DNA from: Halocafeteria seosinensis | Taxonomy: Eukaryota | Length of the DNA stretch: 44,102 bases | Reading direction: 5' to 3' | Assembly: GCA_001687465.1 (NCBI GenBank) | Contig: LVLI01000173.1 | Location: 124,001 to 168,102 of the forward strand | Shown: positions 1 through 44,102 of the stretch, one piece after another | Position numbering within the stretch: the first letter of the stretch is position 1 | Layout of the letters: every line of letters begins with the position of its first letter | Program-made: the position numbers and the translations under genes | The notes under the pieces: generated by a model | Told to the model about the DNA's origin: nothing | The model's database searches: none | Seen by the model: the letters and a program-made list of their open reading frames with translations, nothing else

Positions 1-61
1 AAGATATGCGCATCGTCACAAAATGCAATTCTGGCACACTTGGGAAAATACACTTGAAGTT

Positions 62-3000
62 CTAGAAGTGCTGTCTCGAGCCCGCAGTTTTTCGCTTGGC
101 GCTCCTCTTTCGTCCGATGCGGCGAGCCGAATGCGAAGCCACAGGTCTTACGCTAGGGAGAGTTTGTGCAAATTCTTTCTTCTCCGATTTCGTTCGTTCC
201 AGGCGTCTACGTCGCGACTCGCTGTGGTACTTGGCCTCGTGGGACAAGCTAGCGCGTTTCTTGGCAAATTGTAGCTGCCGAGCGTGATCATTGGTTGCCA
301 TTGCGGAAAGAGGATTTGTAGTACCCCCATGAGAAAGGTTCGATTGCCCCTTGGCATTATCCACTTCCACTTCAACAAGTGGAGCCGGTTCTGCGAGAAG
401 TTTGGATTTCCACACTCGGAAATTGAGCAAGGTTTTACTCGAAGCTTTAAGCTCAGACGTATCGACATCAGTTGCCTTAGCTACTTGCGTAGGCTTATTT
501 TTCACCGAAGGGGGTTCATTGGTCGAGAGACGAGGCTGCTTTACTGACACGACGCGCACACTTTGTAGTTGAATGGGGGTTCGTTTCCCTACATCAACAA
601 ATTGCGCAGAACCTGCCCTTAGGAGCTGCTTGTCGCCACCCGAGTGCAGCGCTAACGGATTTCGAGTGGGGGTCGGATCTCTCTTCAGTTCCTTTCCGCT
701 CGAGCTATGTCCCGTCACCGTCGTATACAAAAACTCGCTTTCTGATATGCCTAGATTTTGAGCGTAAATTTGCAGCGGATCATCATACCGCTGCATACGC
801 TTCTTATTGCGCTTCCGCTTATATGCTAACAGGAAGACGGCCAGTATACAAAGAGTCAGAGCCACAATTCCAGGAATGATTGCTCCCACAATATCATTCA
901 CGCCTAGGTTACTTCCTGCGACAGCTGCTGCTGGATCTTCATCGTCTGGATTAGTGGAGCTCACTGTTGGAGAGGCTTGCAACTGATCTAACGAGGCGGA
1001 GGGTGTCTTCTTTGTCGACAATGGCGTGTGCTCTCCAGTTGCCGGCGATGTCGGAATGCTTCTGGAAGATGACCAAGTAGAAGAGGCTGGCGAAGACACG
1101 GTTGGGCTCACTGTTAAGAACAGAGGGCGACGTCCAGAAGCTGAAGGGGTCGACGTAACAGATACTGTCGGAAATGCGGTGACGGAAGACGTTACGGTGG
1201 TGCTGACAGAGTTTGAAGCGGAAGAAGTCGGAGTGGGAGATACCGAAGGTTTCGTAAGACCGCCCCCTTGAAAACGTAATATTGGAAGGCCGTCTTTTTC
1301 TCCAATCTTCCAAATGTCAGCATCCCACATTTTGGAACCATTGTAGTAGTATAGCTGGTTCATGATCTTATTCAAATCTCCAGAGTTACCAATGCTTGAA
1401 ATGCTAGAAGCCCCGCTTCCCACCATGACTCTATCTGTGGATACTGAGTACTTCACTGACACAGAATCAGCTTGCGGTGACACACCACCTATTATCCCGC
1501 CAGTGTCACCGAGTTCGGACGACGCATTTCCACTAGAATAAGTCTTTTCGATTTTAAGTGAACCTTCCCGGTATGCAGCATTGGAACCGCATATCCCACC
1601 AGCTTCGTTTGCTAGAATGTTGCCCCTCGCGTACGAATTAGCAATATAGACCGAACCTTTATTTCTCGCTGTATGTTGCCCAGCAAGACCTCCACCTGCC
1701 GTACCTGTGATATCTCCCATAGAGAAGCATTCAGAAACCCGCGTTTCTCCCTTTAAGAAAGCCGCACCGAAACCTAGAATCCCACCGCTTCCGTGACCAC
1801 CAATATCTCCCAAGGAATAGGAACGATGGACCTCGCATTTTCCGTCTTCTCCGCCACATCCTCCACCAATGAGGCCTCCAGAGCCATGTCCATCAATGCT
1901 TCCACTGGAACAGCAGCCGGTCACGTTTACAACTCCCCCAACTCGTCCTGCGAATACGCCGACGATTCCACCAGCAGTCTCTAATATTCTGCCAGTCGAA
2001 GAGCACTCAGAGATCATAACATGACCCCCTTCAAAACCACACTTTGCCCCACAGATTCCTCCTCCACCTTGACTATCAAGAAATATACCCGTCACGAGCC
2101 CTGTAGAACTGCAATGGTGAATTTGAGCAAAGCGTTGCTGTGGTTGGAGAATAAACCCGCCTTGAGGACTCGTTTCCCCGCCCTTCATGTGAACGCCGAC
2201 TACAACAGGGGAATGTCCAAGTGAAGAAATGCTCTTATTTCCACCTACAATGAATCCGCCGAAATTGGTGACTCCATCAAGGCGAATTTCGTAGTTGTTC
2301 CCGTCCAGCGTTTCTCCAGACATCAAGGACAGGAATGTTCGATTATCGTAGTAGTCCAACCAGGTAAAACTGCACCTCTGTTTGAACGTGGCAAGCGATT
2401 CCACAAACTCAAAACAGTCCTCTTTACCCTCGAGGATGGATAGTCGGAGATCATGGAATCTCAAGATGGGGGCATTCGTTATAGAGTGGACAAACCACGT
2501 ATCCTCTGACCACCTGACCTTATGGTTATATGTGTACAGTCTTCCAAGAATCTCGTCCAGATTTCCCGAGTTTCCAATACTGCTGGTAAGACGGTCTCCA
2601 TTTTGTCCAACTATTGCAGGTGGTGGTGGTGCGTCCACAGAGGACCCCACGGACACAGGCTGAACCGGCGAGGGGTTTCCACTAGGCCCAGCAAACACTG
2701 AATACGAAATGCTCACCCACTTAGGATTGGAGCCTATACTGGCAATGATTCCGCCCGCCCCCGCGGCAAAACTGATATCTCCACTTGCATACGTGCTTAC
2801 TATGGATATGTTCCCGCCTGAAGAAGCGGTCATTGCACCCGTTATTCCACCTCCTCTTCCTTTGACGTCTCCAACTGAGTAACAGTTTCTTAGAGACACT
2901 GTGCCTCCCCTACCTGCCGTCTGCATGCCTGTAATGCAACCAGCGCCATCAGAGACAACGTCTCCCTCCGAGTAAGATTCAACAATGGAGATTATTCCCC

Positions 3001-5240
3001 CATCTGGAGCAGTAGCACCAGCGGCAATGCCGCCTGCACCTTGTCCTTGCACGGTCCCTAGAGAATAGCACTTGTCAATATAAACGCTTCCACCTTTCAT
3101 TCCTGCTTCCGCAGCAAGAATACCTCCAGCAAATTGGCCTATAATTGTACCCGTCGATGAGCACCTAAATATCTCGGCGGAACCACCGTTAATTCCGAGT
3201 CTGCCTCCAACTATCCCACCTGCACCTGTCCCTGGGATATCTCCAGTTGTTCTTGATCGCGATATTTTAACGTTTCCCCGGTTCGCTGCACAAGCGAAAC
3301 CACATAATCCGCCACCACGGGCACCTCCATCGCCGCCTTGCAGTACTCCTTGAACGATTCCCGTAGAAGTGCAGAAATCGATCTTGAAAAACTTCTGCAT
3401 CGAGGTTACGATGAAGCCGCCACTTGCACTGGTTGTACCACCCCGCGTGTGAACGTTTACGATTAATGGCGCTTCATGGATGTCGCTGATTGAGTCCTCT
3501 TCAGCAACTACGAAGAGACCAGAAAACCCTCGGATACCACTCAAGTCTACAGTGTAGCCGTTACCGTTAAAGGTCTCGTTGGGTCTCAAGCTTATAAACG
3601 TACTACCCAATCTCCACGAGAGGTTGCATATTTGGCTGAAGGTCTTTTTGTCGTGACTATACTTGGTACATGCACTGTCTCCCTCCATGATGGTTAGGCG
3701 ACGGTCCTGAAATCTCAGAACAGGTGGATCATCCGAAGACCAAACAACCCACGTATTGTTGGACCACTTTTGCTCACCATTGTGCTGGTATAGCTGTCCT
3801 TTTATATCAGTAAGATTGTTGGAATTTCCTTCTAGTTCATCGATATTTTCCACTCCCTCGCCTACGATTCCATCTATCACCGGAGCCAGCGAGCGTACTC
3901 TTGTCGAGTCTTCAGAGCTCTCCTCATCTTCCAGAGCGAGTCTTCGCTGTAACATGGGGCGCCGACTTAGGGCAAGAGGTGGAGAATATACGGAGTATCG
4001 GATACTGACCCGGCTGTTCGAGTAGACCTGGCCGATGATGCCTCCCGCATCAGAATGCACTTCCCCACTCACATATGCATTAGTAACTGACACATTGGTC
4101 TTCCTTGGGTCTCCGTATGAGTTGTCAGTCCCAGCCACCCCCGCTATGCCTCCTGCTCCTTTTCCCTTTACTTGACCGGAGGAGTAGCAATTGAGTATGG
4201 AAATGGTGCCAGCTCCCGTTCCTGTTACTGATATTGCTCCTGCGATACCACCAGCATCTCTTCCTAGTATATCCCCCTTGTTGAACGAGCTGGTGATGGA
4301 GACGCTTCCACCATGTCTCCCTGGAGCAGCACCAGCAATGCCCCCAGCGCTCTGTTCTAGAATTGCCCCTAGAGCAGAGCATTGATGGACGGACACATGC
4401 CCGTTTTTCATACCACCTTCTCCCGCGAGTATACCACCAGCGTATGCCGCTTCAATAGTTCCCGCTGAAACGCAGCCACTTATTTCTGCTGTACCTCCTT
4501 CCAAGCCCAAGCGACCACCAGCAATTCCTCCGGCCCCAGGTCCTTTGATGACGCCATTGAAAGTCGTTCGGAATATCTGCACTTCTCCTCCATTCAACGC
4601 ACACATAAATCCGCATATCCCACCGCCACGTTTGCCGCTGTTATTTTGGATACTACCTTGGACGGTGCCTGACGCACTGCATGAGTCGACTTTAAAGAAC
4701 TTCTGCTCAGCCTGAACAATGAACCCACCTCTTGTGCTTGTTTCCCCGCCAGAAGTATGAACGTTATGAATGAAGGGAGACGAAGTAAAGTTGCTAACTC
4801 CTTCAACAATGAAGAGTCCTTGGAATCCAGAAATACCGGAAAGGTCAATGTTGTAATTGTTGCCGTCAAAGGTCTCATAAGCTTGCAATGTGATGAAATC
4901 TCCAAGCCTAACCCACGTTATGTCGCATAGTTGGTCAAACCGCTCCCAAACAGTGTTATAATGGATACATTCCACTTCTCCAAGAATTATAGAGCCCCTT
5001 AAATTACGTCTGGGAGGGGGACTACTGCTGGGAGAAACTGTGGGAGTTGGAGAAGGTGTAGGAGTTCTTGTAGGAACTGATACGTTCCCCATGCAAAATT
5101 CGGGACCGCTGTACTCCAAATAGTACTCCCGTTCCACAGTCTCAAATATAGGCTGATAGTCGGCTCCGCTTGGACACAGCTCTCTCTGGTTTCCCGGGTT
5201 ATTGTGTAATTCCCTGGACGAGAATGTAGACGGTGTCCAA

Positions 5241-5282
<42 letters not shown>

Positions 5283-8200
5283 ATGTATGGCACCGACTTA
5301 CACTTCAAAAAGATGATCAGGGGAAACTCCCACAAATACATTTTCCGGGAGAATTCGTAGCAAGTTGCTTGAGAGGATGCTGAAGCAAATGAAGAATATG
5401 CACGGACGGAACCGTTTCGATCAAATAAATTTGAGTACACATACATTCCATCAACGCGTTTAATTCCCTTAAATGCGTTTTCATCAATTACCCTTAACTG
5501 GTTTCCTTCCAAATCTCTGGTAGCTCAGATTCAAGGGTAAAACATTCGCTCGCAGCTGCGCTATGCTAAATCCCAACGTACATTAGCTCCATGGTCTCAG
5601 CATCGTCGAACAAGCCACCCGGTAGATGAACCAAATGATTCCGACTCAGGTCTCTGTAGCGGAACCAGGTATTAGTAGCGGTAGCGGGTCTCTGTGTGCA
5701 CTAAACGGCTTACATAAATTGAACGGATTCCAATCCTGCAAACGCGGCTACTGAAAGTGTCTGCAAACTATTGCCGTTAAGTCGTCTGCCAAGCGGTGGC
5801 ACCGGAAGAAGCATGTATTCAGTCAAAACAAAATTCCTGAATTGGAAGGAACTGCTTACATATCTCTGAGGCTTTCCGTATGTCTGAATCGACCACCGGG
5901 TAGATGCATCAAAGCATTGTGTGATAAATCCCTGAGACAGTCAGCAGTTTCCTAAGTTTTCCGAGCTTTTATCATGCAGATCAGGGTAGACTCACAGGTC
6001 ATGCAAGTTAGTCAGCCCCAAGAATGCATCTTCGGGCACATCGACAATTTCGCATTGTGACAATTCCCTGGAACACAGGTGTATAGTGAAGTACACTCTA
6101 CCACTTTTTTAATGCACTTCTAGACTCACAATCTCGATAACGAGTGCAAATGAACAAATGCTGCCCCGGGAAGCGATTCCAAATGATTTTGGCGGAGCTC
6201 TCTGAGGGTTCATGGCATAAAATGGCAGGCTTTCCTCCTTGTCAGGAATTGCGGAACTTGGAAGTCACTTACAGTGTATGGAGCCGGTTCAAACCAATGA
6301 ATGAGTCATTTGTGAACGTCTCCAGTGAATTTACCGAGAGATCGCTGTAGCAGAAGATTAAGTACATTGCTGGCTGCAATTTTTTCTTGCAACGAACACT
6401 TACAGATGATTCAGCGACCCCAATGAGTTGAAAACATTACTCTTCAGCATGGTGATGAGATTCCCCCTAAGGTGTCTGCAGCAAAAATATATTTTTGGAT
6501 CCACAAGGCAAATCCGAAAAGTTGCGATTCTACGCCTTACAGCCTACGTAACGATGCCAATCCTGCAAAAGTGTCCTTGTTGAGCTCTTCCAAGTTATTA
6601 TTTTCCAAGGATCTGCAAACAGCGACAGCATCGTCAGCATCGTCAGCAAGGCTCATGTGGCGTTCTACCAAGAGAGTCATTGTGGTTGCTACGTACAAAG
6701 TTCTAAGCAAGTGCAGGCCCTTAAATGTTTTCCCTTTCAGTTCTTGCAACTTGTTCCCATCCAAGGATCTGCTTTGACAAACAAAAGCGTGTTAACTTAT
6801 ACCCGTCTCAAGCCTCTGAAATTCACATACAGAGTGGTCAAGGAGTCCAGGGTTTCAAACAGCCCAGGTCCCACGGAGCTTAACTCGTTTCGCTCGACAT
6901 GGCTGCAGCCGGTAGTGCTATGAGCTTCATTCCACGAAGTCTAAAAGTACACCTGAATGACTTACAGATCTGTCAGAGATGACATGCAGTCAAATACTCC
7001 AGGCTTTAGAGTACTTATTTTGTTTCCACTTAGACGCCTGTTCCGCAGCAACAACGCATCAACAGAGTCATGAGGTTTGGTAGAGTAGTTCATGAGATAT
7101 TCCCATACAGGTTTGTTAGCGATTCCATACAGCCGAACACGGCAGGCTCCAAGGCGCTGATTTTGTTTCTTTCAACATGCCTGCAGTAGTGGTACAAAAT
7201 AGCATTCTTACATATTGTGGTTGCACCAGTCAAAGCTACGTACAAATTCCGCAGGGTTGAAAGATTTCTAAATATCCCCTCTTGTAAGCCTGTAAGAGGG
7301 TTGTTTTCCAACCGTCTGTGGAGAATAAGAAGGGCATTGAGTTCAGGAACTATGAGGCAACCATGAGTTTGGTGAACTTACAGGTACTCAAGACTTTGCA
7401 GGTATTCGAATATACCGTCTGGAAGTCTCGTTAGTGCAGTGTGCCTAATAGTTCTGGATAAGTAGCATAACGTTTTCTTTCTGCCAAACATGGCAACGGT
7501 CCCAGATACTGTAACAGTACTTACAGTCGCCGAAGGGATAATAGTCCCAAGAAAACGTCCGGGTCTAGTGTCTCCAGGCTGTTTGCTTGTAATTCCCTGT
7601 AGTAATAGGCAGTATACTTCTTGTAGCTGCTGGACTCCACACTAACTCCAGCTGAACTTTTTATTGCCTTACACCTTGTGCAAATTTGTCATGTCTCTGA
7701 AAAGCCCTCTTGGTAGACTTTTCAAGCGATTCCCCGAAAAAGTCCTGTAAAAACAGGGTAATCTAACATGCATGAACTCTTCCATTGCTGTGTACACTTA
7801 CAGTGATGATACTTGATGCTGCTTCAAGAAGGCATCAGGATGAACTCGCTCAAAATTCCCTGAGTAAACATTCCTGCGTGAGTCCAATGAGTTGTAACGC
7901 ACGGCTTCTTTAATGTATGTATGACGTGTAAATCACGTACACATTATTTTCGCAATTGAAACAAAACAGCAGCGTCGTTTTGCCCTCCTTTTCATCGCAA
8001 ATGCAGGTGCACGCATGAACCCCACAATTCGTTTCCGCAAGCGTTCCTATGCAAAACTGGTCGACGTCTGCTGCTGTCTCGTCCAACTTGTCGAAGGTAG
8101 TTTCTGGTGGGCAATATGCTGAGCTCTCCCCAGGATTGTTTATAAGTACTCTGCCCATGCGTTAGAGTAACTCTATTCGCACTCTAGACAGTATCTGTAC

Positions 8201-9914
8201 TTGATTCACTTACACGCTCTCCAGCTTTTCAAGGCCAGAGGTGAAATTGTGTGGAATGAAGAACAGCTTATTATGCTTCAGGCTCCTGGAAGAGGTTCAA
8301 CATCTCCCCGAGGAATATATCGAAATGGCATATCTATAGAGCACCAACAATACGTACAACCAGCGTAACTCATCGAGACCATCAAAGGAATCCTTGAAAA
8401 TCCTCCCGACATTACTGGAACTCAGGTCTCTGCACCAAGATGGTCCATGTATAAAGCTATGTCTCCGCTACACATGACCTGTCGACTTGATCGCTTACAA
8501 TTGCTTTAAATTCTTCAACGGAGTGAAAGAGGTCTTATGAATCGTCTTCAAATTATTTTCGGTCAAGTTCCTGCACGGCAAAGGTATTGAGTGGAATTGA
8601 ACGAGAATTTAGCAAGGCACAACACATCTTGTACCATACAGTGCTTCCAGAGAGGCCAGGGGCTGCAAGACATCCGCGTCCAGAGGCGTCGACATTGCAT
8701 TTGCTCCAAGGTCCCTGGAACAAATCCATTTCGATTACACAGAATCTAAAGTATTTTCGCTCTTCATAAAAGCTCACAGAAACCGCAGCGCAGCCAAGTT
8801 TTGAAAACTATTAGCAGACAGATGCTGAAGATGGTTTTCTCTGTAAATTCTGCGCCAGCGAGAGTCATTCCCCATACCGGCCACGCACAACAAGCATATA
8901 CGTAATGAAGGGGAGCTTACAAAGTCTTCAAATGTGTCAGTCCCTCAAACCAGTCGCTTTGTATACCTCTCAAGTCATTGTTGCTCAACTCACTGTGTGT
9001 ACAAGTTCAGGTACCAGCATAAGTTACTGCTTTCCCCGTGGTGTGGACACTTACAGCTTCTGAAGATTGGGAAAGTTAGTAAGCACACCATCAAGGTTAT
9101 GAAACTTGTTCCTCGAGAGATCTCTGGGACATTTTAAGAGTTAATTGCGACCGGTAATACCATAGAAGGTTATAAAGTTCTGTATCGAGGTGCTCGTACA
9201 GTTTTTCCAGGTCTTGTATACCATCAAATGTTTCATGATCAAGATCCCATGCTTCAAGGTTGTTGCCGGAAAGGTCTCTGAAACCCAGAATAGCATCAAG
9301 GAGAATATCTTACCATTCCCAAGAACTTAACGCCCACTTACAGTTTCTTTAACTGAGTCAACTCTTTGAATGGGCTTCCTGCTAGTGAGGATAGGTCATT
9401 GTCAGCCAAATTCCTGCATTGGACCCTTCATGACGGAACCAAAGGCTGATGACTGAGGAGAAAGGCCTTCCTTACAAGTCCACAGTATCTTTAACTTCAG
9501 AGAATGCGCCACGTTCGATACGCAAGATGCCTTGTCCACTCAAATCGCTGCACCCAGAAAAATATGGCAGACATATTGTCACCCCACGCCTCCGGATCAA
9601 ACTTACATTGTCCCAGAACATCCAGTACACTTCTTCAAGGTAACATCCTCTCTTTCTTCTGAGTTGCATGTACATGTACAATTCGCGCCTGATTTCTCCA
9701 CACATGAACTTCCGGATTGCAAGTGCCGTCTGACAGACCTCCGGAGATAGTTATGCTGGCCATTATCACCACCATTCGCCCCGACGCGCCCAACGGCGCA
9801 CGCAAGTATCCCTAGCAAACAAAATGCCTTTACGTGCGCCTTTGGAAATTTTGCCACCGCTGCTGAAGTGCAGCTGCTGGATAGACAGCTTCCTCTCTTG
9901 CGAGGACGAGTCAT
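62..9914 (-). CDS. 32-exon LRR + GLUG-like-module type-I membrane receptor/adhesin (~2589 aa): hydrophobic leader, Cys cap, 10 LRR, Cys cap/cap, 19 LRR, Cys cap, P/S/T linker, 3 GLUG-like modules, S/T stalk, TM, ~250-aa tail
   Basis: Hand-spliced exons: 9607-9914, 9476-9547, 9342-9413, 9200-9277, 9055-9123, 8921-8992, 8778-8849, 8640-8714, 8499-8570, 8358-8429, 8214-8285, 7941-8150, 7802-7873, 7673-7744, 7525-7596, 7382-7453, 7244-7315, 7109-7180, 6966-7037, 6831-6902, 6697-6768, 6541-6612, 6404-6475, 6273-6344, 6130-6201, 5996-6067, 5860-5931, 5714-5785, 5582-5653, 5445-5516, 5302-5379, 62-5213. All 31 introns are GT(AAG/ACG/ATG/GAG)...CAG, 57-88 nt, phase 2. The total of 7770 nt is open in frame. 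Exons translate as LRRs (e.g. DLSRNHLVHLPGGLFDDAETMELI). The TM segment IVGAIIPGIVALTLCILAVFLLAY is followed by KRKRNKKR. Confidence 0.9.
5244..5278. repeat. (GA)17 microsatellite in the last intron (5214-5301) of the LRR gene
   Basis: Perfect GA run read directly. It produces the artefactual LSLSLS in the ORF track. Confidence 0.95.
5302..7873 (-). repeat. LRR block 2: 19 single-repeat exons (18x72 nt, 1x78 nt)
   Basis: For example 6130-6201 ELRQNHLESLPGAAFVHLHSLSRL and 5302-5379 ILSSNLLRILPENVFVGVSPDHLFEV. Exon+intron period is ~130-165 nt. Confidence 0.92.
8214..9547 (-). repeat. LRR block 1: 10 single-repeat exons (7x72, 78, 69, 75 nt)
   Basis: Each exon encodes xLxxNxLxxLxxxxFxxLxxLxxL, e.g. 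8921-8992 ELSNNDLRGIQSDWFEGLTHLKTL. Canonical splice sites flank every exon. Confidence 0.9.
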
Positions 9915-11269
9915 TCTCGTAGTGCAAGAGAGTAGATAGAGCCTTCTCCCTTTCGACTTTGAACACGAACCAATGGCTCGTATGATAATACGTGGTTCTG
10001 CATGGAGAAAAGGGGTATTTCAAATGACTGCCACATGCGGACTTATGCCTTGGTTGGTCTTGCGACCTCGTCTAGTGTTCGACAAGGACCTGGAGGACGG
10101 CTCTCAATGCCTTTTTATCATTTTCCATACCCTCAAAATGGCCTCATTCAGAGACAGCAGTGTAGGGAGCATTTAGGTTTCCTTTGCCTAAAAACACAAG
10201 CGTGATAGTATCACATACCGCTTAATGAATAGCTCTCTGGATTTTGGACTCTGCCGCTATAATTGATTAGGTACTCTCCCCGAATTCGCTACACACACGC
10301 TACGAAATCAAAGAATGGATACTGCTATCAGTATACCAGGCTTGGAGACTTTCGCCACAGAATCCTGGAAGTATTTGTCGTACTTGCTACGCGATTGGTA
10401 CCACAGTAAAGCGGGCAACCAAATCCACCAGTTTGTTCTTCACTGCTGACAAGGGAGCGGACACAGAGCAAGGGAGCGACGAGACCGCTTCAACCCTTTC
10501 TGCAGTCAAGGCCAATAAAATCCCAGAATAAATTACAGCAGCGGTTCGGGATCGACTATGCTACTGCGGATCCTCTCATAAGTTTAGAATTGGTTGAGCG
10601 CTCTAACAATAATAGAGCGCAGGATGACCACTGCAACTTGTACTTGAAGCAAAAACCTGGAATTTGCGAAGCATTTCCCGACAGCGTCCATTGGGCCTTT
10701 GGAGAGAACATAGTGAGAGTTTGAGCTGAAGAGAAGAAGAAGAGGAGTTGGAAGGTTATATGGACAGCAGATTGCATTGACGGCGATATGTCCCGTCGTG
10801 ATTGCTCTCGTAATCTAAGATAGCGGAAGTTGGGCGGGAGATGAGCTCCTGAGCCAAGGGGATCCATAGCGGCAACAAAAGAAGAATCTCCATCCTGTGC
10901 TAATAAAATCCCTACAGGAGCTATCGAGTGGCCACGAAGACGAGTGTAATCGTCGTTTGTTCGCGCCCTTGGTCGATTGAAAACGAAGGCATTACCAGTA
11001 CAAGTTGTCCTTAGTTGTACTTCAAACACTTGTGAAACCCCAATGTTACCAAACAACAGTTGTTTTTGTTAACACCTGCAAACAGAAGTTACGCTTTTCC
11101 AGCCTCGTCGAGCGTTGCTACTACCGATGCCTTATCCCAGATATCGGTCTTACACATGTTTCTTTATTTATACCGCCGAGCGATTTTAATAGCTATACAG
11201 CCAAGCTTCAATAATACCGGGGCAGTAAACTAGGCGTCTTCCGGTAGGGGCACTACTAATATACACAAC

Positions 11270-11530
11270 TTTAGTACAATGTACAATATAATAACAGTCT
11301 CAAACTGCTGGTTACCTGTTCCGTTGGATAGGCACGATAATCCGAAGAGGGAATGGTCACGGTCCTAATGCACGTTTCGGATTCAATCAGGCCGAGACAC
11401 GAGAACCGACTGGTATCCCGGAGGCTAAAGGCTGTTTGCGCATTCCCTGAGCATGTACTGGATGGCATACCCTCCTCATCTCCATAATAACCTGCAGGAC
11501 AAATCTGGCGTATTCCGTTTTGACAGTGGT
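11270..11530 (-). pseudogene. Decayed fragment of a Cys-rich repeat protein (GCC2/GCC3 / ephrin-receptor-like type), copy 1
   Basis: Minus strand reads HCQNGIRQICPAGYYGDEEGMPSSTCSG and then frameshifts. It is a direct repeat of ~12150-12405 (shared cataccctcctcatctccataata, tggcgtattccgttttgacagt, tacaatgtaca). Confidence 0.6.
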
Positions 11531-12149
11531 CTAGAGTTGCGCTGTGCTTTGTCGCTTCTTTATCGCCGAGGAAAGAGCATGAAGAAAATCGACGTATTTA
11601 GAAGACGTATTAGACAATACTAAATCATTCATATGGAACAATTGATTGACGGACAACACCACAATATAACGGAACTGCCGATTGATTAACAGCATCGCAT
11701 AACTTTAATACATCGTATCCGCGAATGGGCTTCCTACTGTGCGTCGCACAATTCGTGTGTCACCGTGACTCGGTACAAAGTACCGTTACGGGAACCCAAT
11801 TACTTGTTAGCAATTTTTGCGTGGCGACGCACATTCAGAATCAATAGAGCTGTGTTTTATGTTGCGACGGCATACACAATCTTCATAGGCGAACCCTATC
11901 GAGCTCTTCTTTTAACTGAACGTGGCGTCTGGCCAAACTATTGACCCTGTGCTACATGTATACCATGTGCAGCCGTACAAGTGCGATAAGCGACAGCTTT
12001 AGTTGCTTGCCTTCGGATTACATGCCTTTCGCCCCTTTTGTTTAGCCGATCTATGTGAGATTCGTCCGGGAAGTATTCATTTCGTATGCGGCACTGAAGG
12101 AAGTTTCAAGTCGTCGGCTCATTTTACACGATACGTAGCTGTGACAGCA

Positions 12150-12436
12150 AACTTCTACAATGTACACTAGAATAACAGCAGCCCATATGTGCTCATGCTG
12201 GCGCTAAATAGGGACAGTAAACCTGAGAGAAGAATATTCGCCATGTATATGCACGCTTCATCCAGGCGGAGAAGACTACCGGCTGGTAGATCTTGGAGGG
12301 CACAGGCTGTTTGCACATTATTCCCGAACATGTACGGACATCATACCCTCCTCATCTCCATAATAGCCTGCAGGAAAACCTGGCGTATTCCGTTTTGACA
12401 GTAGTATCCCCTTGGACACTTGCGTTGCTCGGTACG
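12150..12436 (-). pseudogene. Decayed fragment of a Cys-rich repeat protein, copy 2
   Basis: With ~3 frameshifts repaired it reads RTEQRKCPRGYYCQNGIRQV[C]PAGYYGDEEGMMS.TCSGICANSLCPPRSTSR, followed by a stop. Confidence 0.6.
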
Positions 12437-12756
12437 GTGCATTTACTGAATTTCTGTTTCGAGTCAAGACAGGTTTGAGTGCCGAATTGTTTTAAGTACA
12501 GTTTTCGAGTCGAGTTGGCTTAACACTGCTGTGTGCACAGGCGGCGAATAACACCAGAATGCCTAACCTGTATCTTAATGTACACGAATTCCTGACCAGC
12601 AGGTGTAGCCGCGATGCTTGAATCACTGAGTCAGTGAGATATCGAGAGCTACCTGTTAAAAAGAAAATCGTATATGTATTCTTTGTTGGAGGGCTATTAG
12701 CCTCATCCACCATAATATCGGTTTGCTACTTTAGTGTGGCAGTCTCTACTGCAGCT

Positions 12757-15700
12757 TTATTCCCTGCCACGAATTGAGCGCTCAAGGAACTGCAGGATTT
12801 GCTCTTGTTTGTCCTTTTCAACCTGCGTGACAAAAGCATAGTGCTCAATACATGTGCATGATGCAATCAGGATATGCAATCTTCCTACGTACACGGATTC
12901 GGTATCCTCCATCACGAAAATTGCTTCCCAGCAAGGAAATAGAGCCATCATCGTTACAGCTGGCTGATTCTACTTGATCCAGTGGTATGGAGCCTTTCTT
13001 TTGCTTACCCTTATAGTATGTGAGCTCTCGAGACGTAATTTTATAGTTGCGGCGAGCAACAGGGGTGCGGCGCATTTTCTTCTTCCCCTCCTTATCCATG
13101 ATTCCCTCAATGACACCCGGAATCTCGAGTGACAGAGCTCCACTCTTGGCTGTATCTCCCGTCTGACGCGAATCAGACGGATCTGTTGCACTCTTTTCCG
13201 CTGTCTCAACTGTACTGTTCCTATCGCCTAAGGTGTGAGAGCTGGAGACAGTCGTACCTTCTACTGTGTCCGCGACAGTTCCAGTAACGCTCGTGGACTG
13301 TTCACCACCCTGGCCCTCGTTCGTAGTTACTTGTGCATCACTCTCCGTGCTCTTAGATTTCCCTCCCGTTTGGGATGAATCTGTCGCGCCTATTGCACTT
13401 TTATCCATCGTCGTAGTGGTGACATTGCTCTCGGCAGGTATCTGCGAAGTGGAGCCCATCGTGCTCTCAGCCGGAGTGGATGCACTTCCAGTGGACGGCG
13501 AGGCATACGCTGCCTCAGAGCCACTTCCTGTTATGTCCGTCTCCACAGTGCCCTGCGCGGGAGCAGCGCATGCAGACACAGGTGGTCGTCTCGGGATGCG
13601 TACGGGAGTGCTGCTCAACACCATTACACTCTCTGAAAGCGTGGAGCTACTCTGCGATTCTGTTTTGTCATTTGCTTCTCTGGGCTCTCGCTCCTCGGCG
13701 CTGTCCTGCGATGCAACATCGCTGTCACCAAGGACCGAAGAGTTGTCGTCTGCTTCTACATTGCTTTCAGTTTGGTTCGCCTGCTCAGTTTCCTGAGGCT
13801 TGTCCAAATTTGAAGATTTAGGACTTCCTTCTTCATTTTCTGCATCTGCTTGCTCGCTGTCTTCCTCGTCGGATTGCAACCTTTCGACCGGCTTCTTCAA
13901 ATGCTCAGGGATATTCTTCCTATGCCACACAGCAATTGAAGGGTCATATTCGAATTCATCGAAAAAGCCCTGATCACGCAGAGCTTCTATCAGCTCGTCT
14001 TGTTCCGATGACGTCAGGAATGGTTCCTTTGTAAGAGTATCCATTGTTACCTTGGGGTCGATATCCTTACGGCGCATCGCCTTATACACGCCATACAGGC
14101 CCTTTAGTGTACCACCGGCATCTCCGGTTGCAATTGCTTTACCAACGGCAATTGCCGAACCTACAACCCGGAGCCATTTCGTCCAATGCTTTGTCTCTAA
14201 TACGAAGTCCGGTTGCGTCCCGTATGCGCACTGGAAGTAAAGTATCAATCTCTTTCGAATCCTTCCTTTGGCTTCAACGGACGATGGTGTAGGAAGCTTC
14301 TTTTTCACAAGGGCAAGGTGCGACTTGATTTCTTTCTTCTTTTGTTGTAACTCTGATTCCATCCGCGTGATCGCTTTATCCGTCTCTTCGAGTCTCGAAT
14401 CGACGCGCTGCTCTTCCTCTTTTGCCGCTACTTCTAGGACGTTCACTTTTTGCTTTACGTCGCCAACGGAATCCGTAAGAAGGTAATGCTCATCCTCAAG
14501 CTTCTTTCCCTTTTCTTCCAAATGGTCAGCACGCCGAGCCAATTGCTCTACGTATGTGGACATTTCCTGTAAGGGGACGGCTTTTCCTTCCACCTTTTCA
14601 TCAACAAGTCGGAGTACTCGACCATAGATGTCTTCTTGAGAGGTCAGCAACACGTCGGAGAGATATGATTCCTCACTTCGGTAAAAGTCCAGAATTTGTT
14701 TCGCAATAGTGGACGCTTCAGTTTCGTGGTGGTTGCACAGATCCTCCAATTTAGACTCATATGACTGGAGAGTCTCTTTGTAAACACCAGCGACGTTTCT
14801 CACCTCCTTTAGCAGCTGCACTGCGGCTTCAGGATCAACGTCATCAATTATCCAACCCATCAAAGTTTGCATGGCTTTCTCCGCTGAGGCAGGCTCCGTT
14901 CGGCCCACCAGGCCAATGATCGTGAGGCCGGAACCTTCAGCGATTCCGATATCCTCGGTAGCGGTGATGATTTTCTCCAAATGAGGCCGCACAATCAAGA
15001 CATTTCTTGCTGCGATATCGGCAAATGCCCGAAGAATATAAGAACCATGCATGTTGTGGTCCAATAGTGAAACCAATTCATCCACAAATCCGTAGAGCAG
15101 ACGCGGGCACCGTTTGGCGACTTGCTGAATAACCTTGGATCCTTCAACGTTCGCCATACCCGCGTCTTGAACAGTGTTCTCGACTACTGCATCAATGTGA
15201 TCGTGCACAATTCGTCGATTTCGTGCATAGCCTAAGTTGATGACTTGAAATATGGGTGCAGTAGCACCCTGCGAACCATCTGGGTTCTCCTCCAGGGCCA
15301 TTACCATATGCGGCACGTACTTGGATGCTTCCCTCGATCCGGCACTTTGGAAGTGCTGATATATAGAGCTACAAACAACAGCAGATACTGGCATCATAGT
15401 ATCAGGGCTTTTTGGAACAGTGAGCAACGCGATCAAAGCCGGTAGTACTTGTTCCCAGAAGCCTTTATCGGATGACTGGTATAACTGCATCTGGAAAGCG
15501 CGACAAAGCACACTCAGCGCAGCTTCCAAATCGGGACTGTACGTCCCCATGTTCTTCAATAAATGCGCCCACCATTTCATAAGTCTGAGGATTTTGTCCA
15601 AATGCGGGCTCGCCTCATCCCAGCTTACATTCTGTAAAGGCCCAAAGAAGTAGTCTAGCCCAGAAGTATGATAGAAACGGATATCCACTGCCAAGAATTG

Positions 15701-17974
15701 ATCTAAAAAAATAGGGAGTGCTTTGACAAACTGAGATTGATCTTGCATACATAGATTCCAAGACTGAAAGGCTATCTGCTGTGCTTCATTTTTCGAAGAG
15801 CTGCTCAAGTACCTCTCGGCTGCATCCTGAACCGCGGAACCCCCACCAGATACTACAGGAACTTGAGGTTGTGCTCGGTCCAAGGTCTGCATGTGCGACA
15901 TCATGTGCATATTCATCTCTGGTACCGTGTGAGCAGTTTGCCCACGCTGAGCGCCGCCGATGCCAGTGGATGGCTCAGAAGCCTTGTCGATGCGCTTCTC
16001 AAGAGATTTTGGGAGAACCTTCCTATGCCATGAGGAGTTAGAACTTTCATAGTCGAATTCATAGTAGTAACCGTGCTCTCGTAGCAAATCAACCATTTCT
16101 TTCTGTTCAGCTGAATTTAGAAAGGGAACTCTCACAAGGGTTTCGAACGTTACTTTGGGATCATCATATCTGTGACGAATTGCCTTGTAGACCTCGAACA
16201 AACTCTCCAGTGATCCGTCCTTCCCCGCGCAGTTGATATTATTTCCTGTTGCAAGCATTCCGCCAACTAACCGGATCCACTTGGCCCAGTGCTTTGTTTC
16301 ACATGCAAATTCTGGTTCAGTAGCGCGGGAGCAGGGGAATCGAAGCACCAGTCTCCTCTTGATGTCGCCTCTCACCTCTACCGCTGATGGAGTAGGGATG
16401 GAGGAGTTGAGCTCGGCGAAGTAGGACCTAAGCTCCTCCTGCTGCTCCTTTAATTCCACCAGCAAACGCGAGACAGTTTCAGCCTTGTTATTGGTCTCCG
16501 AACTGGCTGTATCTTGACCATCCTGTTCCTTTATCGCGAATTCCACTACATTCGCCGTCTGAGTTACATCTCCTACAGAGTCACTAGGAATTTGGTGAGT
16601 CTCTGCACAGTCCTTCGCCCTTTCTCCTATGTGATCTGCTTTTCGAGTAATCTTTTCGACAGTAGTGGCCGACACCTCCTCAGATGAGACTGTTTCGTCT
16701 CCACTGTCGACCAGCCTAAGTGGACGACCGTAGACATCTTCTTGGTTTGACAACAAGCATTCGGGGTCATACTCCTCTGTGCTATTGTAAAACTGTAGTA
16801 TGCCGGCTGCAAGATCGGATACTTTCTTCTTCGGATGGTTACAGAGTTCTTCAAGAGTCTTTTTCTCCTTCTTCAAAGAATCCTTGTACACGCGCCCAAT
16901 CTTGTTGACCTGTTCCAGGATAGCCTCTGTGATAAAGTCAGTACTCTTGACCCATCTTTCAAGAGCTTGTATTGTCTTCTCCGCTGTCTCCAGATCGGAT
17001 CTTCCCAAGATACCAATGAGATATAGTCCGCGCTCCATAACGCCGTACTTATCCAGTGCCGCGACAATGCGGTTTGCATGAGGGCGTACCACAACGGCAC
17101 TACGTTTTGCTACAGCGGCCAGCGATTCCACGAGGTACCCACAAATCCATGGTCCGGACAAATCGTGTTTAGCAGACTCATTGTTTGTTTCCTGCGTTGT
17201 GATATGGTCCAATAGCGACGAGATTTCATCTACGAATCCAAAGAGTTGTCGCGGAGAGCTCTTCGCAACATGCTGGATGAATTTGCAGCCCTCGATGCTA
17301 CCGTCTCCATGCACAGCTCTATCAACTACAGCGTCCATGTGATCATGAATATGGTCACTGCTTGTTTCATAGGCTGCGTCAAGGATACGAAATACCGATT
17401 GCAGCAGTGCTGGTTCCTGTACTCCGTCCTCCAAAAGCTGGAACGCAACGCCCAAGTGTTCAGCAGCATCTCGGGACAATGCTTTCATCAAGGTTTCTGA
17501 TATCACGCCCTTGATTCGGCTCAGCTTCCATTTGTCTATGACTGCCAGCGGAGCCATCCTCGCAAAGAGAGGAAGCAGCTCATCCTTTTTTGCGTTGGAG
17601 ATCTGGGCTAACAGCTCATTCAGAATTGCATCAAGTGCGGTTAACAGATTGTCATCTGGATTCTCCATGCTTTTAAGCACGTGGGTCCACCATTCCATAA
17701 CCTCGACAAGTTTGTCCACATTTTCCTTAAGTTCATTTCGGCCGCTGAAGAACTCTTTTTCGTTGGACTTTTGGAGGATAAGACTTAAAATACTTCCAAG
17801 TTGATCAGTTTGATGGTATCGAGGATCTGCGGAAAGAAACCTGTCCAGTATGAGTGGAAGCTCATCACCGTCATCGTCATCATTGGCTGTTTCAATCGCC
17901 ATCATCACTTCCTGAGCCTGCATCGGGGACGCATCGTCCAAGTAGTGATCGAAAATTTCTACGAGCCCGGACAT
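12757..17974 (-). CDS. Melted/VEPH1-like protein (~1715 aa): two tandem copies of [ARM/HEAT-like solenoid, coiled coil, conserved middle domain], S/T/E-rich linker, C-terminal PH domain
   Basis: Exon 1 is 12893-17974, then a 70-nt phase-0 intron 12823-12892 (GTACGT...CGCAG), then exon 2 12757-12822 encoding the PH terminal helix VEKDKQEQILQFLERSIRGRE*. PH-like segment: VIEGIMDKEG...ELTYYKGKQKKGSIPLDQVES. Motifs IIGLVGRTEPASAEKAMQTL, KKLPTPS...ILYFQC and FLTSSEQDELIEALRDQGFFDEFEYDPSIAVW resemble VEPH1/Melted as recalled. CDS certainty is high, family call moderate. Confidence 0.75.
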
Positions 17975-18824
17975 TTCAAAAGCGGTGGATCGAACTTCGA
18001 AGCTGGATATTCGATCTTGCTGTCAACGAAGGATATTCAGAATTCCAGGTTTGATGACGCCTCGACCGCAGGGTCAAATTCGGTGGTGAAACTTATCACA
18101 CCCTCTAAAATTTTAGTGATTCTTTGTAAGTGGCGTTTATGGCACCCAATGGAGCTGCTGGTTCTGAGTTGGAACCGAAGAACGTCCCTCTGGAGAAATC
18201 CAGCAGTATCTCTGACTCACAAGGATTCTACAAGAGTTGCATACGAAAGGATGTTGTCTTCTCCGGTAGAATTGTGCTATAGCTACCAGAACACACGCAA
18301 TCAAACCGTTCTGATGGAGTTCATAGGCTAGTAGAATCATAGCCCGGAAAGAATGGACCTCGCGATGCGATCATCAGGGCCTTTGTTGCGATCCCCGCCC
18401 AGTTGCTCAACCGAAATCTAGGATATCCGTCGCTTGGGTCCAGGGGAAAGAAATTTCGAAGTGTATCAAGCAATGCAGGGTGAGAAAACAGTGTATGCGG
18501 TTCGGCTATTCAATCAGTGTGTAGTGAAGAGCTTATGGGACAATTGAGGAATCATTCATACCAGTTCGCACCACCAACGACCCCAAACACTTCCTCTCAG
18601 GAGCCATATGCCACAACATGCAATGTGGTGTACATGCCATTTCAAAACTGCTCATTTCAGTGTTGGCAGCTTCTCGGTAATCATTCATCATTGCTCCCTT
18701 GCTAGTGGTGAAAAAGGAGTTCCAGGAGCTCGAGGTGGAACTTCAGGAGTTACTCAGCTGGGCAACCGAGGTACCGCTTAAGTCCTCCGGGTCAACCAAA
18801 TTCCCTGAGCAAATCATTGGTGCA

Positions 18825-20619
18825 TTAGGCTCTGTCTTTTGTTGCAGGAGGCGCTTCAGTCAACTTCTTGGACCCCGTTTCGTTTAGCAACAGCACTGAA
18901 GCAGAGGCTACGAGTGCCAGAATACCCATTACCGCGAGTACAGCTTTGCTCCCAGGGAAAATGTCAATCAGTGGAGGAGCGCCAACGCTGGCAACTCGGG
19001 AGCTAAACGTGCACAGCCCCAGCGCGGTTGCACGGGTGACTGTGGGAACGATTTCAGTGGTGAAAACGTAGAGTAAAATGAAACTGCCTGTGATTGCGAA
19101 CTTTCCAAATAAAGCAAAGGCAGTAGTAGCTTTTCCTCCCGGAATCGAAATTGATAAAATAAGTGCGATGCCAGCAGTCCCCACAAATCCGCAAACGGAT
19201 TTCCTCCGCCCAAATTTGTCGACCAGAAATCCGGCCAAGAAAAGAGCTGGAAGTTCCAAAGCACCAGCGAGAGCAGCATTGGTATACTTGGATCCACTGC
19301 ATCTCTCGAGTAAGTCGACAGAACAACATCTAGTTCAGGATATTAACTTCAAACGCTTAACCAAAGACTTACCTGAGGTTTGAGGCGTTCAAAGTTAAAC
19401 CGTAATATAACAGACTATTAACGAACCAGGAGTAGCAAAGAACCACTGTATGGATAGCCAATGACGCGCTTGAGCAGCACAACGTGTACATCGGACTGAT
19501 TCCACTCTTTCCTTCTGTCTCTTCATCGCGGTGTAGCAATTCCTGAGAATCATCACTAATTTCAGTCTCACCTCGAGCCTTTCGGGTCACTGGTTTCTCA
19601 TCGTCTTCGATGGCAAAGTCATCGTAGCGGGATTTCTTCTTGCTTCCTTCTCTCAGCAAAGCAACTCCTTCGTTCAAGTGCTTTCCGTTTAAACGTGACA
19701 ACATATGAAGCCATTTTTCCGATTCATTATATCGGCCGCGTAAATGTAGCCAACGAGCCGACTCTGGAACCCACAGCAGACTTAGTGCGAGAACCATAGT
19801 GGGAAGTGAAATCCACAACTGATACCATTTCCACTCTTCATTACGTGACGCGTATGCTATGGCTGCAATCTGATCAGGTGACTTAGCAGAAACGTGGTAA
19901 TGATAAGCACCATCCAGCAGTCATGAAACTCGAAGCACTTCACGTACCAATGCAGCAGCGATACTCCAGGCAACATTCAGCACAATTCCAGCTCGAGCTC
20001 TCCAGTTGCTTGGCATGTACTCAACCATCAGGCAGTAACTTACAGTTCCCATTCCAGCACTAGTAAACCCAGTCAAGAAACGTAACACTATAAGTTCCGG
20101 GTAGTTGCGAACCAGTGTCATTCCAATGGAGCTAGCCGTAGCTGCCCAGGTGGTCCATAGCAAAGATTTCCGTCTTCCAATACAGTCAGCCAATGAACTG
20201 ATGCAATAAGTACCTACTGCAGCGCCTCCAAAGAGTGCGCTCCCGGCCAAGGCACTTTGATTCTTGTTGAGTTCCAAATCGTCCCGGATCCATTCGGAGG
20301 TGAACGTCAGCGACAGCCATAGACAACTGACAGCGAACCATGCCAAAGAGGTCAGTGCGACGACGAGTGCTTGGAATCTGCCAAACGCCCCGTTACCCTC
20401 GATCCATTCGTCGATGCTACAGAAATGGTCAGTATCATCGCCTTCTGCGTCTTCTGTCGGGTTGATGTGGACGTTGATGGCAGCTTCACACGCTTCTTCT
20501 GAGTCCTCGGAGACTCTCGCTCGTTGCTTTTCAGCGGGAAGGGGTTTGTGCTTCTTGCGATGGTTAGAAAGGGTCTTGCCCTTGGAAGGGCCAACCTCTT
20601 TCGTCTCTCGTTGGCTCAT
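18825..20619 (-). CDS. MFS transporter, SLC22/organic cation transporter-like (546 aa, 3 exons)
   Basis: Exons 19948-20619, 19373-19869 and 18825-19296. Introns are 78 nt (GTACGT...CAG, phase 0) and 76 nt (GTAAG...CAG, phase 2). Motifs GxFGRFQ, LADCIGRRK, VPESARWL, YYGLTLNASNLSGSKYTN, VDKFGRRK, TEIVPTVTRATALG. Confidence 0.93.
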
Positions 20620-21220
20620 TGTGGATGGAATAACGGGATTCCCGAGTGGGCCGAGAGTGGGATAGAAAGCTACCAGTATACAACGTTCTGCCTCTTCTTA
20701 CGACATTCTCCTGTGGGAAACTATCACTTAATATTTCCTTATTCAGTTAAGCCTACAAGCAAAGAATATACTATCCATCAACACGAAGAAATCTTACACT
20801 TCTTGTGTTGAGTCAACCACGGGCTAGAATTGAACTCGTCTCCATAGGAATTGAATTTTGGGATTTACCCCTCAGTTTTTGCAGGATCATCGCTTCACAA
20901 CACTGGACATTTTTTGGACCAGGAGAAGTAAAAGTAACAAATATTATTAAGGTGCGTCCAGAAGCGACTCCTGTACAAATTGTACAGTACAATGTACATT
21001 ACTGGCGCGCGGGCAGCGGAAGCGGGATGTTGAAGTCACGTATGCATACACAAGCCCTGCTACCTAACTCAGGATCGTTGCATTGGCACTCGGAGTGAAT
21101 GTATGTCTTTGTGTACTTCGCTTGGAAACAAGAATCGAAAAAAAGCAGCAGATAGACAAGTCGTTGCGTGCCGGTTGGCATCATCCATCTCTTTTGTAGT
21201 TTTTTCTCCAGGGTGGTACA

Positions 21221-21232
21221 GGGGGGGGGGGG
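21221..21232 (+). repeat. G12 homopolymer in the divergent intergenic region between the MFS gene and the single-module GLUG-like gene
   Basis: Read directly from the sequence. Confidence 0.85.
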
Positions 21233-21462
21233 CAAGCGAAAAGGCATTTTTACAAGTCAACATTAGCCAACCAGACTCTTTTTGTCGACGGAGGAACCTA
21301 CAGGGTAAAGTGTCTAGGAGCTAAAACACGGAATCCTCGTGCAGAAAAAGTGCTGCTGGTCACGTACAACGTGCTACATGGCATGATGACCGCATTTCGC
21401 CTTAATTTACACTGTGAAAGCAGCACTGGTGCCAACAATGTACTGTAGAGAAAACCACAAGC

Positions 21463-23892
21463 ATGGTCTACTGGATTATGACAGGTCAGCTTCTTCGGAT
21501 GTTGGGGAATCTTCTTTTCATTATGGGGGGATCCTCCCCGAAGATGCGAATGTCAAAACATGTCGATTCACAGACTCCGCACCACCAGCAGAAACAGCAA
21601 CGTAGACTCCCTGTCGATACAGTGGAACCAAAGGACGAAAAGCCAGAGACAGACTCAAAGATACCACAAGCGTATCCTGGATTGAGTAACAAGGAAGACG
21701 AGGAGGAAGACCAGCAGCGGCAAACTCTTAGTGGCGCGCCCCAGTTCTCATCTGAACAGAGGCTCTGGGCAGGAATTGTGCATCATATACTTTGTACACT
21801 ATTCCAAGCACTTCTACCTGTTTGCACAGCCGATGCTATGTTCACCCGCGAAGTCATTGGACACAGGACAAAGACCAGAGTATGCCGAAGGAGAGCTGCA
21901 TATACTAAGGAAACATTGTCGAAGTACTTGACTGGAGCTTTGGTTTTAGTAGCAAATTGTGGCATCCATGCAATGGACCTGCGGGATTCAATTCAAAAGG
22001 AAGGAGAAAGCTGTTTCAAGTATATCGCAACCAAGAGTTTATTCGAGTTGAATTGCACTCTATTGAATTGGCAAATTGCTGGGTATAGCACTGATCATTA
22101 CATTACACTCAAAGCAAACGAAACATTTGATGGGAAAGACAATGAAATTGAGCTCGTGGGTACTGGTGCATTTGAGGGACTCTTCGTGGTAGATTCAAAT
22201 GTTTCGTCCCTGGAAGAAGCTCCAGTCATTCGGAATGTCCATGTAAAGAACGGCGAGACAGCAGAGGATGGAGGGTTCATCGTTCGGTCAAATCAGAGAT
22301 TTTTCGCTGTGGATTCATGTAGCTCTTCAGGAGTAATACATAAAGGTGGAGGTGGAATATGTGGGAGATTGTGCGGTAAAGCAAGGGGTCATATTCTGAT
22401 TTCTGGGTGCAACTCGACAGGCGTTATCAGAGGCAATGATGCCGGTGGGATTTCGGGGGACCATATCGCAGCGACAGACGGTAGAGCAAGAATCGTAGGT
22501 TGTCATTCAGCCGGGAAAGTCGAAGGAAACAACGCAGGGGGTATTGTAGGTAGCAGCGTCGCTTGGCACCATGGTATGGTAGACGTTGTCGAGTGTTTTT
22601 CTACGGGAGACATCGATGGAGCGCGTTCAGGTGGCATTGCGGGTGCTTATGTAGCCCGTGAGGGAGGTAGAGCCAGCATGACTGGTTGCTATTCGACCGG
22701 AGAAATCCGACGAGCCTATTCAGGAGGCATTGCTGGCCACTCTGCAGGCGGTTATAACGGGATATTAACGATTCAGCGATGCCACTCTGAAGGAGATATT
22801 ACAGGAAATTTGGCTGGAGGAATTACAGGGACAGAGGTTGGTACCAATGCTGGACTCGTTACAATACGACGATGCTATTCTAGCGGACAAATCGCGGGAA
22901 GCAAGGCAGGTGGCATCACGGGATCAGAGACCTCAAACTATAATGGGTACACGACAATAGAGCAATGTTACTCTTCAGGAAACATTGATGGTTTTAGCAG
23001 CGGAGGCATATCTGGCTATGCTGCTGGCGAGGATAACGGCAAAGTGGAAATAAGAAATTGCTATTCTACTGGAGGGATCAATGGATCGCATGCCGGGGGT
23101 ATTTGCGGCGGTGGAACGGGACGTGAACGTTGTAATGACTGTAATGGTGGACGGGTCTTTATCACCAATACATATGCGTCTGGTACCATCAAAGATGACG
23201 CCGGCGGAATCCTAGGAGGTATCAGTCCAGAGGCACAAACTGTCGAAGTAAAATACTCTGTGTACGATGGTGTTTCAGGTGATATGGTGGGAGCAGGAGG
23301 AGGATCGGTCAACGATACAGTCCACATCAATAATTCCGATGACTTGAACGACATAAAAGGAAAATTATATCTGCAGGGCGAGAGCAACCACTGGTCGAGT
23401 GATACATGGATTGTAGGACAAAACAATGGATTGCCAAAACTCCGAGTCCGTGCAATAATCACTCCTACGAGCTCTTCGTCTCCGACAACGAGTCCTACCG
23501 AATGGACAACACCAACATCGTCACTAACCACTTCGCCGTTTCCTTCGGAAACTCCTAGCAGCACGCAAACGCTGACCCCGACAGGAACGCCATCTCAATC
23601 GATGACACCAACACCGACATTAACCTCTTCATCGTCTTCTTCAAAAACTCCCACTTGTACGCAAACGTCCACGCCGACTATGACGCAATCTCTAGCGAGG
23701 ACATCAACACAGTCACCAACCTGTTCTTCATCTGCTTCAGAAACTCCTAGCACGCAAACGTCCACGCAGAGGATGACGCGGTCTCGCGTGCGCGCTACAA
23801 AGAGGCTACCAATGCAACGACCTGGAAGGATCTCTACTAGTGGCCATAATGCCAGAGGCAGGACGTCAAAACACAAGCGCCCCGGGATCTAG
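21463..23892 (+). CDS. Single-module GLUG-like Gly-rich protein with S/T/P mucin-like tail and basic C-terminus (up to 809 aa, start uncertain)
   Basis: Intronless ORF with the same module as its neighbours (MDLRDS...CF.Y...ITLKANETFDG...FEGLF...EAPVIRNVH...GGFIVR...; ~26-aa repeats CYSTGxIxxxxAGGIxG; KW...W...LPxLR end). Two hydrophobic segments precede the module. There is no C-terminal TM helix. Confidence 0.88.
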   Translation: MVYWIMTGQLLRMLGNLLFIMGGSSPKMRMSKHVDSQTPHHQQKQQRRLPVDTVEPKDEKPETDSKIPQAYPGLSNKEDEEEDQQRQTLSGAPQFSSEQRLWAGIVHHILCTLFQALLPVCTADAMFTREVIGHRTKTRVCRRRAAYTKETLSKYLTGALVLVANCGIHAMDLRDSIQKEGESCFKYIATKSLFELNCTLLNWQIAGYSTDHYITLKANETFDGKDNEIELVGTGAFEGLFVVDSNVSSLEEAPVIRNVHVKNGETAEDGGFIVRSNQRFFAVDSCSSSGVIHKGGGGICGRLCGKARGHILISGCNSTGVIRGNDAGGISGDHIAATDGRARIVGCHSAGKVEGNNAGGIVGSSVAWHHGMVDVVECFSTGDIDGARSGGIAGAYVAREGGRASMTGCYSTGEIRRAYSGGIAGHSAGGYNGILTIQRCHSEGDITGNLAGGITGTEVGTNAGLVTIRRCYSSGQIAGSKAGGITGSETSNYNGYTTIEQCYSSGNIDGFSSGGISGYAAGEDNGKVEIRNCYSTGGINGSHAGGICGGGTGRERCNDCNGGRVFITNTYASGTIKDDAGGILGGISPEAQTVEVKYSVYDGVSGDMVGAGGGSVNDTVHINNSDDLNDIKGKLYLQGESNHWSSDTWIVGQNNGLPKLRVRAIITPTSSSSPTTSPTEWTTPTSSLTTSPFPSETPSSTQTLTPTGTPSQSMTPTPTLTSSSSSSKTPTCTQTSTPTMTQSLARTSTQSPTCSSSASETPSTQTSTQRMTRSRVRATKRLPMQRPGRISTSGHNARGRTSKHKRPGI

Positions 23893-24614
23893 GAGATACT
23901 CTATTAAGCCTGCATGAAAGCAAGGATAGAGTTCTCGGTCTTCAGAGCTGATTCTTGAGTCCGTAAAAGGTGTATGGGCGTCTTGCAAGGAACAGAAATG
24001 GCCTTATCCTTGGAATGGTCTACTTCGTTGGTCTCTACTTGGATCATTGTGCTTAGACTGATGGGGTCTCATAAAGCGAGAAACAGGGCAATGCGGTCTT
24101 GCGACATCCACCTTTGGAACACTATTCAACACCTGTGTTCTCATGAAGCTAAACGTCGAAGAAACAAACAATATATTTCATTCCAAGGATTCGAAAGAGT
24201 CCTAAGAAAAAGTCATTGAGTCACCGACTTCGTCTCTCCGTGGCGATTGAAACTTGGAAGTTGAGCCCAGGTAAGTTCTCCATGATCAAGATTAACCGAT
24301 CCGAAATAATTCACGGTATTAAGGAGCAATCCCGATGATGAGATATCAAAATGACTGGTGGTGAGCCCTTTTTTGTTGTTGATTTGATCCTTGTCGAACA
24401 GACAATAGTTACCATCCATCAAAGCGTTATTATTTTTTTTTTGTATGCTGACGTTGCAAGAAATTTCAGATGCATCGTTACTTGTTTCGGTGTGACGCAA
24501 TATCGATAGTCACTAGAGACAATAGCAGAATGAATTATGCATTCATAATGTACAGGTATTCTAGCGCAAACAAACGCATGTCAGCCCGCGCCCTCTCATG
24601 TTGTTACCAAAGAA

Positions 24615-24760
24615 AGAGATCTCTACCGGTGCAACGACCTGGAGGGCTGTCTAAGCAAGGTCATGATGCTAACGGCAGGAAATCAAAGCCCAGTCGTCCC
24701 AGCATTTAGTTGAAACTCCCTGAAGACCGTAACTGAGAAGCGTATGGAGAACAGAAAGTC
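24615..24760 (+). pseudogene. Relic of the 3' end of a paralogue of the 21463-23892 gene
   Basis: Encodes LPVQRPGGLSKQGHDANGRKSKPSRPSI*, versus LPMQRPGRISTSGHNARGRTSKHKRPGI* at 23806-23892. Confidence 0.75.
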
Positions 24761-25932
24761 CGTGTAGAATACCACCATACGGTAGCCCATGGAAGCCCCC
24801 GCAGCCAGAATCGGGCTACCCGGGTATTGCTTGTGCTGTTGTTATCCAGTTACTAGTACATACGCTTGCTTCGTCAGTATTGATAACCCGTGGGCCAGGG
24901 CTCAAACCTGCTACCAGATTTGATACGCCAGAACGCGTGCTAAAACTGGTGACCTGGTGACGTTTGTTGGGTGATAGTGTGTGAGCTTGATGCGACAAGA
25001 ACCACCAAGTCGTTGTAGCTACTTGGTATGCTCATGAGATTGGTCAGTTCGTTTTGGCTACTTTGATTCTATCAGCATCTTACATCCAGTCCGTCTATCA
25101 ATGCCGTGTATTGGAACTATTGTGGGTCTCCAATGCGGGATTATTTTTGTGTCAGTTCCCAACACATGCTTTGGGTTGGTACGCTAGGAAGTAGTCTGAG
25201 CTGCTTCCAGTGAGATTTGAATCACGTTGTCGTTAGCATCAACGGTTGATGATGTAATAGTGGCTCTACAGATTCTATTCGTGGCTAATGTGCTACTCGT
25301 CGCCTTCTATCTGTCTCCTCGAGCGGTGCGGGGCTTGTTTTCCAGCAATAAAGGGTATTGCATAGCCATGTGAGGAGCGTTTAGCTGGGATCTAAAGGCC
25401 AGAATGCGTACAGACAAGACGAAACAAGAAACCGTCAAAAGGGCAGGTACAAACAATGTGGACCTCAGGCACGGCAAACCCTAGTCTTGTCGACAACTAC
25501 CCAAAACGGGGGAGGCATCTTCAGGGGAGGAGAAACATTAAACTGGACAATCTATCTCTAAAGCAGATCATTTGCAAAAGAGAACCGCCAAGCTTCCAGA
25601 ACTCCCCAAAGAAAGTGCCAGCCATATGTACTACGGAGAAGAATAGAACGGAACTTGTATCTGCCGAGGAGCTCCTGTTTATAGCAACTTGGCCGTCCCG
25701 GAAAAGTGATAAGGAACAGAAAAGAAAAGGAACTCACAATTTCGTCTGCATGTTGGTTATGGAGCGTGTAGCGTCGCCAGACACTGAGCCTCAAAATACG
25801 CTAATGAAAAATTCCAGGTGCAATCAGCGCACGGTCTAAGTGTTACTCGGTTAAGGCGAATGAATGAGCTCTAAAAGTGGCCGTAAGGCCGGAGTTTCAG
25901 AACGCAAGTGTCCATTCTTCTGGTAGCTTGTG

Positions 25933-26058
25933 TACCGGTGCAACGACCTCGAAGCAAGGTCATGATTGCTACCGCCAGGGAAGCATAGCCACCGCAGCAT
26001 TTCGGAGACACTCCGCGAAGGTTGTAACTGAGAAGTGTGGCATGGAAAGACAAAAGTT
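25933..26058 (+). pseudogene. Second, more decayed relic of the same gene 3' end
   Basis: Shares taccggtgcaacgacct (17/17), aagcaaggtcatgat, cagcattt and gtaactgagaag in order with 24624-24745. Contains indels. Confidence 0.7.
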
Positions 26059-26632
26059 TCACATGCACCTTCCTACTCTTTGAAGGCGTTTCCTTGACGC
26101 TTTAGCGGGAACGTGTTCGTGCTTCTTGCAATAACCAGAAGCGGTCTTACTCTTTGAGGCAAACATTTTCGGTTCTCGTTGGCCCAGTGGGCTTGGATTA
26201 GTGGGGTGAGTCAATCGAAGATGAAAATCACGAGCATGCAACTCGTTCTAGCCATTTCCTTCGAGCAACCAGTAAAACTCTAAGAAAGAAACACGATCTA
26301 TCAACCAAGGAAGTTGAAAGAGTCCTTAACAGAGAGTCGTTGAGACATCCTTCCAACAATACACGTATTGCATGCCCCTTGCTGGAATAGCTCGTCTCGA
26401 ATTAAAACTTCGAATCTAAAACCATGCTAGATTTCCCAGAATTGTGGGTTGGCATCATAGGGCATTGTCCAAAGACCAATGGGCATATTGCGTAGTTAAT
26501 TAGAAACAGCAGTTGGTAGCGGCATAGCGAACATCGTAGTCTAGAGCAAACAAGTATAAGAAGCAAAAAACAAAATGTTGATGAGAGTTAGCTTAAACGC
26601 TTTCTCTCTTCAGGGAAATCGAGAATACCATC

Positions 26633-29600
26633 TCACTTCCTTCTTGCCCTTCTCCCTTTTCTAACGCTTCTCAAGTTTACTGGTGTAGATGAGGGGGCGT
26701 TCGTGTCGCCAGGTTCCACGGGCTCTGAAGAATCATCTTTCGTATTTCCAGGGCCAGAAGGCAGCGTTTGTGCAAATTCCTTTTTAGCACCTCGTCCTTT
26801 GTTCAATCCTTTATGGGAATTGTACCGCTCGTGCTTTGCCTCTGCTGAAATCGAACTTCTTATGCTTCCTCGCTTCCTCGCATATTGTAATTGGGGTAAC
26901 CCGGCTGCCGCTGCTACTGCTTGATTCCGCTTTGTTTCTCCATCTTCATCATTGTTAACCTTTACCTCTACTAACGGCGGAGGTTCTGCCAATAGCCTTG
27001 CCTTCCACTGCCGAAGTTTGAGCTTCATTCTATCGGCTGTTCGCATATCGGATTTATCAATGGAACTTGCTAAGGCAACTTGCACAGTGCAATTTCCACT
27101 AACGGATTTTCTTCCTTCGCCTACGTTGGGTTTGTTGATTGATACGACTTTTACCTTGCTGGCCGGGGACGCATACGTTTCCAAATCCACAAACATCACC
27201 TGAGGGATCGTCGAATCATCAACCGTCGCGGCAGCCCCCAATTCCGGGTCATCCGCTGAAGTGTTTCCGGTGCTTATCTGCGAAGAACTAACGTATTCAA
27301 CTATCCTTGCTTTTAAGGTCTGTTCTTGGGCTTTACTCGTTGCTTGAGTTCGCTTCCTATCTCGGTCCATCTCCACAGACGGCAAAGCGCGACTTGAGGA
27401 GGACGAGAGCGGATTGAGATGGGCTACATTCTCCTCTCCTGTAATGTTCTTAGTCCGTACTGCAGACTGCTGTCCCTGGATCAAGGAGCCGGTGTTGCTT
27501 TTCCTAGTCCCTACACTCGAACTGCTCGAAACTGCGCTTTGTCCAATTGCCGATGGACGGGCGTCCATATCTCCAGAAGAGACAGTGAACTTAGATGTAG
27601 GGATACCTAGTTGAGTGGCATATAGTTCTGAGGGATCCCTAAACTTCTTCGAGAGAGTTTGGTTACGAGTGCGTCGGTAGCCAATGAATAGGAACAGCAG
27701 TAAAATAAATCCAGCGATCAGCGAGGGGGCTAGTATTGCCGAAACGGTAGATTGGGGGTCAGCTGCAGACCTCTCCTGTCCAAGCGAAGTACCCCCATCT
27801 GAGGATTCGTTGGCCATCGTAGAAGACACGGTAGATGTCGCCGAACTTATGCCTACGGTCGAAATAGGAGTAGCTGAGATCATTCTCTTAGTGACAGGTG
27901 TACCTGATGACGAAACCATCGCAGTAATTGTCGTTGCCGGAAAAGAGGCACTCGGTGAAATGGACGGAGATGAAGACTGGCTCGGACGCGGAACAGGCTG
28001 CTTTCCTTCGAAGGCCAATGCAGGTGGTTCATCGTACTGGTGTACAGTCCAAATATCTTCAGACCAACTCCAGAGATTATCATGGACGTAAAGCTGGCCT
28101 GTAATGTCTTCCAGATTTGGCGAGTTGCCTCTCTCAATTAAAATTGTCTGATTCGCCACCTCACAACTTGGCGTCCTCCTGTTTTCCCCTCGATACACCG
28201 AAAACTTCAGCTCCACCAAGTTAGGTTCAGTGAACTGACTGTCGAAGACGGACTTCATCGGCACTGCAACAGTTCCAAATACAGGTCCAGAATGAATATC
28301 GGGATAGCCTGATGAATAAACATTACGAACTGTAACATTTCCTCCATGGAGACCTGTACCCCACCCACAAATTCCTCCAGCGGCTTCACCAACAGTACAT
28401 CCTGTAGTATAGCTGTTCACGATAATCAGGTGTCCATATCTCCGGGCAGCCGAGCTACCAGCAATCCCACCACTAAAAAGCCCGCTGATATTCCCATTTG
28501 TATAGCACTGAGATATGTACACCGAACCGTGGTCAAACGCAGACCGTGGTCCAACTATTCCGCCACCCGAGACAGACTTCACTTCTCCTTCCGAGAACGA
28601 CTGAAATACGCGTACCAACCCTTTGTTGGCACCAGCTAGACTACCGCAAATTCCGCCTGCATTTTCCCCATGGATCGTCCCTGTTGAGGAACAACTATTC
28701 ACGTCAGCAAAGCCTCCGTCTTCCGCAGTCCGTCGACCAAATATTCCTCCACCACGAGCACCAATTGTCCCAGTTGAGGACGAATTTACAACCTGCACGT
28801 GCCCTCCTTTTCCTCCGGCATTTTCGCCGCATATACCCCCAGCGCGACGAGCTATATATCCTGTAGAGCTGGAATTCTCAATGACGAAATTGCCTGGACC
28901 GCCTTGGACAATGAACCCGCCTCCAGAAGATGTCCCTCCGTTCTTCATATGCACATTTTGCACTGTTATGGTTCCGTAGCCGTTGTTGGTGTTAGAATCC
29001 CCCGAATTCTCCAACTGGCGGATTGATAAAGACGAACGTGGAACCTCAACACTGTTACTGGTATCACCACCAATTAAACCTGAAAACTCAAACACACTCC
29101 TCATGTCCATTTCATAGTCATTTCCCTCGAATGTTTCGTTCTTCCTCAAAGATATGTAAGCCTCGTTGTCGTAAACGTCCCTCCATCGAAATGAGCACGT
29201 CAGCACAAATAGCATTTCCTCAGGGAGATGAGAAATGCATCCTTCCTTTCCCTGATGTGTTATCATTTGTCGACGGTCACCGGTCAATAGAGGTCTCCCG
29301 CAGCTAGTGTTATATTCCTCTTTCTCAAACTTTAAAATCGGTAAACTATCGCCTTCTTTATGCCAAGTATCATTCGACCATTTTGCCACTATTCCACCAG
29401 GAATATTGAGACTATCATTCACGGCAGACAGCCCGTCGGAGTTTTCTAGTTGAACAAATTTCCCAGTTATGTTTGCATCGGCAACTGGTGGCGCACAGTA
29501 TAAAGAGTTCCTAATCTGGATGGACCTACCAACACTAACACCCAAGAAGCCAACGAGCCCACCACTGCTATTGCCTTCTGTTTTTCCAGATGCGTAACTA

Positions 29601-32600
29601 TTCAAAATAAGAACCTGTCCTCCATGGCTAGCCGTTTGTGCTCCAGAGATTCCTCCTGCTTCATCACCCGAGATGATACCGGTTGTATAGCAATCTAATA
29701 TGCTGCCGACACCGTGATAAGATCCTAAGTCCCCACCACATATCCCACCGCTTCCCTGTCCCTTTATGGCTCCCGCAGAGAACGAAGCTAAAACAACGAC
29801 TGTCCCATTGTCTGAAGCCGCTCGCTTGCCTAAAATGCCACCCGCTTGGGAACCTAGAATGTCCCCTCCGTCTTCTCCACTGTAACAATTCTCAATGTCG
29901 ATACGACCTCGGTGAGCTCCAGCTTCCCTACCAACTATCCCTCCTGCTCCATCACCTGTAATGTTACCGAACGAGGTGGATTTGCGAATAACAACGTGCC
30001 CTCCATAGCTTCCACATTTTGATCCACAAATCCCTCCACCTCCCGGATAGTTGACTCCACCAATGGTCCCTCTCGAACCACAACACTCAATTACAGCAAA
30101 CATTTGATTCTTTCGAAGAATGAACCCTCCGTCCGTATTTGTGGCACCGCCGACAGTTCCAACATTCCTAATAATTGGCGCTTCGTCAAACGACGTCACG
30201 CTTTCACGATCCACCGAAAATATGCCGTTGAATTGTTTGCTGTCACTAAGATGGATTAGATAGTTGTTTCCCTCAAATATCTCATATGCTTTCAACGAAA
30301 GATACATGCTTCCGCTATAGTACCTTCCCCATTCGAAATCGCAAGTCAATTGAAACCTCCTTATAGCATGCTCATACGTTATACACTCCGATATTTCAGT
30401 TCCATCCAAGACTGAGGTCCGCAGATCTTGTCGAACTTGGGGCCACTCGTCTCGGGATAAATGAGAAAGAGATGAGTTGGCGGATTCCCCGATTTGGTAA
30501 CGCAAATATGGGAACTCACCCGCGGACCCGGCAACCCAGATGGTCTCAGACCATCTATATTCAGACGCCGCAGACGATACGTTGTACAATTGCCCTCTAA
30601 TTGAACTCAACTGATCTGAATTACCCGTCGCAGTAATGTTTTGAAACCCCTCTGAGAATAAAGGAGGCAGCGCAACCGCTAACTTGATGTTAACCGAATC
30701 AATTGCTTCCCACATGATCCCTGCGGCGCCGTCCACGATACTTCCAGAAGCATAAGCCCGCTCTATCGAGACTAAACCAGTCTTTTTGCCAAGGATACCC
30801 CCTGATTTCCAACCACTGATTTCTCCACGTGAGTACGAGTCTGCGATTGTAGTGCCAGGGTTCGTACCCGTACCCGTCTTTTGACCTCCTATCCCACCAC
30901 TCTCACTTCCAATATTACCCAGAGAAAAACATTCCGATATCTCTACGGAGCCCGATGCTTGTCCAATGATTCCGCCGCTGCCACCGTCTTCTATAGCGCC
31001 TGTCGAGTACGATTTTGAAATCGCTACCTTCCCTTTGAACGAACGACCAGCCCGCGCACCGACTATGCCTCCTGCTCCATCACCTCCTATTTTCCCAGTC
31101 GAGTAGCAGTTGGACAACACAGCTTTACTTGGTCGATAATCAAACTCACCACCAGTGGTATTACACCCAGCGATTCCACCCCCCAAACGATCTATCGTAC
31201 CGGAGGAGCTACATGAATCAACTGTAAAATTGGTTTGACCTTTACGTACGATAAACCCGCCGCCGGGAACCGTCTTGCCACCGTCAGTATGTAAGTTGAT
31301 GATGCGCGGTGCCTCACTAAACCGATGAATTCCCCAATTACTGATTGCAAACAATCCTCTGAAGGTTTTTATAGTCCAAAGATTAATGCGATGATTATTT
31401 CCATCAAAGACTTCTCCAGGAGCGAGAGTAATGTATGCCTTCCCTTGATTGTATTCTCGCCACACAAGGTTCTCGCAAACCAGTTGAAACAATAGTTTAC
31501 TACCATTGTAGTGAATGCACTCATCGTCGTTGTCTCGAAAAGAGTCAGCCATATCCCGAGCCTCATCTGCGGATACGCTTTGTTGTTGTACCAGTTCTCG
31601 AGATACCGGCGGATGCCGTGCCGACGCACACTCCAAACGAGACTTCCGATCCAACAGCGGACGTAGAGTGGGCAACTCCCGATCCTGAAATGACAGGATA
31701 GGAGGCTCGTCCATTACACACTGCCAAATAGCGCTAGACCATTGTACGTTCTCTCCAAATTGATACAGACGACTATCAATATCATCTAGATCATCTGAAT
31801 TGCCTTCGGAGACAGTAATCAGCTCCCCCGTGCTTTGGCCAGAAATGGGTGGAGAAGAGACGGAGTACTTGATTTCTACATGCTCTGCTGGCCTCCATAT
31901 GTTAAGCCCATCGGATACTGTCGCCAACATTCCACCACTTCGATCTTCTTCTTTGACCATGCCAGAAGCGTAACTCGTGTGGATCAGTAGCCTGCCTCCA
32001 TCGATTCCAGCGCGATGCCCGCAGAGACCACCGGCTTCCTTTCCCAATATATCACCACGTGAATAGGAATTGCGAATTTCCACGCTTCCACCGTTCGCTC
32101 CTGTATCAGCTCCACAGATGCCCCCACCTCCTCTACACTTAATGCTACCTTCCGAGTACGCTTGCGAAACCGTTACACTCCCGCGCTCCAGCCCGGCGTT
32201 GTCGCCGACAATACCGCCACTGGAAGTTCCTTCGATGTTTCCTAGTGAAGCCGAACGAAAGATACACACGCTTCCTTTTGATTTACCGGTATCACTTCCC
32301 GCGATACCACCTGCTTTGTAGCCTTGAACGTGGCCATTCGACATAGAGTTTGAGAGTCCTTCTAGACCATCTTCGTGAGTAGAGGACGCCAGAGGCTCCG
32401 CAGGGGCGTCACATGGAGACGAAGAACTCATACTAACGGTACCTCTTGTGGGTGACCGCATGGCACCCGAAACTATACCGACGCCATTCTCAGAGGCAAA
32501 ATCACTACCCACAATCCCTCCGGCATGATCTCCCGTGATCTCTCCGAACGAAGAGCACGTCATGATTTGAACGTGTCCTCTTGAGCCACATTTATACCCG

Positions 32601-35600
32601 CATATACCACCGGCACCCCAACCGTTAATAGCCCCAGTTGAACTACAACCGAAGACTATCGCATACTGCGTTTCTTCCCTCAGTATGAAACCACCTGTAT
32701 CGGCAACGATACCATTTACTGTTGCAACATCTCGGACCATAGGAGCCTTGTCAATGGAGTCAACCGACCGGTCGATGGCAAACAGCCCCGCAAATTCCGA
32801 CGTTGCCGACAGATTGATGACACTATGCCCACCATCAATTGTCTCATCAGCGCGCAGTGAAATATATGCATCATCAGTGTAATTTGAATCCTTCCAGTGA
32901 CAGTCCATTTTCAAAACGATTACAGCCTCAAGGTTTTCTATTTTTTCCCCCGAACACTTCCTGTATTCGAAGCACGGATCCCTTCCGGCAATTACTGAAG
33001 CCCTTCTGTCCCCTGTTCTTGCCTGAAACCAAAAGATTGGCGGCTCTGTGTTCCTATGCATCCAAACGTCACTAGGCCAACGAGATACGCCATTCAATTT
33101 GTATAGCTTTCCTTGAATCATGCTTACATTACGTGCAAGACCTACAATCCGCGGGGAGGACCCAAATCCCACAACCGGTTGAGACCATGAAACCGAGTAT
33201 TTCAGCTCAACGTCCGGGGAGCCAGTTTCCATACTACCTAGAATTCCACCACCAACTTTTTCATACATATCTCCCGAAGCATAACAATTTGTGATGGACA
33301 CGCTACCATTCCAAACCGCAGTGTAGCCTCCGAGTATACCACCTGAATAGTCTCCCTTAATATCACCTGTAGTGTAACTGTTCCGAACCCCTAGCATGCC
33401 ATCAGAGGATGCCGCGAACGAACCACTGATGCCGCCACTCCTATCACCGATAGCATAGCCAATTGTATAGCACTGCTCAATTTGTGCTGTGCCATTCTTC
33501 GCCGCAAACGAACCACATACTCCTCCAGCACCACCACCTTTTATCCTTCCACTGGAAGATGACCGGCTTATTGCAGCATAGCCTCCCCAGGCGCTTGGTT
33601 CCGAACCAGTTATGCCACCAGCTCCGTCCCCTTCAATTGCTCCAGTGGAAATGGAGTCAAGAATTTCGATATGTCCTCCACTAGATCCACACCTACGACC
33701 ACATAGTCCACCGCTGTTAGTGCCTGCACTAGTTCCCGAAGAGCTGCATGATTCCATTCTGAAAAATCTCTGCCAGCTTCGCACGAGAAACGACCCATTA
33801 TCCCCCGTTTGTCCATCTCTTGTATGGACGTTTCGAATAATCGGTGCTTCTCTGACAGACGAAACGCTGCTATTTACAACAAATATCCCTTCGAATCCAT
33901 CAACACATTGGAGAGCAATTTCGTAACCCCCGCCATCGAACGCCTCACCAGCATTCAGCGTAATGAATGAGCTCGGATCGAAATAATCACTCCAGAGGAA
34001 GCTGCAAGTTTGCTCAAACGTGTATGTAGATATATTGTACATTAAACAAGGCACAATACCCTCATCGTTTACGAATGAACGAATGTCGCTCCGGTAATGA
34101 GTTCTCGACAAACTGTTTGGTTGTGGGTCACCACTGGAGACATTATGCTTCTGAAACTGTAGCTCAGGAAACCTGTCGTTTGTAGGAACCATCCAAATAT
34201 TATCACTCCATCGTTGAAGACCGAATGAGTGCAGCAAAGATCCTTGAATGGCATTCAATGAATCTGCGTTCCCTATCGAGCAGGAGATGTAAGCAGCATT
34301 ATTTCCAATAAGTTTTTCTGGGGATGGCGCGGAAAACCTAATGTATATCTGCGGATGAGATATCTCTATAGGACTATCTGTGCGTTCCAATCTCCGGGCT
34401 GGCGGATCTTGTCTTTCCCCACTCGAATACACATTTTCGATCTGTATAATGCCACCGGACATACCCGGATTTGCACCGCAAATTCCTCCTACGTCTCCCC
34501 ACAGTAAATCTCCGGTACTATAACAGTCTTTTATGCTCACAGTTCCTCCGTTACTTCCACACGAACTCCCGCATATCCCACCTCCGTCGGCTTGTATCAT
34601 CCCTGTGGAATAACATTCCCAAACAAATACTAACCCCTCGTCGGAGGCGGCCAGTTTTCCCAAAATGCCGCCACTTCCTGGGCATCCAATATTGCCCCTT
34701 GAAAAGGAACGAATTACTTCTAACCTCCCTCGATTGGATGCTGCTTTCTGGCCAACTATTCCACCGGATCCTTTACCGTTGACCTGTCCATGTGAAAATG
34801 AATTGGTAATCTTGACGCGTCCCCCGCCATGTCCGCAGTTTGCTCCACAGATCCCACCTCCTCCATCAGTTATTTCACCGGTAGACGAGCAAGACAAAAT
34901 TTTCCCAAACGTTTGCCCATTACGCAGAATATAGCCAGCTTGAGGTTCGATACTGCCGTGCTCCAGGTGGACGTTGCGTATTAGTGGGGCTTCCTCGAAA
35001 GACGTCACATGTTGACCCACCTCAAAGAGTCCTTTAAATGCATCAGTACGCTCCAGATCAATAATGTAGTCATTTCCCTCGAAAGTCTCATTCAATGTCA
35101 ATTGAATGTAATCATCGCTGGTGTACCCGAATGCACTCCAAGAGAAATCGCACTGGAGCAAGAACATCTTTTCACCAGGATCGAAAACAATGCAGGAAGA
35201 GTTGTTCGCAAGTACGACTTCGCGTAAGTCTCGGGAGCATACAGACTGGTATGAACTCGTCAAAACAGCAAGAAAACAGATATGAATAGACGATGCCGGG
35301 TGTTTGAAGAGCGGCTTCCTTTGCCTCTGACGTTTAGTCGTCGCCTTTATGAGATCTGACAAGAGTATGGTGACAAGAGCAGACAAAAATAGGACACGTT
35401 TCCAGCCACTCGGGTTTTTATATCCACCCGCATCATGCTCCAGTGAGCCCTCTTGCTCTACTTTACTGACGTCGTTTCTTCCGGCAGGATCAATAGTGCT
35501 AACACAGGTGCTTCGTCTCGTAGCACTTGTCCTAAGTGAATCGTATGTGAGGCAAGACGCGATGCTCTCATGTTTTCTGAATAACTGCCTGTCGTGCGGG

Positions 35601-36010
35601 GGGCTGCGCTCGTTATATTCTTCTCCCAAACTCCAGCTCGGCTTCTCTTGCTCATCAACACCCCCACGGGCAATCTTCTGCTCATTCCCGATCGGAGTAA
35701 CTTTAGCAGCCACAGTGGAACTTCGAGTAGTTGCTTTATCACCTTGAACCAAGGTGCATTGGTGATGCCCCACTAACGGACAATACCCCCTCAAGGTGGA
35801 GGAGTCAGTGCCAGAATTCCACTTCTGTGCCACTTCATTTAGTAGTACAGCTTGTCCGTCGTGACGATGGAGCGCACCGCATTCCTCATGATGAGCTGTA
35901 CGTTTGCTACTGCATTGTTCCATAGTGGAGAGAACTCTGCTTGAATACTGCCGTTTAGCACAGTCGCCACAGGCACAGTGGGGTTCCTGTCCCGCTGGCA
36001 TCACCTGCAT
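26633..36010 (-). CDS. Giant six-module GLUG-like type-I membrane protein, copy A (~3125 aa from first ATG)
   Basis: Uninterrupted 9.4-kb ORF. The ORF track start at 36067 is TTG and the first ATG is at 36010. Modules start near 35235 (RDLREV), 34090 (SDIRSF), 33012 (GDRRAS), 31560 (RDMADS), 30432 (QDLRTS) and 29282 (GDRRQM). An S/T stalk, TM ILAPSLIAGFILLLFLFIGY (~27678-27743) and a ~345-aa tail follow. Confidence 0.92.
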   Translation of the reverse strand: MQVMPAGQEPHCACGDCAKRQYSSRVLSTMEQCSSKRTAHHEECGALHRHDGQAVLLNEVAQKWNSGTDSSTLRGYCPLVGHHQCTLVQGDKATTRSSTVAAKVTPIGNEQKIARGGVDEQEKPSWSLGEEYNERSPPHDRQLFRKHESIASCLTYDSLRTSATRRSTCVSTIDPAGRNDVSKVEQEGSLEHDAGGYKNPSGWKRVLFLSALVTILLSDLIKATTKRQRQRKPLFKHPASSIHICFLAVLTSSYQSVCSRDLREVVLANNSSCIVFDPGEKMFLLQCDFSWSAFGYTSDDYIQLTLNETFEGNDYIIDLERTDAFKGLFEVGQHVTSFEEAPLIRNVHLEHGSIEPQAGYILRNGQTFGKILSCSSTGEITDGGGGICGANCGHGGGRVKITNSFSHGQVNGKGSGGIVGQKAASNRGRLEVIRSFSRGNIGCPGSGGILGKLAASDEGLVFVWECYSTGMIQADGGGICGSSCGSNGGTVSIKDCYSTGDLLWGDVGGICGANPGMSGGIIQIENVYSSGERQDPPARRLERTDSPIEISHPQIYIRFSAPSPEKLIGNNAAYISCSIGNADSLNAIQGSLLHSFGLQRWSDNIWMVPTNDRFPELQFQKHNVSSGDPQPNSLSRTHYRSDIRSFVNDEGIVPCLMYNISTYTFEQTCSFLWSDYFDPSSFITLNAGEAFDGGGYEIALQCVDGFEGIFVVNSSVSSVREAPIIRNVHTRDGQTGDNGSFLVRSWQRFFRMESCSSSGTSAGTNSGGLCGRRCGSSGGHIEILDSISTGAIEGDGAGGITGSEPSAWGGYAAISRSSSSGRIKGGGAGGVCGSFAAKNGTAQIEQCYTIGYAIGDRSGGISGSFAASSDGMLGVRNSYTTGDIKGDYSGGILGGYTAVWNGSVSITNCYASGDMYEKVGGGILGSMETGSPDVELKYSVSWSQPVVGFGSSPRIVGLARNVSMIQGKLYKLNGVSRWPSDVWMHRNTEPPIFWFQARTGDRRASVIAGRDPCFEYRKCSGEKIENLEAVIVLKMDCHWKDSNYTDDAYISLRADETIDGGHSVINLSATSEFAGLFAIDRSVDSIDKAPMVRDVATVNGIVADTGGFILREETQYAIVFGCSSTGAINGWGAGGICGYKCGSRGHVQIMTCSSFGEITGDHAGGIVGSDFASENGVGIVSGAMRSPTRGTVSMSSSSPCDAPAEPLASSTHEDGLEGLSNSMSNGHVQGYKAGGIAGSDTGKSKGSVCIFRSASLGNIEGTSSGGIVGDNAGLERGSVTVSQAYSEGSIKCRGGGGICGADTGANGGSVEIRNSYSRGDILGKEAGGLCGHRAGIDGGRLLIHTSYASGMVKEEDRSGGMLATVSDGLNIWRPAEHVEIKYSVSSPPISGQSTGELITVSEGNSDDLDDIDSRLYQFGENVQWSSAIWQCVMDEPPILSFQDRELPTLRPLLDRKSRLECASARHPPVSRELVQQQSVSADEARDMADSFRDNDDECIHYNGSKLLFQLVCENLVWREYNQGKAYITLAPGEVFDGNNHRINLWTIKTFRGLFAISNWGIHRFSEAPRIINLHTDGGKTVPGGGFIVRKGQTNFTVDSCSSSGTIDRLGGGIAGCNTTGGEFDYRPSKAVLSNCYSTGKIGGDGAGGIVGARAGRSFKGKVAISKSYSTGAIEDGGSGGIIGQASGSVEISECFSLGNIGSESGGIGGQKTGTGTNPGTTIADSYSRGEISGWKSGGILGKKTGLVSIERAYASGSIVDGAAGIMWEAIDSVNIKLAVALPPLFSEGFQNITATGNSDQLSSIRGQLYNVSSAASEYRWSETIWVAGSAGEFPYLRYQIGESANSSLSHLSRDEWPQVRQDLRTSVLDGTEISECITYEHAIRRFQLTCDFEWGRYYSGSMYLSLKAYEIFEGNNYLIHLSDSKQFNGIFSVDRESVTSFDEAPIIRNVGTVGGATNTDGGFILRKNQMFAVIECCGSRGTIGGVNYPGGGGICGSKCGSYGGHVVIRKSTSFGNITGDGAGGIVGREAGAHRGRIDIENCYSGEDGGDILGSQAGGILGKRAASDNGTVVVLASFSAGAIKGQGSGGICGGDLGSYHGVGSILDCYTTGIISGDEAGGISGAQTASHGGQVLILNSYASGKTEGNSSGGLVGFLGVSVGRSIQIRNSLYCAPPVADANITGKFVQLENSDGLSAVNDSLNIPGGIVAKWSNDTWHKEGDSLPILKFEKEEYNTSCGRPLLTGDRRQMITHQGKEGCISHLPEEMLFVLTCSFRWRDVYDNEAYISLRKNETFEGNDYEMDMRSVFEFSGLIGGDTSNSVEVPRSSLSIRQLENSGDSNTNNGYGTITVQNVHMKNGGTSSGGGFIVQGGPGNFVIENSSSTGYIARRAGGICGENAGGKGGHVQVVNSSSTGTIGARGGGIFGRRTAEDGGFADVNSCSSTGTIHGENAGGICGSLAGANKGLVRVFQSFSEGEVKSVSGGGIVGPRSAFDHGSVYISQCYTNGNISGLFSGGIAGSSAARRYGHLIIVNSYTTGCTVGEAAGGICGWGTGLHGGNVTVRNVYSSGYPDIHSGPVFGTVAVPMKSVFDSQFTEPNLVELKFSVYRGENRRTPSCEVANQTILIERGNSPNLEDITGQLYVHDNLWSWSEDIWTVHQYDEPPALAFEGKQPVPRPSQSSSPSISPSASFPATTITAMVSSSGTPVTKRMISATPISTVGISSATSTVSSTMANESSDGGTSLGQERSAADPQSTVSAILAPSLIAGFILLLFLFIGYRRTRNQTLSKKFRDPSELYATQLGIPTSKFTVSSGDMDARPSAIGQSAVSSSSSVGTRKSNTGSLIQGQQSAVRTKNITGEENVAHLNPLSSSSSRALPSVEMDRDRKRTQATSKAQEQTLKARIVEYVSSSQISTGNTSADDPELGAAATVDDSTIPQVMFVDLETYASPASKVKVVSINKPNVGEGRKSVSGNCTVQVALASSIDKSDMRTADRMKLKLRQWKARLLAEPPPLVEVKVNNDEDGETKRNQAVAAAAGLPQLQYARKRGSIRSSISAEAKHERYNSHKGLNKGRGAKKEFAQTLPSGPGNTKDDSSEPVEPGDTNAPSSTPVNLRSVRKGRRARRK

Positions 36011-36701
36011 TTCGATACACACAACGTTATGCACTCTATTCCAAAAAGTCTCCGTTCGTGTAACCAATAAACTATCCTATGGCAAAAATATAGCCTATAT
36101 ACTGTAGCCCAGGGACTTCATGTACGCCACGAATGAAAAAAGTTGTTGAAGGTCGCATGCCTGCTTGCGATCAAGACCGTGTGAAACATGGAGACGCGAG
36201 ATATCTTCTTAAAGAAAAAGGATGCAAAGGAAAACAGGTTTCTTCAGCTATGTCTACCAGTAGGTAAAACATGAGACATGCAAGGAGAAGGCCGGCCCAA
36301 GGGAGAAAGGAAGTTTTAACGGCTCGCAAAGTGGAGCCGTTAAGCGGCTCGGCAAACCACAACAACAGCACCAGCATGCTGCCATAGATGGCAACCAACC
36401 ACCACTACTGGAAGTTCGGTTTTGTGTTCTAGATATTCTGATCATACGCTCAAAACTTCGCGCGACCAAGATACGGGCACTCTTGGGTACCGACAGCGCG
36501 GCGGAGAGGGAGTCACACGGGCAAAAGGCTCACCAGAAGCATATACAGTATAGGTACAATAACCACGGTACAAAGCACAAGATCGTACAAGGCAGGTGCG
36601 TGCGTACGTCATCGCTGGTTTGCCACTCTAAAGAATTTCAGCAAAAAAAAGATGCTTCAACCGATTCCCCAACGGTAGGTCACGAACGACTCACCAACAC
36701 C

Positions 36702-39700
36702 CTACTTCACCTGAGTCCGTCGGCTACCTTGTCGCATGTCTCTCAAGCTTAGCCTTGCCGATTTCTTCAGGGAGTTTGAAGCAGTACTGCCGAATTTCAA
36801 AGCACCATCGTCCGTCTCCGACACGTCGTACTCCGAAATAGCAGAACCAGACGGAAGTGCTTGTCCAAATTCTTTCTTTGCAACTTTTTTCCTTTTAAAT
36901 CCCCTACTGGAATTGTAATGCTGGTTTGTAGCGTCAGCGGAGAATGGATTTCTTCCCTTTTTCGTCCCATACTGACACTGGGTAACCGGTTGTGCCCGCT
37001 TTTTCTCTTCTCGATCAGAGTTATCCTCCTTTTCCATTTCTATCTCAACCAAAGGCGGTGGTTCCGCCAATACCCTCGCCTTCCACTGCCGGATTCTAAG
37101 CTTCATTGTATCCGCTCTTCGCATGTCTGGATTCTCGATCGAACTTGCCAATGCAACTTGAATAGTCCCCCCTGAAGATTTGTGGCCTTGTCTTACGTTT
37201 GGTGTGTTGACAGATACAACCTTTACGGTGCTTGACTCGGGTCCGCGAGATGCCAAATCAACAAACTTCACCTGAGGTATAGCAGAATCATCCACAGCCG
37301 TGGGAGATCCAATTTCCGCGTCTGTTGTGGATGCTTTCCCGGTTAGAATGTTAGAGGGTTTCAGACGTTTAATAACCCTGGCGCTCTGCTTCTCCTCTTG
37401 GGGTTTGGCTGTTGTTTGAGTTTGCTGCTTGTCTCGATCCATACTAGGGGACTGGACTGCTCGACTCGGAACGGATGCGAGCGGATTGGCATGCGCTATA
37501 CTCCCTTCCTCGAGCACAACATCCTTGCGTTGGACGCCAGACTGTTGCACATGGTTTACGCGGCTACTCTTACTTTGCCAAGCCATCAGACTGAAGCTAC
37601 TCGAAACGGCATCGCCTACAGTCACTGGTACTGCTCCCATATCGCCTGAAGAAATACTGAATTTGTTAGCCGGGATACCCAAATGGACAGCGTATAATTC
37701 CGCAGGGTCTCTGACATTCTTAGCAATAATCTGGTTGCGGGTGCGTCGGTAGATAATGAAAAAAAGAAGCACCAATGCTAGCCCTATGATAAAGCCTGGA
37801 GGTAGAACTGTGGAAACTGGGACGGGTTCACCAACTGTAGGCCACCCTTCTCGTATAGAGCCAGTATCATCGGAGGTCGTTCCGTTTCTCCCAGTCCTAG
37901 ATGGACTTCCAGTTGTAATAATGGACGGTGTACTTGATTGGGAAACCGTAACAGTTCCCGTTGCCTTTACAGTAGATGAGGGGCTCGGGGAAATGGATGG
38001 AGAATTGCTTGAAGCTGGAGCAGTTTTCTTTCCTTCGAAGGCTAATGAAGGTGGTCTATCGTGTCGGTATATCATCCAAACATCTTCAGACCAACGTTGC
38101 AAATTCGCGAACACGTAAAGTCGACCAACGATGTCGCCGACAGTTGGAGAGTTCCCCTTCTGCACTAAAACAGTCTGATTAGTCGCTTCAAAACTTGGTG
38201 CCCTCCCATTGTTTCCTCGATACACCGAAAACTTCAGCTCCACCAAGTTAGGTTCAGTGAACTGACTGTCAAAGACGGACTTCATCGGCACTGCAACACT
38301 TCCAAATACAGGTCCAGAATGAATATCGGGATAGCCTGATGAATAAACATTACGAACTGTAATATTTCCCCCATGGAGACCTGTACCCCACCCGCAAATT
38401 CCTCCAGCGGCTTCACCAACAATACCTCCTGTAGTATAGCTGTTCACGATAATCAGGTGTCCATATCTCCGGGCAGCCGAGCTACCAGCAATCCCACCAC
38501 TGAAAAGCCCGCGGATATTCCCATTTGTATAGCACTGAGATATGTACACCGAACCATGGTCAAACGCAGGCCGTGGTCCAACTATCCCGCCACCCGAGAC
38601 AGACTTCACTTCTCCTTCCGAGAACGACTGAAACACGCGTACCAACCCTCTGTTGGCACCAGCTAGACTACCGCAAATTCCGCCTGAATTTTCCCCATGG
38701 ATCGTCCCAGTTGAGGAACAACTATTCACGTCAGCAATGCCTCCATTTTCTGCAGCCCGTCGACCAAATATTCCTCCGCCACGAGCACCAATGGTCCCAG
38801 TTGAGGATGAATTTACAACCTGCACATGCCCTCCATTTCCTCCGGTATTTTCGCCGCATATACCCCCAGCGCGACGAGCTATATATCCTGTAGAGCTAGA
38901 ATTCTCGATGACGAAATTGCCTGGACCGCCTTGGACAATGAACCCGCCTCCAGAAGATGTCCCTCCGTTCTTCATATGCACATTCTGCACTGTTATGGTT
39001 CCGCAATCGCTTTTGGTGTTAGAATCCCCCGAATTCTCCAATTGGCGGATTGATAAAGATAAACGTGGAAACTCAACACTGTTACTGGTATCACCACCAA
39101 TTAACCCTAGAAACTCAAACACACTCCTCATGTCAATTTCATAGTCATTTCCCTCGAATGTTTCGTTCTTCCTCAAAGATATATAAGCCTCGTTGTCGTA
39201 AACGTCCCTCCATCGAAATGAGCACGTCAGCACAAATAGCATTTCCTCAGGGAGATAAGAAATGCATCCTTCGTTTCCCTGACGTATTATCATTTGTCGA
39301 CGGTCACCGGTCAATAGAGGTCTCCCGCAGCTAGTGTTATATTCCTCTTTCTCAAACATTAGAATCGGTAAACTATAGCCTGCTTTATGCCAAGTATCAT
39401 TCGACCATTTTGCCACTATTCCGCCAGGAATATTGAGACTATCATTCACTGCAGACAGCTCGTCGGAGTTTTCTAGTTGAACAAATTTCCCAGTCATGTT
39501 TGCATCGGCAACTGGTGGCGCACAGTATAAAGAGTTCTTAATCTGGATGGACCTACCAACACTAACACCCAAGAAGCCAACGAGCCCACCACTGCTAGTG
39601 CCTTCTGTTTTTCCAGATGCGTAACTATTCAAAATAAGAACCTGTCCTCCATGGCTAGCCGTTTGTGCTCCAGATATTCCTCCTGCTTCATCACCTGAGA

Positions 39701-42700
39701 TGATACCGGTTGTATAGCAATCTAATATGCTGCCGACACCGTGATAGGATCCTAAGTCCCCACCACATATCCCACCGCTTCCCTGTCCCTTTATGGACCC
39801 CGCAGAGAACGAGGCTAAAACAACGACTGTCCCATTGTCTGAAGCCGCTCGCTTGCCTAAAATGCCACCCGCTTGGGAACCTAGAATGTCCCCTTCGTCT
39901 TCTCCACTGTAACAATTCTCAATGTCGATACGACCTCGGTGAGCTCCAGCTTCCCTACCAGCTATCCCTCCTGCTCCATCACCTGTAATGTTACCGAACG
40001 AGGTGGATTTCCGAATAACAACGTGCCCTCCATAGCTTCCACATTTTGATCCACAAATCCCTCCACCTCCCGGATAGTTGACTCCACCAATGGTCCCTCT
40101 CGAACCACAACACTCAATTACAGCAAACGTTTGATTCTTTCGAAGAATGAACCCTCCGTCCGTATTTGTGGCACCGCCGACAGTTCCAACATTCCTAATA
40201 ATTGGCGCTTCGTCAAACGAGGTCACGCTTTGACGGTCCACCGAAAATATGCCGTTGAATTGCTTGCTGTCACTAAGATGGATTAGATAGTTGTTTCCCT
40301 CAAATACCTCATATGCTTTCAACGAGAGATACATGCTTCCGCTATAGTACCTTCCCCATTCGAAATCGCAAGTCAATTGAAACCTCCTTATAGCATGCTC
40401 ATACGTTATACACCCCGATATTTCAGTTCCATCCAAGACTGAGGTCCGCAGATCTTGTCGAACTTGGGGCCACTCGTCTCGGGATAAATGAGGAAGAGAT
40501 GAGTTGGCGGATTCCCCGATTTGGTAACGCAAATATGGGAACTCACCCGCGGGCCCGGCCACCCAGATCGTCTCAGACCATCTATGTTCAGACGCTGCAG
40601 ACGATACGCTGTACAATTGCCCTCTAATTGAACTCAACTGATCTGAATTACCCGTCGCAGTAACGTTTTGAAACCCCTCTGAGAATAAAGGAGGCAGCGC
40701 AACCGCTAACTTGATATTGACCGAATCAATTGCTTCCCACATGATTCCTGCGGCGCCGTCAACGATACTTCCAGAAGCATAAGCCCGCTCTACCGAGACT
40801 AAACCAGTCTTCTTGCTAAGGATACCCCCTGATTTCCAACCACTGATTTCTCCACGTGAGTACGAGTCTGCGATTGTAGTGCCAGGGTTCGTACCCGTAC
40901 CCGTCTTTTGACCTCCTATCCCACCACTCTCACTTCCAATATTACCCACAGAAAAACATTCCGATATCTCTACGGAGCCCGATGCTTGTCCAATGATTCC
41001 GCCGCTGCCACCGTCTTCTATAGCGCCTGTCGAGTACGATTTTGAAATCGCTACCTTCCCTTTGAACGAACGACCAGCCCGGGCACCCACTATGCCTCCT
41101 GCTCCATCACCTCCTATTTTCCCAGTCGAGTAGCAGTTGGACAACACAGCTTTACTTGGTCGATAATCAAACTCACCACCAGCGGTATTACGCCCAGCGA
41201 TTCCACCCCCCAAACGATCTATCGTACCGGAGGAGCTACATGAATCAACTGTAAAATTGGTTTGACCTTTACGTACGATAAACCCGCCCCCGGGAACCGT
41301 CTTGCCACCGTCAGTATGTAAGTTGATGATGCGCGGTGCCTCACTAAACCGATGAATTCCCCAATTACTGATTGCAAACAATCCTCTGAAGGTTTTTATA
41401 GTCCAAAGATTAATGCGATGATTATTTCCATCAAAGACTTCTCCAGGAGCGAGAGTAATGTATGCCTTCCCTTGGTTATATTTTCGCCACACAAGGTTCT
41501 CGCAAACCAGTTGAAACAATAGTTTACTACCATTGTAGTGAATGCACTCATCGTCGTTGTCTCGAAAAGAGTCAGCCATATCCCGAGCCTCATCTGCGGA
41601 TATGCTTTGTTGTTGGACCAGTTCTCGGGGTACCGGCGGATGCCGTGCCGACGCACACTCCAAACGAGATTTCCGATCAAACAGCTGACGAAGAGTGGGC
41701 AACTCCCGATCCTGAAAAGACAGGATAGGAGGCTCGTCCATTACACACTGCCAAATAGCGCTAGACCATTGTACGTTCTCTCCAAATTGATACAGACAAC
41801 TATCAATATCATCTAGATCATCTGAATTGCCTTCGGAGACAGTAATCAGTTCCCCCGTGCTTTGGCCAGAAATGGGTGGAGAAGAGACGGAGTACTTAAT
41901 TTCTACATGCTCTGCTGGCCTCCATTTGTTAAGCCCATCGGATACTGTCGCCAACATTCCACCACTTCGATCTTCTTCTTTGATCATGCCAGAAGCGTAA
42001 CTCGTGTGAATCAGTAGCCTGCCTCCATCGATTCCAGCGCGATGCCCGCAGAGACCACCGGCTTCCTTCCCCAATATATCACCACGTGAATAGGAATTGC
42101 GAATTTCCACGCTTCCACCGTTCGCTCCTGTATCAGCTCCACAGATGCCCCCACCTCCTCTACACTTAATGCTACCTTCCGAGTACGCTTGCGAAACCGT
42201 TACACTCCCGCGCTCCAGCCCGGCGTTGTCGCCGACAATACCGCCACTGTAAGTTCCTTCGATGTTTCCTAGTGAAGCCGAACGGAAGATACACACGTTC
42301 CCTTTTGATTTACCGGTATCACTTCCCGCGATACCACCTGCTTTGTAGCCTTGAACGTGGCCATTCGACATAGAGTTTGAGAGTCCTTCTAGACCATCTT
42401 CGTGAGTAGAGGACGCCAGAGGCTCCGCAGGGCCGTCACATGGAGACGAAGAACTCATACTAACGGTACCTCTTGTGGGTGACCGCATGGCACCCGAAAC
42501 TATACCGACGCCATTCTCAGAGGCAAAATCGCTACCCACAATCCCTCCGGCATTATCTCCCGTGATCTCTCCGAACGAAGAGCACGTCGTGATTTGAACG
42601 TGTCCTTTTGAGCCACATTTGTACCCGCATATACCACCGGCACCCCAACCGTTAATAGCCCCAGTTGAACTACAACCAAAGACTATCGCATACTGCGTTT

Positions 42701-44102
42701 CTTCCCTCAGTATGAAACCACCTGTATCGGCAACGATACCATTTACTGTTGCAACATCTCGGACCATAGGAGCCTTTTCAATGGAGTCAACCGACCGGTC
42801 GATGGCAAACAGCCCCGCAAATTCCGACGGTGCCGACAGATCGATGACACGATGCCCACCATCAATTGTCTCATAAGCGCGCAGTGAAATATATGCATCA
42901 TCAGTGTAATTTGAATCCTTCCAGTGACAGTCCATTTTCAAAACGATTACAGCCTCAAGGTTTTCTATTTTTTCCCTCGAAAACTTCCTGTATTCGAAGC
43001 ACGGATCCCTTCCGGCAATCACTGAAGCCCTTCTGTCCCCTGTTCTTGCCTGAAACCAAAAGATTGGCGGCTCTGTGTTCCTATGCATCCAAACGTCACT
43101 ACGCCAACGAGATACGCCATTCAATTTGTATAGCTCTCCTTGAATCATGCTTACATTACGTGCAGGACCTACAATCCGCGGGGAGGACCCAAATCCCACA
43201 ACCGGTTGAGACCATGAAACCGAGTATCTCAGTTCAACGTCCGGGGAGCCAGTTTCCATACTGCCTAGAATTCCACCACCAACTTTTTCATACATATCTC
43301 CCGAAGCATAACAATTTGTGACGGACACGCTACCATTCCGAACCGCAGTGTAGCCTCCGAGTATACCACCTGAATAGTCTCCCTTAATATCACCTGTAGT
43401 GTAACTGTTCCGAACCCCTAGCATGCCATCCGAGGATGCCGCGAACGAACCACTGATGCCGCCGCTCCTATCACCGATAGCATAGCCAATTGTATGGCAC
43501 TGCTCAATTTGTGCTGTGCCATTCTTAGCCACAAACGAACCGCATACTCCTCCAGCACCACGACCTTTTATCCTTCCACTGGAAGATGACCGGTTTATTG
43601 CAGCATAGCCTCCCCAGGCGCTTGGTTCCGAACCAGTTATGCCACCAGCTCCGTCCCCTTCAATTGCTCCAGTGGAAATTGAGTCAAGAATTTCGATATG
43701 TCCTCCACGAGATCCACACCCACGACCACATAGTCCACCGCTGTTAGTGCCTGCAATAGTTCCCGAAGAGCTGCATGATTCCATTCTGAAAAATCTCTGC
43801 CAGCTTCGCACGAGAAACGACCCATTATCCCCCGTTTGTCCATCTCTTGTATGGACCTTTCGAATAATCGGTGCTTCTCTGACAGACGAAACGCTGCTAT
43901 TTACAACAAATATCCCTTTGAATCCATCAACACATTGGAGAGCAATTTCATAACCCCCACCATCGAACGCCTCACCAGCATTCAGCGTAATGAATGAGCT
44001 CGGATCGAAATAATCACTCCAGAGGAAGCTGCAAGTTTGCTCAAACGTGTATGTAGATATATTGTACATTAAACAAGGCACAATACCCTCATCGTTTACG
44101 AA
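36702..44102 (-). CDS. Giant GLUG-like type-I membrane protein, copy B (5' end beyond the window; modules 2-6, stalk, TM and tail visible)
   Basis: ORF is open to the window edge and colinear with copy A at a constant 10,027-nt offset. TM VLPPGFIIGLALVLLFFIIY (~37750-37810). Confidence 0.92.
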   Translation of the reverse strand, partial: FVNDEGIVPCLMYNISTYTFEQTCSFLWSDYFDPSSFITLNAGEAFDGGGYEIALQCVDGFKGIFVVNSSVSSVREAPIIRKVHTRDGQTGDNGSFLVRSWQRFFRMESCSSSGTIAGTNSGGLCGRGCGSRGGHIEILDSISTGAIEGDGAGGITGSEPSAWGGYAAINRSSSSGRIKGRGAGGVCGSFVAKNGTAQIEQCHTIGYAIGDRSGGISGSFAASSDGMLGVRNSYTTGDIKGDYSGGILGGYTAVRNGSVSVTNCYASGDMYEKVGGGILGSMETGSPDVELRYSVSWSQPVVGFGSSPRIVGPARNVSMIQGELYKLNGVSRWRSDVWMHRNTEPPIFWFQARTGDRRASVIAGRDPCFEYRKFSREKIENLEAVIVLKMDCHWKDSNYTDDAYISLRAYETIDGGHRVIDLSAPSEFAGLFAIDRSVDSIEKAPMVRDVATVNGIVADTGGFILREETQYAIVFGCSSTGAINGWGAGGICGYKCGSKGHVQITTCSSFGEITGDNAGGIVGSDFASENGVGIVSGAMRSPTRGTVSMSSSSPCDGPAEPLASSTHEDGLEGLSNSMSNGHVQGYKAGGIAGSDTGKSKGNVCIFRSASLGNIEGTYSGGIVGDNAGLERGSVTVSQAYSEGSIKCRGGGGICGADTGANGGSVEIRNSYSRGDILGKEAGGLCGHRAGIDGGRLLIHTSYASGMIKEEDRSGGMLATVSDGLNKWRPAEHVEIKYSVSSPPISGQSTGELITVSEGNSDDLDDIDSCLYQFGENVQWSSAIWQCVMDEPPILSFQDRELPTLRQLFDRKSRLECASARHPPVPRELVQQQSISADEARDMADSFRDNDDECIHYNGSKLLFQLVCENLVWRKYNQGKAYITLAPGEVFDGNNHRINLWTIKTFRGLFAISNWGIHRFSEAPRIINLHTDGGKTVPGGGFIVRKGQTNFTVDSCSSSGTIDRLGGGIAGRNTAGGEFDYRPSKAVLSNCYSTGKIGGDGAGGIVGARAGRSFKGKVAISKSYSTGAIEDGGSGGIIGQASGSVEISECFSVGNIGSESGGIGGQKTGTGTNPGTTIADSYSRGEISGWKSGGILSKKTGLVSVERAYASGSIVDGAAGIMWEAIDSVNIKLAVALPPLFSEGFQNVTATGNSDQLSSIRGQLYSVSSAASEHRWSETIWVAGPAGEFPYLRYQIGESANSSLPHLSRDEWPQVRQDLRTSVLDGTEISGCITYEHAIRRFQLTCDFEWGRYYSGSMYLSLKAYEVFEGNNYLIHLSDSKQFNGIFSVDRQSVTSFDEAPIIRNVGTVGGATNTDGGFILRKNQTFAVIECCGSRGTIGGVNYPGGGGICGSKCGSYGGHVVIRKSTSFGNITGDGAGGIAGREAGAHRGRIDIENCYSGEDEGDILGSQAGGILGKRAASDNGTVVVLASFSAGSIKGQGSGGICGGDLGSYHGVGSILDCYTTGIISGDEAGGISGAQTASHGGQVLILNSYASGKTEGTSSGGLVGFLGVSVGRSIQIKNSLYCAPPVADANMTGKFVQLENSDELSAVNDSLNIPGGIVAKWSNDTWHKAGYSLPILMFEKEEYNTSCGRPLLTGDRRQMIIRQGNEGCISYLPEEMLFVLTCSFRWRDVYDNEAYISLRKNETFEGNDYEIDMRSVFEFLGLIGGDTSNSVEFPRLSLSIRQLENSGDSNTKSDCGTITVQNVHMKNGGTSSGGGFIVQGGPGNFVIENSSSTGYIARRAGGICGENTGGNGGHVQVVNSSSTGTIGARGGGIFGRRAAENGGIADVNSCSSTGTIHGENSGGICGSLAGANRGLVRVFQSFSEGEVKSVSGGGIVGPRPAFDHGSVYISQCYTNGNIRGLFSGGIAGSSAARRYGHLIIVNSYTTGGIVGEAAGGICGWGTGLHGGNITVRNVYSSGYPDIHSGPVFGSVAVPMKSVFDSQFTEPNLVELKFSVYRGNNGRAPSFEATNQTVLVQKGNSPTVGDIVGRLYVFANLQRWSEDVWMIYRHDRPPSLAFEGKKTAPASSNSPSISPSPSSTVKATGTVTVSQSSTPSIITTGSPSRTGRNGTTSDDTGSIREGWPTVGEPVPVSTVLPPGFIIGLALVLLFFIIYRRTRNQIIAKNVRDPAELYAVHLGIPANKFSISSGDMGAVPVTVGDAVSSSFSLMAWQSKSSRVNHVQQSGVQRKDVVLEEGSIAHANPLASVPSRAVQSPSMDRDKQQTQTTAKPQEEKQSARVIKRLKPSNILTGKASTTDAEIGSPTAVDDSAIPQVKFVDLASRGPESSTVKVVSVNTPNVRQGHKSSGGTIQVALASSIENPDMRRADTMKLRIRQWKARVLAEPPPLVEIEMEKEDNSDREEKKRAQPVTQCQYGTKKGRNPFSADATNQHYNSSRGFKRKKVAKKEFGQALPSGSAISEYDVSETDDGALKFGSTASNSLKKSARLSLRDMRQGSRRTQVK
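38216..44102. repeat. Near-identical direct repeat of 28189-34075 (>=5.9 kb, ~97% by spot checks)
   Basis: Offset is 10,027 at both ends (28191/38218 and 34021/44048). Sampled 60-nt lines show 1-4 substitutions each. Confidence 0.95.

Follow-up and report, generated by a model that had tools for sequence, protein, structure and literature searches.

We infer that positions 62 to 9914 on the minus strand of the window (the whole 44,102-nt stretch of DNA analyzed here) hold one 32-exon gene with a chimeric product, likely belonging to a bacterivorous protist. Its 2,589-residue product is likely a single-pass surface recognition receptor or adhesin, formed when a gene for leucine-rich repeats (LRRs) recombined with a gene for beta-helices whose module is probably giant-viral. 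The predicted product, including its beta-helix fold, signal peptide, and topology, consists of two LRR blocks, three beta-helix modules, a Ser/Thr stalk, a transmembrane (TM) helix, and a tail (Table 1).

Table 1. Features of the 32-exon gene and of the neighboring family members in the window
Feature	Position	Strand	Basis
Exon 1: ATG, predicted signal peptide, Cys-rich LRR N-cap	9607..9914	-	gene model, hydropathy
Exons 2-11: LRR block 1, ten one-repeat cassettes, phase 2	8214..9547	-	
Exon 12: LRR C-cap then LRR N-cap, 8 Cys, 210 nt, hinge between blocks	7941..8150	-	
Exons 13-31: LRR block 2, nineteen cassettes, phase 2	5302..7873	-	
Intron 31: 88 nt, GTAAGTC..CAG, (CT)n microsatellite inside	5214..5301	-	
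Exon 32: large last exon, 5,152 nt	62..5213	-	
Exon 32 start: last LRR strand and LRR C-cap, aa 874-918	5078..5213	-	
Pro/Thr/Ser linker, aa 919-941, 83% S+T+P, putative fusion zone	5009..5077	-	
Beta-helix module 1, aa 942-1375	3707..5008	-	31-residue coil spacing
Beta-helix module 2, aa 1376-1792	2456..3706	-	
Beta-helix module 3, aa 1793-2188	1268..2455	-	AlphaFold, VIA, Foldseek
Ser/Thr/Pro-rich stalk, aa 2189-2308, 54% S+T+P	908..1267	-	
Single TM helix, aa 2309-2335, then basic stop-transfer run	827..907	-	hydropathy 2.8; helix in model
Conserved basic cytoplasmic tail, aa 2336-2589, stop codon; predicted small alpha/beta core	62..826	-	
Neighbor N2: intronless, a single long module with stalk but no TM, ending in a conserved LPxQRP	21418..23892	+	
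Neighbor N3: intronless, six modules, TM, tail as in the 32-exon gene	26633..36076	-	
Neighbor N4: tandem duplicate of N3 at 85% identity, 5' open, with five modules visible	36702..44102	-	

RESULTS

Gene model

The original prediction held that short exons upstream of the large ORF join it in frame, and the gene model agrees: 31 short exons and the 5,152-nt exon together encode 2,589 residues with a single terminal stop. The asymmetry that had been described is also present, with 31 introns in the first 2,618 nt of coding sequence and none within exon 32, and the 29 LRR cassette exons were all recovered, 25 being exactly 72 nt long and the others 69, 75, 78, and 78 nt. All 31 introns begin with GT, end with CAG, and interrupt the frame in phase 2; they measure 57 to 88 nt, and an in-frame stop is present in 27. 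Open CAG-72 nt-GT[A/G] segments occur 26 times on the gene strand of 5214-9914, against a chance mean of 0.53 (maximum 4) in 500 first-order Markov resamples, and three times on the opposite strand. Intron 31 splits the last repeat at the position used by the other introns (same residue, same phase). The predicted signal peptide in exon 1 has its hydrophobic stretch at aa 28-46 (hydropathy 1.78).

A second allele, found in run X1 as unspliced contigs, differs from the window by at least 57 substitutions in the gene, at least 19 of them intronic, and introduces no stop among the differences listed; among those same differences, both indels inside the gene (6801 and 8196) fall in introns. Exons 1-31 carry at least 8 silent and at least 6 replacement substitutions, and exon 32 carries at least 11 silent and at least 13 replacement substitutions. 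Word-index searches, which can miss matches, found no protein of 241-3,003 aa containing the LRR/exon 32 junction, and none of the 609 candidates scored when the junction was queried against targets of 241-2000 aa. The stop-to-stop ORF of exon 32 extends 311 nt upstream of the exon and has an ATG at 5341.

LRR blocks and the seam within exon 32

The repeats follow the 24-residue pattern LxxLxLxxNxL..F of typical, LRR_8-type LRRs. Over 25 LRR exons the Asn is kept in 20 and the Phe in 24, with L/I/V at the expected places, and Pfam LRR_8 matched all five LRR pieces tested, two of them above the curated cut-off. The Cys-rich flanks of the blocks are homologous within the gene and gave no Pfam LRRNT or LRRCT match: the exon 1 N-cap is related to the second half of exon 12 (alignment score 60, reached by 0 of 500 shuffles), and the start of exon 32 to the exon 11/12 cap (score 69 versus a shuffled mean of 24, 0 of 500). 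Only when exon 32 is joined does LRR block 2 acquire a C-cap. Because the LRR exons are diverged (mean DNA identity 40%, maximum 64%) and no spare LRR exons were found elsewhere in the window, there is no sign of ongoing LRR exon shuffling.

Exon 32 had been regarded as a complete member of the neighboring intronless family by itself, which it is not: the hydrophobic leader seen at the N terminus of family members is missing, and the first 45 codons derive from LRR sequence. The proposed fusion of an LRR ectodomain to that family stands insofar as a single gene unites LRRs with the modules, stalk, TM, and family tail; it does not stand as splicing onto a complete downstream gene, since the last repeat and its C-cap run into exon 32. 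This continuation points to recombination inside exon 32, and because the exon opens with an LRR strand and C-cap, the fusion point is best placed at the Pro/Thr linker (about 5077-5009). Similar linkers precede the modules in P0001, P0003, and P0007. The family's hydrophobic leader is absent directly before module 1, where an LRR C-cap and linker are found instead, the leader being in exon 1. The 32-exon gene does not share the intronless state of the neighboring family. The argument that a long exon proves foreign origin was rejected: an unrelated neighbor (12845-18022) also has a 5-kb exon, and such an exon alone would be weak evidence of foreign origin.

Beta-helix modules and architecture

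The three modules are predicted to be right-handed beta-helices homologous to the GLUG/IgA1-protease N-terminal type. The GLUG-like reading of the original prediction was confirmed by fold and profile homology, although Pfam Glug (PF07581) matches none of the four window family proteins; some relatives (P0017, P0200, and P0130) do pass it. AlphaFold modeling, which had been proposed as a check, gave a pLDDT of 88.3 and a pTM of 0.88 for module 3, and VIA aligned this model with NosD (Z 22.5, rmsd 3.3, 295 aligned), IgA1 protease 7uvk (Z 21.9, rmsd 3.4, 260 aligned), the adhesin PfbA (Z 21.8), and 3n6z (Z 20.4). At the sequence level, phmmer and the A1 profile returned nothing significant from the PDB, and only the deeper family profile (A5) found 3n6z, at E 1.2e-9 and with the C-terminal W..W..P cap included. 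The nearest Atlas clusters were Glug and Peptidase_M26_N, both at 0.95, with a recognition value of 2252 that lies under the 2300 mark and is weak alone. The invariant module columns are Gly, Cys, Trp, Leu, Phe, Ile, Tyr, Pro, and one N-cap Glu, and module 1 is sister to module 2 in the trees. An M26 metalloprotease domain is absent, exon 32 being fully covered by cap, modules, stalk, TM, and tail, and neither Pfam nor NCBIfam gave a protease match.

The combination of LRRs, beta-helix, and TM, which had been flagged as unrecognized, was not found elsewhere, with none of 216 relatives carrying this LRR type; the gene layout and the LRR/beta-helix pairing, however, each have precedents. Metagenome gene callers do not splice, and an LRR C-cap upstream of the modules was hence used as an extra test; among 215 proteins, only the 32-exon gene has one. 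A cassette LRR, cap, or tail was found at 0 of 117 loci, none of which is of eukaryote type. The literature search found no protist protein with GLUG, LRRs, and a TM, and "GLUG motif" was absent among the matches listed. LRR cassette exons, GLUG-type beta-helices, and domain shuffling are each already known.

Family and tail

As had been claimed, exon 32 carries the modules, stalk, TM, and conserved tail of the neighboring family, with which it forms one clade (100/99). The neighboring family members are intronless, their ORFs measuring 9.4, at least 7.4, and 2.5 kb, and the eukaryotic intronless family also has 7TM and TM-less forms. In the 216 retrieved relatives, the module is present in 206 and both caps in 109; the conserved TM tail occurs in 20, all with capped modules; at least four TMs lie behind the module in 11 and an LPxQRP end is found in 11. 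The modeled tail has a pLDDT of about 90 over a small alpha/beta core, for which Foldseek gave no match and the VIA list was filled by the TM helix. The product of the 32-exon gene has one TM and a tail with no Pfam or NCBIfam match, and a TIR, kinase, or 7TM signaling domain is absent. A word-index search with the tail scored 0 of 7,990, which is a false negative since the expected P0003 was missed too, and a tail motif scan of metagenomes confirmed 0 of 80 stretches.

Relatives and origin of the module

The closest relatives found for the modules outside the family are giant-virus proteins, including those of CroV: the top Foldseek BFVD matches of module 3 are CroV E3T4R2 (E 4e-11) and E3T4G7 (E 1.6e-9), and 9 of 13 related IMG/VR loci are named GVMAG. 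Matches to the family motif code for modules in 5 of 6 viral, 84 of 88 metagenome (GC 21-40%), and 1 of 5 prokaryote-genome cases, the last being a 3.3-kb, 32%-GC contig with a Hint domain. The low-GC metagenome contigs are mostly assigned to viruses only by their GC, their genes, and their resemblance to GVMAG loci, and no capsid or polymerase marker was present among 58 ORFs from 12 of these loci. Profile scores at 22 IMG/VR loci have a median of 106 and a maximum of 199 bits; in Bacillota, the one phylum covered by the bacterial search, the best score is 65 bits, and 15 of 301 genomes match at E<=1e-6. No phage match was found, and P0017 and P0010 as queries retrieved no viral locus.

Rooted on two bacterial rows, both long branches, the tree joins the eukaryotic clade (100/99) to one viral-type subgroup (99/97). 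Nine long or odd rows were left out of the trees and two groups were thinned; a third Bacillota row, which grouped among the viral rows, was left out of the rooted tree. Without a root, the eukaryotic and viral-type sets are the two sides of one branch. We regard the module as probably of giant-virus origin and later expanded without introns, although the AU test does not reject viral monophyly (p 0.19). The idea that CroV itself was the donor was set aside as unproven: L007 is a long branch within the wider subgroup, and it does not group as sister to the eukaryotic clade. The literature search gave no account of the CroV proteins; the ~250 unexplained CroV-like proteins noted in a 2026 preprint may be described in its supplements.

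DISCUSSION

In the reading that we favor, the crossover between an intron-rich LRR gene and an intronless gene of the beta-helix family would have fallen within the last exon of the LRR gene, immediately past the C-cap, and this exchange at the Pro/Thr linker would have swapped in the modules, stalk, TM, and tail. Giant viruses are the probable source of the module, which then expanded without introns. In the protein, two capped LRR horseshoes at the tip may bind a protein or cell-surface ligand on a prey cell or virus particle, the beta-helices, which show no conserved catalytic set, may serve as rigid, possibly glycan-binding rods holding the tip far from the membrane, and the family tail may couple binding to uptake or signaling.

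The same fused receptor could instead contain a module that is bacterial, or an old eukaryotic domain captured by giant viruses. Host genes are often taken up by giant viruses, GLUG/M26-N beta-helices are common in bacteria (as in the Bacillota genomes above), and both the AU result and the single branch separating the eukaryotic and viral-type sets without an outgroup would accommodate such a history. We nevertheless consider it unlikely: bacterial profile scores fall well under the viral ones, viral-type copies are widespread and diverse, and the family lacks introns in a genome rich in short ones. Where a source is given, the capped module comes only from one transcriptome (GECG) and from ENA contigs; the other capped matches carry no source.

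Two further alternatives concern the product, and both appear improbable. That the modules are surface-anchored polysaccharide-degrading enzymes of the lyase or tailspike type, targeted to prey capsules by the LRR part, would suit a fold common to pectate and alginate lyases and phage tailspikes (Z 18-22), but identity to these is 7-14% versus 14-17% to IgA1-protease-type beta-helices, which gave the only clear sequence match, and no Asp, Lys, Arg, or His is invariant among the ten window modules. Slightly more doubtful still is separate expression of the LRR exons and of the large exon, through an ORF from the ATG at 5341 across intron 31 (with a hydrophobic MYLWEFPLIIFL.. leader) or as an LRR-less isoform. 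Such products would be compatible with an exon 32 frame open to 5524 and with introns 30 and 31 plus exon 31 summing to 231 nt, a multiple of 3. The LRR part, however, lacks its own stop, cap, and anchor, exon 32 starts with half a repeat and its cap, and the ends of intron 31, GTAAGT and CAG, are textbook and fall at the phase usual for the repeat. Read-through would also traverse a dinucleotide microsatellite, and such tracts are prone to frame-changing slippage.

Little is known about the receptors for prey and viruses in bacterivorous flagellates, and the 32-exon gene is a concrete candidate for one. More tentatively than the fused receptor itself, it is possible that a phagotrophic protist lineage domesticated a giant-virus beta-helix domain into an intronless receptor toolkit and grafted a cassette-exon LRR gene onto it, yielding a virus-host chimeric receptor with 29 in-frame-skippable exons that could vary the binding tips for prey or virus recognition. 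The forms in this toolkit would be single-pass, 7TM, and secreted. The gene also displays a domain fusion, with the seam narrowed to about 70 nt within an exon, and it points to an undescribed receptor family, perhaps the roughly 250 unexplained CroV-like proteins of the 2026 preprint. If the viral origin is true, a giant-virus domain was turned into host surface receptors.

Comparison with known systems

Like the GLUG/Peptidase_M26_N beta-helices (BACOVA_03286 3n6z; 7uvk), the modules are predicted to be right-handed and parallel, with GG[ILV]xG turns. They differ in their Cys-bearing 31-residue coils, eukaryote-type N-cap, lack of an M26 protease domain, scores under the Pfam Glug threshold, and placement in a eukaryotic type I membrane protein. 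By both fold and sequence, the best relatives found beyond the family are giant-virus beta-helix proteins with a Hint domain (CroV E3T4R2 and E3T4G7; GVMAG), which have 29-31-residue coils in common with the window modules. LRRs and a GLUG-type beta-helix also share one chain in proteins with BspA-type LRRs (L006:1640-3757, L073:6219-13097, and P0056), of which the bacterial-looking P0056, with MucBP and a C-terminal TM, is membrane-anchored like the product of the 32-exon gene. L006:1640-3757 sits on a GVMAG contig. These proteins have LRR_5 rather than capped 24-residue "typical" LRRs, place the beta-helix first, and have no introns, and we therefore consider the pairing convergent and not the source of the 32-exon gene.

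Toll and Slit LRRs are laid out as N-cap, repeats, C-cap/N-cap hinge, repeats, and C-cap, and the LRR part of the 32-exon gene shares this capped multi-block layout by analogy only. The terminal exon of glycoprotein hormone receptor genes encodes a 7TM GPCR, whereas that of the 32-exon gene encodes beta-helix modules and one TM. The fshr and lhcgr genes are otherwise similar in having small LRR exons, of 69-81 bp, followed by a large terminal exon (PMC4536197). Amphioxus FrLRR is an LRR fusion reported to bind bacteria and promote phagocytosis (PMC10199209); this too is an analogy only, and the 32-exon gene product has no TIR, EGF, or folate-receptor domain. The Ectocarpus LRR genes differ in their type I consensus and ROCO/kinase partners. 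One repeat per exon is nevertheless reported both for Ectocarpus, where the exons measure 72 nt, and for Tetrahymena, with phase-2 exons of 90 bp (PMC3341825, PMC6564038), and these genes and the 32-exon gene have in common symmetric cassette exons that permit shuffling.

Gene structure and proposed fusion seam

The gene on the minus strand at 62-9914 parses into 32 exons with a 2,589-aa spliced frame, reproducing the 31 introns and 29 LRR exons of the original prediction. All 31 introns run GT..CAG, lie in phase 2 and measure 57-88 nt, and 27 of them contain an in-frame stop. One LRR occupies each of 29 exons, 25 of which are exactly 72 nt, and open segments of the form CAG-72-GTR numbered 26 against 0.53 expected (500 resamples, maximum 4). 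A second allele in the unspliced contigs of sequencing run X1 differs by two indels, both intronic; none of the 57 substitutions listed creates a stop, and these fall in introns (19/2,083 bases), upstream exons (14/2,618 bases) and the 5,152-nt terminal exon (24). We consider it very likely that the LRR exons and the large exon form one spliced gene.

Layout of the gene product and positions of other features in the window
Feature	Location (strand)	Size or spacing
Predicted signal peptide, then Cys N-cap	N-terminus of gene product	
10 LRRs	after N-cap (block 1)	
C-cap/N-cap hinge	exon 12, between LRR blocks	
19 LRRs and last strand, then C-cap	block 2	
Pro/Thr linker	between LRR C-cap and module 1	23 aa
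Three modules	after Pro/Thr linker	~400-430 aa each
Ser/Thr stalk, then one TM	C-terminal to modules	
Basic tail	after TM	254 aa
Short repeats upstream of the gene	11466-11530, 12342-12405	875 nt apart
Uninterrupted ORF	12845-18022 (-)	5.2 kb; 1,725 aa
Short intron in the PH-like end of this protein	near 12880-12820	
MFS transporter gene, several ORF pieces	18825-20697 (-)	
N-terminal extension of N2	21418-21975 (+)	
Degenerate copies of N2 LPxQRP end	24620-24710, 25930-26030 (+)	
Relic of multi-TM end	~25010-25340 (+)	
N3 and N4, tandem duplication	26633-44102 (-)	10 kb
N-terminal extension of N3	35230-36076 (-)	

The opening 45 codons of exon 32 can be aligned to the cap that exons 11/12 encode (score 69; 0/500 shuffles). 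Since block 2 would be uncapped without exon 32, this homology is the best sequence argument for splicing of the last intron. The predicted LRR/module fusion stands, but its seam is not at the exon junction: exon 32 opens with an LRR cap, which shifts the seam to the linker that follows, within the exon. As read from sequence, the LRR gene's own last exon appears to be broken after its cap. The linker resembles the inter-module linkers of relatives, and recombination may have occurred at such low-complexity tracts.

Module fold and family

AlphaFold modeling, proposed originally as a check, gave a beta-solenoid for ten window modules (pLDDT 88.3, pTM 0.88; last 40 residues uncertain). Structure matches in VIA were parallel beta-helices (Z 22.5-20), with NosD, IgA1 protease, Pel9A and PfbA tied as best. 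The family profile matched putative IgA1 protease 3n6z (E 1.2e-9) and Pfam Glug did not match the window family proteins, so the earlier term GLUG-like is correct in the sense of shared ancestry but does not place these proteins within the Pfam family. Across the ten modules, no set of catalytic residues is conserved.

A HMMER search over 1.84 billion representatives found 842 proteins at E<=1e-30, the best 150 of which were taken. Among 216 retrieved proteins, 206 carry the module, 109 both family caps and one a Kelch domain; their C-terminal ends include TM tails (20), multi-TM ends (11) and LPxQRP (11), and the window LRR profile had no significant match among them (best E 0.13). Where a source was shown, capped members trace to GECG, a EukProt transcriptome presumably of Halocafeteria seosinensis, or to ENA contigs that bear long single ORFs. 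Window and GECG modules are intermixed in trees, at mostly just 35-43% identity. In eleven proteins (P0005, P0019, P0084, P0100, P0128 and others) a multi-TM end occurs with the module and either Cys-rich repeats or further domains, a likeness to adhesion GPCRs; multi-TM members from genomic contigs are single ORFs. The GC content of the window, ~48%, fits the 46.8% given for the diploid genome of H. seosinensis (bioRxiv 10.64898/2026.06.25.734631), which is the likely source organism.

Neighboring features

N3 and N4, both intronless family genes, have near-identical modules and a diverged stalk and tail (85% overall). The putative extensions of N3 and of N2, another family gene, are long, with two hydrophobic segments ahead of module 1, and several relatives have similar ones. 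The degenerate LPxQRP copies are likely relics of further family genes; the multi-TM relic resembles that end of family member P0162 (tblastn E 1.6e-7). The 1,725-aa protein, with a duplicated helical region, a weak Arm_3 match and a PH-like end, may resemble Melted/VEPH1. The transporter gene is probably split by introns, and the short repeats (93-95% identical, with further copies in X1) are possibly a small mobile element.

Origin of the module

The top viral Foldseek matches of the module were two Hint-domain proteins of the giant virus CroV. Searching IMG/VR with the family alignment gave 13 loci, nine of them GVMAG. Locus L007, on a 617,453-bp contig, encodes a 963-aa Hint protein of the same length as CroV E3T4G7, and we infer that it is CroV. 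A motif scan confirmed module-coding loci in 5/6 viral, 84/88 metagenome and 1/5 prokaryote-genome cases. Some Bacillota genomes also match the module profile (15/301), with a best score of 65 bits versus a median of 106 across 22 viral loci. The eukaryotic family is a single clade (support 100/99) that, with two bacterial rows as root, groups with a viral-type subgroup (99/97); under this rooting viral monophyly is not rejected (AU p 0.19), and L007 is not sister to the eukaryotic clade. We lean slightly toward a viral origin of the module. Three short contigs of a 'Proteobacteria' MAG (L023/G005) carry viral-type module proteins and are probably mis-binned giant-virus DNA.

Proposed function and comparison with known systems

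The product would be a type I surface protein whose LRR horseshoes bind ligand at the tip, projected on beta-helices acting as rigid rods and on the mucin-like stalk, with the tail relaying binding inward. The tail has a predicted small alpha/beta core for which Foldseek and VIA returned no recognised fold, the VIA list being dominated by the TM helix. A non-enzymatic receptor or adhesin is the probable identity. Its most likely role in a phagotroph would be prey capture or virus recognition; the analogues here are amphioxus FrLRR (PMC10199209) among LRR receptors and PfbA among beta-helix adhesins.

The architecture, unrecognised in the original prediction, was not met elsewhere: neither the sequence searches nor the literature searched gave capped LRR blocks of the typical class joined to such modules. 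In the sequence searches, gene calls made without splicing conceal fusions of this kind. The gene is known from one copy only. Beta-helix and BspA-type LRR share a chain in viral-type L006:1640-3757 and L073:6219-13097, the latter additionally with DUF285 and Hint, and in bacterial-looking P0056; relative to the gene, their domain order is reversed and their LRR class differs. The one-LRR-per-exon pattern is like that reported for Ectocarpus (PMC3341825) and Tetrahymena (PMC6564038), and in fshr and lhcgr, too, a run of small LRR exons precedes a single large terminal exon (PMC4536197).

Follow-up and report, generated by a model that had tools for sequence, protein, structure and literature searches.

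Three genes within a 44,102 nucleotide stretch of eukaryotic DNA (the window, by which we mean the whole stretch analysed; approximately 48% GC, with five open reading frames of more than 500 amino acids) encode predicted single-pass membrane proteins, and the initial annotation drew attention to a set of short motifs recurring in their cytoplasmic tails, which raises the question of whether these tails form a module kept by selection and, if they do, what such a module does beneath the outer parts that carry it. All three genes (G1, 62-5524, with a likely start ATG, read by eye, at 9914; copy A, 26633-36076; copy B, 36702-44102 and open at the window end) lie on the minus strand, and in each the C-terminal region consists of a Ser/Thr-rich stalk, one transmembrane helix and a tail, the last being 253 residues long in G1, 348 in A and 349 in B. 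The hydrophobic segment ahead of the tail is single in each protein and 19 residues long (Kyte-Doolittle values of 2.7-2.8). No fourth tail was found in the window, the next tblastn match there having an E value of only 0.17.

The genes are real and spliced. Nine predicted GT..AG introns of G1 were found to be skipped exactly in contigs from runs X2 and X3 (which are one sample, not recorded as RNA). These nine include the intron whose joint, at 5212-5301, is carried by one contig at a depth of 3.2 with a short side of 29 letters, just below the mark of 31. Contigs from X1, X2 and X4 extend 196 and 317 bases from the tails of A and B into the near-identical outer tracts of these two genes, and because both junctions are spanned the pairing of each tail with its outer part is no assembly error at those points, with the proviso that all of the contig runs come from one study and that the window itself may derive from X1. 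Signal-like N-termini were recognised by eye in G1, P0002, P0009, P0024, P0040 and P0042 (P numbers denote relatives), and A and the tail-less paralogue G3 have long leaders ahead of ambiguous starts.

Table. Positions in the window of the three tail-bearing genes, their parts and the tail-less paralogue.
Feature	Position	Strand	Remarks
G1 cytoplasmic tail	62..823	-	253 aa plus stop; covered by X1, X2 and X3 contigs
G1 juxtamembrane motif DPxxxYAxxLG, predicted helix	746..781	-	Y20 in 96% of 47 rows; model helix 16-23
G1 NPL motif in variable linker	653..661	-	second copy at 308-316
G1 conserved core, ~82 aa	362..607	-	predicted beta-beta-beta-alpha-beta
G1 LQFA motif	254..274	-	F186 in 81% of 57 rows
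G1 KKEF motif	152..181	-	F218 in 94% of 54 rows
G1 transmembrane helix	824..889	-	hydropathy 2.81
G1 Ser/Thr/Pro-rich stalk	890..1270	-	S+T = 53% in best 60 aa
G1 GLUG-like Gly-rich units, three, intronless	1271..4990	-	350-430 aa each; 31-residue inner period
G1 intron between last LRR exon and unit-stalk-TM-tail exon, in frame	5214..5301	-	GT..AG; joint 5212-5301 in one X2 contig
G1 LRR exons, at least 24, of 69-78 nt	5302..9413	-	one repeat per exon, same phase
G3 paralogue: one GLUG-like unit and stalk, without TM helix or tail	21418..23892	+	likely secreted
Copy A cytoplasmic tail	26633..27679	-	348 aa; core 26957-27199; X1, X2 and X4 contigs, 0 differences
Copy A transmembrane helix	27683..27739	-	hydropathy 2.73
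Copy A GLUG-like units, six	28010..35203	-	31-residue inner period
Copy B cytoplasmic tail	36702..37751	-	349 aa; core 37035-37271; X1, X2 and X4 contigs, 0 differences
Copy B transmembrane helix	37752..37808	-	hydropathy 2.72
Copy B GLUG-like units, at least five	38037..44102	-	open at window end

Each of the seven motifs was recovered from each of the three proteins (21 of 21), in the order originally described and C-terminal to the membrane helix, and the G1 tail boundary first given, 820, omits the first Tyr codon and should be 823. The tails are homologous by BLASTP (G1 with A, E=3e-25 and 38.6% identity over 140 columns; G1 with B, 8e-17; A with B, 2e-101 and 48.7% over 355), and the motifs are conserved about 3.5 times better than their flanks, with identities for G1, A and B of 0.55, 0.58 and 0.51 against 0.16, 0.15 and 0.13. 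Identity was scored here as a match to the window residue over 16 of the 18 relatives that had been found outside the window at that stage, leaving aside P0005, which is a fragment cut short, and the near-duplicate P0011, and circular shifts of the motif mask never matched the observed gap (0 of 252, 0 of 347 and 0 of 348 for G1, A and B). As the relatives were gathered with tail profiles, a procedure biased toward conserved cores, the N-terminal motifs give the cleaner test of conservation, and both of them were present in all 13 proteins first retrieved by a profile that lacked those motifs.

Some features of the tails were less simple than first described. The picture of short motifs set in variable sequence fits only the outer motifs (YAxxLG, NPL, QLxF and KKEF), which do lie in variable linkers, but the middle three motifs and their spacer make up one block of about 82 residues, here called the core. 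The intervening sequence is not poorly conserved throughout, as had been claimed, since over 56 rows (G1 tail numbering) the stretch from VVS to WK keeps P97 in 56, R136 in 55, A115 in 54, and D121, R130 and L135 in 45 each. Also near-invariant in the core are S93 (56 of 56), K139 (55) and E145 (52). The linkers of A and B are also still 43-47% identical, with dN/dS values of 0.16-0.24. The LQFAKKR-type motif is present in all three tails, but its version in B, CQYGTKK, is degenerate and has an identity to the family of 0.05.

Sixty-six relatives were found outside the window, 18 by word-based searches and a further 48 by HMMER (a scan of 1.84 billion representatives, giving 64 matches at E values up to 0.001). 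Sources are shown for 38 of the 66, namely 22 from a EukProt transcriptome (GECG01), which we take to be that of Halocafeteria seosinensis, a halophilic bicosoecid stramenopile, 15 from ENA assemblies and 1 from IMG, and none of these 38 has an NCBI or UniRef source; no relative of the tail was seen in the metagenome, viral or prokaryotic contigs scanned. Identity between the window tails and full-length tails of the relatives does not exceed about 41%. A transmembrane helix (hydropathy of at least 1.6) with a basic exit precedes the tail in all 39 proteins with sequence in that region, and 29 of 33 relatives have a stalk rich in Ser and Thr. A branch of the tail tree (96/89) parts the window and transcriptome tails (15 rows) from the ENA-type tails (16 rows), and because it splits the tree in this way the family has passed through at least two separate expansions.

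The tails of A and B differ at synonymous sites by a dS of approximately 1.75, with a dN/dS of 0.20 (0.08 in the motifs, a value that is partly circular because the motifs were picked from the same sequences, and 0.22 in other codons). We regard it as virtually certain that the family is real and under selection. A and B lie in tandem and their outer parts are 96% identical, as they would be were the likeness of the tails a mere residue of recent duplications, but tail synonymous sites are near saturation, dN/dS is 0.20 and the motifs have survived in both expansions at an overall identity of 20-40%, so that this explanation is barely credible and is already refuted by the mask-shift and substitution results. 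A literature search yielded no paper describing the family or its shared tail; many duplicated genes are noted in PMC5447177 and bioRxiv 10.64898/2026.06.25.734631, and the family is not mentioned in the text consulted of either, though their supplementary lists of duplicated genes may include it.

Short signals were sought in 44 tails that start at the membrane. YAxx[LFIM]G occurs in 32 of these and NP[LVMI] in 43, the latter with 55 copies against 6.5 expected and with two or three copies in 10 tails, and such recurrence is the behaviour of a short linear motif. Classical uptake signals were not enriched in the 44 tails (YxxPhi, 28 against 45 expected; [DE]xxxL[LI], 7 against 10.9; NPxY/F, 0 against 1), and neither were NPF, DPF/W, RVxF or PPxY; the IQ consensus was found in 0 of the 44, and SxIP (21 against 13, shuffle maximum 23) and RxLxF (8 against 3.2, maximum 9) fell inside the shuffle range. 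These counts bear on the idea that the tail is an address label only, taking many cargoes to one place (a surface patch, the flagellar membrane or a secretory organelle) and passing no signal. Such a label would explain why unrelated outer parts share a tail, why 10 of 44 tails have extra NPL copies in the manner of sorting signals and why G3 is without a tail, but known sorting motifs are not enriched and, on general knowledge, a tail of 197-376 residues (the range across the family), comprising seven blocks in a set order and a core that is predicted to fold, is far larger than known sorting signals require, so we consider a pure address label unlikely.

The ends of the tail were also considered for signs of Notch-type regulated proteolysis, by which the tail would be cleaved at the membrane and pass to the nucleus. 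The window tails are net basic and all three have the basic C-terminal end that was originally described, and a conserved YxRxxN stands at the membrane exit, as such a tail might have. A basic end (at least 5 Lys or Arg in the last 15 residues) is found in only 18 of the 44 tails, however, leaving 26 without, no DNA-binding or ankyrin-like family was matched, and a basic membrane exit is generally ordinary in type I proteins, all of which makes cleavage to the nucleus highly improbable.

Library searches agreed with the initial annotation in that the tail is shared and without a match in Pfam, NCBIfam or PDB sequences, and in that no kinase, TIR or other catalytic domain was matched: for the three window tails no Pfam family was found at E values up to 10 and nothing came near the NCBIfam cut-off, while the best match of the tail in a PDB sequence search had an E value of 0.022. 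Profile matches to PDB that appeared later were rejected as tail matches, because they fell on stalk and transmembrane columns of full-length rows.

The core differs from the rest of the tail in its nearly fixed spacing. FVD, VVS, A115, W138 and V150 follow one another at median distances of 18, 22, 23 and 12 residues (49-63 rows; interquartile values of 18, 21-24, 23 and 12), W138 to V150 being 12 in 63 of 63 rows, while the outer linkers vary two- to five-fold in length (28-147, 18-79, 20-67 and 20-69). In some 19 columns of the core the residue changes but is hydrophobic in 95-100% of cases (56 rows, mean identity 37%). An AlphaFold2 prediction for a 95-residue core with 63 sequences (pLDDT 82.6, pTM 0.69; five models at 78.7-82.6) has three short strands, a basic, Trp-bearing helix of 16 residues and, after an EPPP turn, a fourth strand, and a prediction for the whole G1 tail with 20 sequences has pLDDT values of 91-97 at residues 111-150, 85-93 at 1-30 and below 50 in the linkers; core models were judged by confidence and secondary structure. 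The first strand of the core model is short, its pTM of 0.69 is moderate and its confidence peaks on the helix. Going by these models the core probably folds on its own, though it may instead become ordered only when bound to a partner. Foldseek searches of PDB at an E value of 0.001 gave no matches for the whole tail or for the core, which says nothing for or against a new fold, and there were likewise none among viral models and no usable match to core or tail in the ESM Atlas. VIA-align over 48,161 chains reached a best Z of 2.6 for the whole tail, all on the C-terminal helix, and for the core returned one chain with Z of at least 2 (8k98_C, Z 2.5, rmsd 3.5, 51 aligned).

What kind of activity could reside in such a core is constrained by its composition. 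The near-invariant polar residues S93, R136, K139, E145 and D121 might be those of a small unrecognised enzyme or of a nucleotide- or lipid-binding domain, but the roughly 82 residues include no conserved His, Cys or Gly-rich loop and match no catalytic family, and we think this very unlikely. The strands of the core are hydrophobic on both faces, which suggests that a partner or a second copy shields one of them, and a small non-catalytic core placed below LRR, Cys-rich and PA14 lectin-like heads, which are immune-like sensor types, could be a self-assembling signalling domain resembling TIR and death domains, in which clustering would lead to polymerisation and the recruitment of effectors. 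This is rather improbable given that sequence searches matched no TIR, death or SEFIR family, that the core stands behind a transmembrane helix in 39 of 39 sufficiently complete cases and that none of the 66 relatives was recognised as a soluble adaptor bearing the core, many of the short ones being fragments. Docking, and not catalysis, is likely to be the means by which the tail acts.

Gly-rich units of 350-480 residues with a 31-residue period are present in the window proteins (three in G1, six in A and at least five in B), and we call them GLUG-like because a profile of nine units matches PDB 3n6z (E=4.9e-11 over 200 positions), presumably a putative IgA1 protease of Bacteroides with a beta-helix fold, and because Pfam Glug gave a weak match (E=0.01 in one of the nine units, with nothing in whole-protein scans). 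The unit of G3 had no relative in viral contigs; phages and plasmids gave one weak match each. Across the family the outer parts joined to the tail fall into seven or more unrelated kinds, of which the GLUG-like kind is present in most members; the others include Cys-rich parts resembling ephrin receptors and TNFR (P0009, P0011, P0038 and P0052), PA14 (P0018), Gly_rich_2 (P0048) and three kinds that match no library (P0024, P0040 and P0042), although the ENA proteins resemble intron-blind gene calls, which may have lost exons upstream and led us to label some outer parts wrongly. No match to the GLUG-like unit was found in any of 10 non-GLUG proteins.

Mapped on the tail tree, 31 labelled rows carry eight outer-part states with eight changes (the minimum being seven), a quick tree of 55 rows gives nine changes, and P0040 nests within GLUG-type members (support 98/95). 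A single Cys-rich clade and a single GLUG clade were both rejected in AU tests (p=0.0002 and p=4e-56), which were run under LG+G4 with two long branches included. The proposal that ectodomains are interchangeable on this tail is supported across the family, but the window alone is insufficient for it, because all three of its members have a GLUG-like unit and what sets the outer part of G1 apart from those of A and B is its added LRRs.

The window does contain a sign of how exchange may proceed. Positions 27897-34075 of A and 37927-44102 of B are 95.9% identical in DNA while the tails are 49% identical, and dS between the two genes is 0.054 across 1964 codons of the outer part but rises to 1-3 once the last unit has ended. 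This suggests that the tails of A and B diverged long ago whereas the outer part was copied recently, as by gene conversion or unequal crossing-over, and the pair offers a worked example of repertoire change, with the outer part exchanged at a sharp boundary. Exon shuffling at the membrane does not account for such exchange, because no intron interrupts the part comprising unit, stalk, transmembrane helix and tail. In G1 an intron follows every LRR, and the LRR block appears to have been joined on upstream.

To our knowledge, the molecular basis of prey recognition and engulfment, of sticking to surfaces and of virus sensing in free-living flagellates is little understood. We propose that these proteins are a lineage-restricted, single-pass surface family whose conserved module is a non-catalytic docking platform, most likely serving adhesion or uptake, a proposal that we hold to have an even chance of being correct as a whole. 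The core would be the fixed anchor, with S93, R136, W138, K139 and E145 as candidate contact residues, and the YAxxLG helix, the one to three NPL copies and the QLxF and KKEF patches would be short docking sites on flexible linkers. By docking one common cortical machinery the core could give the same output to any outer part placed above it, and new binding specificities would arise when sequence upstream of the membrane helix recombines or undergoes gene conversion, the tail being kept unchanged.

By analogy, a glycosylated stalk bearing adhesin-like, lectin-like or LRR heads suggests adhesion and uptake, and on that footing a role in adhesion or uptake (of prey, for example) seems about equally balanced against one in localisation or transcriptional signalling only. 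The "signalling or trafficking" role suggested at the outset for the tail is provisional, the classical trafficking motifs showing no enrichment. Possible, if doubtful, is a stronger reading of the docking platform, in which the core has a fold of its own and represents a new domain for signalling or anchoring, serving a modular protist receptor repertoire through one private intracellular hub; dozens of sensors, their outer parts diversified by continuing exchange and gene conversion, would then represent an independent invention of immune or prey-recognition receptor logic.

The tail is a real, selected and apparently undescribed cytoplasmic module with a core predicted to fold, and it is the common mark of a modular family of surface proteins in a narrow protist lineage. 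It can serve as a tag for gathering the whole receptor repertoire, including the library-unmatched outer parts of P0024, P0040 and P0042, and as a single bait for finding the machinery behind that repertoire, the limit being one of breadth, as the family so far comes from a narrow set of sources.

Several known systems share part of this arrangement. Proteins with GLUG motifs, of the 3n6z type, are alike in the outer Gly-rich unit only, and differ from the present family in which such units are stacked one to six times on a stalk, transmembrane helix and tail. Toll-like receptors, LRR receptor kinases and TNF receptors likewise span the membrane once and join an outer part made of LRRs or rich in Cys to a shared inner domain; unlike theirs, the tail described here has no sequence match to a TIR, kinase or death domain. 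The acidic terminal segment of Plasmodium PfEMP1 and the tails of cadherins and integrin-beta are conserved, non-catalytic and partly disordered and dock cytoskeletal adaptors, and the likeness to these lies in the setting of such a tail below an adhesive outer part that is variable or modular, whereas the present tail is basic, matches nothing in Pfam, carries an NPL that lacks the Tyr of NPxY (found in 0 of 44 tails) and is found under wholly unrelated outer parts.

The closest parallel in design is with the BspA and Pmp proteins of Trichomonas vaginalis, whose subfamilies, according to PMC2843621 and PMC6701047, share a transmembrane helix and tail with NPxY-like or dileucine signals. As far as those accounts extend, both are expanded protist families with prokaryote-like repeats (LRRs and repeats of the beta-helix adhesin type) and one transmembrane helix, both place different outer parts on a common helix and tail, and both have members without the helix. 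The Trichomonas tails are described there as carrying NPxY/F, dileucine and acidic-cluster signals, for which the present tails show no enrichment, and because NPxY-like and dileucine signals are absent the present family is not a member of BspA/Pmp. The analogy is also no proof of function, since PMC6701047 reports that the replacement of the tails left ER/Golgi localisation unaltered. The present tail, unlike that of BspA/Pmp, is 197-376 residues long and basic and has a predicted folded core, so that the likeness is one of design only, and that design principle is already known from parasites.

The outer parts of copies A and B, the neighbouring membrane-protein genes with GLUG-like units, were found to be 95.9% identical in DNA (window positions 27897-34075 in A and 37927-44102 in B), while across the stalk, TM helix and tail the two proteins share about 50% identity. 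Identity drops abruptly close to where the last unit ends. The near-identical stretch is likely to be a gene-conversion tract. The open leaders of A and of G3, the plus-strand paralogue lacking TM helix and tail, are 190-290 residues long; each contains at least two hydrophobic segments that look like signal sequences, the last of which has no Met immediately ahead of it, and P0006, a transcript-derived relative from outside the window, has the same leader pattern.

Two relics of the G3 3' end (positions 24623-24706 align with its last 28 residues, E=1.5e-7) are the remains of more tail-less paralogues, with the basic end conserved. Among relatives outside the window, P0049, P0005 and P0066 keep the juxtamembrane motif (YAxxLG) with the mid-tail core absent or broken off, and are fragments, frameshifts or truncated variants.

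Features located in the window
Feature	Position	Strand	Remark
Open leader of A	35200-36076	-	
Open leader of G3	21418-21970	+	
G3 3'-end relics	24623-24743 and 25933-26038	+	
LRR exons of G1	5302-9413	-	single repeat per exon, same phase throughout
Non-coding direct repeat, 150 bases	11382-11530 and 12257-12405		80% identity between copies
ORF, 1725 aa	12845-18022	-	
Three neighbouring frames, putative transporter	18825-20697	-	

The LRR exons of G1, the LRR gene, are split into two blocks separated by Cys-rich caps near 7940-8150, and outside this region the gene is without introns. The direct repeat sits between G1 and the 1725-aa ORF.

Judged by its motifs, the product of the three neighbouring frames looks like an MFS/SLC22-type transporter, and a scrap of their 5' part, 74% identical, lies at 26101-26200. 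The 1725-aa ORF carries a helical-repeat region, a coiled-coil and a conserved C-terminal block twice in tandem. Next come a linker rich in acidic residues and, last, a PH-like end, which apparently runs on across an intron. A Pfam search with this ORF gave no match above the cut-off and a PDB sequence search gave no match; its product may be similar to VEPH1/Melted.

Follow-up and report, generated by a model that had tools for sequence, protein, structure and literature searches.

The array of leucine-rich repeat (LRR) exons described here is probably the outer end of a predicted single-pass surface protein of 2589 aa in Halocafeteria seosinensis. Its 29 repeats likely stem from old duplications of one exon-intron unit, are likely spliced in a fixed order, and likely bind prey, substrate or other cells. 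The array belongs to a real, spliced protist gene. Splicing is likely to be mostly constitutive, and the product is likely an adhesion or prey-binding protein. The window, which is the whole stretch of DNA analysed, is 44,102 nt long (contig LVLI01000173.1, positions 124,001-168,102 of the forward strand), and all coordinates are positions within it.

The gene lies on the minus strand and has 32 exons and 31 introns. When the exons are joined, the frame stays open for 2589 codons. The first Met of this frame is at 9914; intron 1 has no spliced contig, so the 5' end is a predicted one. The domain order is a signal peptide, two capped LRR solenoids, three intronless GLUG-like beta-helix modules, a stalk, one transmembrane (TM) helix, and a basic, Ser/Thr-rich cytoplasmic tail of about 250 aa (Table 1). 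No identical database protein was found among 7989 candidates scored. An artefact of chance frames or a pseudogene is ruled out by the open 2589-codon frame, the spliced contigs, and a pN below pS.

Table 1. Features of the gene, with positions in the window
Feature	Position	Strand	Basis or remark
Exon 1: start codon, predicted signal peptide, Cys-rich LRRNT-like cap	9607..9914	-	hydrophobic aa 28-46
LRR solenoid 1, 10 one-repeat exons	8214..9547	-	exon model
Solenoid 1, exons 1-5	9547-9476, 9413-9342, 9277-9200, 9123-9055, 8992-8921	-	
Solenoid 1, exons 6-10	8849-8778, 8714-8640, 8570-8499, 8429-8358, 8285-8214	-	
210-nt hinge exon, Cys-rich, non-LRR	7941..8150	-	LRRCT-like half (NNPG..C..C), then LRRNT-like half (CxCxC..C..C)
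LRR solenoid 2, 19 one-repeat exons (18 of 72 nt, final 78 nt)	5302..7873	-	exon model
Last exon, 5152 nt, intronless: LRRCT-like cap, linker, three beta-helix modules, stalk, TM helix, cytoplasmic tail, stop	62..5213	-	
GLUG-like beta-helix module 1, 432 aa	3707..5002	-	alignment A1, structure model
GLUG-like beta-helix module 2	2453..3703	-	47% identical to module 1
GLUG-like beta-helix module 3	1268..2449	-	38% identical to module 1
Ser/Thr-rich stalk	881..1267	-	43% S+T
Predicted single TM helix, aa 2318-2336, then basic residues	824..880	-	hydropathy 2.81
Conserved cytoplasmic motif RxWKxxxLAEPxP	380..418	-	invariant columns of alignment A3

Each of the 29 LRR exons between 9547 and 5302 holds one repeat and has a length divisible by three. 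There are 25 exons of 72 nt, two of 78 nt (9277-9200 and 5379-5302), one of 75 nt (8714-8640) and one of 69 nt (9123-9055); a first-pass annotation had given these lengths, and they return unchanged in the 32-exon model. The nominal chance of such a series is (1/3)^29, or about 1e-14, a figure that is partly circular because the exon borders were picked to maintain the frame. That annotation also held that intron phase and position are uniform, as every intron bears out. All 31 are in phase 2 and of the form GT..CAG (the CAG end in 31/31), measure 57-88 nt (mean 67), and cut the codon of the first Leu, Ile or Val of LxLxxN. Any of the 496 forward donor-acceptor pairings yields L, V, I, F or M at the junction (496/496). 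Therefore, skipping would preserve both the frame and the core residue. The array had been placed at 5302..9547. Its LRR exons are all there, but the hinge exon, which divides them into 10 + 19 repeats, had been overlooked.

The repeat is of the typical class, a 24-aa unit with the column profile LxxLxLxxNxLxxLxxxxFxxLxx, accompanied by Cys caps and a predicted signal peptide. Pfam LRR_8 matches 18 of the 29 LRR exons at E<=1, and the structure assigned to the region rests on repeat profiles. Exposed positions vary among the repeats (entropy 2.7-3.5 bits), as in any LRR. Metagenomes contain the same 72-nt one-LRR unit at 119 loci, of which 39 have at least three such exons; the beta-helix module is absent from all 119.

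The caps presumably correspond to LRRNT and LRRCT, as judged by their Cys pattern; Pfam has no match to the hinge caps. The hinge exon resembles both the end of exon 1 (shuffle p=0.0035) and the start of the last exon (p=0.0005), compared with p=0.42 for a control pair. Among the repeats, similarity is in excess at a distance of two (p=0.0009, one of six distances tested). This periodicity and the duplicated caps make it likely that exon duplication enlarged the solenoids. In such a history, one 72-nt exon with phase-2 introns would have been amplified, partly as two-exon blocks, and the whole capped solenoid would then have been duplicated to give the 10 + 19 repeats. Via a phase-2 intron, the LRR block may have become attached to a member, itself without introns, of an expanded family of beta-helix receptors. 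In both solenoids the first repeat is atypical, with the lowest leave-one-out scores (9.7 and 5.9), and the end exons are therefore position-specific. The repeat order looks old and, instead of being freely recombined, is likely fixed.

The layout invites another explanation, combinatorial splicing, by which the cell would leave out varying sets of LRR exons and so obtain many binding variants. Such skipping is reported for the brown-algal ROCO genes (PMC11378527) and, for one exon, human NLRP3 (PMC6642158). Transcripts are represented by three runs (X2-X4), taken as RNA-like from GT-AG joints in their contigs. In these contigs, ten of the 31 introns are removed at the borders of the exon model, eight shown by joints and two by loose ends reading into the next exon, and all ten splices connect adjacent exons, with no skip. 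Two of these introns lie in solenoid 1 (9054-8993 and 8357-8286). The other eight lie in solenoid 2 and include the intron into the last exon, where a 29-nt loose end matches 5184-5212 in 28 of 29 letters. This tally comes from one sample at a depth of 2-8, in contigs that drop rare forms, and 21 of the 31 introns are never seen spliced, which leaves some room for variants. Against skipping also stand the shortness of the introns, their consensus sites, and the position-specific repeats next to the caps. Exons that are skipped are usually flanked by long introns, and skipping outside animals mostly shows no bias towards lengths divisible by three; Ectocarpus and Bigelowiella are exceptions, in which skipping is associated with short introns (PMC6142364). 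In this gene, where introns are short and their sites strong, recognition is likely to be across the intron, and splicing errors would therefore give retention, not skipping. All in all, combinatorial splicing is quite unlikely here. Unspliced introns do appear. Eight contigs, from all three RNA-like runs, carry unspliced introns (introns 4-10) within 8183-9071; all unspliced pieces shown fall there, and the solenoid 2 pieces shown are spliced. The splicing of solenoid 1 is therefore not cleanly constitutive. Two contigs each combine one spliced with one retained intron, and every one of introns 4-10 would introduce an in-frame stop if retained. Regulated retention in solenoid 1 might turn the gene off by decay, or yield a short secreted LRR protein lacking the membrane anchor, and would be compatible with a fixed exon order. 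However, contigs from a single sample may merge different molecules, and pre-mRNA, antisense RNA or DNA carry-over would look alike; one unspliced contig (depth 1472) runs on into unrelated sequence and looks chimeric. Such regulation is unlikely.

Alternatively, the gene may be one of many LRR paralogues that trade exon units by unequal crossing-over, like the Ectocarpus ROCO genes and the young Tetrahymena LRR genes. Its symmetric exons and the traces of earlier block duplication would suit ongoing shuffling. So would the adjacent beta-helix genes, which underwent a recent 6.2-kb duplication or conversion (95.9% identity); the locus therefore recombines. The exons themselves tell against it. 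Described from the start as diverse, they average 40% nt and 27% aa identity over 300 pairs, with a best of 64% and 58%, and none of these pairs is young and near-identical. The introns show no homology (the best pair scores 22, and shuffled introns reach a maximum of 22 on average), and nearly all are too short to hold an exon. A profile scan of both strands of the whole window finds no spare, silent or inverted LRR exon with splice sites, and no LRR exons lie upstream of the neighbouring beta-helix family members inside the window. A DNA run (X1), which may be the window's own source, reveals no more than two haplotypes, and its contigs run colinearly with the window over 5290-9950, without joints and with a two-allele bubble. 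Ahead of the last exon, these two haplotypes show 34 differences, 21 of them intronic, 8 synonymous and 5 non-synonymous (pN 0.0025, pS 0.0133, pN/pS 0.19; Fisher p=0.003). Both small deletions between the alleles are in introns, and one of the three amino-acid changes in LRR exons, a number too small for site tests, falls at an exposed LxLxxN position. This is purifying selection between the two haplotypes, and ongoing shuffling is rather improbable. The first-pass annotation had called the array a substrate for shuffling or splicing. The layout does permit in-frame skipping and duplication, but the contigs and the window show no sign of either process being active. The variable recognition system that it inferred from this finds no support: the ten junctions seen skip no exon, the DNA contigs are colinear, the pN/pS is low, and the window has no young exons, intron homology, or spare or inverted exons.

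In the predicted model, beta-helix module 1 is a right-handed parallel beta-helix (pLDDT 86, pTM 0.86). It matches many right-handed beta-helix structures at Z 19-23 (VIA), for instance NosD (Z 23.1, rmsd 3.1, 292 aligned) and IgA1 protease (Z 22.5, rmsd 4.5, 277 aligned). The top Foldseek match is 3n6z (E=0.004), and a PDB sequence search with the module gives a single weak match (E=0.037). Atlas features on the module are Glug / Peptidase_M26_N, and many of its sequence relatives carry PF07581; Pfam Glug has no match at E<=0.01 in the four window proteins. The modules would thus be GLUG-like by features, relatives and fold, with a fold match that singles out neither family nor function. None of the 252 relatives fetched shows a fusion of LRRs to a beta-helix, and a motif resembling RxWKxxxLAEPxP occurs in 11 of these 252 proteins. 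Six pattern matches to module 2 in viral contigs and 69 to the tail alignment in JGI metagenome contigs gave no confirmed case, and the alignment of the modules varies too much to serve for locus searches. A bacterial or viral origin of the module is conceivable. The literature searched on GLUG with beta-helix, LRR or eukaryote contains no mention of "GLUG motif" or PF07581. Likewise, the main texts of PMC5447177 and the genome preprint mention no LRR, leucine-rich or GLUG, and their supplements may list these genes.

Given what the organism eats and the classes of fold present, one may guess that the ligand is a surface glycan or protein of prokaryotic prey. A bolder proposal is an undescribed, expanded repertoire of surface receptors for prokaryotic prey or viruses. 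Capped GLUG-like beta-helix modules would form its core, the heads and membrane ends would be interchangeable, and its members would share a cytoplasmic motif and have undergone recent conversion of the ectodomain; this member would add a 29-exon LRR head, varied by splicing. This proposal is a long shot.

The recognition and holding of prey by bacterivorous flagellates are poorly known. More useful as a lead is an expanded family of large surface proteins with beta-helices, which lack Pfam annotation and include one with an LRR head, since it offers candidates that can be tested in an organism that can be cultured. If combinatorial splicing were proven in a free-living flagellate, that would be a notable result. 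Genes with one repeat per exon have been described before in plants, animals, brown algae and ciliates. To this layout the gene adds one more lineage, likely the bicosoecid stramenopiles, and a clear case without accompanying signs of active diversification. The less familiar part would be the fusion of the repeats to a predicted beta-helix stalk.

Plant LRR receptor kinases (ERECTA, SERK, rice group 5) share one repeat per short exon, an extracellular LRR region and a single TM helix, the last two predicted here. In the rice kinases, phase-2 introns likewise fall at the first Leu of xxLxLxx, and intron-rich subgroups show little positive selection in the LRRs (PMC3050792). However, the plant repeats are of the GxIP class, whereas those described here are of the typical class (AFxxLxxL) in two capped solenoids on a beta-helix stalk; Pfam finds no kinase family in the last exon. 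A PDB profile search with the repeat returns 232 sequences at E<=0.001, and the best matches are animal typical-class proteins (LRRTM, IGFBP acid-labile subunit, LRRC15, LGR4/5, Slit, VLR). There is no sign of orthology with these, no Ig, EGF, TIR or 7TM partner, and no somatic cassette system as in the VLRs. Frame-preserving exons of 69-75 nt are a described peak of exon-modular LRR families, and NLR exon junctions fall at one position in the beta-strand (PMC6642158).

The brown-algal LRR-ROCO genes share the 72-nt one-repeat exons and likely the supergroup, the stramenopiles (PMC3341825, PMC11378527). Their exon consensus begins at GxxP, which places the cut elsewhere. They have a ROC-COR GTPase domain, to which the last exon has no Pfam match, and the present protein is predicted to be extracellular. 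The hallmarks of shuffling described for them are introns that contain silent and inverted exons, near-identical paralogues that have recombined, and positive selection (PMC3341825, PMC11378527); silent or inverted LRR exons of this type are absent from the short introns here. The 90-bp-exon LRR genes of Tetrahymena also have tandem equal exons, phase-2 introns and a junction residue, and the oldest of them have short introns of background length, as in this gene (PMC6564038). Their repeat is 30 aa long rather than 24, and the conserved young exon-intron units described there have no counterpart here. Finally, the GLUG (PF07581) / Peptidase_M26_N beta-helix proteins (IgA1 protease beta-helix, BACOVA_03286, PfbA adhesin) share Gly-rich GGxxG repeats and a predicted right-handed beta-helix with the modules, which differ in having their own Cys N-cap and W..W..P C-cap.

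The gene with one leucine-rich repeat (LRR) per exon was modelled by a splice-site search, followed by manual closing of gaps. The resulting 32 exons give an uninterrupted translation of 2589 amino acids. The first-pass annotation had proposed 29 LRR exons (25 of 72 nt, two of 78, one of 75 and one of 69), and the model recovers them exactly. Its claim of uniform phase-2 introns at one repeat position is likewise borne out: all 31 introns are in phase 2, are 57-88 nt long, have the form GT..CAG and interrupt the codon for the first hydrophobic position in LxLxxN. Every forward donor-acceptor pairing (496/496) yields L, V, I, F or M. A Cys-rich exon without an LRR, the hinge exon, had been overlooked; it splits the array into 10 repeats (solenoid 1) and 19 (solenoid 2). 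The last intron, which is the longest, contains a (GA)17.5 microsatellite (window 5244-5278), and a 150-nt direct repeat (11382-11530 and 12257-12405, 80% identical) is found in intergenic DNA on the upstream side of the gene.

Predicted genes and coding features of the window
Feature	Position	Strand	Remarks
LRR gene	ATG 9914, stop 62	minus	32 exons
Hinge exon	8150-7941	minus	210 nt, Cys-rich
1725-codon frame	12845-18022	minus	helical-repeat region, internally duplicated; weak Pfam Arm_3 match
MFS / sugar-transporter-family gene	18825-20697	minus	at least 3 coding pieces
Fourth module-family member	21418-23892	plus	one elongated module, S/T/P stalk; no TM helix detected
Tandem intronless module gene	26633-36076	minus	6 beta-helix modules
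Tandem intronless module gene	36702-44102	minus	at least 5 beta-helix modules

At its N-terminus the protein has a predicted signal peptide and a Cys cap, both encoded by exon 1. Shuffle tests find the first half of the hinge exon similar to the beginning of the last exon (p=0.0005), and its second half similar to the final part of exon 1 (p=0.0035), but find no such similarity in a control pair (p=0.42). Because the hinge halves match the two cap regions, the protein likely has two solenoids, each with its own caps. The repeats are 24-mers of the typical class; Pfam LRR_8 matches 18 of the 29 at E<=1, and the repeat profile matches PDB chains of LRRTM, ALS, LRRC15, VLR and LGR.

In the intronless last exon (5152 nt), three Gly-rich modules, each some 400 residues long, are followed by an S/T stalk, a single TM helix and a tail of roughly 250 residues. 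Module 1 is predicted to be a right-handed beta-helix (pLDDT 86). The model compares with NosD, IgA1 protease, AlgE, PfbA, lyases and tailspikes at Z 19-23, and Foldseek returns no match for it at E<=0.001. An Atlas search of the module points to Glug / Peptidase_M26_N, although a Pfam scan matches neither. Given the signal peptide and TM helix, the protein is predicted to reside at the cell surface, and its fold classes by themselves would suggest a putative role in binding prey or substrate.

The model that probably accounts for this gene is an old LRR head of fixed order. In this model, a single exon-intron unit would have been duplicated to form the head, which would then have been joined onto an intronless beta-helix receptor. 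The exon order would be fixed and splicing would proceed intron by intron. The first-pass annotation had suggested a variable recognition system created by skipping or shuffling. That interpretation is supported in part: the layout would let exons be skipped or duplicated in frame, but no skipping joint was seen among the 10 introns found spliced, and no silent or inverted LRR exon in the window. Four sequencing runs contain the stretch, and their contigs were compared over window 5290-9950. In the DNA-like run, six colinear contigs cover this region end to end without joints. The other three, whose RNA nature is inferred from GT-AG joints, come from a single sample, with short contigs of depth mostly 2-8; they show eight joints at predicted introns and two loose ends continuing into the next exon. 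Among the low-depth contigs listed from this sample, 10 of the 31 introns are seen spliced, all neighbour to neighbour, and none of the 10 skips an exon. Since contigs lose rare forms, such joints reveal the main splice path only. A survey of 65 eukaryotes associates exon skipping with long flanking introns, Ectocarpus and Bigelowiella being exceptions, and in its available sections reports no 3n bias among skipped exons in most non-animals (PMC6142364). Combinatorial skipping of the LRR exons is quite improbable. Eight contigs (8183-9071) retain, whole or partly, at least one of introns 4-10, each of which contains an in-frame stop; regulated intron retention in solenoid 1 would be compatible with the fixed-order model, and is itself unlikely. 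Unspliced or partly spliced contigs are concentrated at 8183-9071 in all three RNA-like runs. One contig there, of depth 1472, runs on into unrelated sequence absent from the window.

Genomic shuffling that is still ongoing also has little probability. The 25 72-nt exons share on average 40% of nucleotides and 27% of amino acids (best pair 64% and 58%), and likeness among the introns is no higher than among shuffled sequences. Within solenoid 2, similarity between repeats at a distance of two exceeds expectation (p=0.0009; 6 distances were compared), which suggests that two-exon blocks may have been duplicated long ago. When both strands of the window were scanned with the repeat profile, no additional LRR exon that has splice sites appeared. 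The alleles show 34 differences in the LRR region (8 synonymous, 5 non-synonymous, 21 intronic; pN/pS 0.19, Fisher p=0.003). Three of the amino-acid changes fall in LRR exons, and one of these three affects an exposed position of the strand. In Ectocarpus, the case for shuffling was built on silent and inverted exons, on young paralogues that had recombined and on positive selection (PMC3341825, sections available). By contrast, silent and inverted LRR exons are absent from the window, and the overall pN/pS between the two haplotypes does not indicate positive selection. Window GC (43-52% per kb) and the two-allele bubble are in keeping with the 46.8% GC and diploidy given in the accessible part of the genome preprint (10.64898/2026.06.25.734631).

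The window contains three further module-family genes. The ectodomains of the tandem pair are 95.9% identical over 6.2 kb (dN/dS 0.37), whereas stalk, TM and tail are divergent (55-70% identity); recent gene conversion or unequal crossing-over of the ectodomain is the likely cause of this pattern. The module profile finds 849 cluster representatives at E<=1e-30. Among 252 fetched relatives, both capped-module ends score in 94, a tail motif is common to 11, and four (P0008, P0021, P0024 and P0122) have at least five C-terminal hydrophobic helices. At least seven share their EukProt source with GECG01011988.1, a record 99.9% identical to the 1725-codon frame, whose prefix probably denotes the bicosoecid stramenopile Halocafeteria seosinensis. 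LRRs occur in 0 of the 252, and a Pfam scan of 55 also gives no LRR family. Short exons would escape metagenome gene callers; the fusion is therefore not necessarily unique, and others could be hidden among metagenome relatives. No description of the module family turned up in the main texts searched. What merits pursuit is this family, together with the joining of LRRs to a beta-helix.

The LRR layout itself is also seen elsewhere. A pattern for the exact 72-nt exon unit occurs at no fewer than 119 metagenome loci, with plant-like as well as typical repeats; flanks were obtained for 80. Three or more such exons are present at 39 of the 119 loci listed. In the sections available of the respective papers, rice LRR kinases, ERECTA and SERK have the same intron phase and cut residue (PMC3050792), brown-algal ROCOs have 72-nt exons with splice variants (PMC11378527), human families have exon-modular LRRs (PMC6642158), and Tetrahymena has arrays of 90-nt phase-2 exons (PMC6564038). 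Genes with one LRR per exon are an already known kind, to which this gene adds a member.

What the first reader, a model, noticed from the sequence alone, without database searches (positions are those of the whole stretch)
28005..35235. A ~400-aa GLUG-like module used in 1, 3, 6 and >=5 copies defines a clustered surface-protein family
Seen: 15 module copies in four genes. Each has a fixed N-cap (D-L/R-R...C..Y...F...C...W...YI.L...E.FDG..Y.I.L...F.G.F...EAP.I.NV...GG.T...GFI), ~26-aa Gly-rich repeats (CYS.G.I....AGGI.G) and a C-cap (GNS..L..I.G.LY......W....W.......P.L.FQ). The module-coding DNA has no introns, although other genes here are spliced. Established: GLUG-type motifs (Pfam GLUG) are typical of bacterial and archaeal surface proteins. 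Inference: a horizontally acquired (bacterial or giant-virus) beta-helix that has been expanded into eukaryotic adhesins or receptors.
Basis: partly seen in the sequence, partly recalled or inferred. Interest (0 to 1): 0.7.

Follow-up and report, generated by a model that had tools for sequence, protein, structure and literature searches.

The report
Giant-virus beta-helix in protist surface proteins
Four clustered genes of a single-celled eukaryote carry 15 copies of a ~400-residue module predicted to fold as a capped beta-helix; its closest relatives found are giant-virus proteins rather than bacterial ones, and the host likely took it from such a virus and likely uses it as the binding part of its surface proteins.

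Summary
In detail: 15 modules in four genes (1, 3, 6, at least 5), 34-48% identical, each in one open frame. The repeat is 31 aa, not 26, and Pfam GLUG is not met (1 of 10 modules, below cut-off). One module folds confidently (pLDDT 93) as a right-handed beta-helix closest to the non-catalytic IgA1-protease (M26) N-terminal domain. Best viral structural matches are two CroV proteins. Giant-virus contigs (beside PolB, capsid, Rpb2) carry the same module with both caps and score about 220 bits; 802 sampled bacterial genomes reach at most 66. All eukaryote-type modules form one clade (98-99%). It nests among viral ones in free trees, but AU tests do not reject a sister position (p 0.58), so the direction of transfer is unproven. 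Relatives (112 proteins, 27 named hits from one EukProt transcriptome) place the module on secreted, single-pass and multi-pass proteins. Gene A splices 29 one-exon LRRs onto three modules. Genes C and D share a 96%-identical ectodomain but have long-diverged tails, which points to gene conversion. Best reading: a non-catalytic adhesin or receptor ectodomain shared with, and probably captured from, giant viruses. No ligand is known.

The parts
26633..36076 (-). Gene C open frame (3147 aa stop to stop): about 280-aa leader with two hydrophobic stretches, six beta-helix modules, Ser/Thr/Pro stalk, one TM segment, about 350-aa tail. True start not determined.
34142..35233 (-). Module C1 (364 aa)
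33011..34090 (-). Module C2 (360 aa)
31673..32989 (-). Module C3 (439 aa)
30485..31558 (-). Module C4 (358 aa); the only module with a Pfam Glug hit, below cut-off
29312..30427 (-). Module C5 (372 aa); AlphaFold2 model pLDDT 93, right-handed beta-helix
27998..29281 (-). Module C6 (428 aa); identity to D5 falls from about 95% to about 69% (aa) at the C-cap
27677..27997 (-). Gene C Ser/Thr/Pro stalk and predicted transmembrane segment (aa about 2776-2800)
26633..27676 (-). Gene C predicted cytoplasmic tail with family motifs LYAxxLGI, NPL, LRQWKARLLAEPPP, KKEF; mostly low-confidence in the model, one small confident core (tail aa 160-241)
36702..44102 (-). Gene D (5' end beyond the window): five modules 43038-44102, 41700-43016, 40512-41585, 39339-40454, 38025-39308, stalk, TM, tail. 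37927-44102 is 95.9% identical to 27897-34075 of gene C; tail 52% aa identical, dS about 1.8
21418..23892 (+). Gene B: leader with two hydrophobic stretches, one long module (21976-23460, 495 aa), Ser/Thr/Pro stalk, C-terminal LPMQRP motif, no TM after the module. Closest relative P0002 (44% overall, 67-71% in aligned module columns)
62..5213 (-). Gene A last exon: end of LRR region, Pro/Thr linker, modules A1 3698-5020, A2 2444-3721, A3 1259-2458, stalk, TM (about 830-901), tail
5302..9914 (-). Gene A upstream exons: signal-like first exon, 29 LRR exons (mostly 72 nt) and one Cys-rich exon, 31 introns of 56-88 nt; nine introns seen as joints in spliced contigs, including the one that joins the LRR exons to the module exon (5301 to 5212). 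Boundaries of exon 1 and the Cys-rich exon are approximate.

Best explanation
The module is a ~400-residue unit predicted to fold as a capped right-handed beta-helix of 31-residue coils; it is shared with giant viruses, was likely captured from one, and likely serves as a non-catalytic binding rod on the outside of this protist's surface proteins. Shown: 15 copies in four host genes; stalk, TM segment and conserved tail in A, C and D; a spliced LRR array fused to the modules in A; homologues with both caps in giant-virus contigs; one eukaryote-type clade; purifying selection and recent homogenisation between C and D. Predicted: the fold. Inferred: (1) route from bacterial GLUG/M26-type beta-helix through giant viruses to one protist lineage, probably a Halocafeteria-like bicosoecid; (2) after one capture the module was copied in tandem and shuffled onto secreted (B type), single-pass (A, C, D type) and multi-pass host proteins; (3) Gly, Cys, Ser and aliphatic positions build the core while the variable positions form a binding face for prey, substrate or virus glycans or proteins; (4) tandem modules and the stalk hold that face tens of nanometres from the membrane, and the tail motifs couple binding to uptake or signalling.
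For: Fold: pLDDT 93.4, pTM 0.93; best PDB matches 7uvk Z 22.8 (rmsd 4.0, 272 aligned), 3n6z Z 20.7, 7jgj Z 19.5, 3n6z the only Foldseek hit under E 0.001. In S. pneumoniae IgA1 protease this beta-helix is a gating domain and the catalytic residues lie in other domains (PMC7695701, passages). Viral link: best BFVD hits CroV E3T4R2 and E3T4G7, E 7e-12 and 2e-11, TMq 0.70 and 0.65; 26 of 26 IMG/VR loci from a repeat-motif scan hold a matching ORF; four tandem paralogues beside PolB in L012/L013, one beside PolB and RNase III in L041, one beside Rpb2 in L048, one near capsid and VLTF3 in L001; L012/L013 and L041 have the C-cap too. Best single-domain scores against profile A1: eukaryote-type median 328, L012 219, L013 217, GTDB loci at most 63; 24 of 401 and 26 of 401 sampled genomes of two bacterial phyla match, best 53.5 and 66 bits. 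The one bacterial MAG with a 205-bit match also holds a giant-virus capsid gene. Trees: eukaryote-type clade 0.996, 99 and 98, nested among viral rows. Architecture: of 116 eukaryote-type proteins (4 from the window) 28 have a TM after the modules, 11 of them with 4-6 TM peaks; tails align on shared motifs. Splicing and transcription of gene A: nine GT-AG joints in contigs of X2-X4. C versus D: dN/dS 0.36 at dS 0.05 in modules, 0.20 at dS 1.8 in tails. Conserved columns are almost all Gly, Cys, Ser and hydrophobic; variable coil positions have 3.5-4 bits entropy.
Against: Direction is not established: the constrained tree with eukaryote-type rows plus bacteria on one side is slightly better than the free tree in both data sets (lnL +4.7, p-AU 0.582; +3.8, p-AU 0.579), and the eukaryote clade sits in an unresolved fork. 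Alignments are short (139-277 columns). A Flavobacterium chromosome holds a module that groups with viral type I, so some bacteria carry the virus-like form. The nearest tree neighbours (P0130, P0173, P0048, P0059 and others) have no genomic context; their viral status is inferred from DUF4347 or Hint domains or tree position. The eukaryotic status of the ENA proteins is likewise inferred. Many beta-helical enzymes score Z 17-20, close behind the top hits, and Glu51 (96%) and His89 (86%) are conserved in the N-cap. No ligand, localisation or binding data exist. No sign of diversifying selection between C and D (dN/dS 0.25-0.51 per module). Lack of introns is weak evidence in this genome.
Confidence: 0.6

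Rival explanations
1. Opposite or parallel route: an ancestral protist took the beta-helix from bacteria and giant viruses took it from the host, or both lineages got it from one unsampled bacterial or viral source. The protein would still be a surface binding module.
For: AU tests cannot reject eukaryote-type modules as sister to all viral ones, and that tree has the higher likelihood. A Flavobacterium chromosome holds a related form. Bacterial sampling was limited: one exact-pattern scan of GTDB (6 loci) and 802 genomes of two phyla.
Against: Viral forms are much more diverse and widespread (two types, 20 IMG/VR contigs, 46 metagenome loci, CroV and weaker phaeovirus matches), while the eukaryote form was found under one named transcriptome only. 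Free trees nest it among viral rows.
Confidence: 0.25
2. Anti-viral decoy: the viral protein is a virion-surface or attachment fibre, and host copies (above all the secreted B type) occupy the virus's receptor or bind the virion.
For: Closest viral structures come from CroV, which infects a bicosoecid (host relation as stated in bioRxiv 10.64898/2026.07.28.741278 section 9). Viral versions reach 3048 aa with dozens of coils and occur in tandem arrays. 88 of 116 eukaryote-type proteins show no TM after the module (some are truncated).
Against: No evidence that the viral proteins are in virions. No positive selection between C and D. Fusion to LRR arrays, long tails and multi-pass domains fits general sensing or adhesion better.
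Confidence: 0.12
3. The modules are secreted or surface-bound polysaccharide lyases or hydrolases that digest prey capsules or biofilm.
For: The fold is shared with pectate lyases, GH28, GH87 and tailspikes (Z 17-20.6). Glu51 and His89 are conserved among eukaryote-type modules.
Against: No enzyme family in Pfam. No conserved Asp, Lys or Arg on the coils. His89 is replaced by Gly in the L012/L013 viral rows. The best structural matches are the non-catalytic M26 domain. Six tandem copies at 38% identity suit a rod more than an enzyme.
Confidence: 0.08
4. The region is a piece of endogenous giant virus, or D is an assembly duplicate of C.
For: Virus-like module; 95.9% identity over 6.18 kb between C and D.
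Against: No viral hallmark gene among the long ORFs; neighbours are a spliced MFS transporter and a spliced 1700-aa gene; GC 45-52% throughout; window proteins lack the viral DUF4347 and Hint domains; C and D tails differ at dS 1.8 with open frames and dN/dS 0.2, which an allele would not show.
Confidence: 0.05

Closest known systems
GLUG motif (PF07581) and Peptidase M26 N-terminal beta-helix (PF05342; PDB 3n6z, 7uvk, 7jgj)
   Same: Predicted right-handed beta-helix (Z 19.5-22.8); similar N-cap order FDG-x-I-x-GLF-x-I-x-N-x-GG; Atlas feature hits to Glug and M26_N clusters at 0.95-0.96.
   Different: 14-19% identity; 31-aa coils against the 28-position Pfam motif; Pfam cut-off not met; no protease domain; eukaryotic; extra Cys ladder and a distinct Trp-x4-Trp C-cap.
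Giant-virus (Nucleocytoviricota) DUF4347 / beta-helix / Hint proteins, including CroV E3T4R2 and E3T4G7
   Same: Same N-cap, coils and, in the L012/L013/L041/P0201 type, the same C-cap; tandem modules and tandem genes; TMq 0.65-0.70 to the CroV models.
   Different: Viral proteins carry DUF4347, Hint, LamG or decapeptide repeats; the ones read in full lack the host TM and tail; host proteins have leaders, stalks, TM segments, tails and LRRs. No paper describing the viral family was found.
EukProt GECG01 transcript family (recalled as the Halocafeteria seosinensis transcriptome; the prefix was not confirmed by any search)
   Same: 27 named members with this module or tail; same three architectures; P0002 pairs with gene B at 98-100% support.
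   Different: None of the first 245 hits is over 50% identical to a window protein in its best alignment, so the window's species is left open. The preprint 10.64898/2026.07.28.741278 mentions about 250 H. seosinensis proteins weakly similar to CroV paralogues of unknown function; whether these are this family could not be checked (supplements closed).
Beta-helical bacterial adhesins such as PfbA (3zpp, 4mr0)
   Same: Surface-anchored beta-helix on a stalk; Z 18.8-19.9.
   Different: 11-12% identity; single domain; cell-wall anchor instead of TM and tail.

Membership tests
Pfam Glug (PF07581) | Score at or above the gathering cut-off of 20.5 bits | tested here: not met
   1 of 10 modules at 16.6 bits; 0 of 4 whole ORFs. 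Some viral homologues do pass: P0207 37, L018 46, L041 34 bits.
GLUG / M26 N-terminal beta-helix fold group | Right-handed parallel beta-helix closest to 3n6z and IgA1-protease N-terminal domains | tested here: met
   Predicted model of one module (C5). Other beta-helices follow within 1-3 Z units.
GLUG / M26 N-terminal beta-helix fold group | Sequence homology to bacterial members | tested here: met
   Profile A1 finds 50 of 802 bacterial genomes at E <= 0.001, 18-66 bits; N-caps align. No match to these PDB chains by sequence.
M26 IgA1 metalloprotease | Catalytic middle and C-terminal domains | tested here: not met
   No M26 Pfam hit; protein length is accounted for by leader, modules, stalk, TM and tail.
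Giant-virus DUF4347/beta-helix/Hint proteins | Shared capped beta-helix module | tested here: met
   Viral-only profile scores 15 of 15 window modules at 37-77 bits, shuffles 4.4.
Giant-virus DUF4347/beta-helix/Hint proteins | DUF4347 N-terminus or Hint C-terminus, and viral gene neighbourhood | tested here: not met
   None in window ORFs; neighbours are spliced host genes.
Virus-to-host gene transfer | Host clade nested in viral clade with the alternative rejected | tested here: inconclusive
   Nested in free trees, unresolved; alternative not rejected, p-AU 0.58.
Beta-helical polysaccharide lyases and hydrolases | Conserved catalytic Asp/Glu/Lys/Arg/His cluster in the groove | tested here: inconclusive
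   Only Glu51 and His89 in the N-cap are conserved charged residues; none on the coils.
Adhesin or receptor | Surface localisation and ligand binding | not testable with these tools
   Only architecture (stalk, TM, tail, 16-36 N-glycosylation sequons in A and C).

The most novel reading that the evidence does not exclude
A giant-virus surface beta-helix was captured once by a bacterivorous protist lineage and became the ligand-binding module of a large, undescribed host receptor repertoire: secreted forms, single-pass receptors with a new conserved tail domain, LRR fusions and multi-pass proteins, reshuffled by tandem duplication and gene conversion. It may be what lies behind the roughly 250 unexplained CroV-like proteins reported in Halocafeteria, and could act in prey recognition or as a decoy against the viruses it came from.
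Probability: 0.45. Interest if true: 0.75.

Novelty: new variant of a known kind. Interest (0 to 1): 0.58.

Why it matters
Giant viruses are known to trade genes with protists, but a viral domain that becomes the core of a whole host surface-protein family, with host signalling parts added, would be a clear case of domestication. It gives concrete candidates for how a bacterivorous flagellate recognises prey or viruses, links a large uncharacterised giant-virus protein family (two CroV members) to a fold, and makes the CroV-like proteins noted in Halocafeteria testable. If the direction is the reverse, it still identifies a host-derived family that spread widely in giant viruses.

Tried and rejected
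No whole genome is held, so the genome-wide count could not be made. Pfam found nothing on the whole ORFs A-D and only one significant family (Kelch_4, P0232) among 30 long relatives. PDB sequence search gave one chance hit. The search for related loci: no usable stretch in A1; P0129 and A3 found nothing in viral contigs. Viral records L010, L012, L014, L018 are not held as genomes, so their viral nature rests on IMG/VR listing and neighbouring genes. The tail: no Atlas hit, one homologue in a region search, itself a family fragment, low-confidence model (pLDDT 58.6), no fold match; this shows no new fold. No RNA holder is on record for the stretch; X2-X4 are treated as RNA-like only because their contigs skip GT-AG introns. 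Coverage and splicing of genes B, C, D were not obtained, so their expression, starts and the C-D order are untested. GC3 of modules (0.40-0.44) is a little under that of the LRR part, tail and neighbour gene (0.47-0.50); not used as evidence because of the Gly-rich make-up. Of 24 codons with X1 differences in gene A's last exon 13 change the amino acid (only the listed 24 of more differences); too few to test selection. Tree rows: L001 and L048 were dropped before the AU test and from the tree; L098, L095, P0316 and P0326 were left out; P0103 had no N-domain hit. The 'bits' column printed the profile length and was ignored. Papers: ten searches found no description of this family; PMC2984142 is not held. 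Earlier findings: none. No tRNA genes. Complex prediction was not used, as no partner is known.


Full report
Observation. The window holds four long frames with the module: A (62-5524, minus, three copies), B (21418-23892, plus, one), C (26633-36076, minus, six) and D (36702-44102, minus, five, cut by the window end). The finding's coordinates are the six modules of C. Ten non-redundant modules align over N-cap, coils and C-cap at 34-48% identity. The coil period is 31 residues, not 26. Independent profiles recover the modules far above shuffled controls: 100-144 bits for 13 of 15 with a profile from 136 non-window eukaryote-type rows, 37-77 bits for 15 of 15 with a profile from 31 viral rows, against 3.5-4.4 bits on 50 shuffles. 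Pfam Glug touches 1 of 10 modules, below cut-off.

Gene anatomy. A, C and D end in a Ser/Thr/Pro stalk, one hydrophobic segment and a 260-350-aa tail with shared motifs. B has a stalk and a short C-terminal motif but no TM after the module. Gene A continues upstream through 31 short introns: a signal-like first exon, 29 LRR exons of mostly 72 nt and one Cys-rich exon, about 2590 aa in all (two exon boundaries are approximate and my model reads that one exon out of frame). Contigs of runs X2-X4 skip nine of these introns at GT-AG, and one contig of X2 (depth 3.2, 29 letters on the short side) joins the last LRR exon to the module exon. So the locus is eukaryotic, A is transcribed, and an intron-rich LRR array is fused to an intron-free module exon; the fusion joint rests on a single low-depth contig plus an in-frame model. 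C and D are 95.9% identical over 6.18 kb, with dS 0.05 and dN/dS 0.36 in the modules, but dS 1.8 and dN/dS 0.20 in the tails; the switch lies near C residue 2600. This fits old paralogues whose ectodomains were recently homogenised, not an allele.

Fold. Module C5, folded with a 59-row alignment, gave pLDDT 93.4 and pTM 0.93 with a strand pattern repeating every 31 residues. All top matches are right-handed beta-helices; the best are IgA1-protease N-terminal domains and 3n6z (Z 22.8, 20.7, 19.5), with glycosidases, lyases, PfbA and tailspikes close behind at Z 17-20.6. In the pneumococcal enzyme this domain gates the active site and holds no catalytic residues (PMC7695701, passages seen). Across 151 eukaryote-type N-domains the conserved columns are Gly, Cys, Ser and hydrophobic, plus Tyr20, Glu51, Pro83, His89 and Thr95; across 944 coils the variable positions are close to random. 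A binding or scaffold role is therefore more likely than catalysis, but catalysis is not excluded.

Eukaryote-type relatives. Two length-limited searches listed 120 of 343 and 120 of 501 hits; a full profile search found 7408 cluster representatives at E <= 0.001 and listed 150. All 21 EukProt rows in the two lists are GECG01 transcripts; look-ups add six more. I recall GECG01 as the Halocafeteria seosinensis transcriptome; searches did not confirm it. The rest of this type are unnamed ENA or Logan proteins on contigs of up to 165 kb. None of the first 245 hits exceeds 50% identity to the window; the closest is P0002 to gene B. Of 116 proteins of this type (4 from the window), 88 show no TM after the modules (some truncated), 16 show one, one shows two and 11 show four to six TM peaks after a Cys-rich region. 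The host is thus inferred to be a Halocafeteria-like bicosoecid; the window's GC of 45-52% is compatible with the 46.8% reported for H. seosinensis (bioRxiv 10.64898/2026.06.25.734631, parts 1-2 of 3 read).

Viral relatives. The best viral structural matches are two Hint-domain proteins of Cafeteria roenbergensis virus (E 7e-12 and 2e-11). A repeat-motif scan gave 26 IMG/VR loci on 20 contigs, each with a matching ORF, and 6 loci in GTDB. A metagenome scan gave 46 loci. Neighbours include capsid and VLTF3 (L001), PolB (L008, L012, L041), D5 primase (L009), Rpb2 (L048) and Erv1. One viral type shares the host N-cap almost motif for motif and, in L012/L013, L041 and P0201, the C-cap as well. Viral genes occur in tandem and can extend to 3048 aa of coils. 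Single-domain scores separate three tiers: eukaryote-type 172-417 bits, virus-type up to 244 (219 for a locus with context), sampled bacteria at most 66. The one bacterial MAG with virus-level scores has them on 1.6 and 3.3 kb contigs and also contains a giant-virus capsid gene.

Direction. Eukaryote-type modules are one clade in all three trees. With 407 rows and with 21 bacterial outgroup rows the clade nests among viral type II rows, at moderate support (82-89). However, forcing eukaryote-type and bacterial rows together is not rejected and scores slightly higher (p-AU 0.582 and 0.579). A Flavobacterium protein groups with viral type I. So the sharing with giant viruses is well supported; virus to host is favoured by distribution and diversity only. 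I put it at about 60-65%.

How it most likely works. Each module would be a rigid rod of about ten coils (roughly 5 nm by the usual 0.48-nm rise, from general knowledge), closed by the two caps so that modules can be chained. Six modules and a glycosylated stalk would reach well beyond the membrane. Variable coil positions would form the binding face; the TM and tail motifs would pass binding on to uptake or signalling. Tandem duplication, shuffling onto LRR and multi-pass proteins and gene conversion would diversify the repertoire. All of this paragraph is inference. Rivals are host-to-virus or parallel origin (0.25), anti-viral decoy (0.12), polysaccharide-degrading enzyme (0.08) and endogenous virus or assembly artefact (0.05).

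What is in print. Ten searches found no paper on this module in protists or giant viruses. bioRxiv 10.64898/2026.07.28.741278 (section 9 and passages) reports about 250 H. seosinensis proteins weakly similar to CroV paralogues of unknown function, without naming them; its supplements are closed, so overlap with this family is possible but unchecked. PMC5447177 (passages) has no occurrence of GLUG, adhesin or virus. PMC4987115 and PMC5294986 were seen in passages only. Other papers were seen as search listings only.

Verdict. A real, apparently undescribed protist surface-protein family built on a known fold, whose nearest kin are giant-virus proteins. New variant of a known kind; interest 0.58.

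Noticed in passing
window 5302-9914 (-): 29 LRRs, nearly all encoded one per 72-nt exon with 56-88-nt introns in the same phase, split by a Cys-rich exon; a layout suited to exon shuffling.
   Followed up: partly
window 12820-18022 (-): About 1700-aa gene in one 5-kb frame with an internally duplicated helical region, a weak Arm_3 hit and a C-terminus that looks like a PH domain (by eye); one intron 12821-12890 seen in three runs, contig depth 39-64.
   Followed up: no
window 18825-20697 (-): MFS / sugar-transporter-type gene with two introns.
   Followed up: no
window 11382-11530 and 12257-12405; 24624-24743 and 25933-26038; 20530-20632 and 26101-26200: Short dispersed repeats of 71-80% identity; the 24.6 and 25.9 kb copies resemble the 3' end of gene B by eye, perhaps relics of further family members.
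   Followed up: no
window 8183-8503: A contig of run X4 with depth about 1470 matches 319 bases of gene A, intron included, and then runs into unrelated sequence.
   Followed up: no
window 35233-36076 (-) and 21418-21975 (+): Genes C and B, like many relatives, have long leaders with two hydrophobic stretches just before the first module; true starts and topology are unresolved.
   Followed up: partly
window 26636-27679 (-), tail aa 160-241: Small confidently predicted core (four strands, one helix) in an otherwise disordered tail, conserved in 15 aligned tails, with no fold or family match.
   Followed up: partly
P0138, P0188, P0199 and eight similar proteins: About 2000-aa proteins with the module, stalk, Cys-rich region and a multi-pass C-terminus; no Pfam hit.
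   Followed up: partly
L040:9720-18863 (+): 3048-aa virus-type protein that is almost all coils after a DUF4347-like start, followed by a paralogue; a candidate long fibre.
   Followed up: no
G005 (L033, L034, L081): A GTDB proteobacterial MAG holds small contigs with virus-type modules and a giant-virus capsid gene; likely mis-binned viral DNA.
   Followed up: yes
L030:2568-4481 (-): Flavobacterium faecale chromosome encodes a two-module protein that groups with viral type I; a possible virus-bacterium exchange.
   Followed up: partly

What the first reader, a model, noticed from the sequence alone, without database searches (positions are those of the whole stretch)
28140..28260. Sharp identity breakpoint between the tandem giants: homogenised ectodomain, divergent stalk/TM/tail
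Seen: copies A and B are ~97% identical with no net indel from 28189/38216 to the window end. Immediately after VELKFSVYRG, which lies inside the C-cap of module 6, they drop to distant-paralogue similarity (ENRRTPSCEVANQTILIERGN vs NNGRAPSFEATNQTVLVQKGN) and stay divergent through the stalk and tail. Inference: gene conversion or unequal crossover placed the same ectodomain on two old tails. This is ectodomain swapping, and it parallels the LRR fusion.
Basis: partly seen in the sequence, partly recalled or inferred. Interest (0 to 1): 0.7.

Follow-up and report, generated by a model that had tools for sequence, protein, structure and literature searches.

The report
Shared ectodomain on three receptor tails
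Two neighbouring genes for giant cell-surface proteins of a single-celled eukaryote are 97% identical across their outer part but only about half identical as proteins from one sharp point onward, likely because gene conversion copied the outer part between old duplicates (a third copy appears to share it); the process is familiar, the protein family seems undescribed.

Summary
The breakpoint is real. Copies A and B align without gaps at offset 10027: 158 mismatches in 5886 bases above 28188, 61 in 198 below. Synonymous divergence jumps at the same place (dS 0.054 to 0.93-1.5). Contigs of public runs carry both junctions, so it is not an assembly seam. They also show a third gene (C) that follows A to 28002 and then has its own stalk, and a likely 5' boundary near 35,040-35,200, so the shared block is about 7 kb. 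A and B tails are homologous sister paralogues (about 50% identical, same motifs). This is therefore partial homogenisation of old duplicates, likely by long-tract gene conversion, not a swap onto unrelated tails. The B-tail segment has half the DNA depth of its flank, which suggests a live deletion or hybrid allele. The modules fold as a predicted beta-helix. The tail holds a small conserved domain without a database match, found elsewhere on unrelated ectodomains. No opposing signalling motifs were found, so 'paired receptors' is an analogy only. Known process, apparently undescribed family; moderate interest.

The parts
26633..36067 (-). Copy A: single 3144-codon open frame; six beta-helix modules, Ser/Thr stalk, one transmembrane helix, 347-residue tail. 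True start codon not determined.
36702..44102 (-). Copy B: 2466 open codons, runs off the window; modules 2-6, stalk, transmembrane helix, 348-residue tail
28187..28193 (-). A/B breakpoint in A (maximum-likelihood 28188), after residue 2627
   Evidence: bridged by an X2 contig 28064-30586 with 0 differences
38214..38220 (-). A/B breakpoint in B (38215)
   Evidence: X1 and X4 contigs run from the B tail through 34 B-only letters onto the shared block (table 5c)
28188..35043 (-). Shared (homogenised) block in A, about 7 kb; directly comparable with B only up to 34075, upper end inferred from contigs
38215..44102 (-). Shared block in B, 97.3% identical to A without indels; predicted to end near 45,070-45,230, beyond the window
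28004..28187 (-). Unshared C-terminal cap of module 6 in A (56% amino acid identity to B, dS 0.93, in register); shared with copy C
28002..28093 (-). Second breakpoint: a third gene (C, not in the window) follows A to 28002 and continues into a different Pro/Thr-rich stalk
   Evidence: loose end in 4 of 4 runs, translated, absent from the window
35043..35204 (-). Likely 5' boundary of the shared block, inside the start of module 1
   Evidence: loose end at 35043, dense differences 35098-35133, A-only contig from 35204
35204..38214 (.). Segment (A 5' end, spacer, B tail) on one X1 contig at depth 62, against 116.6 for the 16.5-kb contig that carries the A tail; inferred to be on one homologue only
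27683..27739 (-). Predicted transmembrane helix of A, no charged residue
37752..37808 (-). Predicted transmembrane helix of B, no charged residue
26939..27226 (-). Conserved cytoplasmic domain of A (ends in WKARLLAEPPPLV); model confidence 80-98 over tail residues 151-240; present in B and in the gene at 62-5512
29434..29434 (.). Weaker inner changepoint: 4.4% A/B differences below, 2.2% above
   Evidence: permutation p 0.004

Best explanation
A and B are old sister duplicates of a giant single-pass membrane protein gene whose roughly 7-kb ectodomain-coding block was likely overwritten, in register, by long-tract gene conversion (or a double exchange) among at least three copies, while the last cap, stalk, membrane helix and tail kept their old divergence. 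Shown: the step, its synonymous signal, the register, both junctions in contigs, a third stalk, sister tails. Inferred: conversion as the mechanism; tracts likely stop where a conserved block meets a fast-changing one, so the borders persist without a dedicated machine; the near-identical blocks would now also allow unequal crossover, which likely explains why the B-tail segment has half depth (a deletion allele making a hybrid gene on one homologue). The proteins are predicted to be glycan- or surface-binding receptors (beta-helix modules on a mucin-like stalk) with one family type of tail; no difference in output between tails is shown.
For: Step at 28188 in all codon positions; dS 0.054 (ectodomain, 1963 codons) vs 0.93 (cap, 61 codons) and 1.55 (tail, 298 codons); dN/dS 0.23-0.36 on both sides. 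No indel across the junction and no repeat at it beyond short chance-level matches nearby. X2 contig 28064-30586 has A's letter at 82 of 82 A/B differences and 124 A-only bases; X1 and X4 contigs carry the B junction. Third stalk at 28002 in 4 of 4 runs; 6 of the 40 listed contig alleles are neither A nor B, 34 are B (194 found, 40 shown). Different 5' versions above about 35,043 give a second border inside the gene. A and B tails are sisters, 98/100. The A/B border follows a conserved strand and precedes a poorly conserved stretch (32% vs 19% then 5% identity per 10 residues over 17 other modules); the A/C border is the cap/stalk edge; a related set of six transcripts steps from 94-100% to 52-53% right after the conserved tail domain. 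X1 depths fit 2:1:2 units of about 58 for A:B:C at four places: tails 116.6, 62, about 113 (back-calculated); 9-base deletion 116 of 289; site 28529 118.5 vs 189.7; site 28519 120.
Against: No excess of long identical runs between A and B (p 0.65 and 0.43), so no patchwork of recent short tracts; the pattern fits one or two long events. No rise in G+C at fourfold sites in the shared block (0.41 vs 0.39-0.44 in the tails). The 5' border was seen only in A coordinates from contigs, and B's own 5' end is outside the window. No outgroup orthologues, so donor and direction are unknown. The tool warns that contig depth is no copy number; all four runs come from one study and X1 may be the window's source. 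The six related transcripts could be assembler chimeras. A chain of single unequal crossovers can give a similar mosaic.
Confidence: 0.72

Rival explanations
1. Successive single unequal crossovers in a tandem array (Lepore- or FCGR2C-type hybrids; examples recalled) made the mosaic, without non-reciprocal conversion.
For: Near-even 2-4% divergence over 5.9 kb and no short recent tracts; half depth on the B-tail segment; X2 contigs match A from 28064 to about 32,280 (0 of 82, then 4 differences where A/B differ at 39) and then differ about as much as B does (7 vs 8, 9 vs 9), as a hybrid transcript would.
Against: A single crossover would carry the 5' end and spacer along, but A's 5' end differs from the other versions; two borders lie inside the gene. 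Several crossovers are needed.
Confidence: 0.17
2. Selection maintains a paired-receptor system: one ligand-binding ectodomain is kept identical while the tails are kept different because they send different signals. This adds a function on top of conversion.
For: Both A/B and A/C borders fall at the ectodomain/stalk edge, as in animal paired receptors (PMC3210942, Discussion); three tails are under contigs of X2-X4, of which X2 has a spliced intron; tails under purifying selection (dN/dS 0.23).
Against: A and B tails keep the same family motifs; no ITIM, ITAM or NPxY pattern and no charged membrane residue; in a related transcript set the step lies inside the tail, after membrane helix and conserved domain, so borders are not tied to the ectodomain.
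Confidence: 0.15
3. Assembly artefact: two haplotypes or collapsed repeats were joined wrongly.
For: No long read was available; phase across the 5' half of A is unverified, and X2 contigs leave the A type above about 32.3 kb. B tail has half depth.
Against: Both junctions lie in short-read contigs of more than one sample; one contig joins B tail, spacer and the A 5' end (35204-38244), so B's tail does lie upstream of such a gene; the A tail is at full depth, so B is not its allele; both frames are open and differences are enriched at third positions (79 of 158). Alleles would not be 30-50% apart in the tail only.
Confidence: 0.04
4. No recombination: a whole-gene duplication with strong constraint on the ectodomain and relaxed tails.
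For: Stalks and tails are low-complexity and change fast in this family.
Against: Synonymous divergence rises 17-fold at one codon, and dN/dS is about the same on both sides.
Confidence: 0.02

Closest known systems
Partial homogenisation ('merohomogenization') of paired leukocyte receptors: KLRC, KLRI, KLRB, Ly49, PIR (PMC3210942; abstract and first part of Discussion read); Siglec-11/16 (PMC5701461; abstract read)
   Same: Neighbouring paralogues with near-identical extracellular parts and old, different stalk and cytoplasmic parts, ascribed to gene conversion plus recombination.
   Different: Here a unicellular eukaryote; one intronless 7-kb block with borders inside the reading frame, not at exons; three tails of one family type; no opposing signalling motifs; ligand unknown.
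Regional gene conversion in clustered protocadherins (PMC1852091; passages read)
   Same: Large single exons encoding six extracellular repeats, regionally homogenised among tandem paralogues with a sharp border.
   Different: In fugu the 3' repeats are homogenised and G+C at third positions is raised; here nearly the whole ectodomain is shared, the tail is not, and G+C is not raised.
Hybrid genes from unequal crossover (haemoglobin Lepore, glycophorin hybrids, FCGR2C; recalled, not looked up)
   Same: In-register exchange between tandem paralogues, copy-number polymorphism, ectodomain of one gene on the tail of another.
   Different: Two borders inside the gene; the hybrid allele here is inferred from contig depth and alleles only.
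GLUG-motif / Peptidase_M26_N-like beta-helix proteins; IgA1-protease beta-helix, polysaccharide lyases, tailspikes, PfbA adhesin
   Same: Module 6 is modelled with pLDDT 90.7 as a beta-solenoid; Z 22.8, rmsd 3.1, 265 aligned to 7uvk and Z 19-22 to lyases, tailspikes and PfbA; Atlas features 0.93-0.94 to GLUG (35-62% of members) and M26_N clusters.
   Different: No Pfam hit; 7-16% identity to the solved structures; six capped modules on a eukaryotic single-pass protein with its own tail.

Membership tests
Interlocus gene conversion / partial homogenisation | Sharp step in synonymous as well as non-synonymous divergence | tested here: met
   dS 0.054 vs 0.93-1.55, changepoint 28188-28193
Interlocus gene conversion / partial homogenisation | Flanks homologous and in register at the border | tested here: met
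   no indel from 27990 to 34075; cap 70% identical; sister tails
Interlocus gene conversion / partial homogenisation | A second border, so that old sequence lies on both sides of the tract | tested here: inconclusive
   different 5' versions above about 35,043 in contigs, but B's 5' end is outside the window
Interlocus gene conversion / partial homogenisation | Clustered identical fragments (Sawyer-type signal of repeated short tracts) | tested here: not met
   longest run 185, p 0.65; sum of squares p 0.43; one inner changepoint p 0.004
Interlocus gene conversion / partial homogenisation | Raised G+C at silent sites in the tract (supporting sign of frequent conversion) | tested here: not met
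   0.41 vs 0.39-0.44
Interlocus gene conversion / partial homogenisation | Across species, ectodomains group by species and tails by orthologue | not testable with these tools
   no genome held, no related locus found
Paired opposing receptors (Ly49, PIR, KLRC, Siglec-11/16) | Near-identical extracellular domain on different cytoplasmic parts | tested here: met
   95.7% vs about 50% amino acid identity
Paired opposing receptors (Ly49, PIR, KLRC, Siglec-11/16) | Opposite signalling: ITIM in one, ITAM or charged membrane residue in the other | tested here: not met
   no ITIM, ITAM or NPxY pattern; uncharged membrane helices; same family motifs in both tails
Paired opposing receptors (Ly49, PIR, KLRC, Siglec-11/16) | Both expressed in the same cells | tested here: inconclusive
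   contigs of X2-X4 cover all three tail types; only X2 shows a spliced intron; run kind not on record; one study
Paired opposing receptors (Ly49, PIR, KLRC, Siglec-11/16) | Shared ligand | not testable with these tools
   ligand unknown
GLUG / M26_N-like beta-helix proteins | Profile match to PF07581 or PF05342 | tested here: not met
   no Pfam family for A or B at E 0.01 or for module 6 at E 0.1; Atlas feature hits only
GLUG / M26_N-like beta-helix proteins | Parallel beta-helix fold | tested here: met
   predicted model, pLDDT 90.7; Z 20-23 to solved beta-helices
GLUG / M26_N-like beta-helix proteins | Attached metalloprotease or lyase active site | not tested
   no catalytic-site analysis was run
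Unequal-crossover hybrid gene (Lepore type) | Copy-number difference between haplotypes and a hybrid gene with one internal switch | tested here: inconclusive
   depth 62 vs 116.6; X2 allele switch near 32.3-32.5 kb; contigs only

The most novel reading that the evidence does not exclude
A free-living protist runs a paired-receptor-like system: one six-module beta-helix sensor is kept identical across three genes by ongoing recombination and is read out through three different versions of a new cytoplasmic domain, with hybrid and deletion alleles segregating in a single strain.
Probability: 0.15. Interest if true: 0.75.

Novelty: new member of a known kind. Interest (0 to 1): 0.42.

Why it matters
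The process is textbook, but the case is unusually clean and large: a 7-kb intronless block, borders mapped to a few bases, three tails, and signs that exchange is still going on. It also exposes an apparently undescribed, expanded receptor family (64 representatives at 50% identity) whose conserved tail domain is used with beta-helix, ephrin-receptor-like, glycine-rich and PA14 ectodomains. If the three tails act differently, the 'same sensor, different output' design of animal immune receptors would have a unicellular counterpart. If not, the locus is a good test of the neutral idea that conversion borders get trapped where conserved sequence meets variable sequence.

Tried and rejected
No whole genome is held. 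No RNA holder listed among the four runs; their kind was inferred for X2 only, from one spliced intron. One scan of metagenome contigs with the tail alignment: 35 pattern matches, none confirmed. Pfam: nothing for A, B, module 6 or the tail. Foldseek on module 6: no match at E 0.001 or better; the wide structural search did find beta-helices. Tail model: one chain at Z 2.3 among 48,161 and no usable Atlas hit; neither shows the fold is new. No repeat or hairpin at the breakpoint. Sawyer-type run test and G+C test negative. No window protein exceeds about 45% identity over 150 or more residues to any of 199 fetched proteins, so copy C was not found and the organism was not identified. Earlier-findings look-ups by place and by sequence were empty. 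Parts of the A 5' end without cover in X2-X4 were not used as evidence. Contig depths in X2-X4 were not used to rank expression. Literature: no paper held all terms; searches listed nothing on this family; PMC5447177 has no occurrence of GLUG, tandem, gene conversion, diploid or leucine-rich (term search only). No supplements were read; those of the bioRxiv genome preprint are closed and may bear on ploidy.

Full report
Setting. The window is eukaryotic: a transporter gene at 18.8-20.6 kb has a GT-AG intron that one public run shows spliced. It holds four genes of one family: 62-5512 (-), 21463-23892 (+), A 26633-36067 (-) and B 36702 to the window end (-). No genome is held. The named relatives of the tail that I checked (5 of 6 hits; 11 of the 20 representatives looked up, the other 9 being unnamed ENA contigs) are EukProt records with the prefix GECG01. 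I recall that prefix as the transcriptome of the bicosoecid stramenopile Halocafeteria seosinensis; no call confirms it (one search found nothing). The window's organism is not identified; no fetched protein is above about 45% identical to a window protein over 150 or more residues.

Observation. A and B align without a gap at offset 10027. From 28190 to 34075 there are 158 mismatches in 5886 bases; the changepoint is 28188 (interval 28188-28193), right after VELKFSVYRG. The 198 bases on either side have 61 and 5 mismatches (Fisher p 2e-15). dS is 0.054 in the ectodomain, 0.93 in the remaining cap, saturated in stalk and membrane region and 1.55 in the tail; dN/dS is 0.36, 0.32 and 0.23. So the step is one of age, not of constraint. 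The cap stays gap-free and 70% identical below the step, which points to a homology-directed exchange; no repeat marks the site.

Is it an assembly seam? Four coded runs hold the stretch (one study, at most three samples; X1 may be the window's source). An X2 contig covers 28064-30586 with no difference from A, which means A's letter at 82 of 82 A/B differences plus 124 A-only bases. X1 and X4 contigs run from B's tail through 34 B-only letters onto 28188. One X1 contig joins B's tail, the 635-base spacer and A's 5' end. Both junctions and the tandem order are thus in short-read data. Phase across the upper half of A is not proven.

(1) A third gene, C. In 4 of 4 runs a contig follows A down to 28002 and then continues with letters that translate to a different stalk (HVDPTPTPK) absent from the window. 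Of the 40 contig alleles shown (194 found), 34 equal B and 6 equal neither copy. (2) A likely 5' border: a loose end at 35043, dense differences at 35098-35133 in two other versions, and an A-only contig from 35204. The shared block is then about 7 kb, from the start of module 1 to the last strand of module 6, and should end near 45,070-45,230 in B. (3) Depth in X1: A tail 116.6, B tail and A 5' end 62, C piece about 113 (back-calculated from a bin sum); a 9-base deletion is at 116 of 289, and site 28529 splits 118.5 to 189.7. Five units of about 58 (A 2, B 1, C 2) fit. The tool warns that contig depth is no copy number, so this is inference. If the organism is diploid, as reported for H. seosinensis and Cafeteria burkhardae (bioRxiv 10.64898/2026.06.25.734631, parts 1-2 of 3 read), the simplest reading is that one homologue lost B tail + A 5' end by unequal crossover, leaving a hybrid gene. 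(4) In X2 the contigs match A up to about 32,280 (0 of 82; 4 where A/B differ at 39) and then differ by 7 and 9 where A/B differ by 8 and 9. That fits a hybrid transcript, but also a mis-phased A or low-depth contigs of B or C.

History. Among 28 tails, A and B are sisters (98/100; midpoint root, long branches noted for five rows). The genes were therefore old duplicates whose ectodomains were later made alike. Identical runs are not longer than chance (p 0.65, 0.43), one inner changepoint exists at 29434 (p 0.004), and silent G+C is not raised: one or a few long events, not constant short conversion. Borders sit where conserved sequence meets variable sequence: after the conserved strand for A/B, at the cap/stalk edge for A/C, and, in six related GECG01 transcripts, right after the conserved tail domain, where pairs of unlike C-terminal type drop from 802-848 of 849 identical residues to 72-73 of 137-138 (assembler chimeras possible).

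The protein. A has six capped modules, a stalk of about 40% Ser/Thr, one uncharged membrane helix and a 347-residue basic tail. Module 6 models as a beta-solenoid (pLDDT 90.7) resembling the IgA1-protease beta-helix, polysaccharide lyases, tailspikes and the adhesin PfbA (Z 19-23, 7-16% identity); Atlas features point to GLUG and M26_N clusters but Pfam gives no hit. Binding to glycans or prey surfaces is a guess from fold. The tail profile finds 64 representatives. Of 27 long ones scanned, two carry ephrin-receptor-like repeats, one a TNFR-like repeat only, one a glycine-rich domain and one PA14; 22 have no Pfam family, many of them with these modules. The neighbour at 62-5512 has LRR pieces upstream (splicing not tested). 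So real ectodomain replacement exists in the family, on a deeper time scale than this breakpoint. The tail has a compact predicted domain of about 90 residues (confidence 80-98, whole-model mean 64.6). A and B both keep all family motifs and lack ITIM, ITAM and NPxY patterns.

Comparison. The pattern matches 'merohomogenization' of paired leukocyte receptors (PMC3210942, abstract and first part of Discussion; PMC5701461, abstract) and regional conversion in protocadherins (PMC1852091, passages). It works like these at the DNA level. It fails the paired-receptor test on opposing signals. I found no paper on this family or on such a case in a free-living protist (open-access library only). Notes from other genomes in this scan describe similar conversion borders as ordinary (unchecked).

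Verdict. Observation confirmed, interpretation partly supported. New member of a known kind. Interest 0.42; the paired-receptor reading has probability 0.15 and would merit 0.75.

Noticed in passing
window 26939-27226, 37040-37300, 360-620 (all - strand): Conserved cytoplasmic domain (K-x-RVVS ... LKLRQWKAKLLAEPPPLVE) shared by three window genes and 64 database representatives, without Pfam, Atlas or structure match; occurs with several unrelated ectodomains.
   Followed up: partly
window 5500-10100 (-): Short open frames with LRR_8 matches upstream of the module gene at 62-5512; likely intron-rich LRR exons joined to an intronless module/tail block; splicing not tested.
   Followed up: partly
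window 21463-23892 (+): One-module family member with a Ser/Thr stalk but no membrane helix or tail in frame; possibly secreted or truncated. Contigs laid on it are mostly other paralogues.
   Followed up: no
window 12845-17974 (-): 1709-residue gene with two related halves (ARM-like part, coiled coil, a conserved block) and a PH-like end by eye; only a weak Arm_3 hit.
   Followed up: no
window 18800-20619 (-): Major facilitator transporter gene with introns; 19297-19372 is spliced out in X2.
   Followed up: partly
window 21221: The window has two more bases than the X1 contig here; possible assembly error or strain difference.
   Followed up: no
window 35341-35449: Contigs of X1 (depth 87.8) and X4 skip 107 bases in the region before module 1, so another copy's 5' end differs by a non-triplet length; A's first ~280 codons may not all be coding.
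   Followed up: no
window 37042-37093, 38076-38101, 26979-27019: Loose ends show further paralogues with the same tail motif in this genome beyond A, B, C and the gene at 62-5512.
   Followed up: no
P0183, P0195-P0199: Six related transcripts with near-identical ectodomain, stalk, membrane helix and tail domain but two C-terminal types about 52% alike: a second mosaic step in the family.
   Followed up: yes
window 11382-11527 and 12257-12402: A 150-base direct repeat at 81% identity, not examined.
   Followed up: no
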